Source of the DNA: Candidatus Magasanikbacteria bacterium CG10_big_fil_rev_8_21_14_0_10_36_32
GTDB taxonomy: Bacteria > Patescibacteriota > Patescibacteriia > Magasanikbacterales > GWA2-37-8
Direction: 5' to 3'
Length of the DNA stretch: 64,000 nucleotides
NCBI GenBank assembly: GCA_002778465.1
Contig: PFBV01000005.1
Location: forward strand, 7,534 to 71,533
Part shown: piece after piece, positions 1 to 64,000 of the stretch
Layout of the letters: each line of letters opens with the position of its first letter
Position numbering within the stretch: the stretch's first letter is position 1
Program-made: the position numbers and the translations under genes
Notes under the pieces: model-generated
What the model was told of the DNA's origin: nothing
Databases searched by the model: none
Seen by the model: the letters and a program-made list of their open reading frames with translations, nothing else

Positions 1-1956
1 GAACCGTTGGGTTTGCCGGCGACAGATATTCGTTTGATAATCGCTCGTATTATTCGTGTAGCTTTGAGTTTAATTGGAATTGTGGTTTTGGTAATAATTA
101 TTTATGGCGGTTATCTTTGGATGACAGCCGGCGGCAATGAAGACCAAATCGGCAAAGCTAAAAAAGTTTTGTTTAATGCTGTAATCGGGTTAGTTATTAT
201 TTTAAGCGCTTACGCTATTGTTTCGTTTATAATGAATATGCTTGGAGTCGGTTCAGGCGGTCCGGGAGGGGGAGGAACTTTGTCTCCGCCGGGTACGCAA
301 AATTTTCAAGGCAGTGGAGCATTGGGACAGGTAATTAAAGATCATTATCCGGCTCGCAATCAAAAAGGCGTGCCACGCAATACAAAAATTGCTATTACTT
401 TTTTTAAACCGATTAAAATTAATGATACAGCTTTAGTTATTGATAAAAACGGAAACGGTATAGCAGGTGATTGTGTAATACCGACTGTTGGAACAATGGA
501 TTGGGCCACCGATTGTGACGCTTTAAATACATCCAGTATAAAAATTGAAAGAGTGAATACTGTGATTGATATAATTACCTCGTCAACTCAGGAAGTTTTT
601 GTGCCAATCAGCGGCGCGGCAATTTTAGCTAGTTATGTTTCGTCAACTGAGTTTGATCATCAGATAGTTTATACATTAGTTCTTCGTCCTTATGATTATT
701 TGGGTGAAGAAACAGAAGACGTTCAGTATAGAGTTTATTTGACCAATAATATCAAAATAGACGATTCACAAAATAATTATCCGGCATTGTTCGCCAGCAG
801 CCCGACTAAATATTATTCATGGTATTTTACTTGTAGTACTTTGTTAGATTTATCCCCACCGCATGTTATTGATGTTTATCCGCGTAACGGTTACAAAGAA
901 GTGAAAAATACTGTTATTCAAGTTGTTTTTGATGAAGCGGTTGATCCTATGGGGGTGCAAGGCGGTTTTGATGAAACTGCCGATGAAAATCTTTTTGTTT
1001 TACAAAATAGCGGCTATATTTTTTTAACCAGTAATTATAGTGTTAAGCCTGAAGGAAATTTTGATTTATTAAACAGTTATACCACTTTGGAATTTTCTTC
1101 CAATGTCGCTTGCGGAAAAAATGCTTGCGGTAATAATATTTATTGTTTGCCGGTCTGCGATAAATCGGGTGTTGTTTGTGGTGATCCAAAAACAGATAAT
1201 TATAAGGTATTGTTGCGTGCCGCTTGGACAAACAGTAGTAGTACTTTTGAAGCAATTCCTTTTTCAGGAATTTCTGATATGGCCGGCAATGCTTTAGATG
1301 GAAATAATGATAAGGTAATTCAAAAAGCGCCTCGAACTGAACCGGTGTTTGACAGTCAAAAAGTTCCTGATAACTATTATTGGGGATTTATGTTGGAGGA
1401 TAAACTGGATTTAACTCCGCCGATTATCAACCAAACTTTACCGGGACCGGAAGCAACTTGGGTGGAACCGGAAAAAGAATGGACAATGTTGTTTGATAAG
1501 CGAATGCGTGTCGGTTCATTGTATTCAATTAGTATCCAGGAATCTCCGACACCGGCTGAACGTTGCAATCTCTTAGGTCTTTCCGGAGCCGCTTGTATTT
1601 TAGATTCTCTTTGGCGAGTGCCAAATGTTGTGTTTAACGAAGATGATTCTACCTTAACAATTATGGATCACGGTCCATTCCTTGATGGATTAGCACAAAT
1701 TTATGTGCCTTACATCAATTCACGAGTGGAAGATGCGCATTTTAATTGTCTATATCCCGGACAAGGACCTGAACATAATGTTATTGAAGGTGGGACGACT
1801 GATGATAATACCGATTATTCTAGTATTTGCGATGGAACAAATAATTGTTGTATTAAACCTGAAAACGAAACTGAAGATTTTTGTTGCAACGGAATTGAAG
1901 TCGGTTTACATGAAACCGCCAGTTCGTCTTGTTATGCTGGTTTAAAATATCCATAA
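1..1956 (+). CDS. Large surface/secreted protein, 5'-partial, open to the window edge. It has an N-terminal TrbC/VirB2 pilin-like two-helix membrane domain and a Cys-rich C-terminal half.
   Basis: The ORF is open from nt 1; the tool starts it at a TTG at nt 7. Residues GLPATDIRLIIARIIRVAL...YGGYLWMTAGGNEDQIGKAKKVLFNAVIGLVIILSAYAIVSF are near-identical to residues ~45-125 of the downstream giant protein. The architecture is hydrophobic helix, then a short Gly/Lys loop, then a second hydrophobic helix, as in VirB2/TrbC pilins. Cys-rich segments occur later (ACGKNACGNNIYCLPVCDKSGVVCGD; CDGTNNCCIKPENETEDFCCNG). Confidence 0.6.
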   Translation, partial: EPLGLPATDIRLIIARIIRVALSLIGIVVLVIIIYGGYLWMTAGGNEDQIGKAKKVLFNAVIGLVIILSAYAIVSFIMNMLGVGSGGPGGGGTLSPPGTQNFQGSGALGQVIKDHYPARNQKGVPRNTKIAITFFKPIKINDTALVIDKNGNGIAGDCVIPTVGTMDWATDCDALNTSSIKIERVNTVIDIITSSTQEVFVPISGAAILASYVSSTEFDHQIVYTLVLRPYDYLGEETEDVQYRVYLTNNIKIDDSQNNYPALFASSPTKYYSWYFTCSTLLDLSPPHVIDVYPRNGYKEVKNTVIQVVFDEAVDPMGVQGGFDETADENLFVLQNSGYIFLTSNYSVKPEGNFDLLNSYTTLEFSSNVACGKNACGNNIYCLPVCDKSGVVCGDPKTDNYKVLLRAAWTNSSSTFEAIPFSGISDMAGNALDGNNDKVIQKAPRTEPVFDSQKVPDNYYWGFMLEDKLDLTPPIINQTLPGPEATWVEPEKEWTMLFDKRMRVGSLYSISIQESPTPAERCNLLGLSGAACILDSLWRVPNVVFNEDDSTLTIMDHGPFLDGLAQIYVPYINSRVEDAHFNCLYPGQGPEHNVIEGGTTDDNTDYSSICDGTNNCCIKPENETEDFCCNGIEVGLHETASSSCYAGLKYP

Positions 1957-1994
1957 AAAATAAAATAAAATAAAATTATAAATTTTTTAATCAC

Positions 1995-4900
1995 ATGCTT
2001 TCGTCAGATAAAAGAAAATTTTTTTGGAGTTTATTACTGACTGTCATTTGCGGCGGGCTGTGGTTAGGTGTAGGTTTTACCTTGGCACAAACGACGCCGG
2101 ATTTAGGATTGGCGCAAGTTGGTGAAGGAATAGGATTGCCCGCAACAGATATTCGTTTGATTGTTGCCAGAATTATTCGGGCGGCTTTGGGTTTATTAGG
2201 AATAGTGGCTTTAGGTTTGACACTTTATGCCGGATTTACATGGATGACGGCCGGTGGCAATGAAGATAAAATTGCTACTGCTAAAAAAATTCTTTTTAAT
2301 GCCGCCATCGGTTTGGTAATAATTTTATCAGCTTTTGCCATTGTCAGTTTTGTTATCAGTAATTTAATATCAGCTACAACCGGATTGCCGGCTCATTGTT
2401 CAAACGGAGTGATTGATGCGGGTGAAGAGGGAGTGGATTGTGGCGGCGAATGTCCGGCTTGTGGTGGAGGAACAACTCCTTATGGTCCGAGCAATGTATT
2501 TTATGTCAAACAAAAACCGAGCGGATTTACTTGTATAAGAAATTATTATCCGTTAGTAGTATTTAATCATCCGGTTAATTTATCCACTTTGGAAAATAAT
2601 TTAATTGTCCGCCGGCAAGATAATCAAGAACAAGCCGTCGGTACTTGGCAATTTGCTTCTGAGACAATTCAGAACATAGTTAAATTTGTTCCGGAAGGGG
2701 ATTGTGGAAGTCCACCCAATGATTGTTTAGAGGCCAGTACTCTTTATGAATTATATTTTGCCAATGCTAGCGCCATTAAAAGTCAAACTAATTTAACATT
2801 AAATTGCAGTTTAGATGCAACTTGCGCAACATCTGAGTTTACCACAGGCGAAAGTGTTGATCGTCAGCCACCAACAGTAATAATTAGCAGTCCGGCTGAT
2901 AGTTCAAATTTAGAAAAAGGAACCACGGTGCCGGTTAATGTATCTTATTGGGATGATAATGGCATACAAAATATTTCTTTATTTGATAATGAATATTATG
3001 TTGATAGTGTTCAAGTGTCAAATTGTGAGACAACCGGTTCAGTAACTATAAATTGGCCGACAGCGTCAGCTGTCATGACAACACACACTTTGGAAACGAT
3101 TGGTTTTGATTGGTCGGCAGCCACTGGTACGGATAGTGTGGTTGTTTATTTAAGACCAAGTCATTGTTTTAATAATATTCAAGATGTCAGTCTTGGTGAA
3201 ATCGGAATTGATTGTGGCGGTGAATGCGGTTTATGTGGAGGCTCTGCTTGTTCAAGTGACGGAGAATGTGCCAGCGGATATTGTGAAATTCCACCTGGAG
3301 TTTGTGTTAATAAAATGATAATTACCAATATTGATCCGATGGCTGGTGCTACCGGCACTACTTATGTAACAATTTCCGGCAGATATTTTGGTGAAAACGG
3401 AGGACATGTTTATTTTACAAAAATTGGCGGCGGTTGGGCTGAGGCGCCAATTGTCAGTTGTGGTTCAGGTATAGATAATTGGACACAGTCACAATTAATT
3501 GTTTCTGTACCAAATAATGCGGCTGACGGCGCAATTAAAGTTGAAACCGCCACCACTCCTTTGCATGACAGTTTTGTAGATGTGACAGATGGAAGCGATA
3601 ATTGGGGAGGGATATATTATTTTGATGTTAATAATCAACAGCGTCCAGGATTATGTAATTTACAACCAAAATCCGGCGCTCCATATACAACTAATGTTAC
3701 TTTAACAGGTATTAATTTTGGCGGAACGGAAAATAGGGTTGTATTTGGAGCAGGTACCGGTGCATTTAACGCTTTAATTAAAAATTGGTCAAATGCCCTT
3801 ATTAACGCTAAAGTTCCGGGGATGGCTCCGGGAACAGTTGGAGTTAAAGTGATAGCAATGCAAGGAGGAGGAGAAGAAGTGTCAAGTAATGGTATGGCTT
3901 TTACCGTCACTGAAGATATTAATTTAGACACTCCGATTATTTTTGAAATCACTCCTAACAAAGGAGCTAAGGGACAGTATATTACAATTATCGGGAAAAA
4001 TTTTGGTAGCAATAAAGGAAAAGTTTATTTTAAATTAAATGGTGATCAAAGTGGAATTTTGGGAGATTTTAATTTTCCAGATGAATGTGGTAGTAATTTT
4101 TGGACAGACACTAAAATAATAGTTAAATTTCCGCAAGCGGCGATTGAAATACCTGGTGAATATTCAGTTCAAGTTCAACGTTCAACAGATAATGCTTTGA
4201 GTCCAATCGGTGCTTATTTTCAAGCTCAGACTGGCAGTCCCGGTCCGGGAATTTGTAAAATTGATCCTGTTTCCGGTCCTGTGCCATTTGCTGAAGGAAA
4301 ATATATGGAGTTGATCGGTGAACATTTAATTGGCGCGCAACCCTATTTTTGGCGCGCGATTGCTTCTTCTTCAACTATTGAGGGTCGTTTGCCTGCCAGT
4401 GTAGAAACTTGGTCTGAAAATAATATTTTTGCGCTCCCGCCGGCTATGGCATTATCCGGTCCGGTGGTAGTTTACCGAGCCAGTGACAGTAAGATGAGTA
4501 ATTCCATTAACTTTACTGTTTTTAATTGTTTAGAAAATAATAATACCTGTACTCAAGCTGAAAATAAATGTTGTTTACAGGGTACGGATGCCGGAATGTG
4601 CATTCCAAAAAATGAAATGTGTGACGGTGAAACTCGTTCTACCGGTTATATGTGGCGTTTTGGCACTCGTGATCTTCCTGTAGTCCCGCGTGTTATTGAA
4701 CGTTGCAATAGTGATACGGAGTTAGCTTTAAATATTCCTTCTCCTTCGCCGAGTACCATTTGGAACACAGGTGGAGTGACTGATCATGTCAATGTTTGCC
4801 GAACCGCATTGGTAACAGTTGTTTTTAATACCGCTATCAATCCGACTACTGTTGATTTAAATAATGTTCAAATTTTTAAATGTGTCAGTAGTACCATTAA

Positions 4901-7900
4901 TAAAAATATCTGTACACATGATGGAGGATCAATTAGTTTGAATCCGGAAAGTTACGTTTTACATAATGATACCAGTGAATTATCCGATGATTTTTATTTA
5001 ACGATTAAACCGGATACTGTTGGAGGAGCGTGGTCTGACGAAACGTGGTATCAAGTTATTTTGAAATCAGATATCAGAGCGGAAGCTGTGGCGGCCGGAT
5101 CTTTAATGGCTACTCGTCCGTGCGGTTCCGGAACATCTTATTGTTTTATTTTTAAAACAGATTCAACAGATTGCCGTTTGAAAGAAGTGGTGGTCACGCC
5201 GTTAGATTATTGGACAGGTGTATTGGAACGTCCGATACAATATCGAAAAGTTAAGGATAATGCCGATGATCCGGGAGTGGAATTTTGGTATCGCGGTAAT
5301 GGTTTATCTGAACAGAAATGTGTTTGGATGAATATGGATAGTTATAGTTGGAATTGGGGAGTAAGCAGTGAAAATTATGCCAGTATTTATTTTGCCAATC
5401 AAAATCAAGCCCAAGTGTCTGCTTTGGCTAATACTGTGGCCGTCGGTTTAGCTGATGATGCGGTGCGAGTTAGAGCGACTGCGAGCAAAGGAGCGTTTAC
5501 TGTTCCGCCACCGCCTTCAATTGATATTTCTGATGGTTTAGTCGGTTGGTGGAATTTTGATGATGATGGTGCAAAAGTTGTAGATAATAGTGGAAACTAT
5601 CATGATGGAACTCCGCAAAGTGGCGTAACTTATATATCACCAGGAAAAATAGGTACAGCGCTTAATTTAAATGGTTCTGCCGCAGTGATATTAGACAATC
5701 CAACAGTTGGTTTTCCAAGTGGTATGGATTCTCGTACAATTTGCGCTTGGGGCAGACCAACTGATACGGCGGGGGGATGGCGTTGGGTGTTTGCTTATGG
5801 AGATGGGGTGGAAGGAAGAGCAATGTTTATTGGTCAAAATGGGACATCACTAGACGGCGGCGCTTATGGCGCTGATTATGATATTATTGTTAATAATTTT
5901 TGGCAGCCAGGTGTTTGGCATCATGTTTGTTTAACTTATGACGGTGATGCGCAGGTGGCCAATCTTTATACCGATGGCGCTTGGAATACCAGTATGACTT
6001 TGGAATGGAAATTAAAACTGAATAGAGCTTATATTGGCGCGCAAGTACATGTTTCTCCAAATGAATTTTGGAAAGGCGCGATTGATGATGTCAGAATATA
6101 TGATAAAGCATTATCTGCAGGGGAGGTGGCGGCTGTATACAATAATTTAAGCGCGGCTCCAACACCCACAGTCACTTCACCGGAAAGCAAAACAGGTGAA
6201 GGTTTGTTGCATATTGATTTATCACAACCGAAAGTTCTTGATTATTGGCCAAAATGTTTGTCTGCTTGCACCAATGCTGAAATCGGCGCGAAGTTTAATA
6301 CTATCATGGCTAATTATAATTTAAGCGCGGTAAAATTATATAAATGTTCAGATGAAAATTGTCTCAGTAAAGAAGATATTACAAGTGGAATTAATCCATT
6401 GTTTAAATTAAGCGACCGCCGATATTTGGAAATGCCTTTAATAAGCGGGGAGTTGGAAAAAAATACTATTTATCAGATTGTTTTGTCAGCCAGTGGAACC
6501 AGTACATCAGACGGGGTGAATCAGTTGTGGTCCGGCGCCAGCACAACCAATGATGTAATTTTAAGTAAACCATATCAACAAGAGTTTACTTGGCGGTTTC
6601 GAACCAAACAGGAAAAATGTCAGCCGAGCAAAGTCAATATTTTACCGCCATCATATGTGGCCAGTTATATCAAAGAGAAAGCTGTTTATACAGCGGAAGC
6701 TTTCACTTCCCCTGATGATTGTAATCCAAATGGACAACGTTTAAATCCTTGGTTGTTAAATTGGAATTGGACAAATTCAAGTAATGCTGTTGCCACTATC
6801 CAAACTTTTGTTACTAAGGGACACAATAATTTATGTACGGCAAAATGTTTGAAAAAAGGAAGTGATATTTTGTTTGGATCGTCGGTTATTGAACCGATTT
6901 GTGGCAATGGAATTGTGGAAGCTGGCGAAGATTGTGATGTACCTGAAAAAATTACAGGAGTTTCCGCTTGTGGTTTGAATTGTTTATATTTAGGTAATAC
7001 TTCTTCTACTTGTGGTAATGGCATAATAGAAACAAATTTAGGAGAAGAGTGTGATTTGGCGGTTTCTCAAGGTTGCAGTTCCAATTGTTTAAATATGGGT
7101 TCTAACCAGTACACCGGAGCTGAGGAAATCGGTGCGTCAATATGTGGCAATAACCAAATTGGTTTTGGTGAAGATTGTGATATTGGAGTGAAGGGGGATA
7201 GATTAGTAGTAACATCATCATTATATTGTTCGGAAAAGTGTCTTCATTTGGGAACGCCTTTGTCGGCAAAATGGTGTTATGATAATGTTGCTACTTATGG
7301 TGGGTTTAGTTTGTCGGAATTTACAACTGCTTGCCAAAAAGCCATTAGCCAATGTGGTGATGGTGTAGTAAGTCCAAATGAAGAGTGTGATGCGGGTATT
7401 TATGCTTCGTCTACTTGTTCAACAAATTGTTTATTATTATCCAATTGTACGGTGGGTATGGAAGGTTGTACAACTGAAGGTCAGTTGGCTGGTTCTTCAC
7501 TCATGTATTCCGTCCCGTCAGTTTGCGGTGACGCAATTCAAGGAATCGGTGAAGCAATTGGTTGTGAACAAGGTTTTGTAATTTCACATACTTTTAATAA
7601 CCCTTGGGTTTTAGCAACCGGAGTTGGCGATGGACCTACTATCGGTTTGCCTCCAACTCAACAGACGACCATTACCGGTCAAGCTACTGCTTTCAGTGTT
7701 AGCGGTGAAGGAAAATTTATCATACCTTGCGGTTATCACAGTGATTCAGAATGTAATGCCGGTGATGCCAGTGGCAGTTTGGGGGTGGCTCAAAATACCT
7801 GTTGCTATTCACGTCCGCAAATAATTAAAACTTATCCGGTTATGTCCCCATTGCCAGTTAATGTTTGTCCGAATACTTATATTGAAATTAAATTTAATAA

Positions 7901-10900
7901 AAAAATTGACCCGTCTACTTTATATGGTAATTTAATTTTGGCTCAGGGTCGAACCGCTGCTTCTTGTTTATCTGGTGAAGAAAATGTGACCGGTAATATT
8001 ATTACTACAATAGTCTCGGCTAATTCTGATATTTGGTACAAGAAAGTATGGAAGCAGATTGTTTGGTTTGTGAAAAATTTATTTCAATCAAATACCGCTT
8101 CAGCTTTTAAAACAGATTTAAATTCGGTTTCTTGGTGCGCCGGCAAAGAATCTATAACTACTGAAGTTGTTTATGATCCGTCTGTTTCTTCAGATTCTAA
8201 CGATGTTACTTCCACTGTTAAAATAATTTTAAAGAAAGCTTTGGCGACCAGTACTGATTATGCTGTAATTTTGCGTCCAGGTATTAAAGATTCACGCGGT
8301 GTCAGTATTGGTGTATTGTCCGGAGACATAAATCGCAATTGGAAATTTATTACAGGAGAACAAATTTGTGAATTAACAGATTTATCAATTAATCCGGCGA
8401 CTCATTTATTCCAAAAAGCCGGCAACTCCATTAATTTGGAAGTAGTATCTAAAACCGGTAACGGTCAGCAAATTCAACCGATAAACGGTTATCGTTGGGA
8501 ATATGTATGGGAACCAAAAATTAATGACTATGTAACCCTGACTGTTACTACCAGCACGCCTAATGTAATTACTTCAAAAAATAGGAATGGTGAAATTGAT
8601 GTGGTGGCTGAAAGTAAATTTACTGAAAATATATTTACCGCAACATCTCCGACTTTGCGCGGCAGTTCACATATAACAATATTTTTATGTGAAAATCCTT
8701 GGCCGTCAGTTGCTGATTTGCCGTGGCATGATACGGCGTGGGATTTTTCAACTTATTATTGTCGTGATAGTGGCAGCGTGGGCACGGCTGATGATTTGCC
8801 AAATCTCTCGGCTTCTGTTGAAGATAGTCTGACCGCTCCATACAGACGAAGATATCTGATGACTGATAAAGATTTTACCGATGCCATTGGCATTATGATA
8901 TTCCCAAATCCGGAACATTTAACTGTTCAAGATTGGTATAAAATGAAAAATTTTAAAGGCACATTTACTTCATTAAATATAGATGGTTACTCAGCTATTA
9001 CAGATGGAAATAATTATTATGTTGATGCACTCAATTTAAGTTCATCCGAAAATATTTATACTAATATTTATTTATTTAGTATTAATAGTAATGCTGAACA
9101 GAATATGCGGCGTGTTTTTGAACAGATGATTACTAATTTAAAATTTAATAATGATTTTTTAAATGAAAAATATTGTGGTTCAGATTTTGTAGACGAATCA
9201 GTTAATTATAGTATGCCGTGTCAAAATGATTTGGATTGCTGGACGCAAGTTGATTTGTATAATCAAACCAATCCTTTAACGCCGAGTACTGATTATTTAT
9301 GTTTGAATCAAAAAGATAAAATTCAGAGAAATTATCAGCGTTTGAAAGATGTGAGAACAATAATTGATGTTTTGTCTAATTATAATCAAAATCAACAGAT
9401 TATTAATTCATCAACTCTTGGATTTTATCCATTGATGAAAGATAATACTTATTTAAGCGGACAAGCTTTGAGTGTTTGGCCGGCTGCTTGGACAGGTTTA
9501 GGCAGTGCGCTTGGAGCGTCTATGCCGTCAGATCCGATTAATAAATTAGCTAAAGCTGGCACTTGTTTCCAAAAAAATATTTCAAGCCAATTTACCGCTT
9601 GTACAAAAGATGAAAATTGCGCGGTTCCAGTGACCGATGGAATTGTTAGTCAATGGTTGTCAGATCAAAATCCGACAGACCAGAAAGGTATTAGTGATGC
9701 GCAGCTGGAAGGAGATGTGTCTTATTCAGCCGGAAAAGGACATGGCGATGCTTTTGATATTGCCGGCGATTCAGTCAGTAAATTAATTATTCCTCACAAG
9801 GATAATTATAATACAGAATCATTTACTTTATCTACTTGGATTTATCCACGCAAGAAAAATACCGCTGTTTTATTCCAAAAAGGTGGTTTAAGCAACGGTG
9901 GAGCAAGTTTGGGAGGTTGGGGATTGGAATATAGCGATTGGAGTTACTATGGAGATAGTTTGAGTAGTAAAGTGTTTAATAATGGAACGGTGCGATTTGC
10001 AATTTATCCTTCAGATAGCAGTGATTATAAATATGTGGCTGCTGATTCCGGAGTGCCGTTGGCGCTTAATCAGTGGCATCATTTGGCGGCTGTTTATGAT
10101 AGTACTGATATGACAAATAGAAAGGTTCGTTTATATATTGATGGTTTACCGGCCAGCGCGATAGAACCGGATGGTTGGATTATGAAAGCAGAAAACAAAG
10201 CGGGAGTGATAAGTGTGGTGAATAATGCGGATTTATCAAATAATGGTTTAAATATTGAAGTTGGTCAGAATTTTAATGGTTTGATTGATAATACGATATT
10301 TTACAATAAAGCATTGAATTTGGATGAAGTTAATAATTTATACAGAGGAGTTTGTATTATTCATGACAGTTTAACCGGTTGGAGTGTTGAAGACAGAAGA
10401 TTCAGTTTTTCTTGTAATCCGTTATCTTATGCTTACCGTTATATTTATGATACTGTTAATCGCGATTTTGATTTAAGACTAAATATAGAAGAAGATGGAA
10501 TTAATCCGGCTAATTGGCCTATATTCATTTCAGAGTTTGGTATTGATTCCGGTTCGCAAGTGTCAATGGATAGTGTTTGTCAGGCGGATGACGAAGTAGC
10601 TTCGCCGTACAGTTTAGTTTGTGGTGATGGAGTTTTGGGAGGAACGGAAGTTTGTGATCCACCGGGAAAAGTAAATTATGATACCAGTTTATGTCCTGTT
10701 TCAGCTACTAAAAAAATATGCAATAGTTCATGTCAGTGGGGATTGGCTACTACGATTACTTGCGCAGCAGCCACTGGGGCGCAATGTGGTGACGGTAAAA
10801 TTCAAGCCGTAACAGGTGAAGTTTGTGATGACGGTTTATTAAACGGCACTAATGAAAGGTGTAACACAACTTGTACAGGGATAGTTCATAATTGTGGTGA

Positions 10901-12590
10901 TTATTTAGTTCAGACAGATGAATTGTGTGATCCGACATATGGCAGGAAAATTGGTTCAATTGCACAAACCGGTTGGTGTGTCGGCGGTCAATATTTTACC
11001 GATTTAATTCCTGTAGCGTGTAGCTTAGATAGTCAATGTCCTTACACTGGAAAATGCAATAAAACACCTGATGATAAATATGGATTATTGAAAAATAATT
11101 CGTGTAATTGGGATTGTAAAAGTTATGGACCATATTGTGGGGATGGACAAGTTCAAGAGGAGTGGGGGGAAAATTGTGAAACAAATGAAAGTTGTTCCAC
11201 TGTGGGAGTATCTGGTTCAAAAAAATGTAATACAGGTTGCCGTTATGATAATGCGGGAGTAGAAGGGATAATAAGTTATTGGGGCTTTGATTATTATCGC
11301 GCTTCTGATGGTCTTATACCAGATGATAATTATATGTTTATCGGTACTTGCAAGACGGGAGTGGATTGTCCTTCTCTGACTTCTGGAATTTATAATGTGA
11401 ACAGAGCATTTAAATTCAATGGCGCGCAATATGTTCAAATCAAAAATTATTCTTCTTCGTTGGCAACTAAAACAATATATCCGCAATTTACCGTGGAAGC
11501 ATGGGTAAAACCTGATTCTGATAATACCTATCATGCCAGAGTTTTTGAAGAAGGTGGGCAATATAACAATGGCGGTTATGGTTTGGAATTTAGAACCTAT
11601 GATGATATTAATATTAATAATTTTAGATGTACAACTTGGGATGTTGGAAATATACTTTCTAAAGTTGATTCTAATCCGGTCAATACAAATGAATGGCATC
11701 ATGTTGTTTGTACTTTTAACGGGGCAACATACGGCATAGATAAAATAAAAGGTATTTTATCTATTTATGTTGATGGTGTTTTGCAGGAAGCCACTTCTAC
11801 TGCGGTTATGGCAAAAACCACTTATCCGTTGTGTTTTGGCAGTAAATGTGTCAAAACATCTTTGGGTGGTTATACTCGTTCTGCAATCAATGCATTTAAA
11901 GGTTTAATAGATAATGTGGCTTATTATTCTCGCGCATTACCATTGGAAGAAATTCAGGAACATTATGCCGCAGTAAACGGTTGGTATTGTACAGCCGGTG
12001 GCAAAACACCGGAATATTCAACTTGTGGTAATAAAGTTGTGGAAGAGGAAGAAGTTTGTGATATGGGAGATAAAAATGGTGCCGCATGCATTCCTCAATA
12101 TCCTTATACCAGCTGTACCTATTGTTCAGCTGATTGTAAAAGTGTAATTACGGTTGATACTATGTGTGGTAATGGAGTTTGGGATTATGCTGGAGGAGAA
12201 GAGTGTGATTTTAGTAATATTCTGACTGATTTTGTTAGAAATTATACAACATATCTTTCAGACAGATGTTTTGAGTGTCAATCTAATTGTACTTTTAAAA
12301 CTCCGCCTATTTTAAATACACACAACAGTCCATGTGATTTACACGGGTTAGGTTATTGCGGTGATAATATTAAAAATGGATGGGAATATTGCGATGGTAC
12401 TGATTGGGGTTCTTATTTTGAAACCTCTGCGTGTTATGAAGATGGTTATTGGGGTTATTTGACTTGCAATTCTTGTTTAAGTTTAGATTGTATACATGGA
12501 TATTGTGGTGACGGAATTATACAATCTCCGCCCGAAGAGTGTGATGGTGCATGGAATTGTTCCGTCAATTGCCATTTCTTTTCATTATAA
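1995..12590 (+). CDS. Giant (3531 aa) cell-surface protein. Signal peptide, TrbC/VirB2-like pilin domain, about four IPT/TIG repeats, three LamG (concanavalin A-like) domains and several clusters of CGDG...EECD cysteine-rich repeats.
   Basis: Single uninterrupted ORF. The N-terminal hydrophobic signal is MLSSDKRKFFWSLLLTVICGGLWLGVG. The pilin-like motif YAGFTWMTAGGNEDKIATAKKILFNAAIGLVIILSAF follows. IPT/TIG-like repeats are seen as ITNIDPMAGATGTTYVTISGRYFG, LQPKSGAPYTTNVTLTGINFGG, IFEITPNKGAKGQYITIIGKNFG and ICKIDPVSGP...ELIGEHL. LamG signatures are DDVRIYDKALSAGEVAAVYNN, IDNTIFYNKALNLDEVNNLY and IDNVAYYSRALPLEEIQEHY. The repeated CGNGIVEAGEDCD / CGDGVVSPNEECD / CGDGKIQAVTGEVCDDG / CGDGIIQSPPEECD motifs resemble the Myxococcus-type cysteine-rich repeat. 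Confidence 0.8.
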   Translation: MLSSDKRKFFWSLLLTVICGGLWLGVGFTLAQTTPDLGLAQVGEGIGLPATDIRLIVARIIRAALGLLGIVALGLTLYAGFTWMTAGGNEDKIATAKKILFNAAIGLVIILSAFAIVSFVISNLISATTGLPAHCSNGVIDAGEEGVDCGGECPACGGGTTPYGPSNVFYVKQKPSGFTCIRNYYPLVVFNHPVNLSTLENNLIVRRQDNQEQAVGTWQFASETIQNIVKFVPEGDCGSPPNDCLEASTLYELYFANASAIKSQTNLTLNCSLDATCATSEFTTGESVDRQPPTVIISSPADSSNLEKGTTVPVNVSYWDDNGIQNISLFDNEYYVDSVQVSNCETTGSVTINWPTASAVMTTHTLETIGFDWSAATGTDSVVVYLRPSHCFNNIQDVSLGEIGIDCGGECGLCGGSACSSDGECASGYCEIPPGVCVNKMIITNIDPMAGATGTTYVTISGRYFGENGGHVYFTKIGGGWAEAPIVSCGSGIDNWTQSQLIVSVPNNAADGAIKVETATTPLHDSFVDVTDGSDNWGGIYYFDVNNQQRPGLCNLQPKSGAPYTTNVTLTGINFGGTENRVVFGAGTGAFNALIKNWSNALINAKVPGMAPGTVGVKVIAMQGGGEEVSSNGMAFTVTEDINLDTPIIFEITPNKGAKGQYITIIGKNFGSNKGKVYFKLNGDQSGILGDFNFPDECGSNFWTDTKIIVKFPQAAIEIPGEYSVQVQRSTDNALSPIGAYFQAQTGSPGPGICKIDPVSGPVPFAEGKYMELIGEHLIGAQPYFWRAIASSSTIEGRLPASVETWSENNIFALPPAMALSGPVVVYRASDSKMSNSINFTVFNCLENNNTCTQAENKCCLQGTDAGMCIPKNEMCDGETRSTGYMWRFGTRDLPVVPRVIERCNSDTELALNIPSPSPSTIWNTGGVTDHVNVCRTALVTVVFNTAINPTTVDLNNVQIFKCVSSTINKNICTHDGGSISLNPESYVLHNDTSELSDDFYLTIKPDTVGGAWSDETWYQVILKSDIRAEAVAAGSLMATRPCGSGTSYCFIFKTDSTDCRLKEVVVTPLDYWTGVLERPIQYRKVKDNADDPGVEFWYRGNGLSEQKCVWMNMDSYSWNWGVSSENYASIYFANQNQAQVSALANTVAVGLADDAVRVRATASKGAFTVPPPPSIDISDGLVGWWNFDDDGAKVVDNSGNYHDGTPQSGVTYISPGKIGTALNLNGSAAVILDNPTVGFPSGMDSRTICAWGRPTDTAGGWRWVFAYGDGVEGRAMFIGQNGTSLDGGAYGADYDIIVNNFWQPGVWHHVCLTYDGDAQVANLYTDGAWNTSMTLEWKLKLNRAYIGAQVHVSPNEFWKGAIDDVRIYDKALSAGEVAAVYNNLSAAPTPTVTSPESKTGEGLLHIDLSQPKVLDYWPKCLSACTNAEIGAKFNTIMANYNLSAVKLYKCSDENCLSKEDITSGINPLFKLSDRRYLEMPLISGELEKNTIYQIVLSASGTSTSDGVNQLWSGASTTNDVILSKPYQQEFTWRFRTKQEKCQPSKVNILPPSYVASYIKEKAVYTAEAFTSPDDCNPNGQRLNPWLLNWNWTNSSNAVATIQTFVTKGHNNLCTAKCLKKGSDILFGSSVIEPICGNGIVEAGEDCDVPEKITGVSACGLNCLYLGNTSSTCGNGIIETNLGEECDLAVSQGCSSNCLNMGSNQYTGAEEIGASICGNNQIGFGEDCDIGVKGDRLVVTSSLYCSEKCLHLGTPLSAKWCYDNVATYGGFSLSEFTTACQKAISQCGDGVVSPNEECDAGIYASSTCSTNCLLLSNCTVGMEGCTTEGQLAGSSLMYSVPSVCGDAIQGIGEAIGCEQGFVISHTFNNPWVLATGVGDGPTIGLPPTQQTTITGQATAFSVSGEGKFIIPCGYHSDSECNAGDASGSLGVAQNTCCYSRPQIIKTYPVMSPLPVNVCPNTYIEIKFNKKIDPSTLYGNLILAQGRTAASCLSGEENVTGNIITTIVSANSDIWYKKVWKQIVWFVKNLFQSNTASAFKTDLNSVSWCAGKESITTEVVYDPSVSSDSNDVTSTVKIILKKALATSTDYAVILRPGIKDSRGVSIGVLSGDINRNWKFITGEQICELTDLSINPATHLFQKAGNSINLEVVSKTGNGQQIQPINGYRWEYVWEPKINDYVTLTVTTSTPNVITSKNRNGEIDVVAESKFTENIFTATSPTLRGSSHITIFLCENPWPSVADLPWHDTAWDFSTYYCRDSGSVGTADDLPNLSASVEDSLTAPYRRRYLMTDKDFTDAIGIMIFPNPEHLTVQDWYKMKNFKGTFTSLNIDGYSAITDGNNYYVDALNLSSSENIYTNIYLFSINSNAEQNMRRVFEQMITNLKFNNDFLNEKYCGSDFVDESVNYSMPCQNDLDCWTQVDLYNQTNPLTPSTDYLCLNQKDKIQRNYQRLKDVRTIIDVLSNYNQNQQIINSSTLGFYPLMKDNTYLSGQALSVWPAAWTGLGSALGASMPSDPINKLAKAGTCFQKNISSQFTACTKDENCAVPVTDGIVSQWLSDQNPTDQKGISDAQLEGDVSYSAGKGHGDAFDIAGDSVSKLIIPHKDNYNTESFTLSTWIYPRKKNTAVLFQKGGLSNGGASLGGWGLEYSDWSYYGDSLSSKVFNNGTVRFAIYPSDSSDYKYVAADSGVPLALNQWHHLAAVYDSTDMTNRKVRLYIDGLPASAIEPDGWIMKAENKAGVISVVNNADLSNNGLNIEVGQNFNGLIDNTIFYNKALNLDEVNNLYRGVCIIHDSLTGWSVEDRRFSFSCNPLSYAYRYIYDTVNRDFDLRLNIEEDGINPANWPIFISEFGIDSGSQVSMDSVCQADDEVASPYSLVCGDGVLGGTEVCDPPGKVNYDTSLCPVSATKKICNSSCQWGLATTITCAAATGAQCGDGKIQAVTGEVCDDGLLNGTNERCNTTCTGIVHNCGDYLVQTDELCDPTYGRKIGSIAQTGWCVGGQYFTDLIPVACSLDSQCPYTGKCNKTPDDKYGLLKNNSCNWDCKSYGPYCGDGQVQEEWGENCETNESCSTVGVSGSKKCNTGCRYDNAGVEGIISYWGFDYYRASDGLIPDDNYMFIGTCKTGVDCPSLTSGIYNVNRAFKFNGAQYVQIKNYSSSLATKTIYPQFTVEAWVKPDSDNTYHARVFEEGGQYNNGGYGLEFRTYDDININNFRCTTWDVGNILSKVDSNPVNTNEWHHVVCTFNGATYGIDKIKGILSIYVDGVLQEATSTAVMAKTTYPLCFGSKCVKTSLGGYTRSAINAFKGLIDNVAYYSRALPLEEIQEHYAAVNGWYCTAGGKTPEYSTCGNKVVEEEEVCDMGDKNGAACIPQYPYTSCTYCSADCKSVITVDTMCGNGVWDYAGGEECDFSNILTDFVRNYTTYLSDRCFECQSNCTFKTPPILNTHNSPCDLHGLGYCGDNIKNGWEYCDGTDWGSYFETSACYEDGYWGYLTCNSCLSLDCIHGYCGDGIIQSPPEECDGAWNCSVNCHFFSL
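2127..2370 (+). other. TrbC/VirB2 pilin-like two-helix domain inside the giant protein. It is paralogous to nt 7-240 of the first ORF.
   Basis: The two segments align directly: GLPATDIRLIVARIIRAALGLLGIVALGLTLYAGFTWMTAGGNEDKIATAKKILFNAAIGLVIILSAFAIVSF versus GLPATDIRLIIARIIRVALSLIGIVVLVIIIYGGYLWMTAGGNEDQIGKAKKVLFNAVIGLVIILSAYAIVSF. Confidence 0.55.
3310..4525 (+). other. Block of about four IPT/TIG-like beta-sandwich repeats within the giant protein.
   Basis: A repeating pattern is visible: I..I.P..G..G..VTI.G.NFG at each repeat start, and KVYF / RVVF strands further on. Confidence 0.5.
5545..6150 (+). other. LamG / concanavalin A-like lectin domain 1.
   Basis: GNYHDGTPQSGVTY...LNLNGSAAV...WHHVCLTYDG...DDVRIYDKALSAGEVAAVYNN is the canonical LamG_3 C-terminal strand motif. 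Confidence 0.6.
6890..7450 (+). repeat. Cluster of tandem cysteine-rich repeats (C-x-x-C-G-[DN]-G-[IV]...EECD). Similar clusters occur at about 10600-11230 and 12140-12585.
   Basis: The cluster contains ICGNGIVEAGEDCD, CGNGIIETNLGEECD, ICGNNQIGFGEDCD and CGDGVVSPNEECD; the later clusters repeat the same theme. Confidence 0.55.
9750..10350 (+). other. LamG / concanavalin A-like lectin domain 2.
   Basis: FDIAGDSVSKLIIPHKDNYNTESFTLSTWIYPRKKNTAVLFQKG...WHHLAAVYDS...IDNTIFYNKALNLDEVNNLY. Confidence 0.6.
11280..11970 (+). other. LamG / concanavalin A-like lectin domain 3.
   Basis: AFKFNGAQYVQIKNYSS...FTVEAWVKPDSD...WHHVVCTFNG...IDNVAYYSRALPLEEIQEHYAAVNG. Confidence 0.6.
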
Positions 12591-12637
12591 AATAATTTTT
12601 TAATTAATTTAAATTTATAATTTAAATAAAATTTAAT

Positions 12638-13420
12638 ATGTTTGATGAACCAAATCAAAATAAAATACCGGAACCGCCAAAAAATTTAGCCGCTGAACCG
12701 GTTGATATGTTTGCTGGTTTAGACGATGATAAAACATCTAAAATTTTGGATATGAATACGGCTTTAAATGCCGGAGTGTTAAAGAAAAAAGAATCCGAAG
12801 TAGATAGTTTGCCAAAAATTAGCGATGAAATGAAGCCTGGGGTCAACGAAGGAGAAATGTATGAAATGAAAAATCCAATTTTAGGCAAAGTAATAATAGT
12901 AATTGGTGTAATGGCTTTAGTAAGCGGAGTTGGTTATGGAGTTTGGAATTTTTATTCAAAAAAAACTGAAGGACAATTACCACAGGCCAACTTACCTTTG
13001 TTAGAACAGTCGCCGGTTACAGAAACGGATACTGATTCGATTAATAATGATTTGCCCACACAAGCCATAGAGTCGGTTGAGCCGGTTACCAACACAGCGG
13101 CGATAGATATGGGAAATGATAGAATTTTATTTGGCGAGGCGGTTGATACAGATAAAGACGGATTGGATGATGTGCGTGAAAGGGAGTTGGGAACTAATAT
13201 AAATAATACCGACACGGACAATGACGAATTAAGTGATTCTGACGAAGTCATTATTTGGAAAACTGATCCTTTAAATCCAGACACTGATGATGATAGTTAT
13301 AAAGATGGAGAGGAAGTTAGAAACGGGTATAATCCGTTAGGTCCGGGCAAATTATTTGCTAGTCAAATGATTAATACGACGGTGGCTACCACAGCTACCG
13401 GCACTGTGCTTGAGAATTAA
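12638..13420 (+). CDS. Membrane-anchored protein with thrombospondin type 3-like Asp-rich (calcium-binding) repeats.
   Basis: The central transmembrane segment is ILGKVIIVIGVMALVSGVGYGVW. The C-terminal stretch DTDKDGLDDVRERELGTNINNTDTDNDELSDSDEVIIWKTDPLNPDTDDDSYKDGEEVRNGYNPLG matches the bacterial TSP3 repeat pattern DxDxDGLxDxxE...GTDPxNxDTDxDG. Confidence 0.5.
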   Translation: MFDEPNQNKIPEPPKNLAAEPVDMFAGLDDDKTSKILDMNTALNAGVLKKKESEVDSLPKISDEMKPGVNEGEMYEMKNPILGKVIIVIGVMALVSGVGYGVWNFYSKKTEGQLPQANLPLLEQSPVTETDTDSINNDLPTQAIESVEPVTNTAAIDMGNDRILFGEAVDTDKDGLDDVRERELGTNINNTDTDNDELSDSDEVIIWKTDPLNPDTDDDSYKDGEEVRNGYNPLGPGKLFASQMINTTVATTATGTVLEN

Positions 13421-14636
13421 TTTTATGTTTGGAAAAAAGGAACAAATCGCCAAAAGCGTTTCACCATCACTGACTATTCCGGTAAATACGATACCTGATG
13501 ATTTTTATGCTGGCGCGAATCCGGTAGTTCAGTTTAAAGAAGTTGCCAAAACGGTTGAGTTGAATAAAAATAATAGGAGTATTTTGTCGGCTGAAGAAAA
13601 AAAAGCTTATGATAAAACCACTACTGCCGGATCGGCACAAAAATTTCATCCGGCGAATTTATTATCCAGTCGTAAGTTTTTAATTATTGGCGGTGTAATT
13701 TTATTTGTGGTTATGATTGTGGGGACAGGTTTGTATTATTGGTGGCAAGCCAAAACAATAGCTCCACAATCGCAAGAAATTATAATTGTTCCAACCCAAA
13801 CACAAACATCTGAAATTTCTGTTCCCACCATACCGACTGAATCCGCAGTCACTACTCCAATTGAAGAAGTTATTCCGGAAGAAACACCAATAATGCCGGT
13901 GGCGGCGATGGATTTTCCATCTGTATTATTGGGAGAAAGCTCCGATATGGATCATGATAATGTTAGTGATGTAGCCGAAGAATTATTTGGTATTGATCCG
14001 TTTAATTCTGATAGTGATAATGATAAATATCCGGATGGACATGAACTTTATTACTTATATAATCCAGCTGGTTTTGAACCGAAAAAAATAGTTGATTCCG
14101 GTTTTGTTAAAGAATTTCGTAATCCGACCTATGGTTTTAAGTTATATTATCCGACTAATTGGGTAGTGGGAAATGTTGATCCGATTTATCAACAAACGTT
14201 ATTCAGTACTTTAACCGGTGAAAATATTGAGGCACATGTTTTTAATTTGGAATCCGGTCAAACTTTGGCAGATTGGTTGTCTGTATCCGCGCCACAAGAA
14301 AAATTGTCAGATTTGTCTGATTTTGCCGGTTATTTTGATACTGTTGGAAAAAGACGTAACGATGGATTGGTTTATTATTTTCAAAATGGGCAGAGACTTT
14401 ATGTTTTGGCCTACCATACGACTAATTCATCAGTTGTGAATTATAAAATTGTGTTGGAAATAATGGCAAGAAGTTTTCAATTTGGAGAAGTGAATCAGTC
14501 TGCATCAGAAGTTGTTAATTCACCCATGTCGCAAATGCCGGAGGTAATGTCAGGGATACTAGAAAACGAATCAGCAGATTTAATGGAATTAGGCGATGAA
14601 ATGATGAATGAAAATGAAAGTCCTGTTAGTTTATGA
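13410..14636 (+). CDS. Second membrane protein with a TSP3-like Asp-rich repeat and an acidic C-terminus. It is paralogous in organisation to the preceding gene.
   Basis: The transmembrane segment is FLIIGGVILFVVMIVGTGLYYWW. The repeat DMDHDNVSDVAEELFGIDPFNSDSDNDKYPDGHELYYLYNP is present. Translation may start at the internal MFGKK (nt 13425), because the tool ORF overlaps the upstream gene. Confidence 0.5.
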   Translation: MRINFMFGKKEQIAKSVSPSLTIPVNTIPDDFYAGANPVVQFKEVAKTVELNKNNRSILSAEEKKAYDKTTTAGSAQKFHPANLLSSRKFLIIGGVILFVVMIVGTGLYYWWQAKTIAPQSQEIIIVPTQTQTSEISVPTIPTESAVTTPIEEVIPEETPIMPVAAMDFPSVLLGESSDMDHDNVSDVAEELFGIDPFNSDSDNDKYPDGHELYYLYNPAGFEPKKIVDSGFVKEFRNPTYGFKLYYPTNWVVGNVDPIYQQTLFSTLTGENIEAHVFNLESGQTLADWLSVSAPQEKLSDLSDFAGYFDTVGKRRNDGLVYYFQNGQRLYVLAYHTTNSSVVNYKIVLEIMARSFQFGEVNQSASEVVNSPMSQMPEVMSGILENESADLMELGDEMMNENESPVSL

Positions 14637-15067
14637 TAAAAATAGAGATAAATAACAGTAAAAAATACTCGGTTAATAATCAATTAATTTTAAATACTGT
14701 AAAATTTGCAGAAAAATTAGAAAAAACAATAAATGGAATAGTTGAAATTAATTTAGTGAATAATCAGGAAATTAAACAAATTAATAAATTGTGGCGACAA
14801 AAAAATTCAATCACTGATGTTTTGTCGTTTGCTTGGCGGGAAGAAAAAAAATTAAAAAGTGATTATTTGGGACAAATTTTTATTTCTTATCCGCGCATTA
14901 TTAAACAAGCTAAAGAGTATAAAGTAAATTCAGAGGAGGAATTTGTCAGAATGTTAGCGCATGGTTTGTTGCATTTGGTTGGTTATGACCACAAAACAAC
15001 AAAGGACGCAAAAAAAATGTTTTTCGTGCAGGAAAAAATATTATCAAAACAGTTTAAAAAAAAATAA
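14633..15067 (+). CDS. ybeY: Endoribonuclease YbeY (rRNA maturation factor).
   Basis: H-x3-H-x5-H zinc motif HGLLHLVGYDH. About 144 aa. The classic position directly upstream of dgkA. Confidence 0.85.
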   Translation: MIKIEINNSKKYSVNNQLILNTVKFAEKLEKTINGIVEINLVNNQEIKQINKLWRQKNSITDVLSFAWREEKKLKSDYLGQIFISYPRIIKQAKEYKVNSEEEFVRMLAHGLLHLVGYDHKTTKDAKKMFFVQEKILSKQFKKK

Positions 15068-15071
15068 TTTT

Positions 15072-15437
15072 ATGATATTTGGACGTTTAAAACAAAGTTT
15101 TTCCGATGCCTTTAATGGTTTAAAATATGCATTTCAAAATGAACAAAATTTTCGCGTTCAAACTGTGGTGGCGACGATAGTCTTGATATTAATGGTTGTT
15201 TTCCCTTTAAAACAATGGGAAACCATTTTAATTGTAATGATGATTCTGGTGGTATTGGTGACGGAATTGTTAAATACCGCTTTGGAAAGATTTACTGATT
15301 TATTGAAACCAAGATTACATCATTATGTTAAAGTGGTAAAGGATGTAATGGCAGGGGCTGTATTGTTGACTTCTTTGGGAGCGGTCATAATAGGGGTGTT
15401 TGTTTTTCTGCCGTACTTTATAGAAATATTTAAATAG
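15072..15437 (+). CDS. dgkA: Diacylglycerol kinase / undecaprenol kinase family membrane protein.
   Basis: Begins MIFGRLKQSFSDAFNGLKYAF. Has a TELLNTALE motif and three transmembrane helices. The start was taken at the internal ATG; the longer tool ORF (14961) overlaps ybeY in another frame. Confidence 0.8.
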   Translation: MIFGRLKQSFSDAFNGLKYAFQNEQNFRVQTVVATIVLILMVVFPLKQWETILIVMMILVVLVTELLNTALERFTDLLKPRLHHYVKVVKDVMAGAVLLTSLGAVIIGVFVFLPYFIEIFK

Positions 15438-15469
15438 TGTATAATATCAGATAGATTGATTATTTTTTT

Positions 15470-16735
15470 ATGCCAAGAGAAGAAAACAATTTAATTGCCG
15501 GTTTGGACATTGGTTCGTCGTTTGTGCGAATTGTCGTTGGCAATATGGTGGAAAGAGGTTCGGAACCTTCTGTTTTGCAAATTCTCGGCGCGGCCGAAGT
15601 TCAATCAGACGGGGTTAATAAAGGGGTGATAACCAATATTGAAAACGTTGTGTCGTCCATATCGGCTTGTTTAGAACAGGCGGAAAGAATGGTGGGGGTA
15701 CCAATAGAGAGTGTTTGGACCGGTTTATCCAGCGCTCAAGTACTAACACAAAATAGTCATGGTTATATTGTTGTTTCAAAAGCTGATAATGAAATTACTG
15801 AGCAAGATGTAGAAAGAGTTTTGGAATCATCAAAATCAATTTCTACCCCATTAAATTACGAAATACTTCATGTCTCACCTCGCAGTTTTAGTGTTGATGG
15901 GCAGATCGGCATCAAAGCTCCTGTTGGAATGACTGGAGTTAGATTAGAAGTTGATACTAAAATTATTTTAGGACAATCATCACAAATTAAAAATTTAACT
16001 AAAGCAATTTGGCGAGCTGGTGTGGAAATTGATGACTTGGTTTTATCTATAATTGCTGATGCTAACTTATTGTTAACCAGTCGGCAAAAAGATTTGGGTG
16101 TGGTATTGGTTAATTTAGGAGGTCACACCACCAGTATGGCTGTTTATGAAGAAGGTGATTTGTTGTCTGTTAATTTTTTACCTGTCGGTTCGGCTCATAT
16201 TACTAATGATTTAGCAGTTGGTTTACGTAGCCCTGTTGATATTGTGGAAAAATTAAAAATTCAATATGGTGATTGTTCGGCTGAAGCACAGACACGGAGA
16301 GGCAATGTTGATTTGAGTGAGTTTGGTGGAGAGTCACGTGAGATTTTTAAATTGAGTGATATTAATTCTATAATCCATGCCAGAGTTGAAGAGGTGATGT
16401 ATTTAATTGATAAAGAATTAAAGAAAATTCAACGCAGTGGCTTGTTGCCGGCTGGAGTTATTTTTACGGGCGCTGGCGCAAAACTGCCAGGCTTAGTTGA
16501 TGCGGCTAAAAGAAATTTACGTTTGCCGGCTGCCATTGGTTATCCTTCAGGTTTGATTAGTGCGACTGACAAAATAAATGATCCGGGATTTTCTACAGCC
16601 ATTGGTTTAGTAAAATGGGGGAGTGATATGATGGGATATGATCGGCGTATGAAAAATGGCGCTTGGACTGGGTTTAAAAATATTTTTGGATTTAAACGTA
16701 AATTACAAAAAACCATCAATTCGCTTATTCCGTAA
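15470..16735 (+). CDS. ftsA: Cell division protein FtsA (actin-like ATPase).
   Basis: GLDIGSSFVRIVVG phosphate-1 motif and IVNLGGHTTSMAVY. Immediately upstream of ftsZ. Confidence 0.85.
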   Translation: MPREENNLIAGLDIGSSFVRIVVGNMVERGSEPSVLQILGAAEVQSDGVNKGVITNIENVVSSISACLEQAERMVGVPIESVWTGLSSAQVLTQNSHGYIVVSKADNEITEQDVERVLESSKSISTPLNYEILHVSPRSFSVDGQIGIKAPVGMTGVRLEVDTKIILGQSSQIKNLTKAIWRAGVEIDDLVLSIIADANLLLTSRQKDLGVVLVNLGGHTTSMAVYEEGDLLSVNFLPVGSAHITNDLAVGLRSPVDIVEKLKIQYGDCSAEAQTRRGNVDLSEFGGESREIFKLSDINSIIHARVEEVMYLIDKELKKIQRSGLLPAGVIFTGAGAKLPGLVDAAKRNLRLPAAIGYPSGLISATDKINDPGFSTAIGLVKWGSDMMGYDRRMKNGAWTGFKNIFGFKRKLQKTINSLIP

Positions 16736-16766
16736 TTGACAAGCGTATCAAAAAATTTGTTTTTCT

Positions 16767-16801
16767 TGACATATCGTCAGCGGCATTATAAAATATGTAA
16801 G
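16767..16801 (+). promoter_or_regulatory. Candidate sigma70-type promoter (TTGACA-N17-TATAAA) in the ftsA-ftsZ spacer.
   Basis: cTTGACAtatcgtcagcggcattaTAAAAT read directly from the sequence. Confidence 0.35.
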
Positions 16802-16912
16802 CGAAAATGGTTTTTATTATTTATAAATATTTTATTGTTTAGTTGAACACAAAAAGTGTTCATTAATATTTAAAAAAATCACCGCTGAAAAGCGGCACTC
16901 TGCTTTTGGGCA

Positions 16913-18148
16913 GTGGTTAACTTTATAATATTTATGCCTCAAATTAAACCGGTAATTGAAACATTTGCCAAGATAAAAGTTATTGGTATCGGCGGTTCCG
17001 GCGGCTCGGCGGTTAATCGTATGATTAATGCCAAAATTAAAGGTGTTGATTTTATTGCTATGAATACCGATGTCCAATCGTTGGGACATAGTTTGGCATC
17101 ACAAAAAATACATATCGGAAAGACAGTTACTCGAGGTTTGGGAGCGGGTATGGATCCGGAACAAGGACGCAAAGCGGCTGAAGAAGCTCAAAATGAAATT
17201 CGTGAAGTTGTTAAAGATACAGATATGGTATTTATCACCTGTGGTTTAGGGGGTGGTACCGGTTCTGGAGCCAGTCCTGTAGTAGCAGAAGCGGCGAGGG
17301 AAGCTGGGGCTTTAACTGTGGCAGTGGTAACAAAACCTTTTTCTTTTGAAGGTGTTAAACGCCGTGAAATTGCAGAAAAGGCTTGGGAAAATTTAGCTAA
17401 AAATGTTGACGCAATAATTACTGTTCCTAACGAGAGAATTGGTCAAGTTATTGATAAACAAACAACCATGTTAGACGCTTTTAAAATTGCTGATGATGTT
17501 TTACGACAAGGTGTACAAGGTATTTCAGAATTAATCACAATGCACGGCATAATTAATGTTGATTTTGCCGACGTTAAAACAATTATGCGTGATACTGGTT
17601 CTGCTTTGATGGGTATTGGAATTGGTAAAGGAGAAAACAGAGCGATTGAAGCGGCTAAAATGGCTATTTCTAGTCCGTTATTAGAATTATCAATTGATGG
17701 TGCTCGTGGAATTTTATTTATTATTACAGGTGGTTCTGATGTGGCCATGAGTGAGATAGATGAGGCAGCAAAAATTATCACTTCATCAGCCGCTGAGGAT
17801 GCAAAGATAATTTTTGGTGTTATTATTGATGAAGAAATGAAGAAAGATGAAATTAAAATTACTGTAATAGCCACCGGTTTTGATGATAGACAACCGTTAA
17901 CAAATGCTGAAGACGCTTTTTTTCATTATCCTTTTTTTGGCGGTAAAAAAACAACATCAGATAATAAAAAAAATGAAGATAATGAAGATAATAAAAATCC
18001 CGAGTTGTTGGTTAAAAAAGCAAAACCGGCAGCTGATATTACGCCGGTGGGAATTTCTGAACACAAGAAACCCGCCGCAGCCAGTGCTGTGGAAAATGAA
18101 GAAGAATTGGAAATCCCGACGTTTCTTAGACGAAAAATGGGTATATAA
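16913..18148 (+). CDS. ftsZ: Cell division GTPase FtsZ.
   Basis: The tubulin signature GGGTGSGASPVVAE is present, as is IKVIGIGGSGGSAVNRM. An alternative start MPQIKP lies at nt 16934. Confidence 0.9.
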   Translation: MVNFIIFMPQIKPVIETFAKIKVIGIGGSGGSAVNRMINAKIKGVDFIAMNTDVQSLGHSLASQKIHIGKTVTRGLGAGMDPEQGRKAAEEAQNEIREVVKDTDMVFITCGLGGGTGSGASPVVAEAAREAGALTVAVVTKPFSFEGVKRREIAEKAWENLAKNVDAIITVPNERIGQVIDKQTTMLDAFKIADDVLRQGVQGISELITMHGIINVDFADVKTIMRDTGSALMGIGIGKGENRAIEAAKMAISSPLLELSIDGARGILFIITGGSDVAMSEIDEAAKIITSSAAEDAKIIFGVIIDEEMKKDEIKITVIATGFDDRQPLTNAEDAFFHYPFFGGKKTTSDNKKNEDNEDNKNPELLVKKAKPAADITPVGISEHKKPAAASAVENEEELEIPTFLRRKMGI

Positions 18149-18150
18149 TT

Positions 18151-18615
18151 ATGCGTTGTCCTGTTTGTAAAAGCAAGGAAACAAGCGTGGTAGACAGTCG
18201 CACCGGAAGCGACGGATTAACTGTCCGCCGTCGCCGTGAATGCGCCAAATGTCATTTTAGATTTTCTACTGTTGAAGAAATTGAATTGTTGGATATTGTA
18301 GTGGTAAAAAGTGATGGGCGACGGGAAAGTTATATGCGAAGTAAAGTTGAGGTTGGTATCAGAATATCTTTAAGTAAATGTTCATATACAGCTGAAAATT
18401 TCAGTCGACTGATACACGCGGTTGAGCGTGATATTCAAAAAAAACGAAAAAGAGAAATTTCCAGTCAAGATATTGGTGAGATTGTAATGCGTCATTTGCA
18501 TAGTTTTAATAAAGTTGCTTACATTCGCTTTGCCAGTGTCTATCGTGATTTTAAGGATGTTAAAACTTTTGAGAAAGAATTAAAGAAAATAGCCAGCAGT
18601 AAGGCGACAAAATAA
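18151..18615 (+). CDS. nrdR: Transcriptional repressor NrdR (zinc ribbon plus ATP-cone).
   Basis: MRCPVCKSKETSVVDSRTGSDGLTVRRRRECAKCHFRFSTVEE gives the CxxC...CxxC zinc ribbon followed by an ATP-cone. Confidence 0.85.
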   Translation: MRCPVCKSKETSVVDSRTGSDGLTVRRRRECAKCHFRFSTVEEIELLDIVVVKSDGRRESYMRSKVEVGIRISLSKCSYTAENFSRLIHAVERDIQKKRKREISSQDIGEIVMRHLHSFNKVAYIRFASVYRDFKDVKTFEKELKKIASSKATK

Positions 18616-18649
18616 TTGGTTAATTTAAATTAAAATTTTTTCATAGGCT

Positions 18650-19054
18650 ATGGAAAAAATAGATAAAAAAAATGAAACAGAGGTTAAAGAAAAAAAAGAA
18701 GTGATGGAAAACGAAGAAAATTTGAGAGAATTACTGGAAAAAAATTTAAAATGGTCTCAGATTATTTATGAACAAACTCGGCGTTTGAATCGCCAGCTTT
18801 TTTGGAATTCAATTTTTGGTTGGGTTAAATTGATTATTATTATTGCCCCGTTAGTTGTAGGTGTTTGGTATTTTTGGCCAAGTATTAAAAACGTCCAGCA
18901 GCAATATGTGGATATCATTGAGTTAATGAATAATACTACTAGTAGTCTCAATAATGGAAAAGTGCAGATAGATAATTCCACTGTGGATAAAATTTTAAAA
19001 ATGTTGCCGTTAAATTCCGGAATGGAAGAACAATTTAAGGCTATGATAAAATAG
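18650..19054 (+). CDS. Hypothetical membrane protein with one transmembrane helix and a Lys/Glu-rich N-terminus.
   Basis: Single hydrophobic segment KLIIIIAPLVVGVWYFW. No recognisable motif. Confidence 0.4.
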   Translation: MEKIDKKNETEVKEKKEVMENEENLRELLEKNLKWSQIIYEQTRRLNRQLFWNSIFGWVKLIIIIAPLVVGVWYFWPSIKNVQQQYVDIIELMNNTTSSLNNGKVQIDNSTVDKILKMLPLNSGMEEQFKAMIK

Positions 19055-19058
19055 TTAT

Positions 19059-20390
19059 ATGTTTAAACGAACAAAAATAGTTGCCACCATTGGTCCGAGT
19101 TCTCAAAAATATAATGTTTTAGAAAAAATGGTCAAAGCGGGAATGAATGTTACTCGCTTGAATTTTTCACATGGTAGTTATGAAAATCATGCTACTTTAA
19201 TTAATAATATTCGCAAAGCGGAAAAAAAATTAGGAGAACCGGTGGCAATTATGCAGGATTTGCAGGGTCCAAAAATAAGATTGGGAACATTGCCGGAAAA
19301 AGGTGTTTTGATAAAAACTGGGCAAAAAATTGTGATTAATACCGCTCAAAAAGAATATACTGACAATGAGTTACCTTTGGATTATCCTGATTTACATAAA
19401 TTTTTAAAAATAGGGCATCGTATTTTGATTGATGACGGACATGCTGAAATGAAAGTTTTAAAAATTGAAGGGACAAAAGTTTATTGTCGGGTAACGGATG
19501 GTTATTTATTAAAAACACACAAAGGTCTTAATTTACCGGATTCTAAATTACCGATTTCAGTTTTGAGTGAAAAAGATAAAAATGATTTATTATTTGGTGT
19601 AAAGATGGGAGTGGATGCGGTCGCATTATCTTTTGTCAGTAATGCTAAAGATATTAAAGTGGCTCGCGCTTTGATTAAAAAATATGAAAAGAAACTTCGT
19701 ATAAAAGATAAATATCCGATTTTTATTGTAGCTAAAATAGAGCGGCACGAAGCATTAACAAATATTGATGAGATTATTGCTGAAGCTGATGGAATTATGG
19801 TGGCTCGAGGAGATTTGGCAATGGAAACAACAATGTCGGAAATGCCGTTAATCCAGAAAACCATAATTGAAAAAGCAAACAGGTTGATAAAGCCGGTTAT
19901 TGTGGCTACGCAAATGCTTGATTCAATGCAACAAAATCGTCGACCAACTCGCGCTGAAATTACTGATGTGGCCAATGCGGTGATTGATCACGCCGATGCT
20001 TTAATGTTGAGTAATGAATCGGCTGTGGGAAAGTTTCCAATTGAAACGGTTGAAATGATGGCGGAAATTATAACATCTACGGAAGAATCAAAATATGATG
20101 ATGTTGATCCCAATCAGGAAGTTCATCCGCATACTTCTATCAGTAAAGCGGTTGCCGGTTTGTCTGGTTTGTTAGCTAAAGAAGTTGGAGCAAAAGCTAT
20201 TTTGGTGGCATCAGCCACTGGACATACTGGTCGTTTGGTCAGTCGTGTTCGCCCGGAATTGCCGATTTTTGTTGGAGTAGAATCCATCCGTGCTGGCCGC
20301 CATCTGTGTTTGTCTTGGGGGGTTCGTCCGTTTTTGTTGCCGATTAGCCGTAGTATTGAAGCATTATTAAAAAGGGGGATAGAGTGGTAG
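19059..20390 (+). CDS. pyk: Pyruvate kinase. The extreme C-terminus is displaced into another frame after an A5G5 homopolymer near 20370; the true stop is near 20458.
   Basis: MFKRTKIVATIGPSS and NVTRLNFSHGSYENH are present. Downstream, in a different frame, reads KGDRVVVVTGEPLGRPGSTNLLEVKEVK*, the conserved PK C-terminal strand. Confidence 0.85.
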   Translation: MFKRTKIVATIGPSSQKYNVLEKMVKAGMNVTRLNFSHGSYENHATLINNIRKAEKKLGEPVAIMQDLQGPKIRLGTLPEKGVLIKTGQKIVINTAQKEYTDNELPLDYPDLHKFLKIGHRILIDDGHAEMKVLKIEGTKVYCRVTDGYLLKTHKGLNLPDSKLPISVLSEKDKNDLLFGVKMGVDAVALSFVSNAKDIKVARALIKKYEKKLRIKDKYPIFIVAKIERHEALTNIDEIIAEADGIMVARGDLAMETTMSEMPLIQKTIIEKANRLIKPVIVATQMLDSMQQNRRPTRAEITDVANAVIDHADALMLSNESAVGKFPIETVEMMAEIITSTEESKYDDVDPNQEVHPHTSISKAVAGLSGLLAKEVGAKAILVASATGHTGRLVSRVRPELPIFVGVESIRAGRHLCLSWGVRPFLLPISRSIEALLKRGIEW

Positions 20391-20477
20391 TGGTGACAGG
20401 TGAACCGTTGGGAAGACCTGGCAGCACGAATTTGTTGGAAGTTAAGGAAGTAAAATAAAAAAACTAATACCCATTTA

Positions 20478-20499
20478 AATACCCATTTAAATGGGTATT
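20478..20499. terminator. Perfect 22-nt palindrome AATACCCATTTAAATGGGTATT followed by a T-run. A bidirectional terminator-like element with an identical copy at 61343-61364.
   Basis: Read directly from the sequence. It is preceded by an overlapping direct repeat aatacccatttaaat at 20466-20480. Confidence 0.5.
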
Positions 20500-20532
20500 T
20501 TATTTTTGAAATATAAATTATACGTTGGTTAT

Positions 20533-20567
20533 TGACAGTTGTGGTGGTCAAGCGTATACTCTATTTA
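20533..20567 (+). promoter_or_regulatory. Candidate sigma70 promoter TTGACA-N17-TATACT upstream of the 20592 gene.
   Basis: aTTGACAgttgtggtggtcaagcgTATACTc read directly from the sequence. Confidence 0.3.
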
Positions 20568-20591
20568 ATTCTTTATTAATTTATATATAAT

Positions 20592-21104
20592 ATGACAATT
20601 AAACCGAAGTTTGTCGTCGTCAGTTTGCTGTTTTGTTTATTGGGTGTGGCGGCGATTTTTTATTTTTCTTATTGGTTTAATTTAAAACAAGATCGTGTTT
20701 TGATTGGTTTGGCTGATTCACACTTTCCATATCCTGATTATACGACCGAAGAATTGGAAAATTTATATCCGCAAAATCCGAACGAAAATGTGGTCACTGT
20801 TCAAACACCGGAACAAACCCATGCTAAATTTATTACCGCCCTGAAAGCGGGGGATATCACCGGCGCAGTGGAGTGTTGTGTGGTGAGGGAAGAATGGTCG
20901 AGAATGAAAACGCGCTTATTGGATATCAATAAAAATAAAAAAATTGGCATGATGCTCGCTGATATAGAAACAATTGAAATAGAGATGATATTACCTACTA
21001 CGGCGGTGTATACATATAGAATAACAGCACAAGGACAAAAGTTTGGCAATTCAATGGTTTTTAACAAAAACTCCAAAGGTGTTTGGTTAATTGAATCATT
21101 TTAA
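20592..21104 (+). CDS. Hypothetical protein with an N-terminal signal anchor.
   Basis: N-terminal hydrophobic segment FVVVSLLFCLLGVAAIFYF. No motif recognised. Confidence 0.4.
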   Translation: MTIKPKFVVVSLLFCLLGVAAIFYFSYWFNLKQDRVLIGLADSHFPYPDYTTEELENLYPQNPNENVVTVQTPEQTHAKFITALKAGDITGAVECCVVREEWSRMKTRLLDINKNKKIGMMLADIETIEIEMILPTTAVYTYRITAQGQKFGNSMVFNKNSKGVWLIESF

Positions 21105-21110
21105 TTTTAC

Positions 21111-23546
21111 TTGATGAAACTTCCAAAAATCATCAAGATTATTCTACCGGTATTGGCAGTTATTTTTTTATTTGGCAGAATCGAATTTGTTTTCGGTTAT
21201 GATGATCAAGTCGCCCATCCGAATATCGCCGAATTAGCGGCTGAATTATATAACCAAAACTTTGAACCGGATTTAACCGTTGAAGAAATTGGTTGGATTA
21301 AACAAGGATCAAGAGAAGAAGATTCTCCCACTCGTTGGTTTAACCATTTTTACGATCCTGTTTATGGCAACGGTTTTAATGATATGATTGGAATGAATTT
21401 AGTTAATTTAAGTTTTACTTCGGCCAAAGATTGGGTTGTAACTCCATCTAAACAGGTTGATTTTTCTTTGGGCGATCGTAGTTGGCCGCGTGGTTTAGCG
21501 GATTTTAGTCAAAACAATCGCCAAATGGCTTTTATTGAACTTGGTCACGTTATTCATCTTATTTCTGATATGGCTGTGCCGGCGCATACCCGCAACAGTG
21601 AACATGTCGGTGATCCTTTTGAAGCGTTTGTTAAAAACAATTGGACAAGCATCGTCAAACAATTAAATTATAATTTTATCGCGGTTGATAATTTAGATAA
21701 TGCTTTTATAGCCTTGGCAAAATATTCAAATAATAATTTCTATAGTGAGAAAACAATTGAAAGTGAAAAATATAAAATAATACCAATTATTAAACAAACA
21801 ATTATTGCAAATGATAAAATATTGTTTATTTCAAAAAACGAAGATGATCAATTAATTAATCTGTATGTGGCTAATAAAAAAGGCGAATGGGAATCTCCTT
21901 CTTATCAATCTACATCAATAATTAATAATTACAATGTTCTTTTAAGTTACTCCACACATCTCCTCCCCAAAGCTATTGGTTATAGCGCGGGAGTGATTAA
22001 ATTATTTATTGATGAAGGCAACAAGAAAATCGCTGCTGACGAAGACAAAACAATTTGGCAGAAAATGACAGACAGCGAATTACCTTTAAATCGCATTAGC
22101 ACAAAAGGAATTTTTAATCGGGTGTTGGGGTATGTGATTAGCGGAGCAGAAAAGACGATGAATTATTTTGGTGCTGCGCAAAAGATAGAACCGTCTTTAG
22201 CTCAAGGTAAACCGGACGAACCTCAATTAGAAAAAGAGCTATCAGTTATACCGCCTGTTGAAATTAAACAAAAAATTACACCGATTGTAAACACTGTTGC
22301 ATTACAATCAGTTAAGCCGGCTCAGCCAGTAATCATAGAAAGTTCAGTTGTAAACGAACAATTGATTGTTGAACAACCCATAATTGCAGTACCTGTCACA
22401 GAATCGTTAATCTCGCCGGTTATAATAATTCCTGCACCACAACAAATAGAACCGCTTAAAGTTTTTAGTTGTAATGGTTGTGGAGGTGTAAAAGATGTTG
22501 TGGAACCTGTGGTTGTGGCTGTGGAAGAGGCTATAGTGTCCATTGTAGAAACTTCGGCTGTTATTGAAGAAGTTGCCACCACGACATCTGTTGTAGACAT
22601 TTCCACTGTCACCGTTGAAATTGCAACTACTACTGAACCCGTGATTGAAGAAACTACAACCACGTTGGAAATTCCTGAAATGATTATAATGTTACCTCCA
22701 CAGCTGGACATTATTTTTAACACTACTACTTATACAACTTCAAGTGTGATAAAGATTTTTGGTGAGTGTGCCACTAATACATTATCTATACAAGTTTTTC
22801 GTGTAGATGAAACAACACCACTATCCGAACCAGAATTGATGGTTTGGGTGATGCCTGTTATTAATTTGTCATCATGGCAAGTTGAAATGCAAATTAATAA
22901 TGGCGAAAGTTTGTTTTATTTTGTTGCGGTCGGCTCAACTACTAGTTCGTTATTTTCTGAGTCGGCGAAATTTGTCAAATCAGTTCCGTCGGCGGAAGCA
23001 GAACCAGATTTACCTGAATATATTTTTACTACGTTTGATGATACAGAAGTTGTCAGTACCGCATTGTCGCCATCCGGAGCCGGTTCCGCCATATTTCAAG
23101 TTGTAAAAGCTCCTATAACAGGTATAGTTTATTCTCTCAATACTAAAATTCAAAAATATATTCCACCAAACACTACACGCCCATGGTATCATAATTCATC
23201 TTGGAAAGCCGTGGTTGTGAATGTGTCTTCTGAGACAGGGGATGAATGTGGAATAGCAACACATCGTATCGTTGAATCAGATAATGCTGTTGATGCTCCT
23301 GATAATTTGACAGAAATCACGTTTAATTTTGCATCTACTACTGTACAGAAAGATTCGTTTTATTGTTTTATGATTTACAGAAGTTATGGTTTTACTAATA
23401 AAGCTTGGATAAATATTTTAGACAAATCACCGGCTGATATTTATTCTGGTGGCAACGCTTTGCTTAATGGTAGTACTATTGATGCCGATATTTGGATGAA
23501 AATTCCGATTAAACCAACCCAAGAGGAAATTCCGGAATTGACGTAG
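21111..23546 (+). CDS. Membrane-anchored 811-aa protein. It has an N-terminal zinc-dependent phospholipase C / P1-nuclease-like domain, a low-complexity Pro/Val/Ile/Glu/Thr linker and an uncharacterised C-terminal domain.
   Basis: The motifs WFNHFYDP and AFIELGHVIHLISDMAVPAHTRN align with Bacillus cereus PLC HFYDP and AFFYLGLSLHYLGDVNQPMHAAN, which are zinc-ligand regions. The N-terminal hydrophobic segment is IIKIILPVLAVIFLFG. Confidence 0.6.
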   Translation: MMKLPKIIKIILPVLAVIFLFGRIEFVFGYDDQVAHPNIAELAAELYNQNFEPDLTVEEIGWIKQGSREEDSPTRWFNHFYDPVYGNGFNDMIGMNLVNLSFTSAKDWVVTPSKQVDFSLGDRSWPRGLADFSQNNRQMAFIELGHVIHLISDMAVPAHTRNSEHVGDPFEAFVKNNWTSIVKQLNYNFIAVDNLDNAFIALAKYSNNNFYSEKTIESEKYKIIPIIKQTIIANDKILFISKNEDDQLINLYVANKKGEWESPSYQSTSIINNYNVLLSYSTHLLPKAIGYSAGVIKLFIDEGNKKIAADEDKTIWQKMTDSELPLNRISTKGIFNRVLGYVISGAEKTMNYFGAAQKIEPSLAQGKPDEPQLEKELSVIPPVEIKQKITPIVNTVALQSVKPAQPVIIESSVVNEQLIVEQPIIAVPVTESLISPVIIIPAPQQIEPLKVFSCNGCGGVKDVVEPVVVAVEEAIVSIVETSAVIEEVATTTSVVDISTVTVEIATTTEPVIEETTTTLEIPEMIIMLPPQLDIIFNTTTYTTSSVIKIFGECATNTLSIQVFRVDETTPLSEPELMVWVMPVINLSSWQVEMQINNGESLFYFVAVGSTTSSLFSESAKFVKSVPSAEAEPDLPEYIFTTFDDTEVVSTALSPSGAGSAIFQVVKAPITGIVYSLNTKIQKYIPPNTTRPWYHNSSWKAVVVNVSSETGDECGIATHRIVESDNAVDAPDNLTEITFNFASTTVQKDSFYCFMIYRSYGFTNKAWINILDKSPADIYSGGNALLNGSTIDADIWMKIPIKPTQEEIPELT

Positions 23547-23850
23547 TTGATTTTTTCAAATCGGTTGTTGATGCGACAGCTGATTTTGTATATAATTATG
23601 CCAGCTCATTAAAATATATCCGACAGGAGATAAAAAATGACTCGGAAAATACCGGATTTTATGATTGTGCTATTAGTAGTGGTAATCACATTCATATTTT
23701 TATTTTTTTGTGGGGAGTTGCCATAGTGGCGCTTTTTTTATTGATATCCTATGGTATTACTCGTTTAGTGATGAAGTGTTAAAAAATATATCAACATCGC
23801 AAAGTCGTCCGTAAACAGCGACAACAAGCATTTCGCGCAGAACATACAAA

Positions 23851-24087
23851 ATGATTAAAATAATCAGGCATAGTTTGATTGCCACCGTCGGTTTGATGGC
23901 AGGCGCTTTATTGACTCGGCAATTATCTTTTCCATGGATTGTTATTGGTGCGATAATTTGGGGAATTTCTTCTTTGATTTTCGATTATCCGCTTAATCCA
24001 TTGTATTGGTTTTTGGGACAAATCGGATTGACATTTTGTCTTGTTTTTTGTGTGATATTTCATATGAGCAAGAAAATGCATCATTAG
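23851..24087 (+). CDS. Small (78 aa) membrane protein with two or three helices, hypothetical.
   Basis: Hydrophobicity pattern only. Confidence 0.35.
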   Translation: MIKIIRHSLIATVGLMAGALLTRQLSFPWIVIGAIIWGISSLIFDYPLNPLYWFLGQIGLTFCLVFCVIFHMSKKMHH

Positions 24088-24119
24088 CCTTATTGTCGAT
24101 GATATTAACTTGTTCTTTT

Positions 24120-24147
24120 AACCCCGATTTATATCGGGGTTTTTTAT
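24120..24147 (+). terminator. Intrinsic terminator (aaccccgatttatatcggggtttttt).
   Basis: GC stem CCCCG/CGGGG followed by a T-run, directly after the 78-aa ORF. Confidence 0.6.
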
Positions 24148-24212
24148 TATTTAAATCAAGTTATCAACCCTTTACTAAAATAGCTAAAATCTGATAAAAT
24201 TAGTATATTCAT

Positions 24213-25208
24213 ATGAATATTATAGATAAAATTAAAACAGCTAAATTGACCGGTAGAGGCGGGGCTGATTTTCCTACAGCTACGAAATGGCAAGGAGTTT
24301 TAAAAGCCCATTCAAAATATCCCGACAAACCGGTTTATGTTGTTTGTAATGCTACTGAAGGTGAACCTGGAATTGAAAAGGATAAATTTATTCTTCAAAA
24401 TTATCCGGAAAAAATGTTGGCCGGAATGAAAATTGCTATGGAAACATTGGGAGCGGAAAAAGGTTATATTTATTTGAATCCGGTTTATTATAAAAAATTT
24501 GCCGCTAAATTAAAAAAAATCATAGGTAAATTGCCGATTGAATTTTTTGTTGAATATGGCGGATATATTTGTGGTGAGGAAACGGTATTATTAGAAACAA
24601 TTGAAGGTAACCGTTCTGAGCCACGTTTGAAACCGCCGTTTCCTACCGAGCGAGGATTATTTAGTTGTCCAACCTTGGTAAATAATGTTGAAACATTCTA
24701 CTATGTTGCTGAAATTGCCGATGGCGCATATCAACAGACAAGATTTTATTATGTGGGTGGTGATGTAAAGAATTCCGGAGTTTATGAATTGCCGATTCAT
24801 TTAAGTATCGGAAAAATTTTAGATGAAACTAAAAATTCTCCGCCATTTGAATTTTTTATTCAGGCTGGCGGCGGCGCATCCGGTGAAATTTTAACCAGTG
24901 GCGAGTTAGATATACCATTAAAAGGAGCTGGTTCAATTATTGTTTATAATTTTAAAAAAACAAAAACATTATTATTGATTAAAAACTGGGTAGAGTTTTT
25001 TTACAAGAGTAATTGTGGAAAATGCGCGCCATGTCGGGAAGGTTTTTTTCGTTTGCGTCAATTGTTAAAATGTCGGCAGTTAAATATAGCTTTGTTGCGC
25101 GCTTTGGTTCAAACAATGAAAGACGCCAGTTTTTGTCCTTTGGGACGCAGTATTTGGTTGCCAACCGTCGGTTTGTTGGAGAAAATTGGTTTGAATAATA
25201 AAAAATAA
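24213..25208 (+). CDS. NuoF/HydB-like flavoprotein subunit (NADH-binding 51 kDa subunit family), short form.
   Basis: LTGRGGADFPTATKW, EYGGYICGEETVLLETIEGNRSEPRLKPPFPTERGLFSCPTLVNNVETFYYV and the 4Fe-4S motif CGKCAPCREG are all present. Confidence 0.75.
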   Translation: MNIIDKIKTAKLTGRGGADFPTATKWQGVLKAHSKYPDKPVYVVCNATEGEPGIEKDKFILQNYPEKMLAGMKIAMETLGAEKGYIYLNPVYYKKFAAKLKKIIGKLPIEFFVEYGGYICGEETVLLETIEGNRSEPRLKPPFPTERGLFSCPTLVNNVETFYYVAEIADGAYQQTRFYYVGGDVKNSGVYELPIHLSIGKILDETKNSPPFEFFIQAGGGASGEILTSGELDIPLKGAGSIIVYNFKKTKTLLLIKNWVEFFYKSNCGKCAPCREGFFRLRQLLKCRQLNIALLRALVQTMKDASFCPLGRSIWLPTVGLLEKIGLNNKK

Positions 25209-25212
25209 TTTT

Positions 25213-25719
25213 ATGGAAAATGTAGGAGCTTTAAAAAAAGAAAAAATATCGGCCATCGGACAATTTTTGTTAATTTTAGGAGGTTTGATGGTTGTGCCAA
25301 TGTTTCCCAATCAGTTATTTTCTGGCCCATTGGTAAATGCCTTACTTTTTATTGTGACTGTTTTTCTTGGTTTGCGCAGTGGAATCATTTTATCTTTTGT
25401 GCCAAGTTTAATGGCTTTATTTGGCGGTTTGTTGCCGGCTATTATGGCGCCATTTATCCCATTTATTATAATAAGCAATATTATTATGGTAGTTTTATTT
25501 CATTATGTCCGACGGAAGAACTACTGGTTAGGTGTTGGTGCTGGCGGTGTGGTGAAATTTTTATTCTTAACTGTTAGCATTCAATTATATTTTCAACTTT
25601 TTTTAAACAAACCGATAACGCAGGCGATAGTGACCATGATGTCGTGGAATCAACTTTACTCAGCATTAATGGGAGGAGTTATTGCTTTTGTGTTTTTGAA
25701 ATTTGTTAAGAGAATTTAA
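25213..25719 (+). CDS. Polytopic membrane protein (about five transmembrane helices) of unknown function, embedded in the hydrogenase cluster.
   Basis: Hydrophobic helices throughout. No motif recognised. Confidence 0.4.
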   Translation: MENVGALKKEKISAIGQFLLILGGLMVVPMFPNQLFSGPLVNALLFIVTVFLGLRSGIILSFVPSLMALFGGLLPAIMAPFIPFIIISNIIMVVLFHYVRRKNYWLGVGAGGVVKFLFLTVSIQLYFQLFLNKPITQAIVTMMSWNQLYSALMGGVIAFVFLKFVKRI

Positions 25720-25725
25720 TGAATT

Positions 25726-27510
25726 ATGATTAAAAAATTCATAATGACAATTGATGGACAAAAGATTGAAGCTAAAGAAGGTGAAACTATTTTGCAAGTT
25801 GCTTTGCGTAATTGTATAGATATTCCTCATTTATGCGCTCATCCTGACACAAAAGTTAAGGCTAATTGTCGTATGTGTGTGGTTAAAATAAAAGGAGTAA
25901 ACGGGTTGCAAACTGCTTGTTCTACACCAGTGAGCGAGGGTATGGATGTAGAAACATTAACTCCTGAAATAAGATGGGCCAGAAAATTTAATTTAGAATT
26001 AATTTTTGGTCAACATGTTGAAGATTGCTCTGTTTGTGTTTTAGATTCAAAATGTGATTTGTTAAAATATAGAAAAATATATAATTCTAAAATGTTGCGC
26101 TTTCCTGACCGTAAAATTAATTATCCCATTTATCAATTTGGGCCTATAATTTTTGATCAGACCAAGTGTATTGATTGTCGAAATTGCGTGGAAGTTTGTC
26201 CGACGGGATATTTAGAATTAAAAGATAGAGGGTCTGATATAAATATTGAACCGTCAGCCGACAAAAAGAAAGATTGTATTGCTTGCGGACAATGTTTGGT
26301 CCATTGTCCGGTTGGTGCCATTAAAAGTGAAGGTGAGTTTGAATCAGTTAAAGAAATTAAAAAAATTTTACAACAAAAAGATAAAACTGTTGTGGTGCAA
26401 TTTGCGCCGGCTATTCGTACCAGTATTGGAGAGGAATTGGGTTTGCCTTACGGTTTAGTCGTTACTGATTTGTTGACTGCCGGTTTGCGTAAGCTCGGTT
26501 TTCATAAAGTTTTTGATACTTCAGTTGCGGCTGACTTTACCACTAGCGAGGAAGCGGGTCAGGCAGTTAATCATATCAAAGAAGGAAAAAATTTACCGGT
26601 TTTTACATCCTGTTGTCCATCCTGGGTATTATTTATTGAGTTTAATTATCCGGAATTAATAAAAAATATCACCACAGTTCGTTCACCGGAAATAATACTT
26701 GGTGGTTTAGTTAAGTCATATTGGGCGGAAAAAGAAAAAATTGATCCGAAAAAAATTGTAATGGTTTCAGTAATGCCATGCACATCTAAAAAAATTGAGA
26801 TTGAAAGAAAAGAAATGTTTATCAAAGGTAATAAGCCGGTTGATATTGTTTTAACAACTCGAGAATTAGCATGGATGTTAAAAGATGAAAAAATAGATTT
26901 GGAAGCTTTAAAACCCGAATTGGCGGATAATCCGTTCGGTGATCCGTCTGGCGCCGGTGTAATTTATGGTGCAAGTGGCGGTGTTATGGAATCAGCATTA
27001 AGAACAGCTTATTATCGTTTGACCGGTGAAAACTTAAAGAGTGTTGATTTTAAAGAAGTGCGCGGGCAAGAAGGTATAAAACGAGCTGTTATTAAACTTT
27101 GTAAGCCGGTCAAAACTAATTCTGGAGAATGTATTGAAATTAAGGCGGCAGTGGTAAATGAAATTAAGAATGCAAGAATTATTTTGGATGAATTAAAAAA
27201 AGACCCGAAAAAGTATGATTTTGTGGAAGTGATGGCCTGTCCCGGTGGCTGTGTTGGTGGCGGTGGACAATCCTTGCCTACTAATTCTTTTATTCGTAGT
27301 AAACGAGCGGCTTCACTTTATACTATAGATAAAAATAAAAAAATTCGTTTAGCTCATGAAAATCCTGCTGTAATAAAAGCATATCAAGAATATTTTAACG
27401 ATGAAAAAATTTGTAAAGAAGTATTTCATACTAGTTTTCATCAGCAAAAAAAGAAACCGATTGGTCGTTTGAAAAGAGATATGAAAGATTTTAAATTAAT
27501 TAAAAAATAA
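25726..27510 (+). CDS. hydA: [FeFe]-hydrogenase catalytic subunit HydA, with an N-terminal 2Fe-2S ferredoxin-like domain and two 4Fe-4S domains.
   Basis: All three H-cluster signatures are present: L1 FTSCCPSW, L2 MPCTSKKIEIE and L3 EVMACPGGCVGGGGQS. Ferredoxin-type motifs CIDCRNCVEVCP and CIACGQCLVHCPVGAI are also present. Confidence 0.85.
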   Translation: MIKKFIMTIDGQKIEAKEGETILQVALRNCIDIPHLCAHPDTKVKANCRMCVVKIKGVNGLQTACSTPVSEGMDVETLTPEIRWARKFNLELIFGQHVEDCSVCVLDSKCDLLKYRKIYNSKMLRFPDRKINYPIYQFGPIIFDQTKCIDCRNCVEVCPTGYLELKDRGSDINIEPSADKKKDCIACGQCLVHCPVGAIKSEGEFESVKEIKKILQQKDKTVVVQFAPAIRTSIGEELGLPYGLVVTDLLTAGLRKLGFHKVFDTSVAADFTTSEEAGQAVNHIKEGKNLPVFTSCCPSWVLFIEFNYPELIKNITTVRSPEIILGGLVKSYWAEKEKIDPKKIVMVSVMPCTSKKIEIERKEMFIKGNKPVDIVLTTRELAWMLKDEKIDLEALKPELADNPFGDPSGAGVIYGASGGVMESALRTAYYRLTGENLKSVDFKEVRGQEGIKRAVIKLCKPVKTNSGECIEIKAAVVNEIKNARIILDELKKDPKKYDFVEVMACPGGCVGGGGQSLPTNSFIRSKRAASLYTIDKNKKIRLAHENPAVIKAYQEYFNDEKICKEVFHTSFHQQKKKPIGRLKRDMKDFKLIKK

Positions 27511-27539
27511 TATTTAAATTTTTATTTAATAGGGTTAAT

Positions 27540-29219
27540 ATGATGAAAAAACAAAATATTTTTTCTGTTTTAGTTGGTGGTGCAGCCGGAGATGGTGCGA
27601 GAGAAGCGGCGGCTAATCTAAGCAGATTATTGACCAATGTTGGTTTTGAAGTGATTCAAACAGTGGAATATCCATCACTTATCCGCGGTGGGCATAATTT
27701 TGCCAGAGTTACTTTTTCCGATGATAAAATTCATAGTGATTATGAAGCGTTGGATATTTTAGTTGCTTTAAACAAAGAAACTGTTGATTTGCATTTTAAA
27801 GAATTAAAGAAAGACGGTTTGGTTATTTTTGATTGTGAAAAACAAGATAAGAAAATTATTAATTTACCTCTTTGCGCTTATGCAAAAGAAATGGGTGCGC
27901 CGCCGATTTTGCGTACAGCCGCAGCTTTAGGGGCGATATGTTGGATTTTAAATTTGGATTTGGAAGAATTAAATAAAATTTTTAAAACAGTTTTTAAAGA
28001 TAAGGCTGAAGCCAACATTAAATTATCGGTTAAAGGTTATGAAAATTTTAAAAATAGAAAAATTACGCAAATTAAATTACCAAAACCAAAGAAAATTATT
28101 CGTAAGTTGGTTGATGGTAATGAGGCTTTTGCCGAAGGTTTGATTAAGGCTGGCTTGGAAAATTATTTTGCTTATCCGATGACTCCATCCAGTTCTATTC
28201 TTCATTTTTTGGCTGGTAAAGCGCATGAATACAAAATAAAAGTGGCTCAACCGGAAAATGAAATTGCTGTTATTAATATGGCTTTGGGTTCAGCGTATGC
28301 TGGTAAACGGACCGCTACGGCCAGTACTGGAGGCGGATTTGCCTTGATGTTGGAAGCTATGGCTATGGCCGGAATGGAAGAATTGCCAATTGTAGTGGCT
28401 GATTCTCAACGTGCTGGAACTTCAACCGGTGTGGCAACGCGTACAGGACAGGGTGATTTGGCTTTTGTCCGTAATTTGCCAGGTGAATTTCCACAAATTG
28501 TTTTGGCGCCCGGTGATCAAGAGGAAGCCTATCTATTAGGGGGTTTATCGTTAAATTTGGCTTGGCAATTTCAAACGCCGGTAGTTGTTTTGTTGGACAA
28601 ACTTTTATCTGAAAATATGTCAGCTTGCCAGTTGGATGATAAAAAAATAAAAATTATTTCCAGCAAACCGTCTAAAGCCGGAAAAAAATATCAGCGTTAC
28701 GAATTTACCGATGATGGAATTTCCCCGTTGGCTTTTCCTGGTGATAAAGATGCTGTAGTTAAAGTTTGCAGTTATGAACATGATGAAAAAGGTTACATAA
28801 CAGATTCTTCTGAGATTACCAAAGCAATGTGTGAAAAAAGATTTGCCAAAATAAAAGGTATAGTAAAAGAATTGGCAAAACATGAAATGATCAAAGTGTA
28901 TGGCGACACAAAAAGCAAAAATACTTTAGTATTTTTTGGTTCAACTAAAGGAGCAATTTTGGAAGCGTTAAAATATATTAAAAAACCTGTTCGAGCTGTT
29001 CAGATTTTATGTTTGGAACCGTTAGATACAGCTCAACTTAAAAAAATATTAAAAGAATCCAATCGGATTATTGATATTGAAAATAATTATACCGGACAAT
29101 TAGCTAATTTAATTCGTGAAAAAACCGGCATTGAAGTTTGCAAGAAAATTTTAAGATATGATTCTTTTCCGTTTGAACCATTGTCATTGGCTGATACAAT
29201 TAATAAAATTTTAAAATAA
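27540..29219 (+). CDS. 2-oxoacid:ferredoxin oxidoreductase alpha subunit with a fused N-terminal gamma domain (Por/Kor family).
   Basis: A gamma-like N-terminus VGGAAGDGAREAAANLSRLL is followed by the alpha-domain motif GNEAFAEGLIKAGLENYFAYPMTPSS. Confidence 0.8.
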   Translation: MMKKQNIFSVLVGGAAGDGAREAAANLSRLLTNVGFEVIQTVEYPSLIRGGHNFARVTFSDDKIHSDYEALDILVALNKETVDLHFKELKKDGLVIFDCEKQDKKIINLPLCAYAKEMGAPPILRTAAALGAICWILNLDLEELNKIFKTVFKDKAEANIKLSVKGYENFKNRKITQIKLPKPKKIIRKLVDGNEAFAEGLIKAGLENYFAYPMTPSSSILHFLAGKAHEYKIKVAQPENEIAVINMALGSAYAGKRTATASTGGGFALMLEAMAMAGMEELPIVVADSQRAGTSTGVATRTGQGDLAFVRNLPGEFPQIVLAPGDQEEAYLLGGLSLNLAWQFQTPVVVLLDKLLSENMSACQLDDKKIKIISSKPSKAGKKYQRYEFTDDGISPLAFPGDKDAVVKVCSYEHDEKGYITDSSEITKAMCEKRFAKIKGIVKELAKHEMIKVYGDTKSKNTLVFFGSTKGAILEALKYIKKPVRAVQILCLEPLDTAQLKKILKESNRIIDIENNYTGQLANLIREKTGIEVCKKILRYDSFPFEPLSLADTINKILK

Positions 29220-29224
29220 ATTAT

Positions 29225-29995
29225 ATGATTGATCTCAATACCCAAGCAAAAAATACATGGTGTCCCGGTTGTACAAATTTTTTGATTTTATCCGCTTTTA
29301 AAAATGTGTTAAATGAATTGTTTTCCACCGGATTAAACAAAGACAATGTTGTTATGACGGCCGGTATCGGTTGTCATGGAAAAATTGCGGATTATGTTAA
29401 TATTAACAGTTTTATTTCTTTACATGGACGAGAAGTGGCCACTGCCACTGGAATAAAATTAGCTAATCCAAAGTTAACAGTAGTGGCTTTTGCTGGTGAT
29501 GGTGACGCGTACGCTGAAGGAATTGAACACTTAGTTCATGCCGCCAAAAGAAATAGTAATATAACCTTGTTGGTTCATAATAATCAGGTTTTTGGCCTTA
29601 CAACCGGTCAGGTGACACCAACCAGCGTTAAGGGCTATAAAGGCCGTTCTACTCCATTTGGCAGCGTAGAAGAGCCATTAAACCCACTATCAGTGCTATT
29701 GTCGTCTGGTGCGACGTTTGTTGCGCGTACCTATGCGGGAAATTTACAGGAAATGCAGGTAATTATGAAAAAAGCGATTCAGCATAAAGGTTTTTCTGTT
29801 GTTGATATACTGCAGCCTTGTATCAGTTTTAAAGACACTCGTGAATATTTTAAAGAGAGAGTTTGTGAATTGGAAAAAAATTATCCGACCGATAAATTAG
29901 ATATGGCTTTGGTTGAAGTCAGATCAAACGGAGATAAAATTCCTTGTGGAATTTTTTATCAGGTTCAGAAGCCAATTTTTGAAGATTCATTTTAA
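29225..29995 (+). CDS. 2-oxoacid:ferredoxin oxidoreductase beta subunit (TPP-binding).
   Basis: WCPGCTNFLI N-terminal motif and GDGDAYAEG TPP-binding motif. Confidence 0.8.
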   Translation: MIDLNTQAKNTWCPGCTNFLILSAFKNVLNELFSTGLNKDNVVMTAGIGCHGKIADYVNINSFISLHGREVATATGIKLANPKLTVVAFAGDGDAYAEGIEHLVHAAKRNSNITLLVHNNQVFGLTTGQVTPTSVKGYKGRSTPFGSVEEPLNPLSVLLSSGATFVARTYAGNLQEMQVIMKKAIQHKGFSVVDILQPCISFKDTREYFKERVCELEKNYPTDKLDMALVEVRSNGDKIPCGIFYQVQKPIFEDSF

Positions 29996-30018
29996 TATTT
30001 TAATGAGTTAGCTTATTT

Positions 30019-32052
30019 ATGAATCTTGATAAATTATTTAATCCGCGCGCTGTAGCGGTTGTGGGTGCGTCTGATGATAAAACAAAAATCGGACATACTT
30101 TAATGTATAATTTATTGCGCGGAAAAAAACGAAAGGTATATCCGATTAATCCGGCTTTTAAAAAAGTGGAACATATTTTGTGTTACCCCTCGGTTAAAAA
30201 TATTACAAGTGAGATTGATTTAGCTGTAATTGCCGTTAAACCGGAAATTGTTCCGGCAGTTTTAAAAGATTGCGGCGAGAAAAAAATTCCTTTTGTCATT
30301 ATTATCACCGCCGGTTTCAAAGAAGTTGGTGCTGAGGGCAAAAAATTGGAAGAAGAAATTAAAACTATCGCCGCCAAATATAAAATTAGTTTAGTCGGAC
30401 CGAATTGTTTAGGTGTGATGGGTGTACAAAGCGATTTAAATGCTACTTTTGCCGGTGATCTGCCGATAAAAGGTAAAACGGCTTTTATCTCGCAATCGGG
30501 TGCGGTCGGAACAGCTATGTTGGATTGGGCGAAAAAAGAAAAAATTGGATTTTCAAAATTTGTTTCCATCGGCAATGAGGCCGGTCTGACGGAAAATGAT
30601 TTTTTGAAATATTTTACCGATGATTCTTCGGTTGCGGCGATCTTAATGTATCTAGAAGGCATTAGTGATGGACAAAAATTTGTTAAATTAGCTAAAAAAA
30701 TTACAGCTAAAAAACCGTTAGTTATCTTAAAGGCTGGAAAATCAGCCCGTGGTTCAGCGGCGGTTGCTTCGCATACCGGTTCGTTGGCGCCGTCGGAAAA
30801 GATTTTTCAATCCGCTTGCCGTCAGGCCGGCGCGGTTTATGTTGAATCGCTGGAAGATATGTTCAATCTGGCGAAAATGTTTGAAGCTGGATTATTGAAG
30901 CCGATGACTAATTTGGCGATTTTAACCAATGGCGGCGGACCGTCGGTGGTGATGTCCGATTTAATTGAAGCGTCTGAACACTTGTCACTGGCTGAAATTT
31001 CCGAACCGGTTAAAAATCAATTAAGGAAAGTTTTGCCGCCGACGGCGGCGGTTGGCAATCCGGTTGATATTATTGGCGATGCTTTGAGCGACCGTTATGA
31101 AGCGGCTTTGAAAATTTTAACCGAGGAAAAAAGCATTAATGGAATAATTGTGATTTTGACCCCGCAAAAAATGACCGACGTAAAAGAAACGGCTGAAGTT
31201 TTGGTTAAATATAAGAATAAAAAACCGATTGTTCCGGTTTTTCTCGGCGGCGAGGCGATTATTCCGGCCGAAGAAGTATTTAAGAAAAATCGGATGGCTT
31301 ATTTTCATGATCTTCGTCCGGCGCAAAAAGCTTTGGACGCGCTGGCAGTTGGAGTTAAAAAGGCTTCCGCTGACGCTCCGGCTAAAACTAAAAAAGATGA
31401 AACAGTTTCGGTCAGACAATTGGATTTTGAGGAATCAAACAAACTGTTATATTCGGTTGGGTTAAAAACTGTGGGTGTTTTTGCTAAACAAAAAACCGAT
31501 TTGAAAAAAGCGCTGGTCGGAATGAAGTATCCACTGGCGATGAAAGTTGTTTCAGAGCAAGTAATACATAAATCCGACGCTGGCGGCGTACAGATACAAC
31601 TGGCGGATTTCGCGGCGGTGGAAAAAGCTTGGGATGTCATTGTTAAAAATATAAAAATAAAAGTTCCGAAAGCTAAAATTGACGGAATGGTTATTCAGCC
31701 AATGGTTTCCGGAAAAGAAGTTATTATCGGTATGAAACGCGACGCTTCGTTCGGTCCTGTGGTTCTGTTCGGTTTGGGCGGTATTTTTACCGAGGTGTTG
31801 AAAGACGCGTCAATGCGGGTTTTGTCGGTGGCGGAAAAAGAGGCGATGGAAATGATTGATGAATTGAAAGGCTCGGCGATTTTAGCCGGCAGCCGCGGTG
31901 AAAAATCGGTTGACCGCAAGGCTTTGGTTAAAATAATTTTGGCCATTGCCAAATTGGCGGAAAATCATCCGGAAATTAGGGAAATTGATTTAAATCCGGT
32001 AATGGCCACGTCCACCGGTGCTACTTTAGTTGATGTAAGGATTTTGACTTAA
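30019..32052 (+). CDS. Acetyl-CoA synthetase (ADP-forming) / NDP-forming acyl-CoA synthetase with fused alpha and beta domains.
   Basis: CoA-binding N-terminus AVAVVGASDDKTKIGH, the succinyl-CoA-synthetase-like GPNCLGV motif, and a C-terminal ATP-grasp domain. Confidence 0.8.
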   Translation: MNLDKLFNPRAVAVVGASDDKTKIGHTLMYNLLRGKKRKVYPINPAFKKVEHILCYPSVKNITSEIDLAVIAVKPEIVPAVLKDCGEKKIPFVIIITAGFKEVGAEGKKLEEEIKTIAAKYKISLVGPNCLGVMGVQSDLNATFAGDLPIKGKTAFISQSGAVGTAMLDWAKKEKIGFSKFVSIGNEAGLTENDFLKYFTDDSSVAAILMYLEGISDGQKFVKLAKKITAKKPLVILKAGKSARGSAAVASHTGSLAPSEKIFQSACRQAGAVYVESLEDMFNLAKMFEAGLLKPMTNLAILTNGGGPSVVMSDLIEASEHLSLAEISEPVKNQLRKVLPPTAAVGNPVDIIGDALSDRYEAALKILTEEKSINGIIVILTPQKMTDVKETAEVLVKYKNKKPIVPVFLGGEAIIPAEEVFKKNRMAYFHDLRPAQKALDALAVGVKKASADAPAKTKKDETVSVRQLDFEESNKLLYSVGLKTVGVFAKQKTDLKKALVGMKYPLAMKVVSEQVIHKSDAGGVQIQLADFAAVEKAWDVIVKNIKIKVPKAKIDGMVIQPMVSGKEVIIGMKRDASFGPVVLFGLGGIFTEVLKDASMRVLSVAEKEAMEMIDELKGSAILAGSRGEKSVDRKALVKIILAIAKLAENHPEIREIDLNPVMATSTGATLVDVRILT

Positions 32053-32065
32053 ATTACATTAAAAA

Positions 32066-32091
32066 AAGCCGCCCAGTTGGGTGGCTTTTTA
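32066..32091 (+). terminator. Intrinsic terminator (aagccgcccagttgggtggcttttt).
   Basis: GC-rich hairpin plus T-run after the ACD gene. Confidence 0.6.
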
Positions 32092-32162
32092 TCTTGCCTT
32101 TTTTTTTCGCTTATGTTAGAATAATTACGCTCTTTTTTGAGCTTAATTTTTATATCAAAAAC

Positions 32163-34904
32163 ATGTCATTTCTTAATAAAATTTTTGGTGATCCGAATAT
32201 AAAAGTAATTAAAGAAATTCAGCCGATTGTTGATAAAATTAATTCGCTGGAACCGGAAATTCAGAAGTTGAGTTTGGAAGGTCTAAAAAATAAAACTGAA
32301 GAGTTTAAAGACCGTTTGATAAAAGGTGAGTCTTTGGACGATATTTTACCTGAAGCCTTTGCGGTTGTCAGGGAAACTTCAAAACGCGTAACAGGTATGC
32401 GTCATTTTGATGTTCAGTTGATTGGCGGTGTGGTTTTACACCGTGGACAAATTTCAGAAATGCGTACTGGTGAGGGAAAAACTTTGGTAGCGACTTTACC
32501 TACTTATTTAAACGCCTTGTCAGGCAAAGGTGTTCATTTGGTAACAGTTAATGATTATTTGGCAAAACGTGATGCTGTTTGGATGGGTCAAATTTATGAT
32601 GCTCTAGGTTTGTCTATCGGTATTATTCAGCAACAGTTGACTTCTTATAAATATTCTGCCACCGCCAAAGCCAATGTTGGTGAAGGAAGTGAAACCGACA
32701 AAGAGAGAGATGTTATTGGTATGTTTAAAATTGAACATGATTATTTGTTGCCTTGTTCGCGTAAAGAAGCTTATCAGTGTGATATTACTTATGGCACGAA
32801 TAATGAATTTGGGTTTGATTATTTGCGTGACAATATGGTTCAAAATTTGGACGATATGTCTCAACGTGAATTGAATTTTACCATTGTTGATGAAGTTGAT
32901 TCTATTTTGATTGATGAAGCTCGGACACCTTTGATTATTTCCGCGCCGGCAGAAAAAGCAACAGACATATATTATAAATTTGCCGAATTGGTTGAACGCT
33001 TAAAAGAAAATGAAGATTATAATGTTGATGAAAAAATGCGTTCGGCGACTTTAACCGATGCTGGTATTAAGAAAATGGAACAGTGGTTGGGAGTAGATAA
33101 TATTTATGCCGAAGGAGGTGTTGGCACTGTTCATCATGTTGAGTCGGCTTTGAGAGCTAAAGTTCTTTTTAAGCGTGATCGCGATTATGTGGTAGAAAAC
33201 GGCGAAGTTATTATTGTTGATGAATTTACCGGAAGAAAGATGATTGGCCGACGTTATAGTGAAGGTTTACATCAGGCGATTGAGGCAAAAGAGGGTGTAG
33301 AAATTCAACGTGAAAGTCAGACAATGGCTACTGTTACCTTTCAAAATTATTTTAGAATGTACAAAAAAATATCAGGCATGACCGGTACGGCGGTGACTGA
33401 AGCCGAAGAATTTGGGAAAATTTATAATTTGGAAGTTGTAGTTATTCCAACTAATAAAAAAATTTGTCGTTTAGACCATTCAGATCGCATTTATCGAACC
33501 GAGGAGGCAAAATATCGGGCGATTGCTAAACATGTTAAAGAATTACAAGATAAAGGACAGCCGGTTTTAATTGGTACTATTTCAGTGGATAAAAATGAAG
33601 CTTTGAGTTTATTTTTAGAACAAGAGGGTATTAAACATGAGATTTTGAATGCTAAAAATCATGAGAGGGAAGGCGAAATTGTGGCACAGGCTGGCCGTGC
33701 AGGAGCGGTTACTTTAGCTACCAATATGGCAGGTCGTGGTGTGGATATTATTTTGGGCGGAAATCCACCAGATAAAGAATTGTCGGAAAAAGTTAAAACA
33801 AATGGCGGTTTATTCGTTATCGGCACTGAACGACACGAGAGTCGTCGTATTGATAATCAATTACGAGGCCGTGCTGGACGTCAGGGTGATCCAGGTGAAA
33901 CTCAATTTTATCTTTCCACCGAAGATGATTTAATGAGAATTTTTGCCGGTGATCGAATTCGGGCAGTTATGCAGACATTACGTGTGCCGGAAGATATGCC
34001 GATTGAACAAAAAACCATTACTCGCATTATTGAATCGGCGCAGAAAAAAGTGGAAGGTTTTCATTTTGATACTCGTAAACATTTATTGGATTATGATGAT
34101 GTGTTAAATCGTCATCGCGAAGTGGTTTATGGAAAACGTCGGCAAATTTTGGAAATTTATGATATAGAAAAAAGATTATTGGTTGAACCAAATGCTGCTA
34201 AACCGGAAAAATCATTGCGTCAGTTGATTTTAGATATGGTGGAAGCGGAAATTGAACAGGTGGTATCTTTTCATACCAATACAGAAGATGCAAGTGAGTG
34301 GAATTTAAAAGAAATTGGAGAAACAATAACTACAATTTTTCCGTTAACAAATGCGGAAAAAATAGAGATAACAAATTTTGGACAAAAAAGCGCATTAAAA
34401 TTGGAATCAATTGAACATCGAACAAAAATTATTGAATATTTGGTGCAATTAGCTGGTCAAAAATATGAAGAAATGTTGGTTAAAGCAACTAATCAGCCCG
34501 AGTTAATGGTAGAAATAGAAAAACAGTTATTGCTTCGTTCGGTGGATAATTTATGGATTGAACATTTAGTGGCAATTGATTATTTGCGTACAGGCATTGG
34601 TTTGCGTGGGTATGGACAGCGTGATCCGTTAGTTGAATACAAAAAAGAAACTTATCGGATGTTTAATGAATTGTTGAATTTGATACAGAAGGAAGTTGTG
34701 TATTCTGTTTTCAAAATTAGTTATGGAATTCAAATGGCACCAAGCGTTATGCAAAAAGGTAATTTGGTTTTGACTGGCGCGGAGAAAGAACAATCGCCGG
34801 TCTCTTCTGGAAAAATTAAAGATGCTGAAGGTAAAACCATTGGCCGCAATGATCCATGTCTGTGCGGATCAGGCAAGAAATTTAAGAAATGTTGTGGATC
34901 ATAA
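32163..34904 (+). CDS. secA: Preprotein translocase ATPase SecA with a C-terminal zinc-binding tail.
   Basis: Begins MSFLNKIFGDPN. DEAD-like motor motifs are present. The C-terminal motif is CLCGSGKKFKKCCG. The start was taken at the internal ATG after the upstream terminator. Confidence 0.9.
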   Translation: MSFLNKIFGDPNIKVIKEIQPIVDKINSLEPEIQKLSLEGLKNKTEEFKDRLIKGESLDDILPEAFAVVRETSKRVTGMRHFDVQLIGGVVLHRGQISEMRTGEGKTLVATLPTYLNALSGKGVHLVTVNDYLAKRDAVWMGQIYDALGLSIGIIQQQLTSYKYSATAKANVGEGSETDKERDVIGMFKIEHDYLLPCSRKEAYQCDITYGTNNEFGFDYLRDNMVQNLDDMSQRELNFTIVDEVDSILIDEARTPLIISAPAEKATDIYYKFAELVERLKENEDYNVDEKMRSATLTDAGIKKMEQWLGVDNIYAEGGVGTVHHVESALRAKVLFKRDRDYVVENGEVIIVDEFTGRKMIGRRYSEGLHQAIEAKEGVEIQRESQTMATVTFQNYFRMYKKISGMTGTAVTEAEEFGKIYNLEVVVIPTNKKICRLDHSDRIYRTEEAKYRAIAKHVKELQDKGQPVLIGTISVDKNEALSLFLEQEGIKHEILNAKNHEREGEIVAQAGRAGAVTLATNMAGRGVDIILGGNPPDKELSEKVKTNGGLFVIGTERHESRRIDNQLRGRAGRQGDPGETQFYLSTEDDLMRIFAGDRIRAVMQTLRVPEDMPIEQKTITRIIESAQKKVEGFHFDTRKHLLDYDDVLNRHREVVYGKRRQILEIYDIEKRLLVEPNAAKPEKSLRQLILDMVEAEIEQVVSFHTNTEDASEWNLKEIGETITTIFPLTNAEKIEITNFGQKSALKLESIEHRTKIIEYLVQLAGQKYEEMLVKATNQPELMVEIEKQLLLRSVDNLWIEHLVAIDYLRTGIGLRGYGQRDPLVEYKKETYRMFNELLNLIQKEVVYSVFKISYGIQMAPSVMQKGNLVLTGAEKEQSPVSSGKIKDAEGKTIGRNDPCLCGSGKKFKKCCGS

Positions 34905-34912
34905 AATAAAAA

Positions 34913-34934
34913 AGTCCGGCACGGTGGCCGGACT
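34913..34934. terminator. Bidirectional hairpin (agtccggcacggtggccggact) between convergent secA and the minus-strand gene.
   Basis: 8-bp GC stem with T/A runs on both sides. Confidence 0.5.
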
Positions 34935-34950
34935 TGAAAAAAGAACGAGT

Positions 34951-35445
34951 TTAGATGAGAAGAGGATAAAGATTTTTTCGGTAAATGATATCGCTTCCGC
35001 TACTGAGACGGTACAAATCCGTTTCACCGACAATTTGATAGCGGTGCTGCGTCAGGAACAGCCTGATTCCGAAATTATTTGCTTTGGCGTCGCAGAGCAC
35101 ATTAACGGATCCGAATTCCATCGTTCCTTCAATCTCGGCATTTTTGATGAGAAAACTGGCAAGGTAGCGTCCGCGCAGGTCTGGTCTGACTGTAAGATTT
35201 TTTAGCTCAAGGGTTTTAGTATATTTTTTATGGCGCTGATACACCATTACCCCGACAATCTGATTCAGTGAAAGCGCGATGATAACTCTTTTGTTTCCGT
35301 CCTTGATTTCCTGATGCGTTTTCTGCACCCAATCCTCGAAATCAGGATAATTCGCGTGAGGGGTCCACAATCGCGGACCCAAGAGATAATTAACAATCTC
35401 ATCTAATCTGGAAGTTGGATATTCATTGGTAAATCTGAAATCCAT
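34951..35445 (-). CDS. Hypothetical protein of 164 aa, possibly a small acyltransferase-like fold.
   Basis: Intact ORF convergent with secA. No confident motif. Confidence 0.4.
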   Translation of the reverse strand: MDFRFTNEYPTSRLDEIVNYLLGPRLWTPHANYPDFEDWVQKTHQEIKDGNKRVIIALSLNQIVGVMVYQRHKKYTKTLELKNLTVRPDLRGRYLASFLIKNAEIEGTMEFGSVNVLCDAKANNFGIRLFLTQHRYQIVGETDLYRLSSGSDIIYRKNLYPLLI

Positions 35446-35582
35446 TTTAATTTTTTCTCCTTATTTCTGTTGTTTATTGATTTTATGATTAGTTGAGACA
35501 AAGAACAAACTATTTATAATATATTTTAAAGGTTTTGTCAAGATAGTACTCAATATGTAGAATATTGCATAATCATAAAAAT

Positions 35583-35764
35583 AACCCCTCCGTTGCGGGA
35601 GGGGTTGGAAAGAACTTCGTAGCGTTGGGGACCGATTTACGTCGGGAGCAAAACCGCCAGCGCGGCGACCTCCTGATTTTATCGGGCAATTGCTGCGGGG
35701 TTATAATTCTCCGCATCGTTGATTGGAACAATCACTGGTTTGTCCAGACAACACGGAGGGTTAT
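35583..35764. ncRNA. Candidate structured non-coding RNA or cis-regulatory element. A GC-rich island of about 180 nt is closed by a long-range stem, in the divergent intergenic region. Strand and class are undetermined.
   Basis: The 5' segment ataacccctccgt is complementary to the 3' segment acggagggttat. Internal hairpins include cccctcc/ggagggg, ccgc..gcgg and gattg-gaa-caatc. The segment is strikingly GC-rich against AT-rich flanks. The overlapping 71-aa ORF is probably spurious. Confidence 0.35.
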
Positions 35765-35817
35765 GATAATAAAAATATAGCAAATTTATATAAAATTGTC
35801 AAGTATCTAATAATAGT

Positions 35818-36234
35818 ATGGATAAATATCAAAAGATAGTCACAACAGGATGTCTTATGCAAAATAATAAGGTTTTAATAGTGCGTCGCTCTGATGCAGA
35901 AACATTTTTACCCGGTTATTATGAAATGCCGGGAGGAAAATGCGATTTTGGAGAAAATCCAGAAGAAAGTTTAAAACGAGAATTTAAAGAGGAAGTTGGA
36001 TTAAAAATAGAAGCTACTAAACCGTATAGGATTTTTTCATATGTGTCGGATGAAGGAAAGAGACATACTGTTGAGATTGTTTATTTAGTAAAAGATGGTG
36101 AAGGTGAGATTCAATTAGGCAAGAATCATGTTGAGTATATTTGGATTACAAAAGATGAAATTAACAAATACCGAATTTCAGATGAGATAAAAATTTCAAT
36201 TTTGAAAGGTTTTGAAGAATTTTCACAGATGTAA
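35818..36234 (+). CDS. NUDIX hydrolase.
   Basis: Nudix box GGKCDFGENPEESLKREFKEEVGL, matching Gx5Ex7REUxEExGU. Confidence 0.75.
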   Translation: MDKYQKIVTTGCLMQNNKVLIVRRSDAETFLPGYYEMPGGKCDFGENPEESLKREFKEEVGLKIEATKPYRIFSYVSDEGKRHTVEIVYLVKDGEGEIQLGKNHVEYIWITKDEINKYRISDEIKISILKGFEEFSQM

Positions 36235-36245
36235 AAATAAAAATT

Positions 36246-36845
36246 ATGAATTATCAGACAATACTGTTTGATTTTGACGGAGTATTATGTAAGGGGCGAT
36301 TTTATGAAAAAACTTTGTTGCCGGATTATCCTGAAGTATACGATTGGATTCAGTTAAATATTTTTAAGGATAAAGAATTAGTTAGAAGATGGATGAGAAA
36401 TCAAATTGATTCAATTGAGATTAATAAATTGATTAGTCAAAATACGGGTATAGAATATGAGATTTTAAAGAAGTTGTATAAAGAAAGTGTTAGGAATATT
36501 AAACTGGATGATAAATTGGTTGGTTTAGCTAAATCTATAAAATTGTCCGGTAAAAAAATCGGAATTGTAACAGACAATATGGATATATTTACTCAAATTA
36601 CTGTTCCGAATCACCGGCTTAATGTATTGTTTGATGTCATAATAAATTCGGCGGATTATGGCAGATTGAAAAATGAAGATAATGGCAAATCATTTGATGT
36701 TGCTTTATCCGATTTAGGTGAAAAAATTGAAAGTAGTTTAATGATAGATGATTCAGAATCGACGATTGAATTATATAAAAAGAAAGGCGGACACGGATTT
36801 GTATATAAAAATATTGAGGAATTAAAATCGTTTTTACGGGTATAG
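36246..36845 (+). CDS. HAD-superfamily hydrolase.
   Basis: Motif I ILFDFDGVL at the N-terminus; Asp-rich motifs later in the protein. Confidence 0.6.
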   Translation: MNYQTILFDFDGVLCKGRFYEKTLLPDYPEVYDWIQLNIFKDKELVRRWMRNQIDSIEINKLISQNTGIEYEILKKLYKESVRNIKLDDKLVGLAKSIKLSGKKIGIVTDNMDIFTQITVPNHRLNVLFDVIINSADYGRLKNEDNGKSFDVALSDLGEKIESSLMIDDSESTIELYKKKGGHGFVYKNIEELKSFLRV

Positions 36846-36856
36846 AAATAATAAAC

Positions 36857-37427
36857 ATGAAAATAATACTAGGTTCACAATCAAAGGGTCGGCGGGGAGT
36901 TTTAGAAAAAATGGGATACGAATTTGAAGTAATGCCGTCTAATATTGATGAAGAAGAAATCAGATTAGAAAATCCGCAGGAATTAACTTTGGCTTTGTCT
37001 TACGTAAAAACTAACGCTTTATTGTCAAAAATTAAAGAACCGGCAATTTTAATCACTTCTGATCAAGTAGTCTGTTGGAATGGAACGGCTTCGTGAAAAA
37101 CCGGAAAACGAAGCTCAGGCAAGAGAATATTTATCTCGGGCAGTTGAATATCCTTTGGAAACGGTTACGGCTGTAGTGATTACTAATACTGTCACAGGTA
37201 AACAAGAGGAAGGAATAGATGTTGCAAAAGTTTATTTTTTAGATATTCCGGAAGAAACAATTGAAAAATTAATTAAAGAAGGACATATTTTTCATCAGGC
37301 TGGAGGATTTTCTATTGATGACCCGTTAGTGAGAGATTTTGTCAAACAAATTGAAGGGGAGCCGGAAAGTATTATTGGTTTGCCGAAAAAATTAACTGAA
37401 AGATTGATAGGGGAAGTTAAAAAGTGA
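36857..37427 (+). pseudogene. maf: Maf-family nucleoside triphosphate pyrophosphatase, split by a +1 frameshift near 37075-37085.
   Basis: The N-terminal half MKIILGSQSKGRRGVLEKMGYEFEVMPSNIDEE...ITSDQVVCWNG ends at TGA. The C-terminal half ERLREKPENEAQAREYL...IGLPKKL continues in the next frame. Together they form one Maf-length protein. Confidence 0.6.
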
Positions 37428-37507
37428 AAGCCTTTTGTCCACTTGCCAAAATTATAAAAAAGCGTTAAAATCACTGAAAATATATTTTTATTTAATTTAT
37501 CAGTTTT

Positions 37508-39553
37508 ATGGCTCATAAAAAAACATTTATTAAAACCATAACCAAAACTCAGGCTCGCTGGAGAGTGGCCGGTATTGCGATTTTGGCTATTGTTTGTTTG
37601 TTTTTAGTTTTACCAAATTATGTTAATGTTGGATTAAATTGGGTTAACAATCAGGTTAATTTAGGTTTACCATTATTACCGGAGTCAAGTTTTAATTTGG
37701 GTTTGGATTTGCAAGGAGGAGCTCATTTGGTTTATAAGGCTGATGTGATCAAAGTCGCGCCAGATCAGCGTGCAGCTTCAGTTGAAGGTGTCCGAGATGT
37801 GATTGAAAGAAGAGTTCGTGGCGGTTTGGGTGTGGCTGAACCTTTGGTTCAAACCACTAAATTTGGAGAAGAACACAGAGTGATTGTGGAGTTGCCAGGT
37901 GTTACCAATGTTTCTGATGCTATTCAAATGATTGGTGAAACTCCTGTTTTGGAATTTAAAGAAGAAAATAATGATCCACCAAGAGAGTTAACTGTTACGG
38001 AGAAGAAAGATTTAGATGAATTTAATCGATTGGCTGATAAAAAAATTAGAGAAGCGAAAAATGCTTTATACAGAATGAATTTTGAAGAAGCGGTTGGGCA
38101 ATATTCTGAAGATGAAGCCAGTAAAAAAGAATCAGGTAAAATCGGATTTATTACAGAAACAGGCTATCCAGAAATGTATAGCTGGGCTAAAACAGCTGCT
38201 ATTGGTGATGTTTCCGGTGTTATTAAAACAGCCGACGGTTATAGTATAGTTAAAAAATTATCTGAACGAACCGGAGAAAAATCAATCCAAGCATCACATT
38301 TGTTAATTTGTTATAGAGGCGCTGAACGTTGTGATGCAACTTATACCAAATCGTCTGCCAAAGAAAAAATTGAAGAACTTCAAAAACAGATAAATAAAGA
38401 TAATTTTGTTGAATTAACTAAACAATATTCTACCGAACCGGGCGCCCAAGAAGGTGGCGGTGATTTAGGTTTATTTAAAAAAGGAGAAATGGTGCCGGCG
38501 TTTGAAAATGCCGTTTGGGATTTGCCAATGAACACTGTTTCGGAAGTGATTGAAACAGAATTTGGTTATCATTTAGCTATTAAAATAGGAGAAGAACAGA
38601 AAATGGAGTATGAGTTGGCAAAAATTTTTGTTCCTACAAAAAGTGTAACAGACATTATTCCTCCAGTTGGTGAATGGAAGATTACCGGTTTAGACGGGTC
38701 ATTGTTAAAACGAGCTGAGGTTGTACAGAATAGTCAAATTGGAGAAATTCAAGTTAGCTTGACCTTTAACGATGAAGGCGCAAAATTATTTGGCGATATT
38801 ACCAGACGCAATATTGATAAGCCTGTGGCTATTTTCTTGGATGGTGAAGCAATCAGTATACCGAAAGTCAACGAACCAATCCTGGATGGTAGTGCGGTGA
38901 TTACCGGTGGATTTACTTGGGATGAAGCTAAATTATTAGCGCAGCGTTTAAATTCTGGTGCATTGCCTGTTCCTGTTGAATTAATTAGTCAACAGAAAAT
39001 TGATGCCGCTTTGGGTGTTGATTCGTTGACTACCAGTTTTAAGGCCGGATTGATTGGCTTATTACTGGTTATTATATTTATGGTATTCTATTATCGTTTA
39101 CCGGGTTTAATTTCAGTCTTAGCTTTATTAATTTACGCGGCTATCACATTAGCCATCTTTAAGGTTATTGGTGTTACCTTGACCCTTTCTGGAATTGCAG
39201 GTTTTATACTATCTGTTGGTATGGCAGTAGACGCGAATGTGTTGGTATTTGAACGTTTAAAAGAAGAATTAAAACAGGGTAAAAGCTTAAAACCGGCAAT
39301 GGAAGAAGCTTTTGTTCGCGCTTGGACTTCTATTCGTGACAGTAATGTTACCACATTAATCAGTTGTGCATTTTTAATTTGGATGGACATTGGTTTTGTT
39401 CAGGGTTTTGCCGTTACGTTGGCAATTGGTATTTTAGTTAGTATGTTTACTGCTATTATTGTCACTCGAAATTTAATGCGTGTATTTTTTAGCTGTTTCA
39501 AAGACAAAGCTAATTGGTTGTTTTTGGGAAGCTCGTCTAATAAAGAACAATAA
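37508..39553 (+). CDS. secD: Protein translocase subunit SecD with a parvulin-type (PpiC) peptidyl-prolyl isomerase domain inserted in the periplasmic region.
   Basis: SecD N-terminus LNLGLDLQGGAHLVY. Parvulin signature IQASHLLICY...GGGDLGLFKKGEMVPAFENAVWDLPMNTVSEVIETEFGYHLAIKI. C-terminal SecD/F transmembrane bundle. Confidence 0.8.
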   Translation: MAHKKTFIKTITKTQARWRVAGIAILAIVCLFLVLPNYVNVGLNWVNNQVNLGLPLLPESSFNLGLDLQGGAHLVYKADVIKVAPDQRAASVEGVRDVIERRVRGGLGVAEPLVQTTKFGEEHRVIVELPGVTNVSDAIQMIGETPVLEFKEENNDPPRELTVTEKKDLDEFNRLADKKIREAKNALYRMNFEEAVGQYSEDEASKKESGKIGFITETGYPEMYSWAKTAAIGDVSGVIKTADGYSIVKKLSERTGEKSIQASHLLICYRGAERCDATYTKSSAKEKIEELQKQINKDNFVELTKQYSTEPGAQEGGGDLGLFKKGEMVPAFENAVWDLPMNTVSEVIETEFGYHLAIKIGEEQKMEYELAKIFVPTKSVTDIIPPVGEWKITGLDGSLLKRAEVVQNSQIGEIQVSLTFNDEGAKLFGDITRRNIDKPVAIFLDGEAISIPKVNEPILDGSAVITGGFTWDEAKLLAQRLNSGALPVPVELISQQKIDAALGVDSLTTSFKAGLIGLLLVIIFMVFYYRLPGLISVLALLIYAAITLAIFKVIGVTLTLSGIAGFILSVGMAVDANVLVFERLKEELKQGKSLKPAMEEAFVRAWTSIRDSNVTTLISCAFLIWMDIGFVQGFAVTLAIGILVSMFTAIIVTRNLMRVFFSCFKDKANWLFLGSSSNKEQ

Positions 39554-39563
39554 TTTTTTTCAT

Positions 39564-40475
39564 ATGAATATACCGTTCATCAAATATTCAAAATTTTTTC
39601 TTAGTTTTAGCATTGTGGTAACCGTAGTAGCCTTGATGTCTTTATTTTTTTGGGGATTAAAACCAGGGATTGATTTTACCGGCGGTTCGTTAATGGAATT
39701 GAATTTTGCCAATAATCGTCCGGAAACATCAGAAGTACAACAGGTTTTAGGAGAAATGGATTATAGAAGTGTCACGATTCAAAAAACCGGCGAAAAGGGG
39801 TTGATTATTCGTACTGCTTTTTTAACGGAAGATAAACACCAAGAAGTCTTACAAAATATTAAGGATAGTTTCAATCAAGACGATAACATGGTGGTTGAAA
39901 GCAGTTTCCAGACCATTGGACCGTCGGTGAGTCAGCAATTGCGTCAGCGTTCTCTTTGGGCAATAATTTTGGTCAGTTTGGGTATTATTTTTTATATTGC
40001 TTATGCTTTTAGAAAAGTTTCTAAGCCGGTAGCCAGCTGGAAATATGGCGCGTTAGCCATAGTGGCTATGATTCATGATGTTTTGTTAGTCGTAGGTGTA
40101 TTTGCTTTTTTAGGCAAGTTTGCGGGAGTGGAAGTTGATGTTGCTTTTGTTGTAGCTATGTTGACAGTTATCGGTTATTCAATCAATGATACCATTGTTG
40201 TTTATGATCGCATTCGAGAAAATTTACTTCACCACACATCGTGGAGTTTTGCTGATTTGGTTAATTATGGTTTAAATCAAACCATGATGCGTTCAATTAA
40301 CACCACCCTAACCACTTTATTGCCATTGTTGGCTTTATATTTCTTCGGAGGTGCAACTATCCATAATTTTGTATTAGCGTTATTGATTGGTATCGCTAGT
40401 GGTGCTTATTCTTCCATATTTATTGCCAGCCCATTGTTAGTTTTGGTAGAAAAATGGCAAGCACGAAGAGCTTAA
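39564..40475 (+). CDS. secF: Protein translocase subunit SecF.
   Basis: Begins MNIPFIKYSKFF. IDFTGGSLMEL motif and six transmembrane helices. The start was taken at the internal ATG. Confidence 0.8.
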   Translation: MNIPFIKYSKFFLSFSIVVTVVALMSLFFWGLKPGIDFTGGSLMELNFANNRPETSEVQQVLGEMDYRSVTIQKTGEKGLIIRTAFLTEDKHQEVLQNIKDSFNQDDNMVVESSFQTIGPSVSQQLRQRSLWAIILVSLGIIFYIAYAFRKVSKPVASWKYGALAIVAMIHDVLLVVGVFAFLGKFAGVEVDVAFVVAMLTVIGYSINDTIVVYDRIRENLLHHTSWSFADLVNYGLNQTMMRSINTTLTTLLPLLALYFFGGATIHNFVLALLIGIASGAYSSIFIASPLLVLVEKWQARRA

Positions 40476-40500
40476 TTTTTTGGCTAAAATAAAGTAAATT

Positions 40501-40534
40501 AACCCCGTATCAAATTTTGTGGTGATGCGGGGTT
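40501..40534 (+). terminator. Intrinsic terminator (aaccccgtatcaaattttgtggtgatgcggggtttt).
   Basis: About 10-bp stem with one G-U pair, then a T-run, after secF. Confidence 0.5.
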
Positions 40535-40582
40535 TTAATATGTGTTATTTTGTGGTACAATATAATTGAATTTAATATATTT

Positions 40583-40745
40583 TATGAGTGATAACGCGGT
40601 TAAACATTTGGTAGCTATGTTTGCCACCATAATTTGTGTGCTGGCTTATCTAGCCGGTTATTTTTCCGGTCAATTGGATTGGTGGTGGACAGTATTTTCC
40701 GTATTAATAATTTACGGCGGAATTTACCGTTTGATGAGTAAATAA
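40583..40745 (+). CDS. Unannotated small ORF of about 53 aa with two hydrophobic helices. A candidate VirB3/VirB2-like small membrane protein immediately upstream of the VirB4-N-domain paralog. Coordinates are accurate to about one nucleotide.
   Basis: Translation MSDNAVKHLVAMFATIICVLAYLAGYFSGQLDWWWTVFSVLIIYGGIYRLMSK. It is absent from the ORF track because it is shorter than 60 aa. It ends 15 nt before the 40760 gene. Confidence 0.35.
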
Positions 40746-40759
40746 TTAAGCGTCAGAAT

Positions 40760-42142
40760 ATGCCGCCGATTATTTTTGACACACCTTTTGGTTTTAGTAT
40801 TGATCTGTCTTTTTGGCAGGATTTTTTCAGCATGTCCATTTCACAACAGTTGAAAGGTTTTTTTGTTTTTATTATTTGGTGGGCGGTAGCGTTAATATTA
40901 TTTAATTTTGCGTTACAAAAATGGGTGGCTTGCCGGCAAAAAAAATATGTCAGTGATTGGCAGTGGTCTGTTTTAGCGGTGGATGTACCAGCTTTGTATG
41001 TTCAATCACCAAAAGCAGTAGAACAAATTTTTGTTAATTTAAGCGGCGCGGCTTTTTCACCAAAATTATTTGATAAATATTGGACAGGTAAAATACCAAA
41101 ATGGTTTAGTTTTGAAATTATAAGTATTGAAGGTTATATTCAGTTTTTGGTTCGTACGGAATCGGAATTTCGTGATTTGGTTGAAGCGGCTATTTATGCC
41201 CAATATCCGGAAGCAGAAATTACTGAGGTAGAGGATTATGTTGGAAATATTCCAGATATGTTTCCAAATGAAACGCATGAAATTGCTGGTGCGGAATTCA
41301 CTTTGTTACAAAATGAAGCTTATCCGATTCGTACTTATCCGCATTTTGAATATAAAATCAGTAAAGATGTTGTTTTTAGTGATCCAATGGCGGCAATTTT
41401 GGAAAATTTTTCACGCATCGGTTCAGGAGAAAATTTTTGGATGCAATTGGTGGTTAAACCAGCGGATAACAGTTGGAAGAAAAATGGAATTGATTTAGTT
41501 AAAAAAATAATTTCCAACAAAAAAGAATCTAAAGCGCCGTCAATTGTTTCGGTGGTTGGAGGTTTGCCGGAAGTTGCATTGAAAACAGCTATTCAAATTT
41601 GGAATTGGGAATTTGAAACAGAAAAGAAGGAAGAAACTTCTGGTAAAGTTTCAGATTTAACGCCGGGAATGAAACAGGTAGTGGAAGCAATTGAAGAAAA
41701 AATTTCTAAACTTGGTTTTTATTCTCGTTTAAGAGTTTTGTATTCGGCAAAAAAAGAAGTTTTTAATCCACGCAAATGTTTGGCTGGTTTAGTAGGTTCT
41801 TTAAATCAGTTCTATATCGCTGATCGTAATGGTTTGGCGGCGCAAAAAGCCGGAGGTTCCGATTTGGTCTTATCTTTTAAACAAAGAAAATTAAAATTTT
41901 TTAAGAGCTCCAAGGTAAAAGCTGTGAATGAACCCTATGTTTTAAATATTGAAGAGTTGGCTACTTTGTGGCATTTTCCGTTACCTGACGTAAAAACACC
42001 TCTAGTACAAAAATCATCAGCTAAACGCGGTGAACCGCCGACAAATTTACCTGTGGATAGTCCTGATAGTTTACCAACCAAAGATGAAGGTATTACGGAT
42101 GATTTACCAGTTGTTCCACCAGAAGAATTGCCATATGCCTAA
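40760..42142 (+). CDS. Paralog of the N-terminal (non-ATPase) region of the VirB4/TrbE-like ATPase encoded at 54997-57552. One N-terminal transmembrane helix. No P-loop.
   Basis: IYAQYPEAEITEVEDY...LVVKPADNSWKKNGIDLVKKI...EELATLWHFPLPDVKTP aligns with IHAQYPHAEITEETDY...YVVRPASTEWRKDGVRIIREI...EEMASFWHLPTSLTETP of the 851-aa protein. Confidence 0.55.
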   Translation: MPPIIFDTPFGFSIDLSFWQDFFSMSISQQLKGFFVFIIWWAVALILFNFALQKWVACRQKKYVSDWQWSVLAVDVPALYVQSPKAVEQIFVNLSGAAFSPKLFDKYWTGKIPKWFSFEIISIEGYIQFLVRTESEFRDLVEAAIYAQYPEAEITEVEDYVGNIPDMFPNETHEIAGAEFTLLQNEAYPIRTYPHFEYKISKDVVFSDPMAAILENFSRIGSGENFWMQLVVKPADNSWKKNGIDLVKKIISNKKESKAPSIVSVVGGLPEVALKTAIQIWNWEFETEKKEETSGKVSDLTPGMKQVVEAIEEKISKLGFYSRLRVLYSAKKEVFNPRKCLAGLVGSLNQFYIADRNGLAAQKAGGSDLVLSFKQRKLKFFKSSKVKAVNEPYVLNIEELATLWHFPLPDVKTPLVQKSSAKRGEPPTNLPVDSPDSLPTKDEGITDDLPVVPPEELPYA

Positions 42143-43097
42143 AAAATGGTTTGAATTTAAAAAACCGATTATTGCTTTAGCTCCAATGGCTGATTATACA
42201 GATCAGCCATTTTGTTTATTGTGTCGAAAAATTTCCGGCAACGACTTTGTTATTTTTAGGGAAATGGTAAGTGCTGAAGCGATTGTTCGTCAAAACAAAA
42301 AGACTTTGAAGATGTGTAAAATTAACAATAAAGAACGTCCGGTTGTCATACAAATTTTTGGTGCCAAATCGGAAACAATAGTTGAGGCGGCCAAAATTAT
42401 TGTTAAAAAATTTAAACCGGACGGAATTGATATAAATATGGGTTGTCCAGTAGCGAAAATTGCTGGTAAAAATATGGCCGGCGCATCGCTAATGAAAGAT
42501 ACGGTTAGAGCGGCGAAGATTGTTAAAGCGTTAAAAATTGCTAAATTAGGGGTGCCAATATCAGTTAAAACTCGTTTAGGTTGGAATGATAAAAAAGAAA
42601 TTTTAAAGTTTGCCCCAATATTAGAAACAGCTGGCGCGGATTTAATTTCTATTCATGGACGGACTAAATCACAAGGTTATTCTGGCGAGGTTGATTGGTC
42701 AATGATCGGACAAGCGGTTAAAATGGTTAAAATTCCAGTATTGGCGAATGGTAATATTCGTACTGTTGAAGATATAAAAAAATGTTTGGACATTACTAAA
42801 GCGGCCGGCGTAATGATAGGTCGTGGAGCAATGGGAAAACCATGGATATTCCGAGAAATTCAAAATTTAAAATCAAAAATTAAAAATAATAAAGAAGAAA
42901 TAAAAAAAATTGTTTTGCAACATGCTAAATTACATTTTGAACATTATGGCGAAAGAAGTATGGTTACTTTCCGCAAGCATTTGGCTTGGTATTTTAAAGG
43001 GGATCAAATTGTGGAATTAGAAAATTTAAAAGATTTAAGAATCAAATTAATGAAAATTAATTCTTTATCAGAATTAGAAGAATTGTTGAAATTTTAA
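42135..43097 (+). CDS. dusB: tRNA-dihydrouridine synthase.
   Basis: IALAPMADYTDQPF and the TIM-barrel FMN motifs. The start at MPKKWFEF overlaps the upstream stop by 8 nt. Confidence 0.8.
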   Translation: MPKKWFEFKKPIIALAPMADYTDQPFCLLCRKISGNDFVIFREMVSAEAIVRQNKKTLKMCKINNKERPVVIQIFGAKSETIVEAAKIIVKKFKPDGIDINMGCPVAKIAGKNMAGASLMKDTVRAAKIVKALKIAKLGVPISVKTRLGWNDKKEILKFAPILETAGADLISIHGRTKSQGYSGEVDWSMIGQAVKMVKIPVLANGNIRTVEDIKKCLDITKAAGVMIGRGAMGKPWIFREIQNLKSKIKNNKEEIKKIVLQHAKLHFEHYGERSMVTFRKHLAWYFKGDQIVELENLKDLRIKLMKINSLSELEELLKF

Positions 43098-43781
43098 TTT
43101 CAACATTACGATAAAAAATTCAATAATATCTTTTTTATTAAGTTTGGATTGGTCGTGTTTTCGGTTTGGAAAGTTTACAGGCACTTCCACCACTTTATTT
43201 CCCGTGCGTTCCACTTTGAATAGAATTTCTTCTTGAAAAGCATAACCATTGCTTTTTATTTTTTTCAAATCAATTTTTTCTAAAGTTGATTTTTTAAAGC
43301 AACGAAATCCGGCGGTTACATCTTTTGTTTTTAAATTTAAAATTAGTCTGGCGAAAAACATTGCTCCGTTACTCATTAATTTTCTTTTCAAATTCCAACC
43401 CTCAATTTTTCCACCGGCGATTTTTCGCGAACCAATTGTTAAATCAGCACCATTAGCACAAGTTGTAATTAATAGCGGAATATCCTTTGGATTATGTGAC
43501 AAATCAGCATCCATCTCAATAATATAATCAGCATCCATCTCAAAAGCTTTTTGAAAACCAATTAAATAAGCTGAACCTATCCCGAGTTTTTTGGGGCGCT
43601 GAATTAGATGAATCGGATGTTTAATTTGCATTTTTTTTATTGTGTCAGCTGTACCATCTGGCGAATTGTCATCAATAAATAAGATTTCCAATCCAGAAAT
43701 ATTTAAAGAAAAAATTTGTTCAACCAGTGATTCAACATTATTTTTTTCATTATAAGTTGGGATAATAATAATTGTTTTCAT
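43074..43781 (-). CDS. Family 2 glycosyltransferase (dolichyl/polyprenyl-phosphate mannosyl- or glucosyltransferase-like).
   Basis: IIIPTYNEKNNV...FIDDNSPDGTADTI and the DAD motif MDADLSH. Confidence 0.75.
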   Translation of the reverse strand: MKTIIIIPTYNEKNNVESLVEQIFSLNISGLEILFIDDNSPDGTADTIKKMQIKHPIHLIQRPKKLGIGSAYLIGFQKAFEMDADYIIEMDADLSHNPKDIPLLITTCANGADLTIGSRKIAGGKIEGWNLKRKLMSNGAMFFARLILNLKTKDVTAGFRCFKKSTLEKIDLKKIKSNGYAFQEEILFKVERTGNKVVEVPVNFPNRKHDQSKLNKKDIIEFFIVMLKLKFQQFF

Positions 43782-43905
43782 AAGACTAATTAGATGCCGT
43801 TAATTCAAGACTTTTTAGTGTTGGGTTAATTATATATGAAAGATAATATATGGACAAGTTGTTCGGCGATTATTTTTTTTATTAACTAAGTCAGATTGAC
43901 ATTGT

Positions 43906-43914
43906 TGATATAAT
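43906..43914 (+). promoter_or_regulatory. Extended -10 element TGaTATAAT upstream of the metallopeptidase gene.
   Basis: gttgaTATAATgtg read directly. No good -35 at 17-nt spacing. Confidence 0.3.
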
Positions 43915-43994
43915 GTGCTAATTTAATTTTATACTTTGTTCTTTAACAATTAACCAATCTCAACAAGATCGGAACAACGCAAGAGAGGTGGAGA

Positions 43995-45971
43995 ATGTGC
44001 GAAAAAATGAAGCGATTTTGGTTGTCAATCAGTGTGATTATTGTGATTTTGATGTTTGTGAGTTGTGGTACTGTGACAGCTTTTGTTCCGCCGGATATCA
44101 GTTTGTCGGTTCTTGATTCTGACATGTTTGACAATGGTGTCATAAATCCACCGTCATCAAAAGTTCCCAGCAGCGTAGCGGTTCCCTTTGAGGCTTTGGA
44201 AACCGAACAGTTACTCAAAAATTTGGTTATTCCCGCCTGTAATTATCGTGATATCACTCTTCGTTTGGCTGATCCGGGAGTTGAAATTCCAGAAGTGGTA
44301 AACACAAACCCGCCAAATTATAAAATTGATGATGAACGACAGTTTTGGGTGTCTAATGTTGACACTGGAAAGTATTACAGTATTATCGCCAAGTTGGTGT
44401 ATAAGACTGAGCATGCTTATATTTGGTTGGAAAAAGGAGCCAAAACTCAATTGGTAAGTCTGAAAAAGGCGGCTGATTTATGGGATAAAAAGTATTATCC
44501 CACAGATCGTGAGTTTTTCGGCAGTGAATGGTCGCCCGGCGTGGATAATGATGCCCGTATTAATTGGCTTATCTCAGATAAAATGGGTGAACATGCGGCT
44601 GGTTATTACAGTAGCATGGATGAATATAGTAAATTAGTTAACAAATATTCCAATGAAATGGAAATGTTCTATCTCAGTTCTGAAAATAATCCGGCCGCTG
44701 TTCCGTATTTTAATGGAGTATTGGCGCATGAGTTTGCTCACATGATTCAATGGTATCACCATTCCAATCAAGCAAATTGGATTGATGAGGGTTTGGCCGA
44801 GTTAGCTGTTCAAATTAATGGTTTAGATCCTGGTTTGAAGCGAATTCGGTTTGCATATAATCCGGACATTCAGCTAAATTCTTGGCCTGAATTGGATAGT
44901 GCTACCGCTTATTATGGTGCCGCCTATATGTTTATGTCTTATTATTTGGATCGTTTTGGAAAAATTGCTACTCAAGCGTTGATTAGTAGCACATCATACA
45001 GTACAGCAGCAATAGACGAAGCTTTGAAAGATAAAAACATTACTTTCAATCAGGTGTTTGCTGATTGGACAATCGCTAATTATATTAATAATTCGAATAT
45101 TGGTAATGGTGAGTACGCTTATCGTACCATTCAACCAACTCGTTTTAAAGCTTGTCAGAAGATTCAGCCAAGTGATTATCCGATAGATATTACTGATAGT
45201 GTTGCTCAATACGGAACTGATTATATTGAAATTTCAGGACATACTGATTTGGAAGTAAAATTTACTGGTGATTCAACTGTTGGTTTGACTGCAGTTACCG
45301 CTCACAGTGGAAAATATATGTGGTGGGGTGGTTCAAATAATGCCAGCGACGCAACCTTGACACGGACATTTGATTTGTCCGGCGCTGAAAAGGCAACATT
45401 GACTTTTTGGACATCGCATGATATTGAAGAAGGATACGATTATGTTTTTGTAGAAGCTTCCGTTGATGGTAAACATTGGACAACTTTACAGGGTACTAAC
45501 ACTGTAATTGATAATCCTAACGGAGCTAATTACGGTTTTGGTTATACTGGTACAAATAATGGTTGGGTTCAAGAAAAAATTAATCTAAGCCAATATGCCG
45601 GAAATAAAGTTCAAATTCGTTTTGAATATATTACTGATGCAGGATTAACCAAGTCTGGTTTTTTCTTGGATGATATTGCAATTCCTGAAATTGGTTATAT
45701 GTCTAATGTAGAGAAGAATAATGGTGGTTGGACAGCGAGAGGATTTGTCCGTAACGCCAATATTTTGCCACAATACTGGTCAATTCAACTTATTACTGTT
45801 GGTTTGACTACTACGGTTGAGAAATTGCCAGTAACCCAAAATGCTACAGGAAATTGGACTGTTCATTTTAAAAAGGATGATACGCGTTATACTGTGTTGG
45901 TAATCAGCGGTTTGACACCGATCACATTGGAACGACCAAGTTATAAGTTGGTTGTTAATATTAAAAAGTAA
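43995..45971 (+). CDS. Secreted zinc metallopeptidase (HExxH...E gluzincin) with a C-terminal beta-sandwich domain resembling a pre-peptidase C-terminal domain.
   Basis: GVLAHEFAHMIQWYH followed by NWIDEGLAELA. N-terminal signal or lipoprotein-like MKRFWLSISVIIVILMFVSCG. The C-terminal part reads YDYVFVEASVDGKHWTTLQG...GWVQEKINLSQYAGNKVQIRFEY. Confidence 0.6.
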   Translation: MCEKMKRFWLSISVIIVILMFVSCGTVTAFVPPDISLSVLDSDMFDNGVINPPSSKVPSSVAVPFEALETEQLLKNLVIPACNYRDITLRLADPGVEIPEVVNTNPPNYKIDDERQFWVSNVDTGKYYSIIAKLVYKTEHAYIWLEKGAKTQLVSLKKAADLWDKKYYPTDREFFGSEWSPGVDNDARINWLISDKMGEHAAGYYSSMDEYSKLVNKYSNEMEMFYLSSENNPAAVPYFNGVLAHEFAHMIQWYHHSNQANWIDEGLAELAVQINGLDPGLKRIRFAYNPDIQLNSWPELDSATAYYGAAYMFMSYYLDRFGKIATQALISSTSYSTAAIDEALKDKNITFNQVFADWTIANYINNSNIGNGEYAYRTIQPTRFKACQKIQPSDYPIDITDSVAQYGTDYIEISGHTDLEVKFTGDSTVGLTAVTAHSGKYMWWGGSNNASDATLTRTFDLSGAEKATLTFWTSHDIEEGYDYVFVEASVDGKHWTTLQGTNTVIDNPNGANYGFGYTGTNNGWVQEKINLSQYAGNKVQIRFEYITDAGLTKSGFFLDDIAIPEIGYMSNVEKNNGGWTARGFVRNANILPQYWSIQLITVGLTTTVEKLPVTQNATGNWTVHFKKDDTRYTVLVISGLTPITLERPSYKLVVNIKK

Positions 45972-45986
45972 TTTTTGTTCTTTGAT

Positions 45987-46016
45987 AGCCCCACAATATG
46001 TGGGGCTTTTTATTTT
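45987..46016 (+). terminator. Intrinsic terminator (agccccacaatatgtggggcttttt).
   Basis: CCCCAC/GTGGGG hairpin followed by a T-run. Confidence 0.6.
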
Positions 46017-46112
46017 TACATTGACAAATACTTAAAAAGGTGATATAGTACTATGTTCTTTACAATAAAACTCTAGTTGGGTAAAAACCAACTACGCCAA
46101 AGGAGGCGTAAA

Positions 46113-47015
46113 ATGGACGAATTTTTGGAAATGAGAACACACCAGAGAAAAGATTGGTTAATTAAGTTAGCAGTTGTAATTATATTATCTGGTTGTCTCG
46201 TAGTGTTTTGTTGTTGGGTTTTTCCTCAGATGAGCTTGTCACCAAGCGTAACTAAGGCATTTATACCTGAAACACTGCCGCCGGCACAGTCTGATCCGAT
46301 GGATAGGTTGGAAAATGATTTGCTCTCTGCTTCGTTCGTTGTGTATGGTTTTTCAAAAGATGGAGAACACAAAAACATTCAATGTTCGGCTACAGTTTTT
46401 GAAAAAGAAGGCAATATTTATCGTTTAATAACTTCTGCTCATTGTTTGGTTGAAGATGAACAATACGATGGTATTGTTAGAGTGTTGCCTTATAATATTT
46501 TCATCGCCCATAACAGTTTGGACAGTCTAATTTTTTCTGCTCGACTGGTTGCTATTGGTTTTCAAGGTCGCTATGATGATTTTGCTGTATTGCAAGCGGA
46601 AATTGTAGACGATACGATTCCTGCTATTCCATTAGCCAAAAGTGACCCGGTGATAGGCGAAGAAGTGGTGAATGTTTCTTTTCCGTCTCTTGTTGGTCGG
46701 CAGTTGGTTAGAGGAATAACAATGATTGAACAAGTAGAAATAAGTTCGGGTGAGATGAAGGGGGATAAAGTTACTGTTTTTGATTTAACTTCTGGTTCTG
46801 GTTCGTCCGGTTCGGCCATTGTTAGTCGAGAACAAAAAGCCATTGTTGGTGTTTTGACTGGTGGTTATTCACAAGAAGGCCAGTTGTTAAATGAAACAAC
46901 TGTAGGTTTGCCGGTTAGCAAGTTTCGTATTTTTTGGGAAGCGGTTAAGGCCGATGAATACCCGTGGTACCAGTCATCCGAAGAGTCGGTTGGTAGTGGA
47001 GACTTTTTATATTAA
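46113..47015 (+). CDS. Secreted trypsin-like serine protease, paralog 1 of 6 (S1/Trypsin_2-like).
   Basis: AGGAGG ribosome-binding site 8 nt upstream. N-terminal transmembrane or signal segment. Catalytic motifs TSAHC (His), DDFAVL (Asp) and GSGSSGSAIV (Ser). Confidence 0.65.
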   Translation: MDEFLEMRTHQRKDWLIKLAVVIILSGCLVVFCCWVFPQMSLSPSVTKAFIPETLPPAQSDPMDRLENDLLSASFVVYGFSKDGEHKNIQCSATVFEKEGNIYRLITSAHCLVEDEQYDGIVRVLPYNIFIAHNSLDSLIFSARLVAIGFQGRYDDFAVLQAEIVDDTIPAIPLAKSDPVIGEEVVNVSFPSLVGRQLVRGITMIEQVEISSGEMKGDKVTVFDLTSGSGSSGSAIVSREQKAIVGVLTGGYSQEGQLLNETTVGLPVSKFRIFWEAVKADEYPWYQSSEESVGSGDFLY

Positions 47016-47040
47016 GGATTAGAGTTTTATTTTATTTTTT

Positions 47041-47066
47041 ACCCCGCCTGTTAAGGTGGGGTTTTA
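47041..47066 (+). terminator. Intrinsic terminator (accccgcctgttaaggtggggtttt).
   Basis: Hairpin followed by a T-run. Confidence 0.6.
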
Positions 47067-47241
47067 ATTTATTATGGTCTATAATTTATTGTTATTTTAG
47101 CCAAAAAAATGATGCATCAAAAATAAATAAAAACACTTGACAGTTTTTTTGTTGTTTGTTACATTACATTTGGTTCTTTTAAAAATTAACTTTTGGTAAA
47201 AACATTTTTAAACAAGTGACTTAACCCACGAGGAGGGTGAA

Positions 47242-48162
47242 ATGGAAAAGAAGATGTTTGGTTTCGTTATGTTTATTATGGCATTCGTTTGCGCAATGAT
47301 GCTCAGCGGGTGTGGAGCAGTCAGTTTCTATAGCGGTTCCAATACCGTGATCAATGCCAGTGGCAATAGCCATTCCGTCAGTGTCCTAGAGAAGGATATG
47401 GAATCGGCCGTGGCTCTGCTTTACGCCAAGAAGGATGACGGGCAGCTGCGCATGTTCTGTACAGCAACCGCTTTTGAGCGTTCGGGTAAGACTTACCGTT
47501 TTGTTACCGCCGCACATTGTGTCGCCGAAGATATCAACGGCATGGTGGAACTGGTACCGTACCAGTGGTTTATCAGTTTCGACGAACCGGGCGTCAAGAC
47601 ATTTTATCCTGCCAAACTGCTCGGCGTTGGTTATCAGAGTCGCGGTGATGATTTCGCCGTACTGGAAACCACCCTGGATCGCCAGATTCCGGTTATTCCG
47701 ATGTCAGCTACCGATGCCGAACTCGGTGAACAGGTAAGTAATGTCGCTTCGCCGCTCGGTTTGGGCAAGCAGCTCTTCCGCGGACATGTGACCACTGTTT
47801 ATATGGACAGGCCTGTTGTAGGTGCCGGTCTTAATTGGACAGGTGCAACATTGCTTCAAATCAGTTGCGGACCCGGATCTTCCGGTTCGTCTGTAGTAAG
47901 TCAGAACAGACACACTATTGTTTCTATTCTGGTCGGTATGATTTACCGAGGTCCGGCGGTGTTCATTGTTTCCATTCCGGTAACAAAGTTCAACCGTTTT
48001 TGGAGAGATATTCAAACCAATAAGTACCCTTGGTACGCGCCTGCCTTCAATGCCAACGGAATTCCCGTTTCTACAAGCAGCAGCCAGCGAGATCTTTCGA
48101 ACTTTATGAATCGGATTGATCGTGGTCTGTCGGTTGTTTTGGAACCGGAACCCACTAAGTAA
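47242..48162 (+). CDS. Secreted trypsin-like serine protease, paralog 2, with a lipoprotein-like signal.
   Basis: GGAGGG ribosome-binding site. Signal MFGFVMFIMAFVCAMMLSGCG. Catalytic motifs TAAHC, DDFAVL and CGPGSSGSSVV. Confidence 0.65.
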   Translation: MEKKMFGFVMFIMAFVCAMMLSGCGAVSFYSGSNTVINASGNSHSVSVLEKDMESAVALLYAKKDDGQLRMFCTATAFERSGKTYRFVTAAHCVAEDINGMVELVPYQWFISFDEPGVKTFYPAKLLGVGYQSRGDDFAVLETTLDRQIPVIPMSATDAELGEQVSNVASPLGLGKQLFRGHVTTVYMDRPVVGAGLNWTGATLLQISCGPGSSGSSVVSQNRHTIVSILVGMIYRGPAVFIVSIPVTKFNRFWRDIQTNKYPWYAPAFNANGIPVSTSSSQRDLSNFMNRIDRGLSVVLEPEPTK

Positions 48163-48190
48163 ACCTACCAAAAGCTCTTTAACACTCCTA

Positions 48191-48217
48191 ACCCCCAATG
48201 AAATTTGGGGGTTTTTT
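48191..48217 (+). terminator. Intrinsic terminator (acccccaatgaaatttgggggtttttt).
   Basis: Hairpin followed by a T-run. Confidence 0.6.
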
Positions 48218-48327
48218 ATGTTATTATGTTTGACATTTTTTTGTAAAAATGCTTTAATAGCTCAAGTTCCTTACAACAAAACAATATTGTCCTCTGCCAA
48301 ATGGAAAATGGGGACGAAGGAGGAGTG

Positions 48328-49092
48328 ATGAGACAAAATTGTATATGGTTGGTTATTTTGGTAGCGATTATGTTTTCAATGTTGACGACCAGTGTTTCGT
48401 CCGATGAAATATCGGATCAACAGCTGGAAAGAGATCTTCAGAAAGCTACTGCCACGGTGTATATTAATACTGATGAAGGAGATATGGAACCAATATGTTC
48501 AGCTGTGGCGTTCAAGCGCGGAGCTGATAATACTTATTATTTTATCACTTCATCTGATTGTCTCGGTGATGACCTGGTTGTGAGTTTATTTGGAGATGTT
48601 ATTACTGAGATGGATTTTTATCTTGCTTTCAATCAAGCCGGCAAGGTAAAAATGTTTCCGGCGAAGATTACTCAAGTTATTCGTAGTCAGCAATTGTATG
48701 GTGGGGGAGTTGTAATTTTTCAGTCAGTTCTTTATTGGAATATTCCGGTTATTCCACTGGCGACTGATTCAATGAAAGCCGGTGAAAAAATAATTAATTA
48801 CTCCCTGATCAGTAATCCGGATCAGCCCATATTTAATGGTTGGGTGACCAGAATGAAGGTTTCAAAACCGTTAGTGGTCAATGGAATAGAAAATTTCAAC
48901 GCCATTGTACTTTGTGTGAATCAGAATATAGACAATAAATTGGCTGTATCTGATCCGATAATTGTTAGTCGTGATCAAAGAGTCATTGTAGCTATTTTTG
49001 TTGGCACGGCTAATTATTTTGGGGTGAAAAAGCCGGCCGCTGTTCCTATCAATAAAATTATTACATCCGCACCCACAGAAGACAAACAGTAG
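48328..49092 (+). CDS. Degenerate paralog 3 of the protease family, a predicted catalytically dead pseudo-protease.
   Basis: The family N-terminal signature is retained (CSAVAFKRGADNTYYFITSSDC), but His is replaced by Asp (TSSDC), and the DDFAVL Asp motif and the GSSGS Ser motif are both absent. AGGAGG ribosome-binding site and N-terminal transmembrane segment are present. Confidence 0.55.
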   Translation: MRQNCIWLVILVAIMFSMLTTSVSSDEISDQQLERDLQKATATVYINTDEGDMEPICSAVAFKRGADNTYYFITSSDCLGDDLVVSLFGDVITEMDFYLAFNQAGKVKMFPAKITQVIRSQQLYGGGVVIFQSVLYWNIPVIPLATDSMKAGEKIINYSLISNPDQPIFNGWVTRMKVSKPLVVNGIENFNAIVLCVNQNIDNKLAVSDPIIVSRDQRVIVAIFVGTANYFGVKKPAAVPINKIITSAPTEDKQ

Positions 49093-49108
49093 ATTTTTTG
49101 TTCATTTT

Positions 49109-49140
49109 AACCCCCGACATTGTTCGGGGGTTTTATTTTT
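49109..49140 (+). terminator. Intrinsic terminator (aacccccgacattgttcgggggtttt).
   Basis: Hairpin followed by a T-run. Confidence 0.6.
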
Positions 49141-49235
49141 TCCTCATAACTTGACTGTTTATTCAACCGTATGTTAATGTAATTATACAGGTTCTTTAAC
49201 AAACAAAATAACCAATTGCCTTAGGGAGGCTTCAA

Positions 49236-50195
49236 ATGGACAACAGAACGTTTAAACAAATTTGTCTTATTGCCGGCATTACATTGGTCGGCTCCATGCT
49301 TGTGGTGTTGTTGTGTATGGTGGCTTTTATGGCTGGTTCTATGAATAATCGCTTGGTTGTTCAACAGCCAATTTATGGCTACGCGCCTCCGCCGTCGATT
49401 TCCGAATCAGAGGAATCGCTTGCGCAGTTGGAAAATGACGCAATCAATGCTACTGCCTTGCTATATTTTGAAAACAAATCCGGCGGAATGGATTTTTATT
49501 GTACCGCCACCGCTTTTGAGAGGGTGGGTCATTACTATAAATTTCTTACCGCCGCGCATTGTGTTTCCAGTGACGATACTGTCAATAAAATGGTTCGTAT
49601 TAAGCCGGGGAAATGGTATATCAATTTTGATATGCCTAACAATAATGAATTTCATAGAGCGAACGTACTCGCTGCCGGTTATATGTCAGACGGAGATGAT
49701 GTAGCGGTATTGGGGGCTTATCTGGATGATTTTAACCCGATTATTAATTTGTCTCAGGAAGACGCTGTAATCGGTGAACGCATAATTAATATTGCTGGTC
49801 CGCGTGACCTTGGAAAGCAGCTTATTCGGGGTAATATCAGCCAAGTAACTCCTGGGAGAGGTTCGTTTTTGAGTGATAGAATAATGATTCAGATTCATAG
49901 CGGTGGTGGTTCGTCCGGTTCGGCGATTATTAGCCAGAATAAGAAAGCAATTGTTGGTGTATTGGTAGCTGGTTTCGGTGGTTTTTTTCAAATGGAACCG
50001 TTTTACGATGTAACTGTAGCTGTTCCTATTGGAAAGTTTCATCGTTTTTGGGCAGCTATCAAAGCGAATAATTATGAACATTTTAATTTTGAAAGTTATG
50101 AGCCGACAAATCAGCTTTCAAAGGATATGGACACTCCGGTTGATTCCGACACTGGAACAGATGCTGGAGTTGATTGTTCTAATTCGGACAAATAA
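49236..50195 (+). CDS. Secreted trypsin-like serine protease, paralog 4.
   Basis: GGGAGG ribosome-binding site. N-terminal transmembrane segment. Catalytic motifs TAAHC, DDVAVL and SGGGSSGSAII. Confidence 0.65.
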   Translation: MDNRTFKQICLIAGITLVGSMLVVLLCMVAFMAGSMNNRLVVQQPIYGYAPPPSISESEESLAQLENDAINATALLYFENKSGGMDFYCTATAFERVGHYYKFLTAAHCVSSDDTVNKMVRIKPGKWYINFDMPNNNEFHRANVLAAGYMSDGDDVAVLGAYLDDFNPIINLSQEDAVIGERIINIAGPRDLGKQLIRGNISQVTPGRGSFLSDRIMIQIHSGGGSSGSAIISQNKKAIVGVLVAGFGGFFQMEPFYDVTVAVPIGKFHRFWAAIKANNYEHFNFESYEPTNQLSKDMDTPVDSDTGTDAGVDCSNSDK

Positions 50196-50240
50196 ATCCA
50201 TTGATTTTGTTTCTTAATTAACTTAGTTCTTTTATGTCTT

Positions 50241-50275
50241 ATCCTCCTAACTTTGGTTAGGAGGATATTTTTTTT
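50241..50275 (+). terminator. Intrinsic terminator (atcctcctaactttggttaggaggat followed by T9).
   Basis: 11-bp perfect stem and a T-run. Confidence 0.6.
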
Positions 50276-50327
50276 AATTTGTCAAAAGCGAGCCATAATG
50301 CTAAGATATATAATAAAAATAGAAATT

Positions 50328-51281
50328 ATGACTAAAATTATCAAACCGATAAAATTAAAAAAAGGTGATACAGTTGGAATAATCGCTCCATCAGAGCCTA
50401 TTATTTATAAACAAAAGTTCAGACGCGGTGTTCAGGAATTAAAAAAGTTGGGACTAAAAGTTGTTTTTAGTAAAAATATTTTTAAGCGTTATGGCGGATA
50501 TATGGCGGGAACACCAGAAGACCGACTTGATGATTTACATAGCATGTTTAAAAACAAAAAAATCAAGGCTATTTTTGCCGCGCGAGGTGGATTTTGTTGT
50601 AATCAACTTTTGTCTTTGATTGATTGGAAATTAATTAAAAAAAATCCAAAAATAATTTTTGGTTATTCTGATGTTACTGTTTTACTTAATGCTATTTATC
50701 AAAAAACAGGATTAGTAACTTTTCATGGTCCTAATGTTGAGTTGTCCATATCCCAATGGGGACATTATACAAAAAAATATTTTTCTAAAGCCGTTTTTTC
50801 AGATGATATAGTTGGTAAAATTATTCAGTTAACTAAGTGGAAAATATTAAAAAAAGGCAAAGCGTCTGGTCGTCTAATTGGTGGAAATTTAAGTGTTTTA
50901 AGAACCTTATTAAATACACCTTACAATCCTAATTGGAAAAACACTATTTTATTTTGGGAAGATACGGGAATAACTTGTGAAGATTTAGATCATTTTTTGA
51001 CCCATTTGAAATTAGCAGGAGTTTTTGATAAAATTTCAGGTATGATTATCGGAAAAAATAATAAATTAAACAAAATAGAGGAAAAGTCTGATTTAAACAA
51101 ACTGTTATTTTTGTCACCAGAAAAAATAATTTTAGAAATTACTAAAAAGTACAAGTTTCCCATTATTAGTGACGTTGATTTTGGACATAGTGGTGAACAA
51201 ATTACAATTCCAGTGGGTGTTAAGGCAACTATTGATACTTCCAAAAAATTGTTTTCTATAGACGAAAATGCAGTTAACTAG
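50328..51281 (+). CDS. ldcA: LD-carboxypeptidase (muramoyltetrapeptide carboxypeptidase, S66 family).
   Basis: GDTVGIIAPS, the Ser nucleophile in IFGYSDVTVLL, and the C-terminal motif DFGHSGEQITIPVG. The start was taken at the internal MTKIIKP. Confidence 0.75.
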   Translation: MTKIIKPIKLKKGDTVGIIAPSEPIIYKQKFRRGVQELKKLGLKVVFSKNIFKRYGGYMAGTPEDRLDDLHSMFKNKKIKAIFAARGGFCCNQLLSLIDWKLIKKNPKIIFGYSDVTVLLNAIYQKTGLVTFHGPNVELSISQWGHYTKKYFSKAVFSDDIVGKIIQLTKWKILKKGKASGRLIGGNLSVLRTLLNTPYNPNWKNTILFWEDTGITCEDLDHFLTHLKLAGVFDKISGMIIGKNNKLNKIEEKSDLNKLLFLSPEKIILEITKKYKFPIISDVDFGHSGEQITIPVGVKATIDTSKKLFSIDENAVN

Positions 51282-51284
51282 TTT

Positions 51285-52199
51285 ATGAAATTAAAATTTT
51301 TATTACTAGTTATTTATCTTTCTGTTTTTGGTGGCGCTATTGGCGTATTTGCCAAGGTAGCTTTACCGGCTTTTTCGCCAATGGTAATGATTTTTTATAG
51401 AGTTCTTATTTCAGTGGTTATTTTTACTGCTGTTTTTATTTATCAAAAAAAATTATTATCCGCCTTTAAAGTTATTTTCAGGCATTGGGGCAAGTTTATT
51501 ATTTTGTCATTGTCCTGTGTCGGTTTGGCAATGGTGGTAGGTTTTTTAGGTTTGCGTTATACCACCGCCATTAATTACGGTTTGATTTATAATCTTAGCC
51601 CGATTTTCATAATATTTTTTGCCCGTTTGCTGTTAAAGGAAAAAATGGGGCGGTTTGATCCGATTTTTATTCTGATGGCTTTTTTAGGCGTGGCGGTTAT
51701 CGTCACCAATGGAAAGTTTGCCATTAATATTCTGGAACCGCATTTTTTTGGCGATTTTTTGGTTTTGATTTCCGCTTTGGGCTGGGCGCTTTATTCAGTT
51801 CTGGGAACTAGATTTTCCCGTGTTGCTTCGGAATTTGATTCCTTAACCATAAATTTCGGGTCGCTTTTGATTGGTGTGATTTTTTTGTCGCCGATTGTGT
51901 TTTTTGGAATGCCGGACGGCGGAATTACCATGTCCGCTCTAAGTATTAAAACTGTTTTAAATCTTTTGGGTTTGGCTGTTTTATCCACCGCTTTTCTTTT
52001 TTTCCTCTGGTTCAAGTTCATTAAGGAAAAAGGAGGAACTTGGGCGTCGCTGGTCGCTTTTTCGGAAAATCTGAGCGGAGTGCTTCTGCCGGTTATTTTT
52101 TTGGGAGAAAAATTGACCCCGGCGGTTTTGACCGGAGGCGCGCTGATTGTTTTGGCGGTGGTGGGGAAAGAATTGTTCGATCGCAAACCGACGGCGTAA
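51285..52199 (+). CDS. DMT-superfamily (EamA-like) transporter with 10 transmembrane helices.
   Basis: Two repeated five-helix halves and EamA-like Gly-rich helices. Confidence 0.65.
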   Translation: MKLKFLLLVIYLSVFGGAIGVFAKVALPAFSPMVMIFYRVLISVVIFTAVFIYQKKLLSAFKVIFRHWGKFIILSLSCVGLAMVVGFLGLRYTTAINYGLIYNLSPIFIIFFARLLLKEKMGRFDPIFILMAFLGVAVIVTNGKFAINILEPHFFGDFLVLISALGWALYSVLGTRFSRVASEFDSLTINFGSLLIGVIFLSPIVFFGMPDGGITMSALSIKTVLNLLGLAVLSTAFLFFLWFKFIKEKGGTWASLVAFSENLSGVLLPVIFLGEKLTPAVLTGGALIVLAVVGKELFDRKPTA

Positions 52200-52245
52200 T
52201 TTTATTTTAAATTAAAAAACATTCCAGGAGTTGGGATGTTTTTTT

Positions 52246-52262
52246 GTTCCGAGACTAGGATT
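52246..52262 (-). repeat. 17-nt duplicate of the 3' end of tRNA-Gln (gttccgagactaggatt). The original copy is at 52306-52322.
   Basis: Exact repeat, read directly from the sequence. Confidence 0.7.
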
Positions 52263-52266
52263 TTTA

Positions 52267-52280
52267 CCCTCTCACCAATT
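52267..52280. repeat. Left arm of an imperfect inverted repeat flanking the tRNA (ccctctcaccaatt). The partner is at 52413-52426.
   Basis: The partner reads aattggtgaggggg; 13 of 14 positions are complementary. Confidence 0.5.
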
Positions 52281-52307
52281 TTAGAGTGTTGTACTTTTCG
52301 GCAAGGT

Positions 52308-52377
52308 TCCGAGACTAGGATTCGAACCTAGATAACGAGATTCAGAGTCTCGTGTCCTACCATTAGACGATCTCGGA
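52308..52377 (-). tRNA. tRNA-Gln (anticodon CUG).
   Basis: Manual cloverleaf. Acceptor UCCGAGA/UCUCGGA, U8. D-arm GUCU-AAUGGUA-GGAC. Anticodon stem CGAGA/UCUCG with loop CUCUGAA (U33, CUG, A37). T-arm CUAGG-UUCGAAU-CCUAG. Discriminator A. CCA is not encoded. Confidence 0.8.
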
Positions 52378-52412
52378 ACTCTGACGAAAAGTAAAATTGT
52401 AATTTTATATAA

Positions 52413-52456
52413 ATTGGTGAGGGGGCGGGCCTAGACCTGCCTGCCGGCAGGCAGGT
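52413..52456. repeat. Right inverted-repeat arm followed by a GC-rich perfect palindrome (cctgcctgccggcaggcagg).
   Basis: Read directly. It sits between the full tRNA and the partial tRNA copy. Confidence 0.5.
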
Positions 52457-52500
52457 AACGAGATTCAGAGTCTCGTGTCCTACCATTAGACGATCTCGGA
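52457..52500 (-). repeat. 44-nt exact duplicate of the 5' half of tRNA-Gln (acceptor 5' strand through the anticodon stem).
   Basis: Identical to 52334-52377. It lacks a T-arm and acceptor 3' strand, so it is not a functional tRNA. Confidence 0.7.
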
Positions 52501-52506
52501 GTTTAA

Positions 52507-53367
52507 TTATTGCCAAATTGGTTCGCCCGAAGTCAAAGTGTTCAACAGTTCTTTGTTGACTATTTTTACATTTGCCCATTTCCACCCGCGTTTTTTGAAA
52601 ATGTCAGGGTGGGCGATATACTGTTTTTGCGTTTTGGAAATCAGATAAATACGTTTACCGTTTTGTACTTTAACCAGAGTTTTTGGTTCTGTAAAGAGAA
52701 CACGAGCCGGGCCATTGGCTTGGCCAGTAATGCGGTCAAAATCATGTAATGTTTTCAAAATAGTATCATATTTATAGCGAAAGTCAAGCCCTTTAGGATT
52801 GCCAGAATCTTGAACAATAAATTCTTTTTTAGCATCATCAAAACCGCTTATAACCATCATGTGATAGGAAGAACCGTCTTGACGGAATCTTAAAGCGGGA
52901 TTATTCAATTCAAAACCGTAGTGCATTGAGATGACTGGTCGTTTGACCATCAATTCATTTTTTATTTCATCCAGAGTCGGATTTTCCTTAATAGTAGCAG
53001 TGAAAGATAAAAATTTATTTATAAATTGCATTGTTTCTTCGGCATTGGTATCTTTGTTAAAACCGAACAGTTCGTTTTCTAGGGTAAAAATTGGCAGCAT
53101 TAATTTTTTTGCTTCAGCGTTGGTTAATTTATTTTTTCCTTGGTAATATTGATCAATCATGGTTATGGTTGCTTCTTCGCAGGCGTTTTTCCACGGATCA
53201 ATCCATTTTCCATCCGGAACCTCAACAGCAAAAGGAATTTTTAATTTTATAAAAGTTATTTTTTTAGCCGCTAAAGATTTGATTGGATTAGATAAAATAA
53301 AAACCGCCATGAATAGCGGAATTAAAAATATGATAATATTTTTTTTCAACATATTGTTAAGAAACAA
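52507..53367 (-). CDS. Secreted or membrane-anchored putative papain-like cysteine peptidase (C39-like fold).
   Basis: N-terminal transmembrane segment. Candidate catalytic Cys in DPWKNACEEATITM. His in SSYHMMVISGFD. Weak assignment. Confidence 0.4.
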   Translation of the reverse strand: MFLNNMLKKNIIIFLIPLFMAVFILSNPIKSLAAKKITFIKLKIPFAVEVPDGKWIDPWKNACEEATITMIDQYYQGKNKLTNAEAKKLMLPIFTLENELFGFNKDTNAEETMQFINKFLSFTATIKENPTLDEIKNELMVKRPVISMHYGFELNNPALRFRQDGSSYHMMVISGFDDAKKEFIVQDSGNPKGLDFRYKYDTILKTLHDFDRITGQANGPARVLFTEPKTLVKVQNGKRIYLISKTQKQYIAHPDIFKKRGWKWANVKIVNKELLNTLTSGEPIWQ

Positions 53368-54940
53368 CTTCTCCGCCGAATTCTGTCGCTAACTCTGTTA
53401 ATACGGGATCGTTGGGAATATCGGTTTCGTTTTGCTGTGTTTGTGGATCAACTTCGCATAAAATTCTCATTTTTTCTTTAAATAATTCTTGCAAACCGTC
53501 TTCAATGGCCATTCTAGATTTTTTTTCTTCAATTTTTTCTTTATGAAATAAATAAGGCACAGTAAAAGTCAAATATTGTCCATCCCAATTTTTCAATTCC
53601 GCCATTTTTAGAACAAAAATTAAAGAATGGTATTCTTCAGATAGTTTATTGATTAATTCAGGCCAGCGATTTTGAATGTCAGCAAAAGAAATCCCAGGTG
53701 ACAACGTGTTTTTACTTTCAATCGGCTTAACAGAATTTTTTTTATGTATGGTTTTTTGTATTGTTGGTGTTTCATGTGTTTCTTTTTTTGTTTCAGATTT
53801 TTTACTGGAAGTTGCCGGTTGTACATCGTTAGAATTAGAAATTGAACCCGTATAGTCTCCACTCAACTCAATTACCATTAGTTCTAGGGGTAATTGAGGA
53901 ATAGGTGATTGTTTCATTTCTAAACGTCGGCGCATGACGGCTTCCATTATGTGAATAATTTCTTCAGTGGAAAATTTTTCAGAAAGTTCTTTAAGTTTTT
54001 TTCTGGCCGAATCATTTAAATCTGAAAAATGCAAATTTTTTTGTCCGAGTTGTGTAATCATAATGGTGCGAAGAGTTTCAATTAAATCCAGAGTAAATTG
54101 TTCCAAGTTTATCCCAGTTATTACCATTTCTCCTATTAATTCAAGAGCTTGTGTCGGATTTTTTTCAACTAGTGTTTCTAAGAAAATTATAATTTGTTCA
54201 ATGTCAGTTGCCGGCAATATTGTTTGAATATCTTTTTCTGTTATTTTTTTTAAATCAAGCGACAAAATCTGTCCAAGCAGGCTTTCGGCGTCGCGCAAGC
54301 AGCCGTCACTTTTTCCAATGATACGTTTAATAACCATTGGGTCAACTTTTATACCTTCTTCTTCGGCAATTGTCTGCATTTTTTTGGTGATTAAATCAGG
54401 AGAAATTTTTTGAAAATTAAATCGTTGGCATCGGGAAATAATAGTAGCTGGAATTTTATGCCATTCAGTGGTGGCCAAAATAAAAATTATATGAGCAGGC
54501 GGTTCCTCCAAAGTTTTAAGCAGAGCATTAAAAGCCGGAGTAGACAGCATGTGCACTTCGTCGATAATAAATATTTTATATTTGGAGTGTGATGGCCGGA
54601 ATTGTGCACTGTCAATGATATTTTCGCGTACGTTATCAACACCAGTATGTGACGCAGCATCTATTTCAATAACATCAATGTTTCTACCCTCGGTAATTTC
54701 TATACACGAAGAACATTTATTACAAGGTTCAAATTTTCTTTCTTTTCGATCCTGACAATTGACGGCCTTGGCGATTAAACGCGCCAAAGTGGTTTTGCCA
54801 ATGCCGCGCGGTCCAGAAAATAAATAAGCATGCGCCATGCGATTGGTGGCGATTTCATTGGTGATGGTTTGTGTTAGATGTTCTTGTCCGAGCAGGTCGG
54901 AAAAAGTTTGTGGACGGTATTTCCTGTAAAGAGTGGACAT
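53357..54940 (-). CDS. dnaX: DNA polymerase III subunit gamma/tau.
   Basis: YRKYRPQTFSDLLGQEH...AHAYLFSGPRGIGKTTLARLIAKAVNC (Walker A) and the zinc module CxxC. Confidence 0.85.
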   Translation of the reverse strand: MSTLYRKYRPQTFSDLLGQEHLTQTITNEIATNRMAHAYLFSGPRGIGKTTLARLIAKAVNCQDRKERKFEPCNKCSSCIEITEGRNIDVIEIDAASHTGVDNVRENIIDSAQFRPSHSKYKIFIIDEVHMLSTPAFNALLKTLEEPPAHIIFILATTEWHKIPATIISRCQRFNFQKISPDLITKKMQTIAEEEGIKVDPMVIKRIIGKSDGCLRDAESLLGQILSLDLKKITEKDIQTILPATDIEQIIIFLETLVEKNPTQALELIGEMVITGINLEQFTLDLIETLRTIMITQLGQKNLHFSDLNDSARKKLKELSEKFSTEEIIHIMEAVMRRRLEMKQSPIPQLPLELMVIELSGDYTGSISNSNDVQPATSSKKSETKKETHETPTIQKTIHKKNSVKPIESKNTLSPGISFADIQNRWPELINKLSEEYHSLIFVLKMAELKNWDGQYLTFTVPYLFHKEKIEEKKSRMAIEDGLQELFKEKMRILCEVDPQTQQNETDIPNDPVLTELATEFGGEVVS

Positions 54941-54996
54941 AAGTCAAATGTGGGATTATAAAAATCCGTCTTAAACAAAAAGTGTTTTAATTATAC

Positions 54997-57552
54997 TTAC
55001 AAACGTGGCCCGGAGTCAACACCAATTTCTCTTTTACTTGTCGCCCCAAGTTTAGAACGTTCCATAATTTCTTCTTCAACAATTTCTCTCGGGCGGCCAT
55101 ATTTTAAACGGGATAATTCTTTGATTGCCGCTGCCAGTTCGGTATTGCCTTTTTGTGGCGGATAGGGACTAAAATTAAACGGTTTAGCTGCCGTGTTGTC
55201 AATTAATAATTTTAAATAGACAGTGTATTGTTCAATATTGATTAAATCATAAGCTCCAAAAACAGGTGCAAATTCTTTAGCTAATATTTCAGCATCTTCA
55301 GTGCCAATGCGATAAACAGCAATCGTACCGGCATTTCCCAAGACAGCATCACGAACAGTGGATTTTCCTTTATTATCTTCCAGTTGTTTTAAATATTGAT
55401 GGGCAATAGTAAGATTTAATCGGTATTTTCGAGCTTCAGAAAGAATGGTGGCAATAGATTCGGTAATAAAGTTTTGAAATTCGTCTATATATAAGAAAAA
55501 GTCGTGACGTTGGTCTTCAGGAAGAGAAGCTCGTTCCATTGCTGCCATTTGCAGTTTGGAAACAATAATCATGCCCAATAAATTGGAATTAATTTCTCCA
55601 ACCAAACCTTTGGCCAAATTAACTAATAATATTTTTTTCTTATCCATTATTTCACGGAAATTAAAACCGGAATGTGTTTGTCCGACAATATTGCGAACCA
55701 TTGAATTTTCCACAAATCGTCCGACTTTGGAAATTAAATAACCAAGCATTTCCGATTTGTGAAAGTCGGAGGTTTTTGCCATTTCTTGATTCCAAAAATT
55801 TAAAACCACCGGATCTTTAATTTTCTTTTTCCATTCAGTCACAAAAGTATCATCAGTAAACATTCTTGGAATCTCAGCAATGGTACCGGGATTTTCATTG
55901 TCTGACATTAAAGTCAGCATCACATTTCTCATTTGATGTTCAAACATCGGTCCAATCATTGATGGATCGGTGACCAATTTATAAAAAATTGATATCATTT
56001 CTTGATTAATAAAATCTTTTTGATCCTCTGTTTTTGCTTCCAACATATTTAAACCAATCGGTCGTTCTACATCGGACGGATTAAAATAAATCACATCTTC
56101 TGCTCGTTCTTTTGGTACATGCTGTAAAACATACTCAACAAAATCTCCGTGCGGATCTATAACACAAACACCCTCGCCGTTTTGTACATCTTGAACGGCC
56201 AAATTTTGTAATAATACGGTTTTACCGCTGCCTGATTTACCAACCACATAGAAATGACGTCTTCGATCAGCTCTTTTCATTTTTACGATAGTTTCTTCAC
56301 CTCGATAAACAGTTCTCCCAAGAGTAATGCCTTCCCGTGGCATATTTACTGGCGGAGGGGCTTTACGAGCTCCAAGCCAGTTAATATGAGGTGTTTCAGT
56401 TAAAGATGTCGGTAAATGCCAAAAACTGGCCATTTCCTCAGTATTGGTTATCATAGATAAACCGGGTCGCATTGTTCGGTGAATTGATTCACGAATTAAT
56501 GTGTCTGGTTTTTTTGGAATAACTGCACCAAAAGAATTACCGTAACGGTAAATGTTATATTGATTAAATGAGTTTAAGATATTTTCTAAGTTTAATTGAG
56601 CTTTTTCGTTGGAGGATGAAGTACTGACAACACGAATTGTAATTTCCAATCCGCCGTGGCTGATTTTATCTTCCATTCCTTTTAACATTTCTTCTTCCAT
56701 TTGTGTCATTCGGTAAGATTCAGTGGGGGATTGTTCCTTGTTTTGTTTTTTTGGTTTAGACCATTTTTTAAATAAGTTTGATATACCGGTTCGGCGCACT
56801 ACATTTTCAAATTTTTCTCCGGCGCGTATTTCTCTAATTATTCTTACTCCGTCTTTTCGCCATTCGGTTGAAGCCGGACGAACGACGTATTGAATAATAG
56901 CCCCCTCATTTTCTACTAGTTTGCTTAAGGGATTTAATAATCCCACAAGTGGATCACTGTCCATTTGTTTATATGTTTTGAACGGAAAAACTGATTTTTG
57001 TTTGAACCACAGGTAAGCGCCGACTATGTGGCTATCCGGTTTGAAAATATTATAATCGGTTTCTTCGGTAATTTCCGCGTGTGGATACTGAGCGTGGATT
57101 TGTTGAGAAACAAAATCTTTCATTTTATCAGGTACGGCCACATAAAAAGATATTTTACTGTCTCTGACCACCACTTCAAATGAAAAAAGTTCTTTTGGTC
57201 CCAAAAACCATGACATAAATCCTTGTTCGCGCCGCAATCCGGCAAGGGAAGAAAATAAAGTGGCAGCTATGGCAATTTGCTCACGATTTTGACTAACGGT
57301 ATCAGTGCCAGCATTTAAAGTTTCACCTTTTTTTTCTTTTGGTACGCGGATAAGTATGATGGTTTTGTGAAAAGCCTTACTATCAAGATTTTTTATTTGA
57401 AGAATTTTTCTAATCAAATTAAAAACAATAATTAAAGCGGCAACAAAAAGTGGAATCAGTAATAACCAAAGCCAATCCGCGCTTGGTGTTGGAATTGTTG
57501 AGGCGCTTAAAGACATTGTGTCAAGCGGATTGATTGGAAATTGATTTTCCAT
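54997..57552 (-). CDS. VirB4/TrbE/CagE-family (T4SS-type) ATPase with an N-terminal transmembrane helix and a large N-terminal domain.
   Basis: Walker A HFYVVGKSGSGKTVLLQN. Walker B-like FFLYIDEFQNF. The RKYRLNLTIAHQ motif matches the VirB4 RK...TQ signature. N-terminal transmembrane segment WLWLLLIPLFVAALIIVFNL. Confidence 0.6.
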   Translation of the reverse strand: MENQFPINPLDTMSLSASTIPTPSADWLWLLLIPLFVAALIIVFNLIRKILQIKNLDSKAFHKTIILIRVPKEKKGETLNAGTDTVSQNREQIAIAATLFSSLAGLRREQGFMSWFLGPKELFSFEVVVRDSKISFYVAVPDKMKDFVSQQIHAQYPHAEITEETDYNIFKPDSHIVGAYLWFKQKSVFPFKTYKQMDSDPLVGLLNPLSKLVENEGAIIQYVVRPASTEWRKDGVRIIREIRAGEKFENVVRRTGISNLFKKWSKPKKQNKEQSPTESYRMTQMEEEMLKGMEDKISHGGLEITIRVVSTSSSNEKAQLNLENILNSFNQYNIYRYGNSFGAVIPKKPDTLIRESIHRTMRPGLSMITNTEEMASFWHLPTSLTETPHINWLGARKAPPPVNMPREGITLGRTVYRGEETIVKMKRADRRRHFYVVGKSGSGKTVLLQNLAVQDVQNGEGVCVIDPHGDFVEYVLQHVPKERAEDVIYFNPSDVERPIGLNMLEAKTEDQKDFINQEMISIFYKLVTDPSMIGPMFEHQMRNVMLTLMSDNENPGTIAEIPRMFTDDTFVTEWKKKIKDPVVLNFWNQEMAKTSDFHKSEMLGYLISKVGRFVENSMVRNIVGQTHSGFNFREIMDKKKILLVNLAKGLVGEINSNLLGMIIVSKLQMAAMERASLPEDQRHDFFLYIDEFQNFITESIATILSEARKYRLNLTIAHQYLKQLEDNKGKSTVRDAVLGNAGTIAVYRIGTEDAEILAKEFAPVFGAYDLINIEQYTVYLKLLIDNTAAKPFNFSPYPPQKGNTELAAAIKELSRLKYGRPREIVEEEIMERSKLGATSKREIGVDSGPRL

Positions 57553-57553
57553 G

Positions 57554-58123
57554 CTAAAGTTGATTTTTATTTTTTAGACCTATAATGTAATCGGTTTTTA
57601 TTTTTGCCTCTTGTTCAAGAAAAAAACGGTTTACGCCGGGAAGCATATATAACCATTCTAAAATTAATCTAAATATTTTTTTTACTTTAATTTTGGTAGC
57701 GTGCAGCAGTTCGCTTATTTTATCCGCTGTTTCCTCGCCTTTTATTTTAAATTCTTGTTGGGCGATAGGGGAGAGTTTTTCGTATGATTCCCGAATTCCT
57801 TCCTCCATTATTTTTTCCACCTTTAATGCTAATTCGTCTCGGATTATCCGTGTCGGCGGGATAATTTTTTTCTTTTTAAAAGGCAGTTTGGAAAGTAATG
57901 ATTTTTCCTGTGTGGCCGATTTTGTTTCAGGAAATGATTTTTTTTCGTTTGGCTCTGTTTCCTTCTCATTATTGGTTATTTCCGCGGTTGGAATATTCAA
58001 AGAATCCGGCTTTGTTTCAATGGCCGGGTAGCGTTCAATCTCAGGAATTATATTCTCCTGTTTTTTGATATCCATAACAATATTAATGATATTATTATAC
58101 CATATTATATGAAATGAGGACAA
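57554..58123 (-). CDS. Hypothetical charged or coiled-coil protein, co-transcribed upstream of the VirB4-like ATPase.
   Basis: Abuts the ATPase start with a 1-nt gap. Lys/Glu-rich. No motif. Confidence 0.4.
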   Translation of the reverse strand: MSSFHIIWYNNIINIVMDIKKQENIIPEIERYPAIETKPDSLNIPTAEITNNEKETEPNEKKSFPETKSATQEKSLLSKLPFKKKKIIPPTRIIRDELALKVEKIMEEGIRESYEKLSPIAQQEFKIKGEETADKISELLHATKIKVKKIFRLILEWLYMLPGVNRFFLEQEAKIKTDYIIGLKNKNQL

Positions 58124-58227
58124 ATGGGTTTTGTGGGCAAAATTATTGAATAAAACCTTGAAATTGAGGGTGTTTTAAATTTTTAATTTTTAAGGTTTAA
58201 GATTATTTTTATTTAATTATTAAAATA

Positions 58228-58236
58228 TGGTATAAT
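58228..58236 (+). promoter_or_regulatory. Extended -10 promoter element TGgTATAAT about 30 nt upstream of corA.
   Basis: atatGGTATAATaaatt read directly from the sequence. Confidence 0.3.
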
Positions 58237-58266
58237 AAATTACATTAAAAATTAAAACTTAAAATT

Positions 58267-59214
58267 ATGAAAAATAATAAGTATATTCAAGAAATTGAAA
58301 CCAAGGGCATTAAGTGGATAAATGTATCAAAACAGTCCGAACCAGAATTGAATTATTTGCAAAAGCAGTTTGATTTGGACGAATTAGATATTAAAGAAAG
58401 TTTGCCGCCATTTCAACGCGCCAAAATCGCTAAGCGTCCGGATTATTATTTTATGGTTTTGCATTTTCCAATTTTTGATCGCGTTAGTCGGCGGCTATTG
58501 TTTACCGAAGTCGATTTCTTTTTAAGCCATAATTATTTAATTACAGTTCATGATGGAAAATTGATTGCTTTGGAACAATTTTTTAATCAGTGCAAGAAAT
58601 ATCCGCAAATGAGCAATGAATATTTTACCGGTTCAGCGGTGCATATTTTATTTGAATTATTAAACAGAATGTTGGAAGCGATTTTTCCTATTTTATTGCA
58701 TGTTAATGATGATATTACTTTGGTGGACAAAAAATTATTTACTCATATCTCCGGACAAGAAATGGCGGAAGAGGTTTTACGCTTAAAAACCAATGTAGTT
58801 ACTTTTCGTCGGACTATGCAGGGACACAGAACGGTGATGGAACGTTTGATTTTGTATAGTGGAATGTTTAATGATAAAAATTTGGATTTGCAAGCACAGC
58901 AGCATTACATTAACAGTTTGCGTGAATTTACTTCTGAAATTTGGCATATGTTGGAGAATCAAAGAGAAAGCATTAATGCTTTACATGAAACCAATGAGTC
59001 AATTATTAGTTTGCGTACCAACCAAGTAATGAAAATTTTGACTATAATCTCAGTGATTACTTTTCCATTATCGTTGTTGGCGGCGATTTTTGCCATTGAC
59101 GCGCCTGGCCGACCGTTTGTTGATTGGCCTTATGGATTTTGGATTATTTGTGGATTAATGGTTCTTGGCGCGACATTTATGATTTCTTTGTTTAAAAAGA
59201 AAAAATGGCTGTAA
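58267..59214 (+). CDS. CorA-family divalent cation transporter with a non-canonical selectivity motif (AID in place of GMN).
   Basis: The C-terminal two-helix pair LTIISVITFPLSLLAAIFAIDAPGRPF aligns with CorA LTIVSTIFLPLTFIAGIYGMNF. Confidence 0.6.
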   Translation: MKNNKYIQEIETKGIKWINVSKQSEPELNYLQKQFDLDELDIKESLPPFQRAKIAKRPDYYFMVLHFPIFDRVSRRLLFTEVDFFLSHNYLITVHDGKLIALEQFFNQCKKYPQMSNEYFTGSAVHILFELLNRMLEAIFPILLHVNDDITLVDKKLFTHISGQEMAEEVLRLKTNVVTFRRTMQGHRTVMERLILYSGMFNDKNLDLQAQQHYINSLREFTSEIWHMLENQRESINALHETNESIISLRTNQVMKILTIISVITFPLSLLAAIFAIDAPGRPFVDWPYGFWIICGLMVLGATFMISLFKKKKWL

Positions 59215-59228
59215 TTAAATAAAATCAA

Positions 59229-59261
59229 AAGATCGCCTTGTTGCAACTTGGCGATCTTTTT
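59229..59261 (+). terminator. Intrinsic terminator (aagatcgccttgttgcaacttggcgatctttt).
   Basis: 9-bp stem plus T-run after corA. Confidence 0.5.
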
Positions 59262-59351
59262 AAATTGACTAAATACTTGTCATGTGCTAAGTTACTTTTG
59301 GTGTTCTTTAAAAATTATTCAGCCAAAAAGTCACTTTGGTCGGAGGAAACA

Positions 59352-60140
59352 ATGAGTCAGAAAAAAGAGTCTATGAGTCGTTTGGAAAAAGATTTGCTGG
59401 CGGCTACAGTTTTTTGTATCATGATTGTAAATATAACGGTTAAGGATGAAAAAACCGGCAGGAAAAAGAGGCAGGACGATGTTCGTCAATTTTCCGCCAC
59501 CGCCTTTGAAAAGGAAGGCAACATTTATCGATTTATAGCGGCGGCGCATTGTATTGGTGACAATAATCAGATGTGTGATGATATTATGAATAATTCGTTG
59601 AAAATTCCTCCCATGATTTATTTGTCCAAAAATAGTCTGGCTACTAAACAGGGTATCTATAGAGCTAAATTAGTAGCTATGGGAAAATTGTCTGAAGGTG
59701 AAGATTTTGCCGTTTTGGAAGCGGAAATAAACGATTGTGAAATAACGGTTATCCCATTAGTAGATTCTAATTTGGAAATGGGCGATGAAGTCATTAATAT
59801 TGCCACGCCAATTGGTTGGGACAAAACATTGTTTCGTGGTTATGTCGCCAATCTAAATATGGATAAATTTAAATATTCCATCGGAGAAGATTCAATTGAA
59901 ATTAAAACTGCCATACTGTGCAGTCTGCCATCTGGACCTGGTTCTTCCGGTTCAGCCATTGTCAGTGAAAAACATGGCGGCATTGTGGCAATTTTAGTAT
60001 CCAGTTTGAAATCCGGAAAAAAAACAATTGCGCCCGTTTCGGTTGTTTTACCGATTAGAATGTTTAAAGAGTTTTGGAAGATGTTTAAATTGGAAATTAA
60101 ATCTAATCAATATTTTGAAGAAAATATTGATTTTGTTTAA
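59352..60140 (+). CDS. Secreted trypsin-like serine protease, paralog 5.
   Basis: GGAGG ribosome-binding site. Start at MSQKKESM. Catalytic motifs AAAHC, EDFAVL and SGPGSSGSAIV. Confidence 0.65.
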   Translation: MSQKKESMSRLEKDLLAATVFCIMIVNITVKDEKTGRKKRQDDVRQFSATAFEKEGNIYRFIAAAHCIGDNNQMCDDIMNNSLKIPPMIYLSKNSLATKQGIYRAKLVAMGKLSEGEDFAVLEAEINDCEITVIPLVDSNLEMGDEVINIATPIGWDKTLFRGYVANLNMDKFKYSIGEDSIEIKTAILCSLPSGPGSSGSAIVSEKHGGIVAILVSSLKSGKKTIAPVSVVLPIRMFKEFWKMFKLEIKSNQYFEENIDFV

Positions 60141-60198
60141 TTTAGAGGTTGTCACGGAAAAATCGGCTGAATAATATTTTTTGTTCTTTCTTAAATTT

Positions 60199-60223
60199 AC
60201 CCCGATTCAAATCGGGGTTTTTA
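60199..60223 (+). terminator. Intrinsic terminator (accccgattcaaatcggggttttt).
   Basis: Hairpin followed by a T-run. Confidence 0.6.
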
Positions 60224-60305
60224 TTTTATCTCTTGACCATCTTATATATAGTTGGTAGATTACCTTATTGTTCTTTTACAATAACAACGCTTAAGGAGGC
60301 GAAAA

Positions 60306-61232
60306 ATGGTTAAGAAGAATGAATCCGGACTTGTTACTCAACCTAAAGAAAGTTTTTTGTCGCCATTGGAACAAAAGGCGATGGCGGCAACCGGTGTGAT
60401 GACATCTATGATGGAAGCTGTAGATAGTGCTACTGGAGAAAAATTTTTGATACCTCGGGGTATGTGTACAGCCACGGCCTTCAAACGCCGTGGCAATGTC
60501 TATTATTTTATTACCGCCGCGCATTGCGCTGGTATAGCCGGACCTACTCAGGGTGATATGTGTTTACCTGAAGATAGTGATCGTGGTTTTATTAGAGTAA
60601 TGCCATGGAAATGGTTTATTGATTTGAGCGAAGGCGGTTTATCACTGTCTGTTTTGCATGAAGCAGAACTTTATTCCATTGGTCACACTGGACAAGGCGA
60701 TGATTTTGCTGTTTTTAAAGTTAAGTTGCAAAAACCTATTCCAGTTATGCCACTGGCTCTCTGGGATCCGCGAGTTGGTGAGCCCGTCATCAATGTGGCC
60801 GCGCCGGCGAATTTGGGCAAGCAGCTTTTTCGTGGTCATGTCAGTAGAGAATATTTTTCGACTAGGGGTGACAAAGATGCGGGAAAGGTTTTGTTTCAGT
60901 TGCCGTGCGCCCCAGGTTCTTCCGGTTCGTCCATTATTAGTCAGTCGCAAAAAGGTATTATTGCTATTTTGAATGAATCAATTAGTATTTCTTCGACCAC
61001 AGATGATGGTAAAGAATTTGTTACTCAACTTAATTCTGCCGCTTTGCCTGTTAGTCGGTTCGTGAAGTTTTGGAAATTATCCGAAAAAGGTGAATACCCT
61101 TATCCGGCTTTTGTTCCGTTGAATTTTCAGCCATGGATGCTTGGCTTGGAGGATATACCCGAATTAAACGATGCTTGTGGCAATTGTGAAGGTTGTGAAT
61201 GTCATTCTAAAAAAAACATTCACGGAAGATGA
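60306..61232 (+). CDS. Trypsin-like serine protease, paralog 6 (no obvious N-terminal hydrophobic segment).
   Basis: AGGAGG ribosome-binding site. Catalytic motifs TAAHC, DDFAVF and CAPGSSGSSII. The C-terminus is Cys-rich (CGNCEGCECH). Confidence 0.65.
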   Translation: MVKKNESGLVTQPKESFLSPLEQKAMAATGVMTSMMEAVDSATGEKFLIPRGMCTATAFKRRGNVYYFITAAHCAGIAGPTQGDMCLPEDSDRGFIRVMPWKWFIDLSEGGLSLSVLHEAELYSIGHTGQGDDFAVFKVKLQKPIPVMPLALWDPRVGEPVINVAAPANLGKQLFRGHVSREYFSTRGDKDAGKVLFQLPCAPGSSGSSIISQSQKGIIAILNESISISSTTDDGKEFVTQLNSAALPVSRFVKFWKLSEKGEYPYPAFVPLNFQPWMLGLEDIPELNDACGNCEGCECHSKKNIHGR

Positions 61233-61307
61233 ACCATCGGAATCACTTTTAGAAAAATAGGGTATTTCTTCGACTGAAGAAGTGTCTGAATAATTTTTGT
61301 TCTTTTT

Positions 61308-61336
61308 ACCCCACCTATTTAGGTGGGGTTTTTATT
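61308..61336 (+). terminator. Intrinsic terminator (accccacctatttaggtggggttttt).
   Basis: Hairpin followed by a T-run. Confidence 0.6.
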
Positions 61337-61342
61337 TTAAAT

Positions 61343-61364
61343 AATACCCATTTAAATGGGTATT
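61343..61364. terminator. Second copy of the palindrome AATACCCATTTAAATGGGTATT, lying between convergent genes.
   Basis: Identical to 20478-20499. Confidence 0.5.
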
Positions 61365-61393
61365 ATTTATTTCAACATTCAAAAATTTATTTT

Positions 61394-62920
61394 TTATATT
61401 TTTGTTACTTTTGTTCCGGTAGTGTCGTCTTCAACCTGATATCCAAGTACAATCAGTCGATCGCGAATTTCGTCGCTGGTTTGCCAATTTTTATTTTTTC
61501 TCGCTTCATCCCGTTTAAAAATCAATTGTTGTATTTCTTTTGGCAATTCTTCTTGTTGATCAAGTTTTTCTACCTGATTTTTTATATCCAAACCAAAAAT
61601 TTCGTCAAATTTTAAAATTGTTTGCCAGTTGATTTGTTTATTTTTTATAGCCGTCCAAACTCCGGCCAGTGCTTTTGGTGTATCCAAATCATTATTAACC
61701 GCTGTTAAAAATTCATTTTCCAAGTTAATGTCGGTTTTAATTTCTTTGGTTTTTAATTCTGCCGCCGCTTGGTATAAATGATGTACACCGCTGGCAGCTG
61801 CTTCTAACGCTTCCCAAGAAAAATTTAATTGTTTGCGATAATGAGTTTGCAGTAAAAAGTAGCGGTAGGCTAGAGAGTCAATTCCTTTCTCTTTCAGCGT
61901 ATTCACAGTGATAAAATTGCCGGACGATTTGGACATTTTTACATAATTCATTAAACCACATTTGGGACATTTGCCCATTTGATTTTCTGATCTACCTTCT
62001 CTATTTATCCCCTGAATTGCGATTTTATGTATCATTTTAGGAATATATTTTTCACCACACGATTCACAAATTACCTCATCGTTTGTATTTGTCGGAGGAA
62101 TTTTTATAAATTCATTATGTAACCAGTAATTTGCCATTGTTTTTCCGTTGGCGGTTTCGCTTTGGGCTATTTCATTAGTGTGATGGACGGGAACATGATC
62201 AATACCGCCACAATGAATATCAAATGGCTGACCGAGATATTTTACCGACATAGCCGAACACTCAATATGCCAGCCAGGAAAACCAACGCCCCAAGGACTG
62301 CTCCATTCCATCTGTCGTTTTTGTCCAAATGGTGAAAATTTCCACAAAGCAAAATCAGTTATATTTTTTTTGCCACCCATGTTCACTCTGGCTCCGCCAA
62401 GCAATTCGTCTTTATTCAACTGCGCTAATTTGCCGTAATCGTTTAATTTGGAAGTGTCAAAATAAATTCCGTCGGAAGTTTCATAAATAAAACCTTTTTT
62501 CTCAAGTTTTTTTATAAGTTTAATTTGTTCTTTAATGTGAACGGTTGCTCGGCACCAAATATCCGGTTCCTCAATATTTAAATCGGCTAAATTTTCTCGG
62601 AATGCCTTGATATAAAAAGCGGCGATATCCCAAGCGCTTTTTCCTTCGCGCTTGGCTCCTTTTTCCATTTTATCTTCACCTTCGTCGGCGTCGCTGGTTA
62701 AATGTCCGACGTCGGTGATGTTCATTACATGTTTAACTTTATAACCATTATATTTTAAGACACGTTTTAAAATATCTTCAAAAATATAGGAACGAAGATT
62801 TCCGATGTGTGCGTAATTATAAACCGTCGGGCCGCAAGTGTATATTCCAACTTTTCTGTCTTTAATTGGTTTAAATTCTTCAATTTTTCTATTTAAAGTG
62901 TTGTATAGATTGATATTCAT
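61394..62920 (-). CDS. cysS: Cysteinyl-tRNA synthetase (class I), with a Cys-rich insertion before KMSKS.
   Basis: HIGH motif [20 protein letters not shown] motif KMSKSSGN. Inserted segment [11 protein letters not shown]...GKCPKCG. Confidence 0.9.
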
Positions 62921-63075
62921 ATATTGAAAAGATGATGTTGATATTTTATCCTAAAATAAGGAAGTTATCAACAGGGGATACCATAAATTGTCTTTATTTG
63001 ATATAATATAATCAATAAACTAATATGGATTTCGTCTGTTTAGTTGTTTATTGGATTTTAAAATTACTATCTTAT

Positions 63076-64000
63076 TATGTGTTCATTATTTTCAAAACCA
63101 AAATCTTATTTAGGAGTTGATTTGGGTGCCGGTGGCATAAAAGTAGTAGAGGTACAGGAAGTTAAAAAACGTCCCATGCTTTTTACTTATGGTTTTACTT
63201 CGGAATTTCAGGACATTCATCGTTTATCGGCTGGCAAAGAAATAGAACCGGAAGATTTTCAGGTTGAACAAACTGAAGGAATTCGGCCAGTGAAAAAGAA
63301 TTTGCCACAGATTGGAATAAGTGAACAAAAAATAGACAAATACGCCGCTACGTTGAAAGAAGTTTGTCGCCAAGCAAAAACCAGTTCTAAAAATGCTTCA
63401 GTCAGCTTGCCTGTTTCGGCGGTTTTTCATTCTATTGTCACTTTGCCGAAAGTTAATGAGAAAGATTTAAATTCAATTTTAAAAGCGGAAGTAAAAAAGC
63501 TTTTGCCATATCCGATAGATGATATGGTTTTAGATTATCAGATTTTAGAAAAATTTTCTGATGAGCGGCATAAAAAAATAATGGTGAATGCTGTGCCGAA
63601 GAGTATTGTGGAATTTTATACCAAAGTTTTTCAACGTGCTGGTTTGATATTAGATTCATTGGAGCCGGAATCAACCGCTTTAGAGCGGGCTTTGGTGGGT
63701 CGTGATCAGGCGGTGACGATGTTGATTGATATGGGCGCAGAACGTACTAATTTGTTTATTATTGATCAAACTGTTCCAATTACCAACCATACGATTGAGT
63801 CTGGCGGAAATAAAATAAATAAAATTTTATCGGCCACTCTTGGTGTGGATGAAAAATTGGTTGAGCGAATGAAGCGTGATTTGTTTGATAATTCATCAAA
63901 ATCAAACAATGGACAAAAATTAGACAAAGAAAATTTTATTAAATTATTGGATCCGATTATTGATCCGATTGTTAAACAGATTGAGTATAGTTTTGATTTG
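63076..64000 (+). CDS. pilM: Type IV pilus assembly ATPase-like protein PilM, 3'-partial; it runs off the window.
   Basis: MCSLFSKPKSYLGVDLGAGGIKVVEV is an actin-like N-terminus typical of PilM. The ORF stays open to nt 64000. Confidence 0.65.

Follow-up and report, generated by a model that had tools for sequence, protein, structure and literature searches.

Within an array of HtrA-like serine protease genes of Candidatus Magasanikbacteria bacterium CG10_big_fil_rev_8_21_14_0_10_36_32, one gene encodes a protein, here called D, that can be classified computationally as a pseudoprotease, being a homolog of active proteases that lacks the catalytic residues and is under purifying selection. 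Since its orthologs are intact, the gene order is kept, dN/dS lies at 0.15–0.26 and the promoter and ribosome-binding site are conserved, D is regarded as a selected pseudoprotease and not as a decaying gene. It is rather probably a secreted or surface protein that serves the adjacent active paralogs as a non-catalytic partner. The gene lies in a stretch of 64,000 nucleotides of contig PFBV01000005.1, referred to as the window, where it belongs to the following cassette:

43995 to 45971, plus strand: InhA-like (M6-type) metalloprotease of 658 aa with HExxH and a MAM domain (E 1e-32), which heads the cassette here
46113 to 47015, plus strand: active paralog P1, triad His-Asp-Ser (HDS), N-terminal membrane anchor
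47242 to 48162, plus strand: active paralog P2, triad HDS, lipobox LSGC, predicted lipoprotein
48328 to 49092, plus strand: dead paralog D, 254 aa, open reading frame intact
49236 to 50195, plus strand: active paralog P4, triad HDS, long N-terminal membrane anchor

The protein is identical to PIT88080.1 (UniRef A0A2M6W5S1) and is annotated as "hypothetical protein COU29_03640". Some gene calls (P0109) begin further upstream, at an ATG at 48301, and give 263 aa; the start at 48328 is preferred because the N-termini of the orthologs read MRNKF, MNKR, MKKS or MQNKF. An earlier note on this DNA had described the third paralog as an intact frame that keeps the N-terminal block of the family, a ribosome-binding site and a terminator, and each of these was found: the frame of 254 aa at 48328–49092 (plus strand) is uninterrupted, the block reads CSAVAFKRGADNTYYFITSSDC, the sequence AAGGAGGAG stands at 48317–48325, and a hairpin at 49109–49132 is followed by a T-run. 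A Pfam search with D, the Trypsin_2 model included, returned no match even at E<=1, although the same model matches P1, P2 and P4 (E 1e-10 to 2e-12). Two NCBIfam models were rejected as noise: the c-type lysozyme inhibitor, which scores 17 bits against a cutoff of 127, mainly over the signal peptide and N-terminal helix (residues 7–57), and JUQZ, which scores 16 against a cutoff of 40 over residues 6–89, reaching into the barrel.

Searched exhaustively with a profile, 1.84 billion cluster representatives yielded 104 members of the family, and the His-Asp-Ser combination is present in 87 of about 100 aligned sequences (97 representatives and the three active paralogs of the window). Five orthologs of D, all with intact reading frames, were found on related metagenome contigs at 37–57% identity; the runs that contain them are SRR22388082, SRR22315506, SRR22387786, SRR22388036 and ERZ27247707. 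The dead clade comprises the window protein, P0002, P0003 and P0004 (52–57%), P0005 (37%), P0006 (39%) and the fragment P0008, and in a neighbour-joining tree it is monophyletic with 100% bootstrap and a long stem branch. Scans of genome and metagenome contigs with the dead-clade profile gave no relatives, and a word-indexed search of 5.8 billion proteins gave only 4–6 members, which marks the clade as either rare or poorly sampled.

The positions at which the catalytic residues would be expected in D are as follows:

48556 to 48558, plus strand: codon of Asp77 at the catalytic His position (TSSDC against TAAHC); orthologs D/A/A/E/E
48706 to 48708, plus strand: codon of Gly127 at the catalytic Asp position (GGGVVIF against GDDFAVL); orthologs G/G/G/G/Q
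48937 to 48957, plus strand: rebuilt nucleophile (L1) loop K204-L-A-V-S208-D-P210, which replaces G-S-S-G-S and is 4 residues longer

The replacement of the His of TAAHC by Asp, which the earlier note had read from the sequence, was recovered in the paralog alignments as Asp77, and the DDFAVL motif that it had reported missing is indeed represented by GGGVVIF, with Gly127 at the place of the catalytic Asp. Over the six dead-clade members the His column reads D/D/A/A/E/E and the Asp column G/G/G/G/G/Q. The nucleophile is less simple. The GSSGS motif is absent, with AVSDP in its place, and the glycines that flank the catalytic Ser are gone; in ungapped alignments, Ser208 of D sits in the nucleophile column, which reads S/A/T/T/S/Y in the clade, while the profile–profile alignment places a 4-residue insertion in the loop of D and puts Lys204 in that column, which then reads K/K/K/K/Q/D. 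The column is thus unconserved under either alignment. Within the loop, V207 and P210 are invariant in the clade, position 209 is D or N, and position 208 is S/A/T/T/S/Y. The claim that all three catalytic residues are lost can accordingly be kept for the His and the Asp, and for the GSSGS motif as such, but in the ungapped reading a serine still occupies the third position. An alternative His/Asp/Ser set in catalytic geometry, which the earlier note had named as a refutation, can be dismissed: the window protein, P0002 and P0006 contain no histidine anywhere in the protein, so that a cryptic triad in D is excluded, and the ortholog alignment contains no invariant Ser, Lys or His near the active site of the dead clade. 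D therefore has neither the G-x-S-G-x nucleophile and oxyanion loop nor the His-Asp-Ser triad, and on account of Asp77, Gly127, the rebuilt loop and the lack of histidine it is considered a homolog of the family and not an active peptidase.

The fold, in turn, is kept, although the models show it diverged from that of the active neighbours. Profile–profile comparison (hhalign) of the dead clade with the active clade gave a probability of 100% (E 2.2e-40 over 210 columns), even though D shares only 24–25% identity with the paralogs of the window. An AF2 model of D, built on a 101-sequence family alignment, reached a pLDDT of 90 and a pTM of 0.85, and consists of the two six-stranded beta-barrels that define the chymotrypsin fold of clan PA (S1). 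A Foldseek search of the PDB with this model retrieved M. tuberculosis HtrA, the protease domain of MamO, DegS and HtrA1/2 (E 5e-9 to 1e-7), whereas a sequence search of the PDB with the dead-clade profile gave nothing at E<=1. D can be described as an HtrA-like S1 double beta-barrel without triad, PDZ domain or C-terminal KYPWY extension. Pfam detected no PDZ domain in D or in the active paralogs. The C-terminal extension of the family (a KF..FW...KYPWY helix with a tail) is lost in D, which ends about 10 residues past the last barrel strand. In the models, the stretch that follows the His-loop is a beta-hairpin in P2 and a helix in D (residues 82–93). Dead and active members alike share Cys57 and Cys78 almost without exception, and the pair probably matches the His-loop disulfide of S1 proteases. 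The N-terminus carries the following segment:

48328 to 48399, plus strand: N-terminal hydrophobic segment, residues 1–24, MRQNCIWLVILVAIMFSMLTTSVS, read from the sequence; modelled as a helix over residues 2–19

This is a Sec-type signal peptide or signal anchor without a lipobox, of a type that is conserved in the orthologs, and cleavage of the signal peptide is predicted. Together with the Cys57–Cys78 pair, the segment makes an extracytoplasmic location of D likely.

Selection on the gene was measured in a pairwise manner, with six sequences only and with several pairs saturated at synonymous sites. For the three unsaturated pairs, the Nei–Gojobori (NG86) estimates of dN/dS are 0.155, 0.18 and 0.26, and pN/pS is 0.25–0.31 (Fisher p 5e-11 to 4e-26). 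Between the window and locus L004 the identity is 37% for D, 46% for P1, 55% for P4 and 62% for P2, so D is the fastest-evolving member of the array; it is nevertheless clearly constrained. The earlier note had proposed that dead orthologs conserved under purifying selection be looked for. Five such orthologs, intact and in the same array position, are now available with dN/dS of 0.15–0.26, and together they bear out its suggestion of a dead paralog with a selected non-catalytic role, whichever role this may be.

The surroundings of the dead gene are also conserved. Gene order is P1-P2-D-P4 in L004, P2-D-P4 in L005, P2-D in L001 and L002, and D-P4 in L003, and an identity matrix resolves the four genes into clean orthogroups. 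P2 lies directly upstream of the dead copy wherever the upstream side is visible, P4 lies downstream of it in the window, L003, L004 and L005, and the P1 ortholog is the first array gene in L004. The gene upstream of P1 in L004 differs from the metalloprotease of the window and lies on the opposite strand. The dead copy of L001 has no P4 after it. Ten genomes with a single-copy P2-like gene, from Patescibacteria, Parcubacteria, Uhrbacteria, Vicinamibacterales, Gammaproteobacteria and Binatia, were also inspected, and none has a dead neighbour within 6 kb of that gene; the dead copy is thus confined to the array context. As to localization, P1 and P4 appear to be held by long N-terminal hydrophobic anchors and P2 to be a lipoprotein, while D shows no lipobox; in the P2 orthologs, the lipobox reads LSGC, IGGC or LTGC.

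The array is bigger than first seen, as two more active (H-D-S) paralogs, at 59352–60140 and 60306–61232, are located 9 kb further on. The first of these was delimited mechanically as an open reading frame at 59238–60140, but its probable true start is the ATG at 59352, after GGAGG; a promoter-like site at 59265–59309 lies inside the longer frame. Unlike every other paralog, the protein starting at 59352 has no signal peptide or anchor. P2 also stands apart in composition, with a GC content of 0.49 and a GC3 of 0.515, where the neighbouring paralogs have a GC3 of 0.31–0.375 and the window as a whole has a GC content of 0.365. Its GC content matches that of the contigs of the relatives (0.47–0.49), and its identity to L001 is 78% against 57% for D, which suggests a recent transfer or allelic replacement of P2 alone. 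The active proteins of P2 type (window, L001, L004, L005 and L016) share a conserved C-terminal tail, RDLSNFMNRIDRGLSVVLEPEP, beyond KYPWY; in P2, it is modelled as a helix and a short strand (residues 282–299), and the whole extension is absent from the dead clade. Elsewhere in the window, a 460-aa reading frame at 40760–42142 without a Pfam match contains a segment similar to the N-terminal part of an 851-aa homolog of VirD4/TraG-like coupling proteins (54997–57552, minus strand), the two segments reading ..AQYPEAEITEVEDY.. and ..AQYPHAEITEETDY.., which suggests a paralogous N-terminal domain. A giant reading frame of 3531 aa occupies 1995–12590 on the plus strand.

The signals for expression of the dead gene were located as follows:

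48230 to 48258, plus strand: promoter of D, TTGACA, 17 nt, TG-extended -10 (TGcTTTAAT)
48266 to 48277, plus strand: GTTCCTTACAAC motif just 3' of the -10 box, common to the cassette promoters and two others in the window
48287 to 48325, plus strand: hairpin of the 5' untranslated region, UUGUCC...GGAC, directly before the Shine–Dalgarno sequence, in 5 of 6 loci
48317 to 48325, plus strand: Shine–Dalgarno sequence AAGGAGGAG, 2 nt before the ATG; core GGAGG at 48319–48323, 4 nt before it
49109 to 49142, plus strand: intrinsic terminator with a 9-bp stem, 6 of its pairs GC, and then a T-run

The orthologs in L001, L002 and L004 are preceded by a promoter that is nearly base-for-base the same; in L003, where the sequence is cut short before the ortholog, only the -10 part is visible. 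The conserved non-coding block comprises the P2 terminator, TTGACA, 17 nt, TGcTTTAAT, a GTTCTTAACAA-like box, a short hairpin and the Shine–Dalgarno sequence, and it is retained across loci whose coding dS exceeds 1. This conservation is good indirect evidence that D is transcribed from its own promoter. Promoter, ribosome-binding site and terminator are conserved across loci, and from these D is probably expressed. The hairpin (UUGUCC...GGACAA) is found at 48287–48317 in the window and at about 716–737 in L001, 275–309 in L002, 42–63 in L003 and 2727–2748 in L004; it shows almost no covariation, with one compensatory pair only, which is weak support for a structure. The leaders of P1 and P4 also appear able to pair with their own Shine–Dalgarno sequences (GCCT..AGGC and CGCC..GGCG).

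Each gene of the cassette has its own terminator and its own promoter of TTGACA type, so the cassette is not one operon; the metalloprotease gene has a promoter of the same type. A common pattern, TTGACW-N26-38-GTTCYTT, which joins the -35 box, the TG-extended -10 box and a GTTCTTTAACAA-like box, occurs 7 times in the window against 0.21 expected:

43896 to 43944, 46021 to 46061, 47137 to 47179, 48230 to 48272, 49151 to 49197 and 59265 to 59309, plus strand: TTGACW-N26-38-GTTCYTT sites
35541 to 35500, minus strand: TTGACW-N26-38-GTTCYTT site

A copy of the pattern stands before each of the five cassette genes and before P5, and orthologs in L003 and L004 also have it upstream. GTTCYTT was considered as a cassette-specific operator and discarded, given that the pattern is also found at two other promoters of the window (35500 on the minus strand, and 59265). 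Either a common operator or leader, or a signature of strong promoters in this lineage generally, could explain the pattern.

A plausible history would be that D arose by duplication within an array of PDZ-less, HtrA-like envelope proteases (clan PA, Trypsin_2), then lost the catalytic His and Asp and had its nucleophile and oxyanion loop rebuilt, and has since remained, under purifying selection, a fixed member of the cassette P1-P2-DEAD-P4. D would be exported and, without being catalytic itself, would act with the membrane-tethered active paralogs, and with the lipoprotein P2 in particular, as a regulatory, activating, gating or substrate-presenting subunit. For this, it may use the relic substrate-binding strands V-x-D-P-V-I-V-S and A-I-F-V-G-T-A-x-Y-x-G, which are still conserved. 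In fact, the best-conserved blocks of the dead clade include the former L1 strand (V-x-D/N-P-V-I-V-S-R-D) and L2 strand (I-V-A-I-F-V-G-T-A-x-Y-x-G), which favours a retained surface for binding peptides or proteins. P2 is the most likely partner because it is adjacent to D in every locus in which that side is visible.

The partnership is supported by the conserved order P1-P2-D-P4 and by the occurrence of the dead copy only in arrays. It is also favoured by other triad-less members of the family, whose sequences indicate that P0040, P0081 and P0088 lost the triad independently of D; in the neighbour-joining tree the other dead members fall near the dead clade, possibly by long-branch attraction. 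P0040 (S-N-P), a predicted lipoprotein at 228–998 of L016, overlaps the start of an active paralog of 362 aa (967–2055) with an intact triad, and P0081 (E-N-E), at 329–1183 of L017, lies just downstream of an incomplete family gene, of which the contig does not include the triad region. P0088 (T-G-I), at 4717–5490 of L018, speaks against the partnership, as it is dead and has no family neighbour, with no active one within about 5 kb. Other points against it are the separate promoter and terminator of each gene, the lack of P4 after the dead copy in L001, and the rapid evolution of D, which also fits a protein facing an external, changing ligand.

Such a ligand is central to a possible though unlikely alternative, in which D is a stand-alone secreted binder or decoy that works independently of the neighbouring proteases and whose ligand is external: a molecule of the host or partner-cell surface, a protease inhibitor or a peptide. 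The signal peptide of D without lipobox and the missing C-terminal extension, next to active paralogs that are membrane-tethered, agree with this proposal, and so do its own promoter and terminator and its status as the fastest-evolving member of the array with an omega that is yet below 0.3. CPR bacteria are commonly episymbionts, a lifestyle that would suit such a protein, and models for it exist in the SMIPP-S of the scabies mite, in haptoglobin and in the trypsin-like domains of UmbA. The strict place of the gene between P2 and P4 and its absence where the family is single-copy, however, speak for a tie to the paralogs, and no ligand can be named.

An inhibitory role, in which D would be a "safety catch" that caps the active sites or the oligomer interfaces of its neighbours until a signal releases it, is improbable as a specific reading; it is a sub-case of the partnership, and the probabilities of the two overlap. 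The synteny bears on it as it does on the partnership. The helix at residues 82–93, predicted to be amphipathic and conserved in the dead clade, follows the former His and replaces the beta-hairpin of P2, and it would correspond in position to loop LA of HtrA proteases, which regulates access to the active site. The proposal is nevertheless purely inferential, and the evidence does not distinguish inhibition from activation. Much less probable is that D is an unconventional hydrolase, in which, for instance, Ser208 or a Thr would work with another base: Ser208 and a Ser or Thr in 3 of 5 orthologs do occupy the ungapped nucleophile position, but one ortholog has Ala and another Tyr there, D has no His, no Lys, His or Ser is invariant in the vicinity of the site, the glycines of the oxyanion hole are gone, the loop is 4 residues longer and the catalytic Asp is Gly. 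The chance that D is a non-functional remnant drifting to loss, a view to which its rank as the most divergent array member and its lack of a Pfam match might lend themselves, is negligible and is refuted as far as computation reaches by six intact reading frames at identities down to 37%, dN/dS of 0.15–0.26 (p<1e-10), the conserved promoter, ribosome-binding site and terminator, and the confident fold prediction.

Pseudoproteases of the S1 fold are already well known in eukaryotes, where they include SMIPP-S, the insect clip-domain serine protease homologs, haptoglobin, HGF, protein Z and azurocidin, and they have been documented in bacteria. The eukaryotic proteins belong to subfamily S1A, with zymogen activation, and have no specific sequence relationship to D. 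To our knowledge, bacterial pseudoproteases with evidence of selection are few, and MamO and CspA/CspC are the textbook cases.

MamO, the nearest precedent, is a pseudoprotease of the Trypsin_2 fold that activates MamE-dependent proteolysis (Hershey et al., 2016; PMC4794232). In the same work, three further independent active/inactive duplications were found, and a selective pressure to pair both forms was argued (PMC4794232). The repeated pairing and the activation by MamO both favour the partnership proposed for D, and the repeated independent pairs show the same pattern that is seen within the family of D. Like D, MamO and the inactive MamE duplicates have a bacterial Trypsin_2/HtrA fold in which the triad is degenerate and the oxyanion position is not glycine, and MamO, like D, has an active paralog in the same gene cluster and forms a monophyletic conserved clade. 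There are also clear differences. MamO carries a surface di-histidine (or H-D) motif for metal binding (PMC4794232), whereas D lacks a di-histidine site (there is no His in D, P0002 or P0006); D has no additional membrane domain and ends right after the barrel; its host is a CPR bacterium and its context contains no magnetosome genes; the partner of MamO is one PDZ-containing HtrA, in contrast to the three PDZ-less paralogs of D; and the identity between MamO and D is only about 13–16%. The resemblance is only generic, that of a dead paralog beside active ones.

Another example is that of CspA and CspC of Clostridioides difficile, dead paralogs that are encoded beside the active CspB and regulate a proteolytic cascade (PMC7200643). 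They resemble D in being conserved despite the loss of the triad and in being encoded beside an active serine protease, but they have the subtilisin fold (clan SB) and not that of chymotrypsin, they act in spore germination, one of them is fused to the active enzyme, and they are not homologous to D. In its logic, the partnership proposed here would resemble the pairing of MamO and MamE and that of CspA/CspC and CspB. With respect to HtrA, DegS and DegP (MEROPS S1C), D is HtrA-like and belongs to clan PA by fold and homology, but two features that define HtrA peptidases, the PDZ domain and the triad, are missing; even for the active P2, the sequence relation to the HtrA family is marginal (E about 1e-3 to DegP-like chains). 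A literature search for pseudoenzymes in Patescibacteria found no report linking the two.

The annotation of PIT88080.1 can be mended from a "hypothetical protein" without Pfam domain to an S1-fold pseudoprotease. It is conceivable, though quite unlikely, that P1-P2-DEAD-P4 forms a hetero-oligomeric, PDZ-less, HtrA-like surface machine of CPR cells in which a soluble D recognises the substrate or gates the complex. If so, the relic groove of D could bind substrates or the conserved C-terminal helix–strand tail of P2, and the machine would be a dedicated module for processing surface proteins of the host or partner cell in an episymbiotic lifestyle. The proteins related to D are uncharacterised PDZ-less HtrA-like proteases of CPR bacteria, whose surface biology is almost unknown, and the conserved array of three active genes and one dead gene offers a concrete hypothesis for them, namely that a dead subunit modulates membrane-tethered proteases. 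Together with P0040 and P0081, D adds a case to the idea that selection has repeatedly favoured pairs of an active and an inactive protease.

Follow-up and report, generated by a model that had tools for sequence, protein, structure and literature searches.

Gene content and organization of the locus

The window, i.e. the whole 64-kb stretch of DNA analyzed here, which derives from a member of the Magasanikbacteria in the Candidate Phyla Radiation, contains a gene for an ATPase of 851 amino acids, which is preceded by a gene for a small charged protein and followed on the same strand by dnaX and a peptidase-like gene. The genes and features of this region are:

57554..58075 (-): small, charged and helical protein of 173 aa, with the ATG at 58075 as start (sequence)
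58094..58123 (-): promoter-like site before the small ORF, with a TG ahead of the -10 hexamer (consensus match only)
54997..57552 (-): main ORF, 851 aa, DUF8128 plus T4CP-type ATPase (ORF list)
57412..57480 (-): single N-terminal TM helix, aa 25-47, with a basic stretch next to it (hydropathy scan)
56353..57372 (-): DUF8128 (Pfam), the N-terminal domain (about aa 61-400), with a predicted fold resembling the N-terminal domain of VirB4
55153..56328 (-): RecA-like ATPase core interrupted by a helical insertion (about aa 509-637); the whole ATPase domain covers about aa 409-800
56218..56241 (-): Walker A, GKSGSGKT, aa 438-445 (sequence)
55474..55485 (-): Walker B, DEFQ, aa 690-693 (sequence)
55396..55431 (-): RKYRLNLTIAHQ motif (RKYR...AHQ), aa 708-719 (sequence, alignment)
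54990..55019 (-): sigma-70-like promoter-like site, TTGACT-18-TATAAT, 11/12, at the end of the ATPase gene and just 5' of dnaX (consensus match only)
53357..54940 (-): dnaX, DNA polymerase III gamma/tau (PRK05563 1e-145, TIGR02397 2e-131), 56 nt downstream of the ATPase gene
52507..53367 (-): Peptidase_C39_2-like protein (Pfam 1.7e-10), overlapping dnaX by 11 nt

The ATPase is identical (100%) to PIT88086.1 from Ca. Magasanikbacteria, for which PF26449 and T4CP domains are precomputed. The TM helix falls within a long helix (aa 25-60) in the AF2 model and, together with the basic stretch, predicts that the remaining part of the protein is cytoplasmic. The pLDDT of this model is 80.9, and about 81-84 for the models together. 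In an alignment of 68 homologs, residues G438, G441, G443 and K444 of Walker A and D690, E691, F692 and Q693 of Walker B are invariant, and the glutamine of the RKYRLNLTIAHQ motif aligns with the conserved Q of TrwB. As read from the sequence, the Walker A, Walker B and sensor motifs of the FtsK-HerA-superfamily ATPase domain are intact. The first-pass annotation had described an 851-aa protein with a P-loop, DEFQ and RK...Q motifs and an N-terminal TM helix, which is preceded by a small charged protein and runs into dnaX and a peptidase gene, and all of these features were recovered.

The small upstream protein contains 33 K+R and 29 D+E residues. In the ORF list it begins with TTG 58123 (189 aa), but the ATG at 58075 is the likelier start. 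The stop of its gene lies 1 nt from the ATG of the ATPase gene, and the two genes are apparently translationally coupled. Homologs of the small protein are encoded directly 5' of the ATPase gene in L001, L002, L008, L013, L022, L023 and at least 15 metagenome loci. Neither this protein nor the conserved "between" protein of relatives had any match when searched against Pfam, PADLOC, PHROGs and PDB sequences, and a homolog search showed the family of the latter to be huge and wholly unannotated.

The ATPase gene had also been placed in an operon with dnaX. This is plausible but unproven: both genes have the same direction and nothing like a terminator lies between them, but the 11/12 promoter-like site is located just before dnaX.

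Conservation and inheritance

Of 54 related loci, 21, mostly from closer relatives, have dnaX downstream of the ATPase gene: 6 of the 7 loci with at least 55% identity, 11 of 15 with 44-55% identity, and 4 of 32 below 44%. The gene order is the same in L022, L023, L031 and L034, and the gene for the C39-like peptidase has the same position in these and in L001 and L002. The order of the small helical protein, the ATPase, dnaX and the C39-like peptidase is fixed in the Magasanikbacteria lineage, and many genomes with protein identities of 44-83% retain this order with cysS, corA and dnaX as flanking genes. Beyond the closer relatives, the ATPase gene is surrounded by a miscellany of housekeeping genes. 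The family is very large, Patescibacteria-wide and nearly universal in the phylum, with thousands of orthologs that track taxonomy.

The location of a tRNA-Gln gene 130 nt past the C39 gene, and of a serine recombinase and a Rep gene just past the C39 gene in L022, could suggest that this T4CP-family gene was left behind by, or is carried as cargo on, an integrated conjugative or mobilisable element. However, no integrase, relaxase or other transfer genes were identified in the 64-kb window by Pfam scans of the ORFs and tblastn, and the GC content of the ATPase gene (0.36-0.37) is as in the remaining window. The locus thus shows none of the features of an ICE, namely an integrase or recombinase, a relaxase, mating-pair genes, atypical composition and a patchy distribution. 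Considering also the conserved gene order and the thousands of orthologs that follow taxonomy, we rejected this explanation as very unlikely, the least probable of those considered. The evidence supports a vertically inherited chromosomal gene that is inherited with housekeeping genes outside any ICE, and the earlier statement that the locus is not a mobile conjugative element stands.

Family assignment of the ATPase

The protein had been labeled a VirB4/TrbE-family ATPase, but the profile searches favor the coupling protein (T4CP) families. It matched TrwB_AAD_bind (5.8e-12, 45.6 bits versus a Pfam cut-off of 20.5), T4SS-DNA_transf (9.4e-11, 41.7 bits versus 20.1) and TraG-D_C (27.9 bits versus 22), and DUF87 scored above the Pfam gathering score. 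The best NCBIfam matches were TraD/VirD4 models, although the scores were far under all curated NCBIfam T4CP equivalog cut-offs. Since the Pfam thresholds were passed and the equivalog cut-offs were missed, the protein is a member of the T4CP family that belongs to no curated subfamily. By comparison, TIGR00929 (VirB4_CagE) gave 21.2 bits versus a cut-off of 643, and the Pfam profile search yielded no match to AAA_10, CagE_TrbE_VirB, TraC_F_IV or P-loop_TraG at E <= 0.1. The canonical VirB4 of Patescibacteria (L088) and the VirB4 of Embleya do match the VirB4 Pfam models. Searches of PDB sequences with the single sequence or a 68-sequence profile found only TrwB and DotL, with TrwB as the best match, and no VirB4. 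Membership in VirB4 was therefore rejected at the level of the sequence family, since the best profile matches are to TraG/TrwB-like coupling proteins. The motifs that had been taken as characteristic of VirB4 are common to VirB4 and coupling proteins and do not discriminate between them.

The published data agree with this assignment. An ortholog with 73% identity, KKQ41333.1, is classified as T4CP in Table S3 of PMC12102498 by the t4cp1 profile, a CONJScan model, at 98% coverage, and a related Magasanikbacteria genome contains a VirB3-TrsD-VirB4 set that is separate from, and additional to, the ATPase ortholog (PMC12102498).

The predicted structure provides a different perspective, since it shows the two-domain architecture of VirB4, in which a VirB4-type N-terminal domain precedes the C-terminal ATPase. 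In coupling proteins, the membrane anchor leads directly into a nucleotide-binding domain with an inserted all-alpha domain; here an anchor of one helix and a helical insertion (aa 509-637) are present, but an extra domain of about 340 residues lies between the anchor and the ATPase. A structural comparison of the ATPase domain did not tell T4CP and VirB4 apart, and its identity to the reference VirB4 and T4CP sets is 13-17%. Alignments of the family with hhalign gave a probability of 55% for VirB4 (TrsE) of pGO1 over 90 columns around Walker B, 41% for the L088 VirB4 in the Walker A region only, 4% for the coupling protein TrsK of pGO1, and no match to TrsD of pGO1 or the 218-aa protein at the TrsD position in L088, but these results are uninformative because of the single-sequence templates and the low diversity of the query (Neff 2.4).

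The protein matches the combination of DUF8128 (PF26449) and T4CP domains in proteins of about 800-1100 aa with an N-terminal TM helix. PF26449 is precomputed for the identical protein and for nearly all of the 240 homologs among the matches listed, and in the 150 entries listed out of 1930 matching representatives it invariably occupies the N-terminal position. We conclude that it is well supported that the 851-aa ATPase is not a true VirB4 but is related to the coupling protein of conjugation and has a VirB4-like N-terminal half. The gene is an ordinary member of a family already catalogued rather than a stray VirB4, and orphan genes of this kind were catalogued by a 2025 survey. For the 64-kb window, the result mostly corrects the VirB4 label.

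Comparison with known systems

The ATPase resembles the coupling proteins TrwB of R388, VirD4, TraD and DotL in its RecA-like ATPase with Walker A, Walker B and the conserved Q, in a helical insertion placed like their all-alpha domain, and in its N-terminal membrane anchor. It differs in the VirB4-N-terminal-like module of about 340 residues, which is absent from the solved T4CP structures that were matched, and in the number of predicted TM helices, which is one instead of the usual two. Furthermore, the gene is conserved and chromosomal rather than plasmid- or ICE-borne, and no genetic association with a relaxase or T4SS gene was found within the 64-kb window. With VirB4 (TrwK of R388, VirB4 of T. 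pseudethanolicus, TrsE of pGO1, and TrsD and VirB4 of Patescibacteria) it shares a size of about 800 aa and an N-terminal domain followed by a C-terminal ATPase. However, it is rejected by every VirB4 sequence model, carries a TM helix of its own and is not encoded beside VirB3/PrgI, and a canonical VirB4 coexists with members of its family. The resemblance to HerA, FtsK and DptH is at the superfamily level only, and the N-terminal domains, partners and contexts differ. A role as a replacement for FtsK was dropped because FtsK of the saccharibacterium TM7x is discussed in the literature.

An 812-aa "conjugative DNA transfer family protein" encoded by a plasmid of Embleya sp. is homologous over its full length (aa 97-821, 28% identity, E 7e-74; N-terminal domain alone E 2e-9) and has the same domain order and size, including DUF8128. 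Unlike the gene in the window, it is associated with relaxase and T4SS genes, being located in an actinobacterial conjugative cluster with the order TrbL, PrgI, true VirB4 (AAA_10, TraC_F_IV), family member, Replic_Relax relaxase and NlpC-P60, which is present on two replicons (NZ_CP108778 and NZ_CP108785). In L088, the family member is located 2.2 kb from a set of genes for PrgI, a 218-aa protein and VirB4; this is the only one of about 100 related Patescibacteria loci where the gene is near virB4. It is well supported that the family descended from the "coupling" ATPase, which is the second ATPase in conjugation systems of monoderms.

Full-length homologs are also found in phages. The family phrog_5156 matched aa 117-834, including the N-terminal domain (2.7e-89), gp156 of Bacillus phage G showed 25% identity over aa 84-839, and the Herelleviridae phages SP-10 and Goe26 encode full-length homologs. 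The phage proteins are much more divergent (20-25% identity) and lack a T4SS context, but they too are located near DNA-metabolism genes, such as the recA-polA-ligase module that adjoins the homolog in Bacillus phage Goe26. Orphan homologs of the ATPase domain with other N-termini were identified in Streptomyces and Bradyrhizobium. The phage homologs without a T4SS and the orphan ATPase domains indicate that the ATPase module can apparently work without a T4SS.

The Bradyrhizobium homolog is located among CHAT-domain genes, and the ATPase in the window matched the PADLOC models mad8 (6e-17) and HerA (3.5e-8), which would be consistent with an ATPase of a HerA-like or MADS mad8-like anti-phage defence system. 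However, these matches are limited to the shared ATPase core and weaker than the T4CP matches, Pfam scans revealed no nuclease, Sir2, methylase or other effector gene adjoining the ATPase gene, and the near-universal, syntenic conservation at a single locus is unlike that of patchy defence islands. This explanation is very improbable and was rejected.

Other T4SS-related sequences in the window

When every ORF of at least 150 aa was scanned with Pfam, and the 64 kb were searched by tblastn with reference proteins, no VirB4, VirB3/PrgI, TrsD, VirB6/TrbL or relaxase was identified, consistent with the earlier observation that VirB6 and a relaxase are absent, nor were PrgI, TrsD, VirB6 or TrbL found in the 6 kb upstream of the window. 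The broader claim that the window holds no other T4SS components did not hold, since it contains two surface proteins with a pilin domain and a stand-alone paralog of the N-terminal domain:

7..1956 and 1995..12590 (+): two surface proteins with N-terminal T4SS_pilin domains (PF18895, VirB2-like; 6e-8 and 2e-7)
40760..42142 (+): stand-alone paralog of the DUF8128 domain that lacks an ATPase, 460 aa with one TM helix, immediately following secD/secF

The two surface proteins, the first of which is cut by the window edge (715 aa in L026), are the only T4SS-related sequences in the window besides the ATPase and the DUF8128 paralog. The latter matched the N-terminal domain of the ATPase in BLASTP (26% over 317 aa, E 5e-29) and phrog_5156 (3.9e-13), and a stand-alone DUF8128 gene is also located beside secDF in L023 (PF26449) and L002.

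It had been suggested that the ATPase, as a domesticated VirB4/TrbE protein, assembles or energizes the giant pilin-like proteins at 1-12590. These proteins do carry T4SS_pilin domains, and in known T4SSs the pilin is handled by VirB4 and not by the coupling protein. However, the sequence matches are to TrwB and DotL rather than VirB4, a distinct canonical VirB4 coexists with the ortholog in a Magasanikbacteria genome and adjoins the family member in Embleya, and the pilin-domain genes are located 42 kb from the ATPase gene, to which they are unlinked in relatives. The suggestion is thus improbable.

The source genome is likely to encode a T4SS, as suggested by the pilin domains in the window and by two GC-matching Magasanikbacteria CG10 assemblies, both scored VirB4 "Yes" in Table S1 (PMC12102498). 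The genomes scored VirB4 "No" keep T4CP matches, but TrsD/VirB3 is also present in them (PMC12102498); incomplete assembly is the probable cause of these scores, and neither of the two main explanations for the function of the ATPase is favored by them.

Function of the ATPase

Patescibacteria represent a large share of bacterial diversity and depend on host cells. Their chromosomal T4SS is essential in the only genetically tractable species, yet it has no recognized coupling protein, relaxase or substrate; the essential cluster in Southlakia is without a recognizable coupling protein (Wang et al. 2023). The nearly universal DUF8128-T4CP family is an obvious candidate for the missing motor, and the best explanation as a whole is that the ATPase serves as the coupling ATPase of a dispersed, relaxase-less chromosomal T4SS, to which we assign a probability of roughly 0.45. 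The protein would form a membrane-anchored hexameric ring, with the VirB4-like N-terminal domain docking it to membrane partners, by analogy with the docking of the VirB4 N-terminal domain to VirB3/VirB8. Hydrolysis of ATP may then feed a polymer substrate, which could be DNA or an unfolded protein, towards a channel in the membrane. T4SS partners are suggested by the VirB4-type N-terminal domain and by the genetic contexts in Embleya and L088. Both the partnership and the nature of the substrate are inferred. Against this role, only 148 of 5,713 T4CP homologs in Patescibacteria are near virB4, T4CP homologs are present in more genomes than VirB4 (2,918 versus 2,417), and the Southlakia homolog is reported to be non-essential although the T4SS is essential (PMC12102498). 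In addition, T4SS-less Bacillus phages carry full-length homologs, and no relaxase or other substrate-recruiting factor is evident.

If the family is not the T4SS motor, it represents an abundant and unexplained membrane translocase. The ATPase may, more tentatively, have been exapted as a stand-alone membrane-anchored translocase that acts independently of the T4SS in a housekeeping DNA transaction, for example in DNA handling at the membrane or septum or in DNA export or import, with the dnaX linkage reflecting co-regulation with replication. Exaptation was named as a possibility in the survey of T4CP homologs, according to which it "cannot be ruled out" (PMC12102498). It would be consistent with a nearly universal family that is commoner than VirB4 and almost never near virB4, with the phage homologs of the same architecture, and with DNA-metabolism neighbors in three settings: dnaX in the Magasanikbacteria group, HU adjoining the family member in Paceibacteria, and recA-polA-ligase in Goe26. 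However, the dnaX synteny is lineage-specific and a promoter-like site parts the two genes, the neighborhoods elsewhere consist of mixed housekeeping genes, and T4SS partners are favored by the VirB4-type N-terminal domain and by the gene neighborhoods in Embleya and L088.

It is also conceivable, although unlikely, that the DUF8128-T4CP proteins represent a distinct, third lineage among the T4SS-type ATPases, with a T4CP-like motor which kept or acquired the VirB4 docking domain and operates as a T4SS-free, replication-tied membrane DNA translocase in Patescibacteria and large Bacillus phages. Such a translocase would account for the dnaX, HU and phage replication-module neighborhoods; the lineage could be an evolutionary intermediate between VirB4 and the coupling proteins, and the secDF-adjacent DUF8128 protein and the small co-transcribed protein would be candidate membrane partners. 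The VirB4 N-terminal fold and the Embleya homolog in the coupling-protein slot provide two testable handles, namely the docking partners of the N-terminal domain and whether the DUF8128 clade bridges VirB4 and T4CP.

Family assignment and predicted structure of the ATPase

The window is part of the chromosome of a Candidate Phyla Radiation (Patescibacteria) bacterium, and its 851-aa ATPase (54997..57552, minus strand) is 100% identical to PIT88086.1 from a Candidatus Magasanikbacteria MAG. The reading frame is as the first-pass annotation had described it, with its motifs, a single N-terminal helix, a small charged upstream ORF, and dnaX and a peptidase gene downstream.

Features of the ATPase and its upstream neighbor
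aa 438-445 of the ATPase: Walker A, GKSGSGKT
aa 690-693 of the ATPase: DEFQ motif
aa 708-719 of the ATPase: RKYR...AHQ motif
approximately aa 25-47 of the ATPase: single hydrophobic helix
upstream of the ATPase gene: small charged protein, 173 aa from the likelier start, ATG 58075

The catalytic motifs are intact and invariant across 68 homologs, but they do not discriminate between VirB4 and the type IV coupling proteins (T4CPs), since they are found in both families. The Pfam search gave matches to TrwB_AAD_bind (5.8e-12), T4SS-DNA_transf (9.4e-11), DUF87, and TraG-D_C, each above the gathering score, and none to CagE_TrbE_VirB, AAA_10, or TraC_F_IV. The top NCBIfam matches are TraD/VirD4 models, while the VirB4_CagE model, whose cut-off is 643, reached 21 bits. 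Searches of PDB sequences with the single ATPase sequence and with the 68-sequence family profile alike retrieved only TrwB and DotL, and VirB4 was absent from both sets of matches. The best profiles are thus those of TraG-like coupling proteins, the outcome that the first-pass annotation had itself named as contradicting its VirB4/TrbE label, and the label cannot be kept. Judged by sequence, the ATPase is a T4CP-type motor, and at this level its membership in the T4CP family is demonstrated. A 73%-identical ortholog, KKQ41333.1, is likewise entered as a T4CP (t4cp1, coverage 98%, VirB4 proximity “No”) in Table S3 of Quinonero-Coronel et al. 2025 (PMC12102498).

The AlphaFold2 models, which were built from the 68-sequence alignment, have a pLDDT of 80.9 for the full-length protein, and a pLDDT of 83.6 and pTM of 0.83 for residues 55-415. 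No P-loop protein is in the list of fold matches to the N-terminal domain model, and the match is therefore to the N-terminal domain of VirB4. As independent support, the best 14 Foldseek matches are all chains of TrwK, the VirB4 of R388. The models thus suggest that the ATPase combines a T4CP motor with a VirB4-type docking domain in an overall VirB4-like layout. The earlier VirB4 reading holds for the predicted fold and layout but not for the family by sequence, and a true VirB4 is an unlikely identity for this protein. The N-terminal domain, DUF8128 (PF26449), also occurs in the window as a stand-alone paralog, whose relation to the DUF8128-T4CP protein is broadly that of TrsD to VirB4.

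DUF8128 paralog and neighboring gene
37508..39553, plus strand: SecD with an internal PpiC-type peptidyl-prolyl isomerase (Rotamase) domain
40760..42142, plus strand: stand-alone DUF8128 paralog, 460 aa, one transmembrane helix, no ATPase, directly after secD/secF

The paralog is also kept beside secDF in two relatives (L023 and L002). The SecD-Rotamase fusion is also present in L023.

Separate VirB4 and other T4SS parts

In one related locus (L088), a 586-aa protein adjoining PrgI matches P-loop_TraG, AAA_10, and CagE_TrbE_VirB, and the DUF8128-T4CP gene is located 2.2 kb beyond it. The canonical VirB4 of Patescibacteria is therefore a protein distinct from the ATPase. Consistently, Table S3 of PMC12102498 places VirB4, TrsD, and VirB3 side by side at another site in the Magasanikbacteria genome that encodes KKQ41333.1, and two GC-matching Magasanikbacteria CG10 assemblies are VirB4-positive (Table S1, PMC12102498). 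Only one of approximately 100 related loci is near virB4. Neither the 64-kb window (Pfam scans of ORFs of at least 150 aa; tblastn) nor the 6 kb upstream of it contains VirB3, VirB4, VirB6, TrsD, or a relaxase. The first-pass statement that other type IV secretion system (T4SS) components are missing is correct for these proteins, but T4SS_pilin domains and the DUF8128 paralog are present.

Surface proteins with pilin domains
7..1956, plus strand: surface protein with N-terminal VirB2-like T4SS_pilin, cut by the window edge; 715 aa in the related locus L026
1995..12590, plus strand: surface protein with N-terminal VirB2-like T4SS_pilin, 3531 aa

Both proteins are fusions of T4SS_pilin with adhesin domains (Big_5, TIG, Laminin_G_3, and pentaxin-like). 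The 6-kb region upstream contains genes for M50 peptidases and a signal peptidase as well as hisS, and no virB4 adjoins the two surface-protein genes in the window or in this region.

Homologs outside Patescibacteria

Among plasmid sequences, tblastn identified an 812-aa protein in Embleya (Streptomycetaceae) that is homologous over nearly the whole length, including DUF8128 (28% identity, E 7e-74; N-terminal domain alone, E 2e-9). The order of its cluster is TrbL-like, PrgI, a true VirB4, DUF8128-T4CP, a Replic_Relax relaxase, and NlpC-P60, and a second Embleya replicon also carries this cluster. Here the DUF8128-T4CP takes the place of the coupling protein, next to a VirB4 of its own gene. 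In contrast to this conjugative cluster, the ATPase gene in the window has no VirB4, PrgI, or Replic_Relax beside it. Homologs of the ATPase domain with other N-termini are orphans in Streptomyces, Bradyrhizobium, and Sulfitobacter. Full-length homologs are encoded by Bacillus phage G (gp156) and SPO1-like phages (phrog_5156, 2.7e-89); in Bacillus phage vB_BsuM-Goe26 (L111), recA, polA, and a ligase gene lie upstream of the homolog's gene (5854..8388). The function of phrog_5156, a membrane-anchored T4SS-type ATPase without an obvious phage role, is annotated as unknown.

Genomic context in Patescibacteria

The stop codon of the small protein and the start codon of the ATPase are one base apart, dnaX starts 56 nt downstream of the ATPase gene, and dnaX and the Peptidase_C39_2 gene overlap by 11 nt. 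The operon with dnaX proposed in the first pass gains from the lack of a terminator-like site in the ATPase-dnaX junction, but a strong promoter-like match (11/12; consensus match only) lies there, and for this reason the operon is only plausible. The order cysS, corA, small protein, ATPase, dnaX, C39 is exactly the same in four related loci (L022, L023, L031, and L034). Among 54 related loci with enough flanking sequence, dnaX lies within 3.5 kb downstream in 6/7 at 55% identity or more, in 11/15 at 44-55%, and in only 4/32 below 44%. Since the frequency drops with identity, the linkage is real but lineage-specific. In Paceibacteria, trigger factor, clpP, and RNase Y are encoded ahead of the DUF8128-T4CP gene, and an HU gene is located immediately downstream of it in L017 and approximately 5.6 kb downstream in L020. 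The general pattern is that of a core gene amid housekeeping genes, and an ATPase of a defense system is improbable. The GC content of the ATPase gene is that of its surroundings, and its chromosomal, vertically inherited context is established; a remnant of an integrative conjugative element is unlikely.

Many dnaX-linked loci contain a protein of approximately 220 aa between the ATPase gene and dnaX.

Loci with the “between” protein
L001-L012, L035, L036, L039-L044, and others, e.g. L005:12646-13311

This protein, which is absent from the window, has an acidic N-terminus and a highly conserved C-terminal region of approximately 110 aa (IIEGVFDGENMIGPDGKQYSVPANYASKSKLVEGD...). It has at least 8000 homologs, called “hypothetical” in all sources, and no Pfam family or PDB match. 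In a Berkelbacteria MAG, it separates, together with a sigma-70-region-4/HARE-HTH protein, two nearby DUF8128-T4CP paralogs (L014:10001-12556 and 14358-17705); L064 and L069 also contain such pairs. The pairs are consistent with the approximately two T4CP homologs per Patescibacteria genome in the published survey, which counted 5,713 VirD4-type homologs in 2,918 genomes, only 148 of them near virB4 (PMC12102498).

A large serine recombinase gene and a Rep (REP_ORF2-G2P) gene lie immediately beyond C39 in L022 (15130-17825). Because they occupy the place of tRNA-Gln in the window, this border of the conserved block may be a preferred site of integration.

Possible function and relation to published work

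The Embleya context, the L088 context, and the fold of the docking domain lead us to favor the ATPase as the missing coupling ATPase of a dispersed Patescibacteria T4SS, with a probability of roughly 45%. It would form a membrane-anchored hexamer, the VirB4-like domain would dock it to membrane partners, and the T4CP motor would deliver a polymer substrate to a channel. The main rival, which we rate only somewhat lower, is a translocase that is linked to DNA metabolism and independent of any T4SS; in its favor, the family is more widely distributed than VirB4, it has homologs in phages, and DNA-metabolism neighbors recur. The first-pass observation was real, but the family label was wrong, and the interpretation, a domesticated VirB4 possibly powering the pilin-like proteins at 1-12590, was half right.

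That a CPR genome can carry a T4SS-type ATPase surrounded by housekeeping genes has already been published. Relaxases are almost absent in Patescibacteria, the T4CP homolog of Southlakia is non-essential, and exaptation of the Patescibacteria T4CPs “cannot be ruled out” (PMC12102498). Southlakia also has an essential T4SS cluster without a recognisable coupling protein (Wang et al. 2023). The ATPase gene is an ordinary representative of a family that has been catalogued before without an assigned function. We found no mention of DUF8128 in the searchable literature, and no published description of the VirB4-type N-terminal domain of these T4CP homologs, of their full-length relatives in Bacillus phages and in conjugative clusters of actinobacteria, or of their synteny with dnaX. 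With a T4CP motor joined to an N-terminal domain of the VirB4 type, and with its conserved context, the family can be regarded as a variant within a known type.

Other genes in the window

Additional features
20592..21104, plus strand: membrane protein, 170 aa
21111..23546, plus strand: secreted protein, 811 aa, with a long low-complexity V/T/E/P-rich middle
24213..32052, plus strand: compact fermentative energy module
43995..45971: InhA-like MAM-domain protein
46077..47015, 47242..48162, 49236..50195, 59238..60140, and 60306..61232, plus strand: five Trypsin_2 serine-protease paralogs, each approximately 300 aa

The Trypsin_2 paralogs are scattered to both sides of the ATPase-dnaX block. Neither the 811-aa secreted protein nor the 170-aa membrane protein has a match in Pfam. 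The energy module encodes a NuoF-like flavoprotein, an ECF-type S component, an [FeFe] hydrogenase, a two-subunit 2-oxoacid:ferredoxin oxidoreductase, and an ADP-forming acetyl-CoA synthetase.
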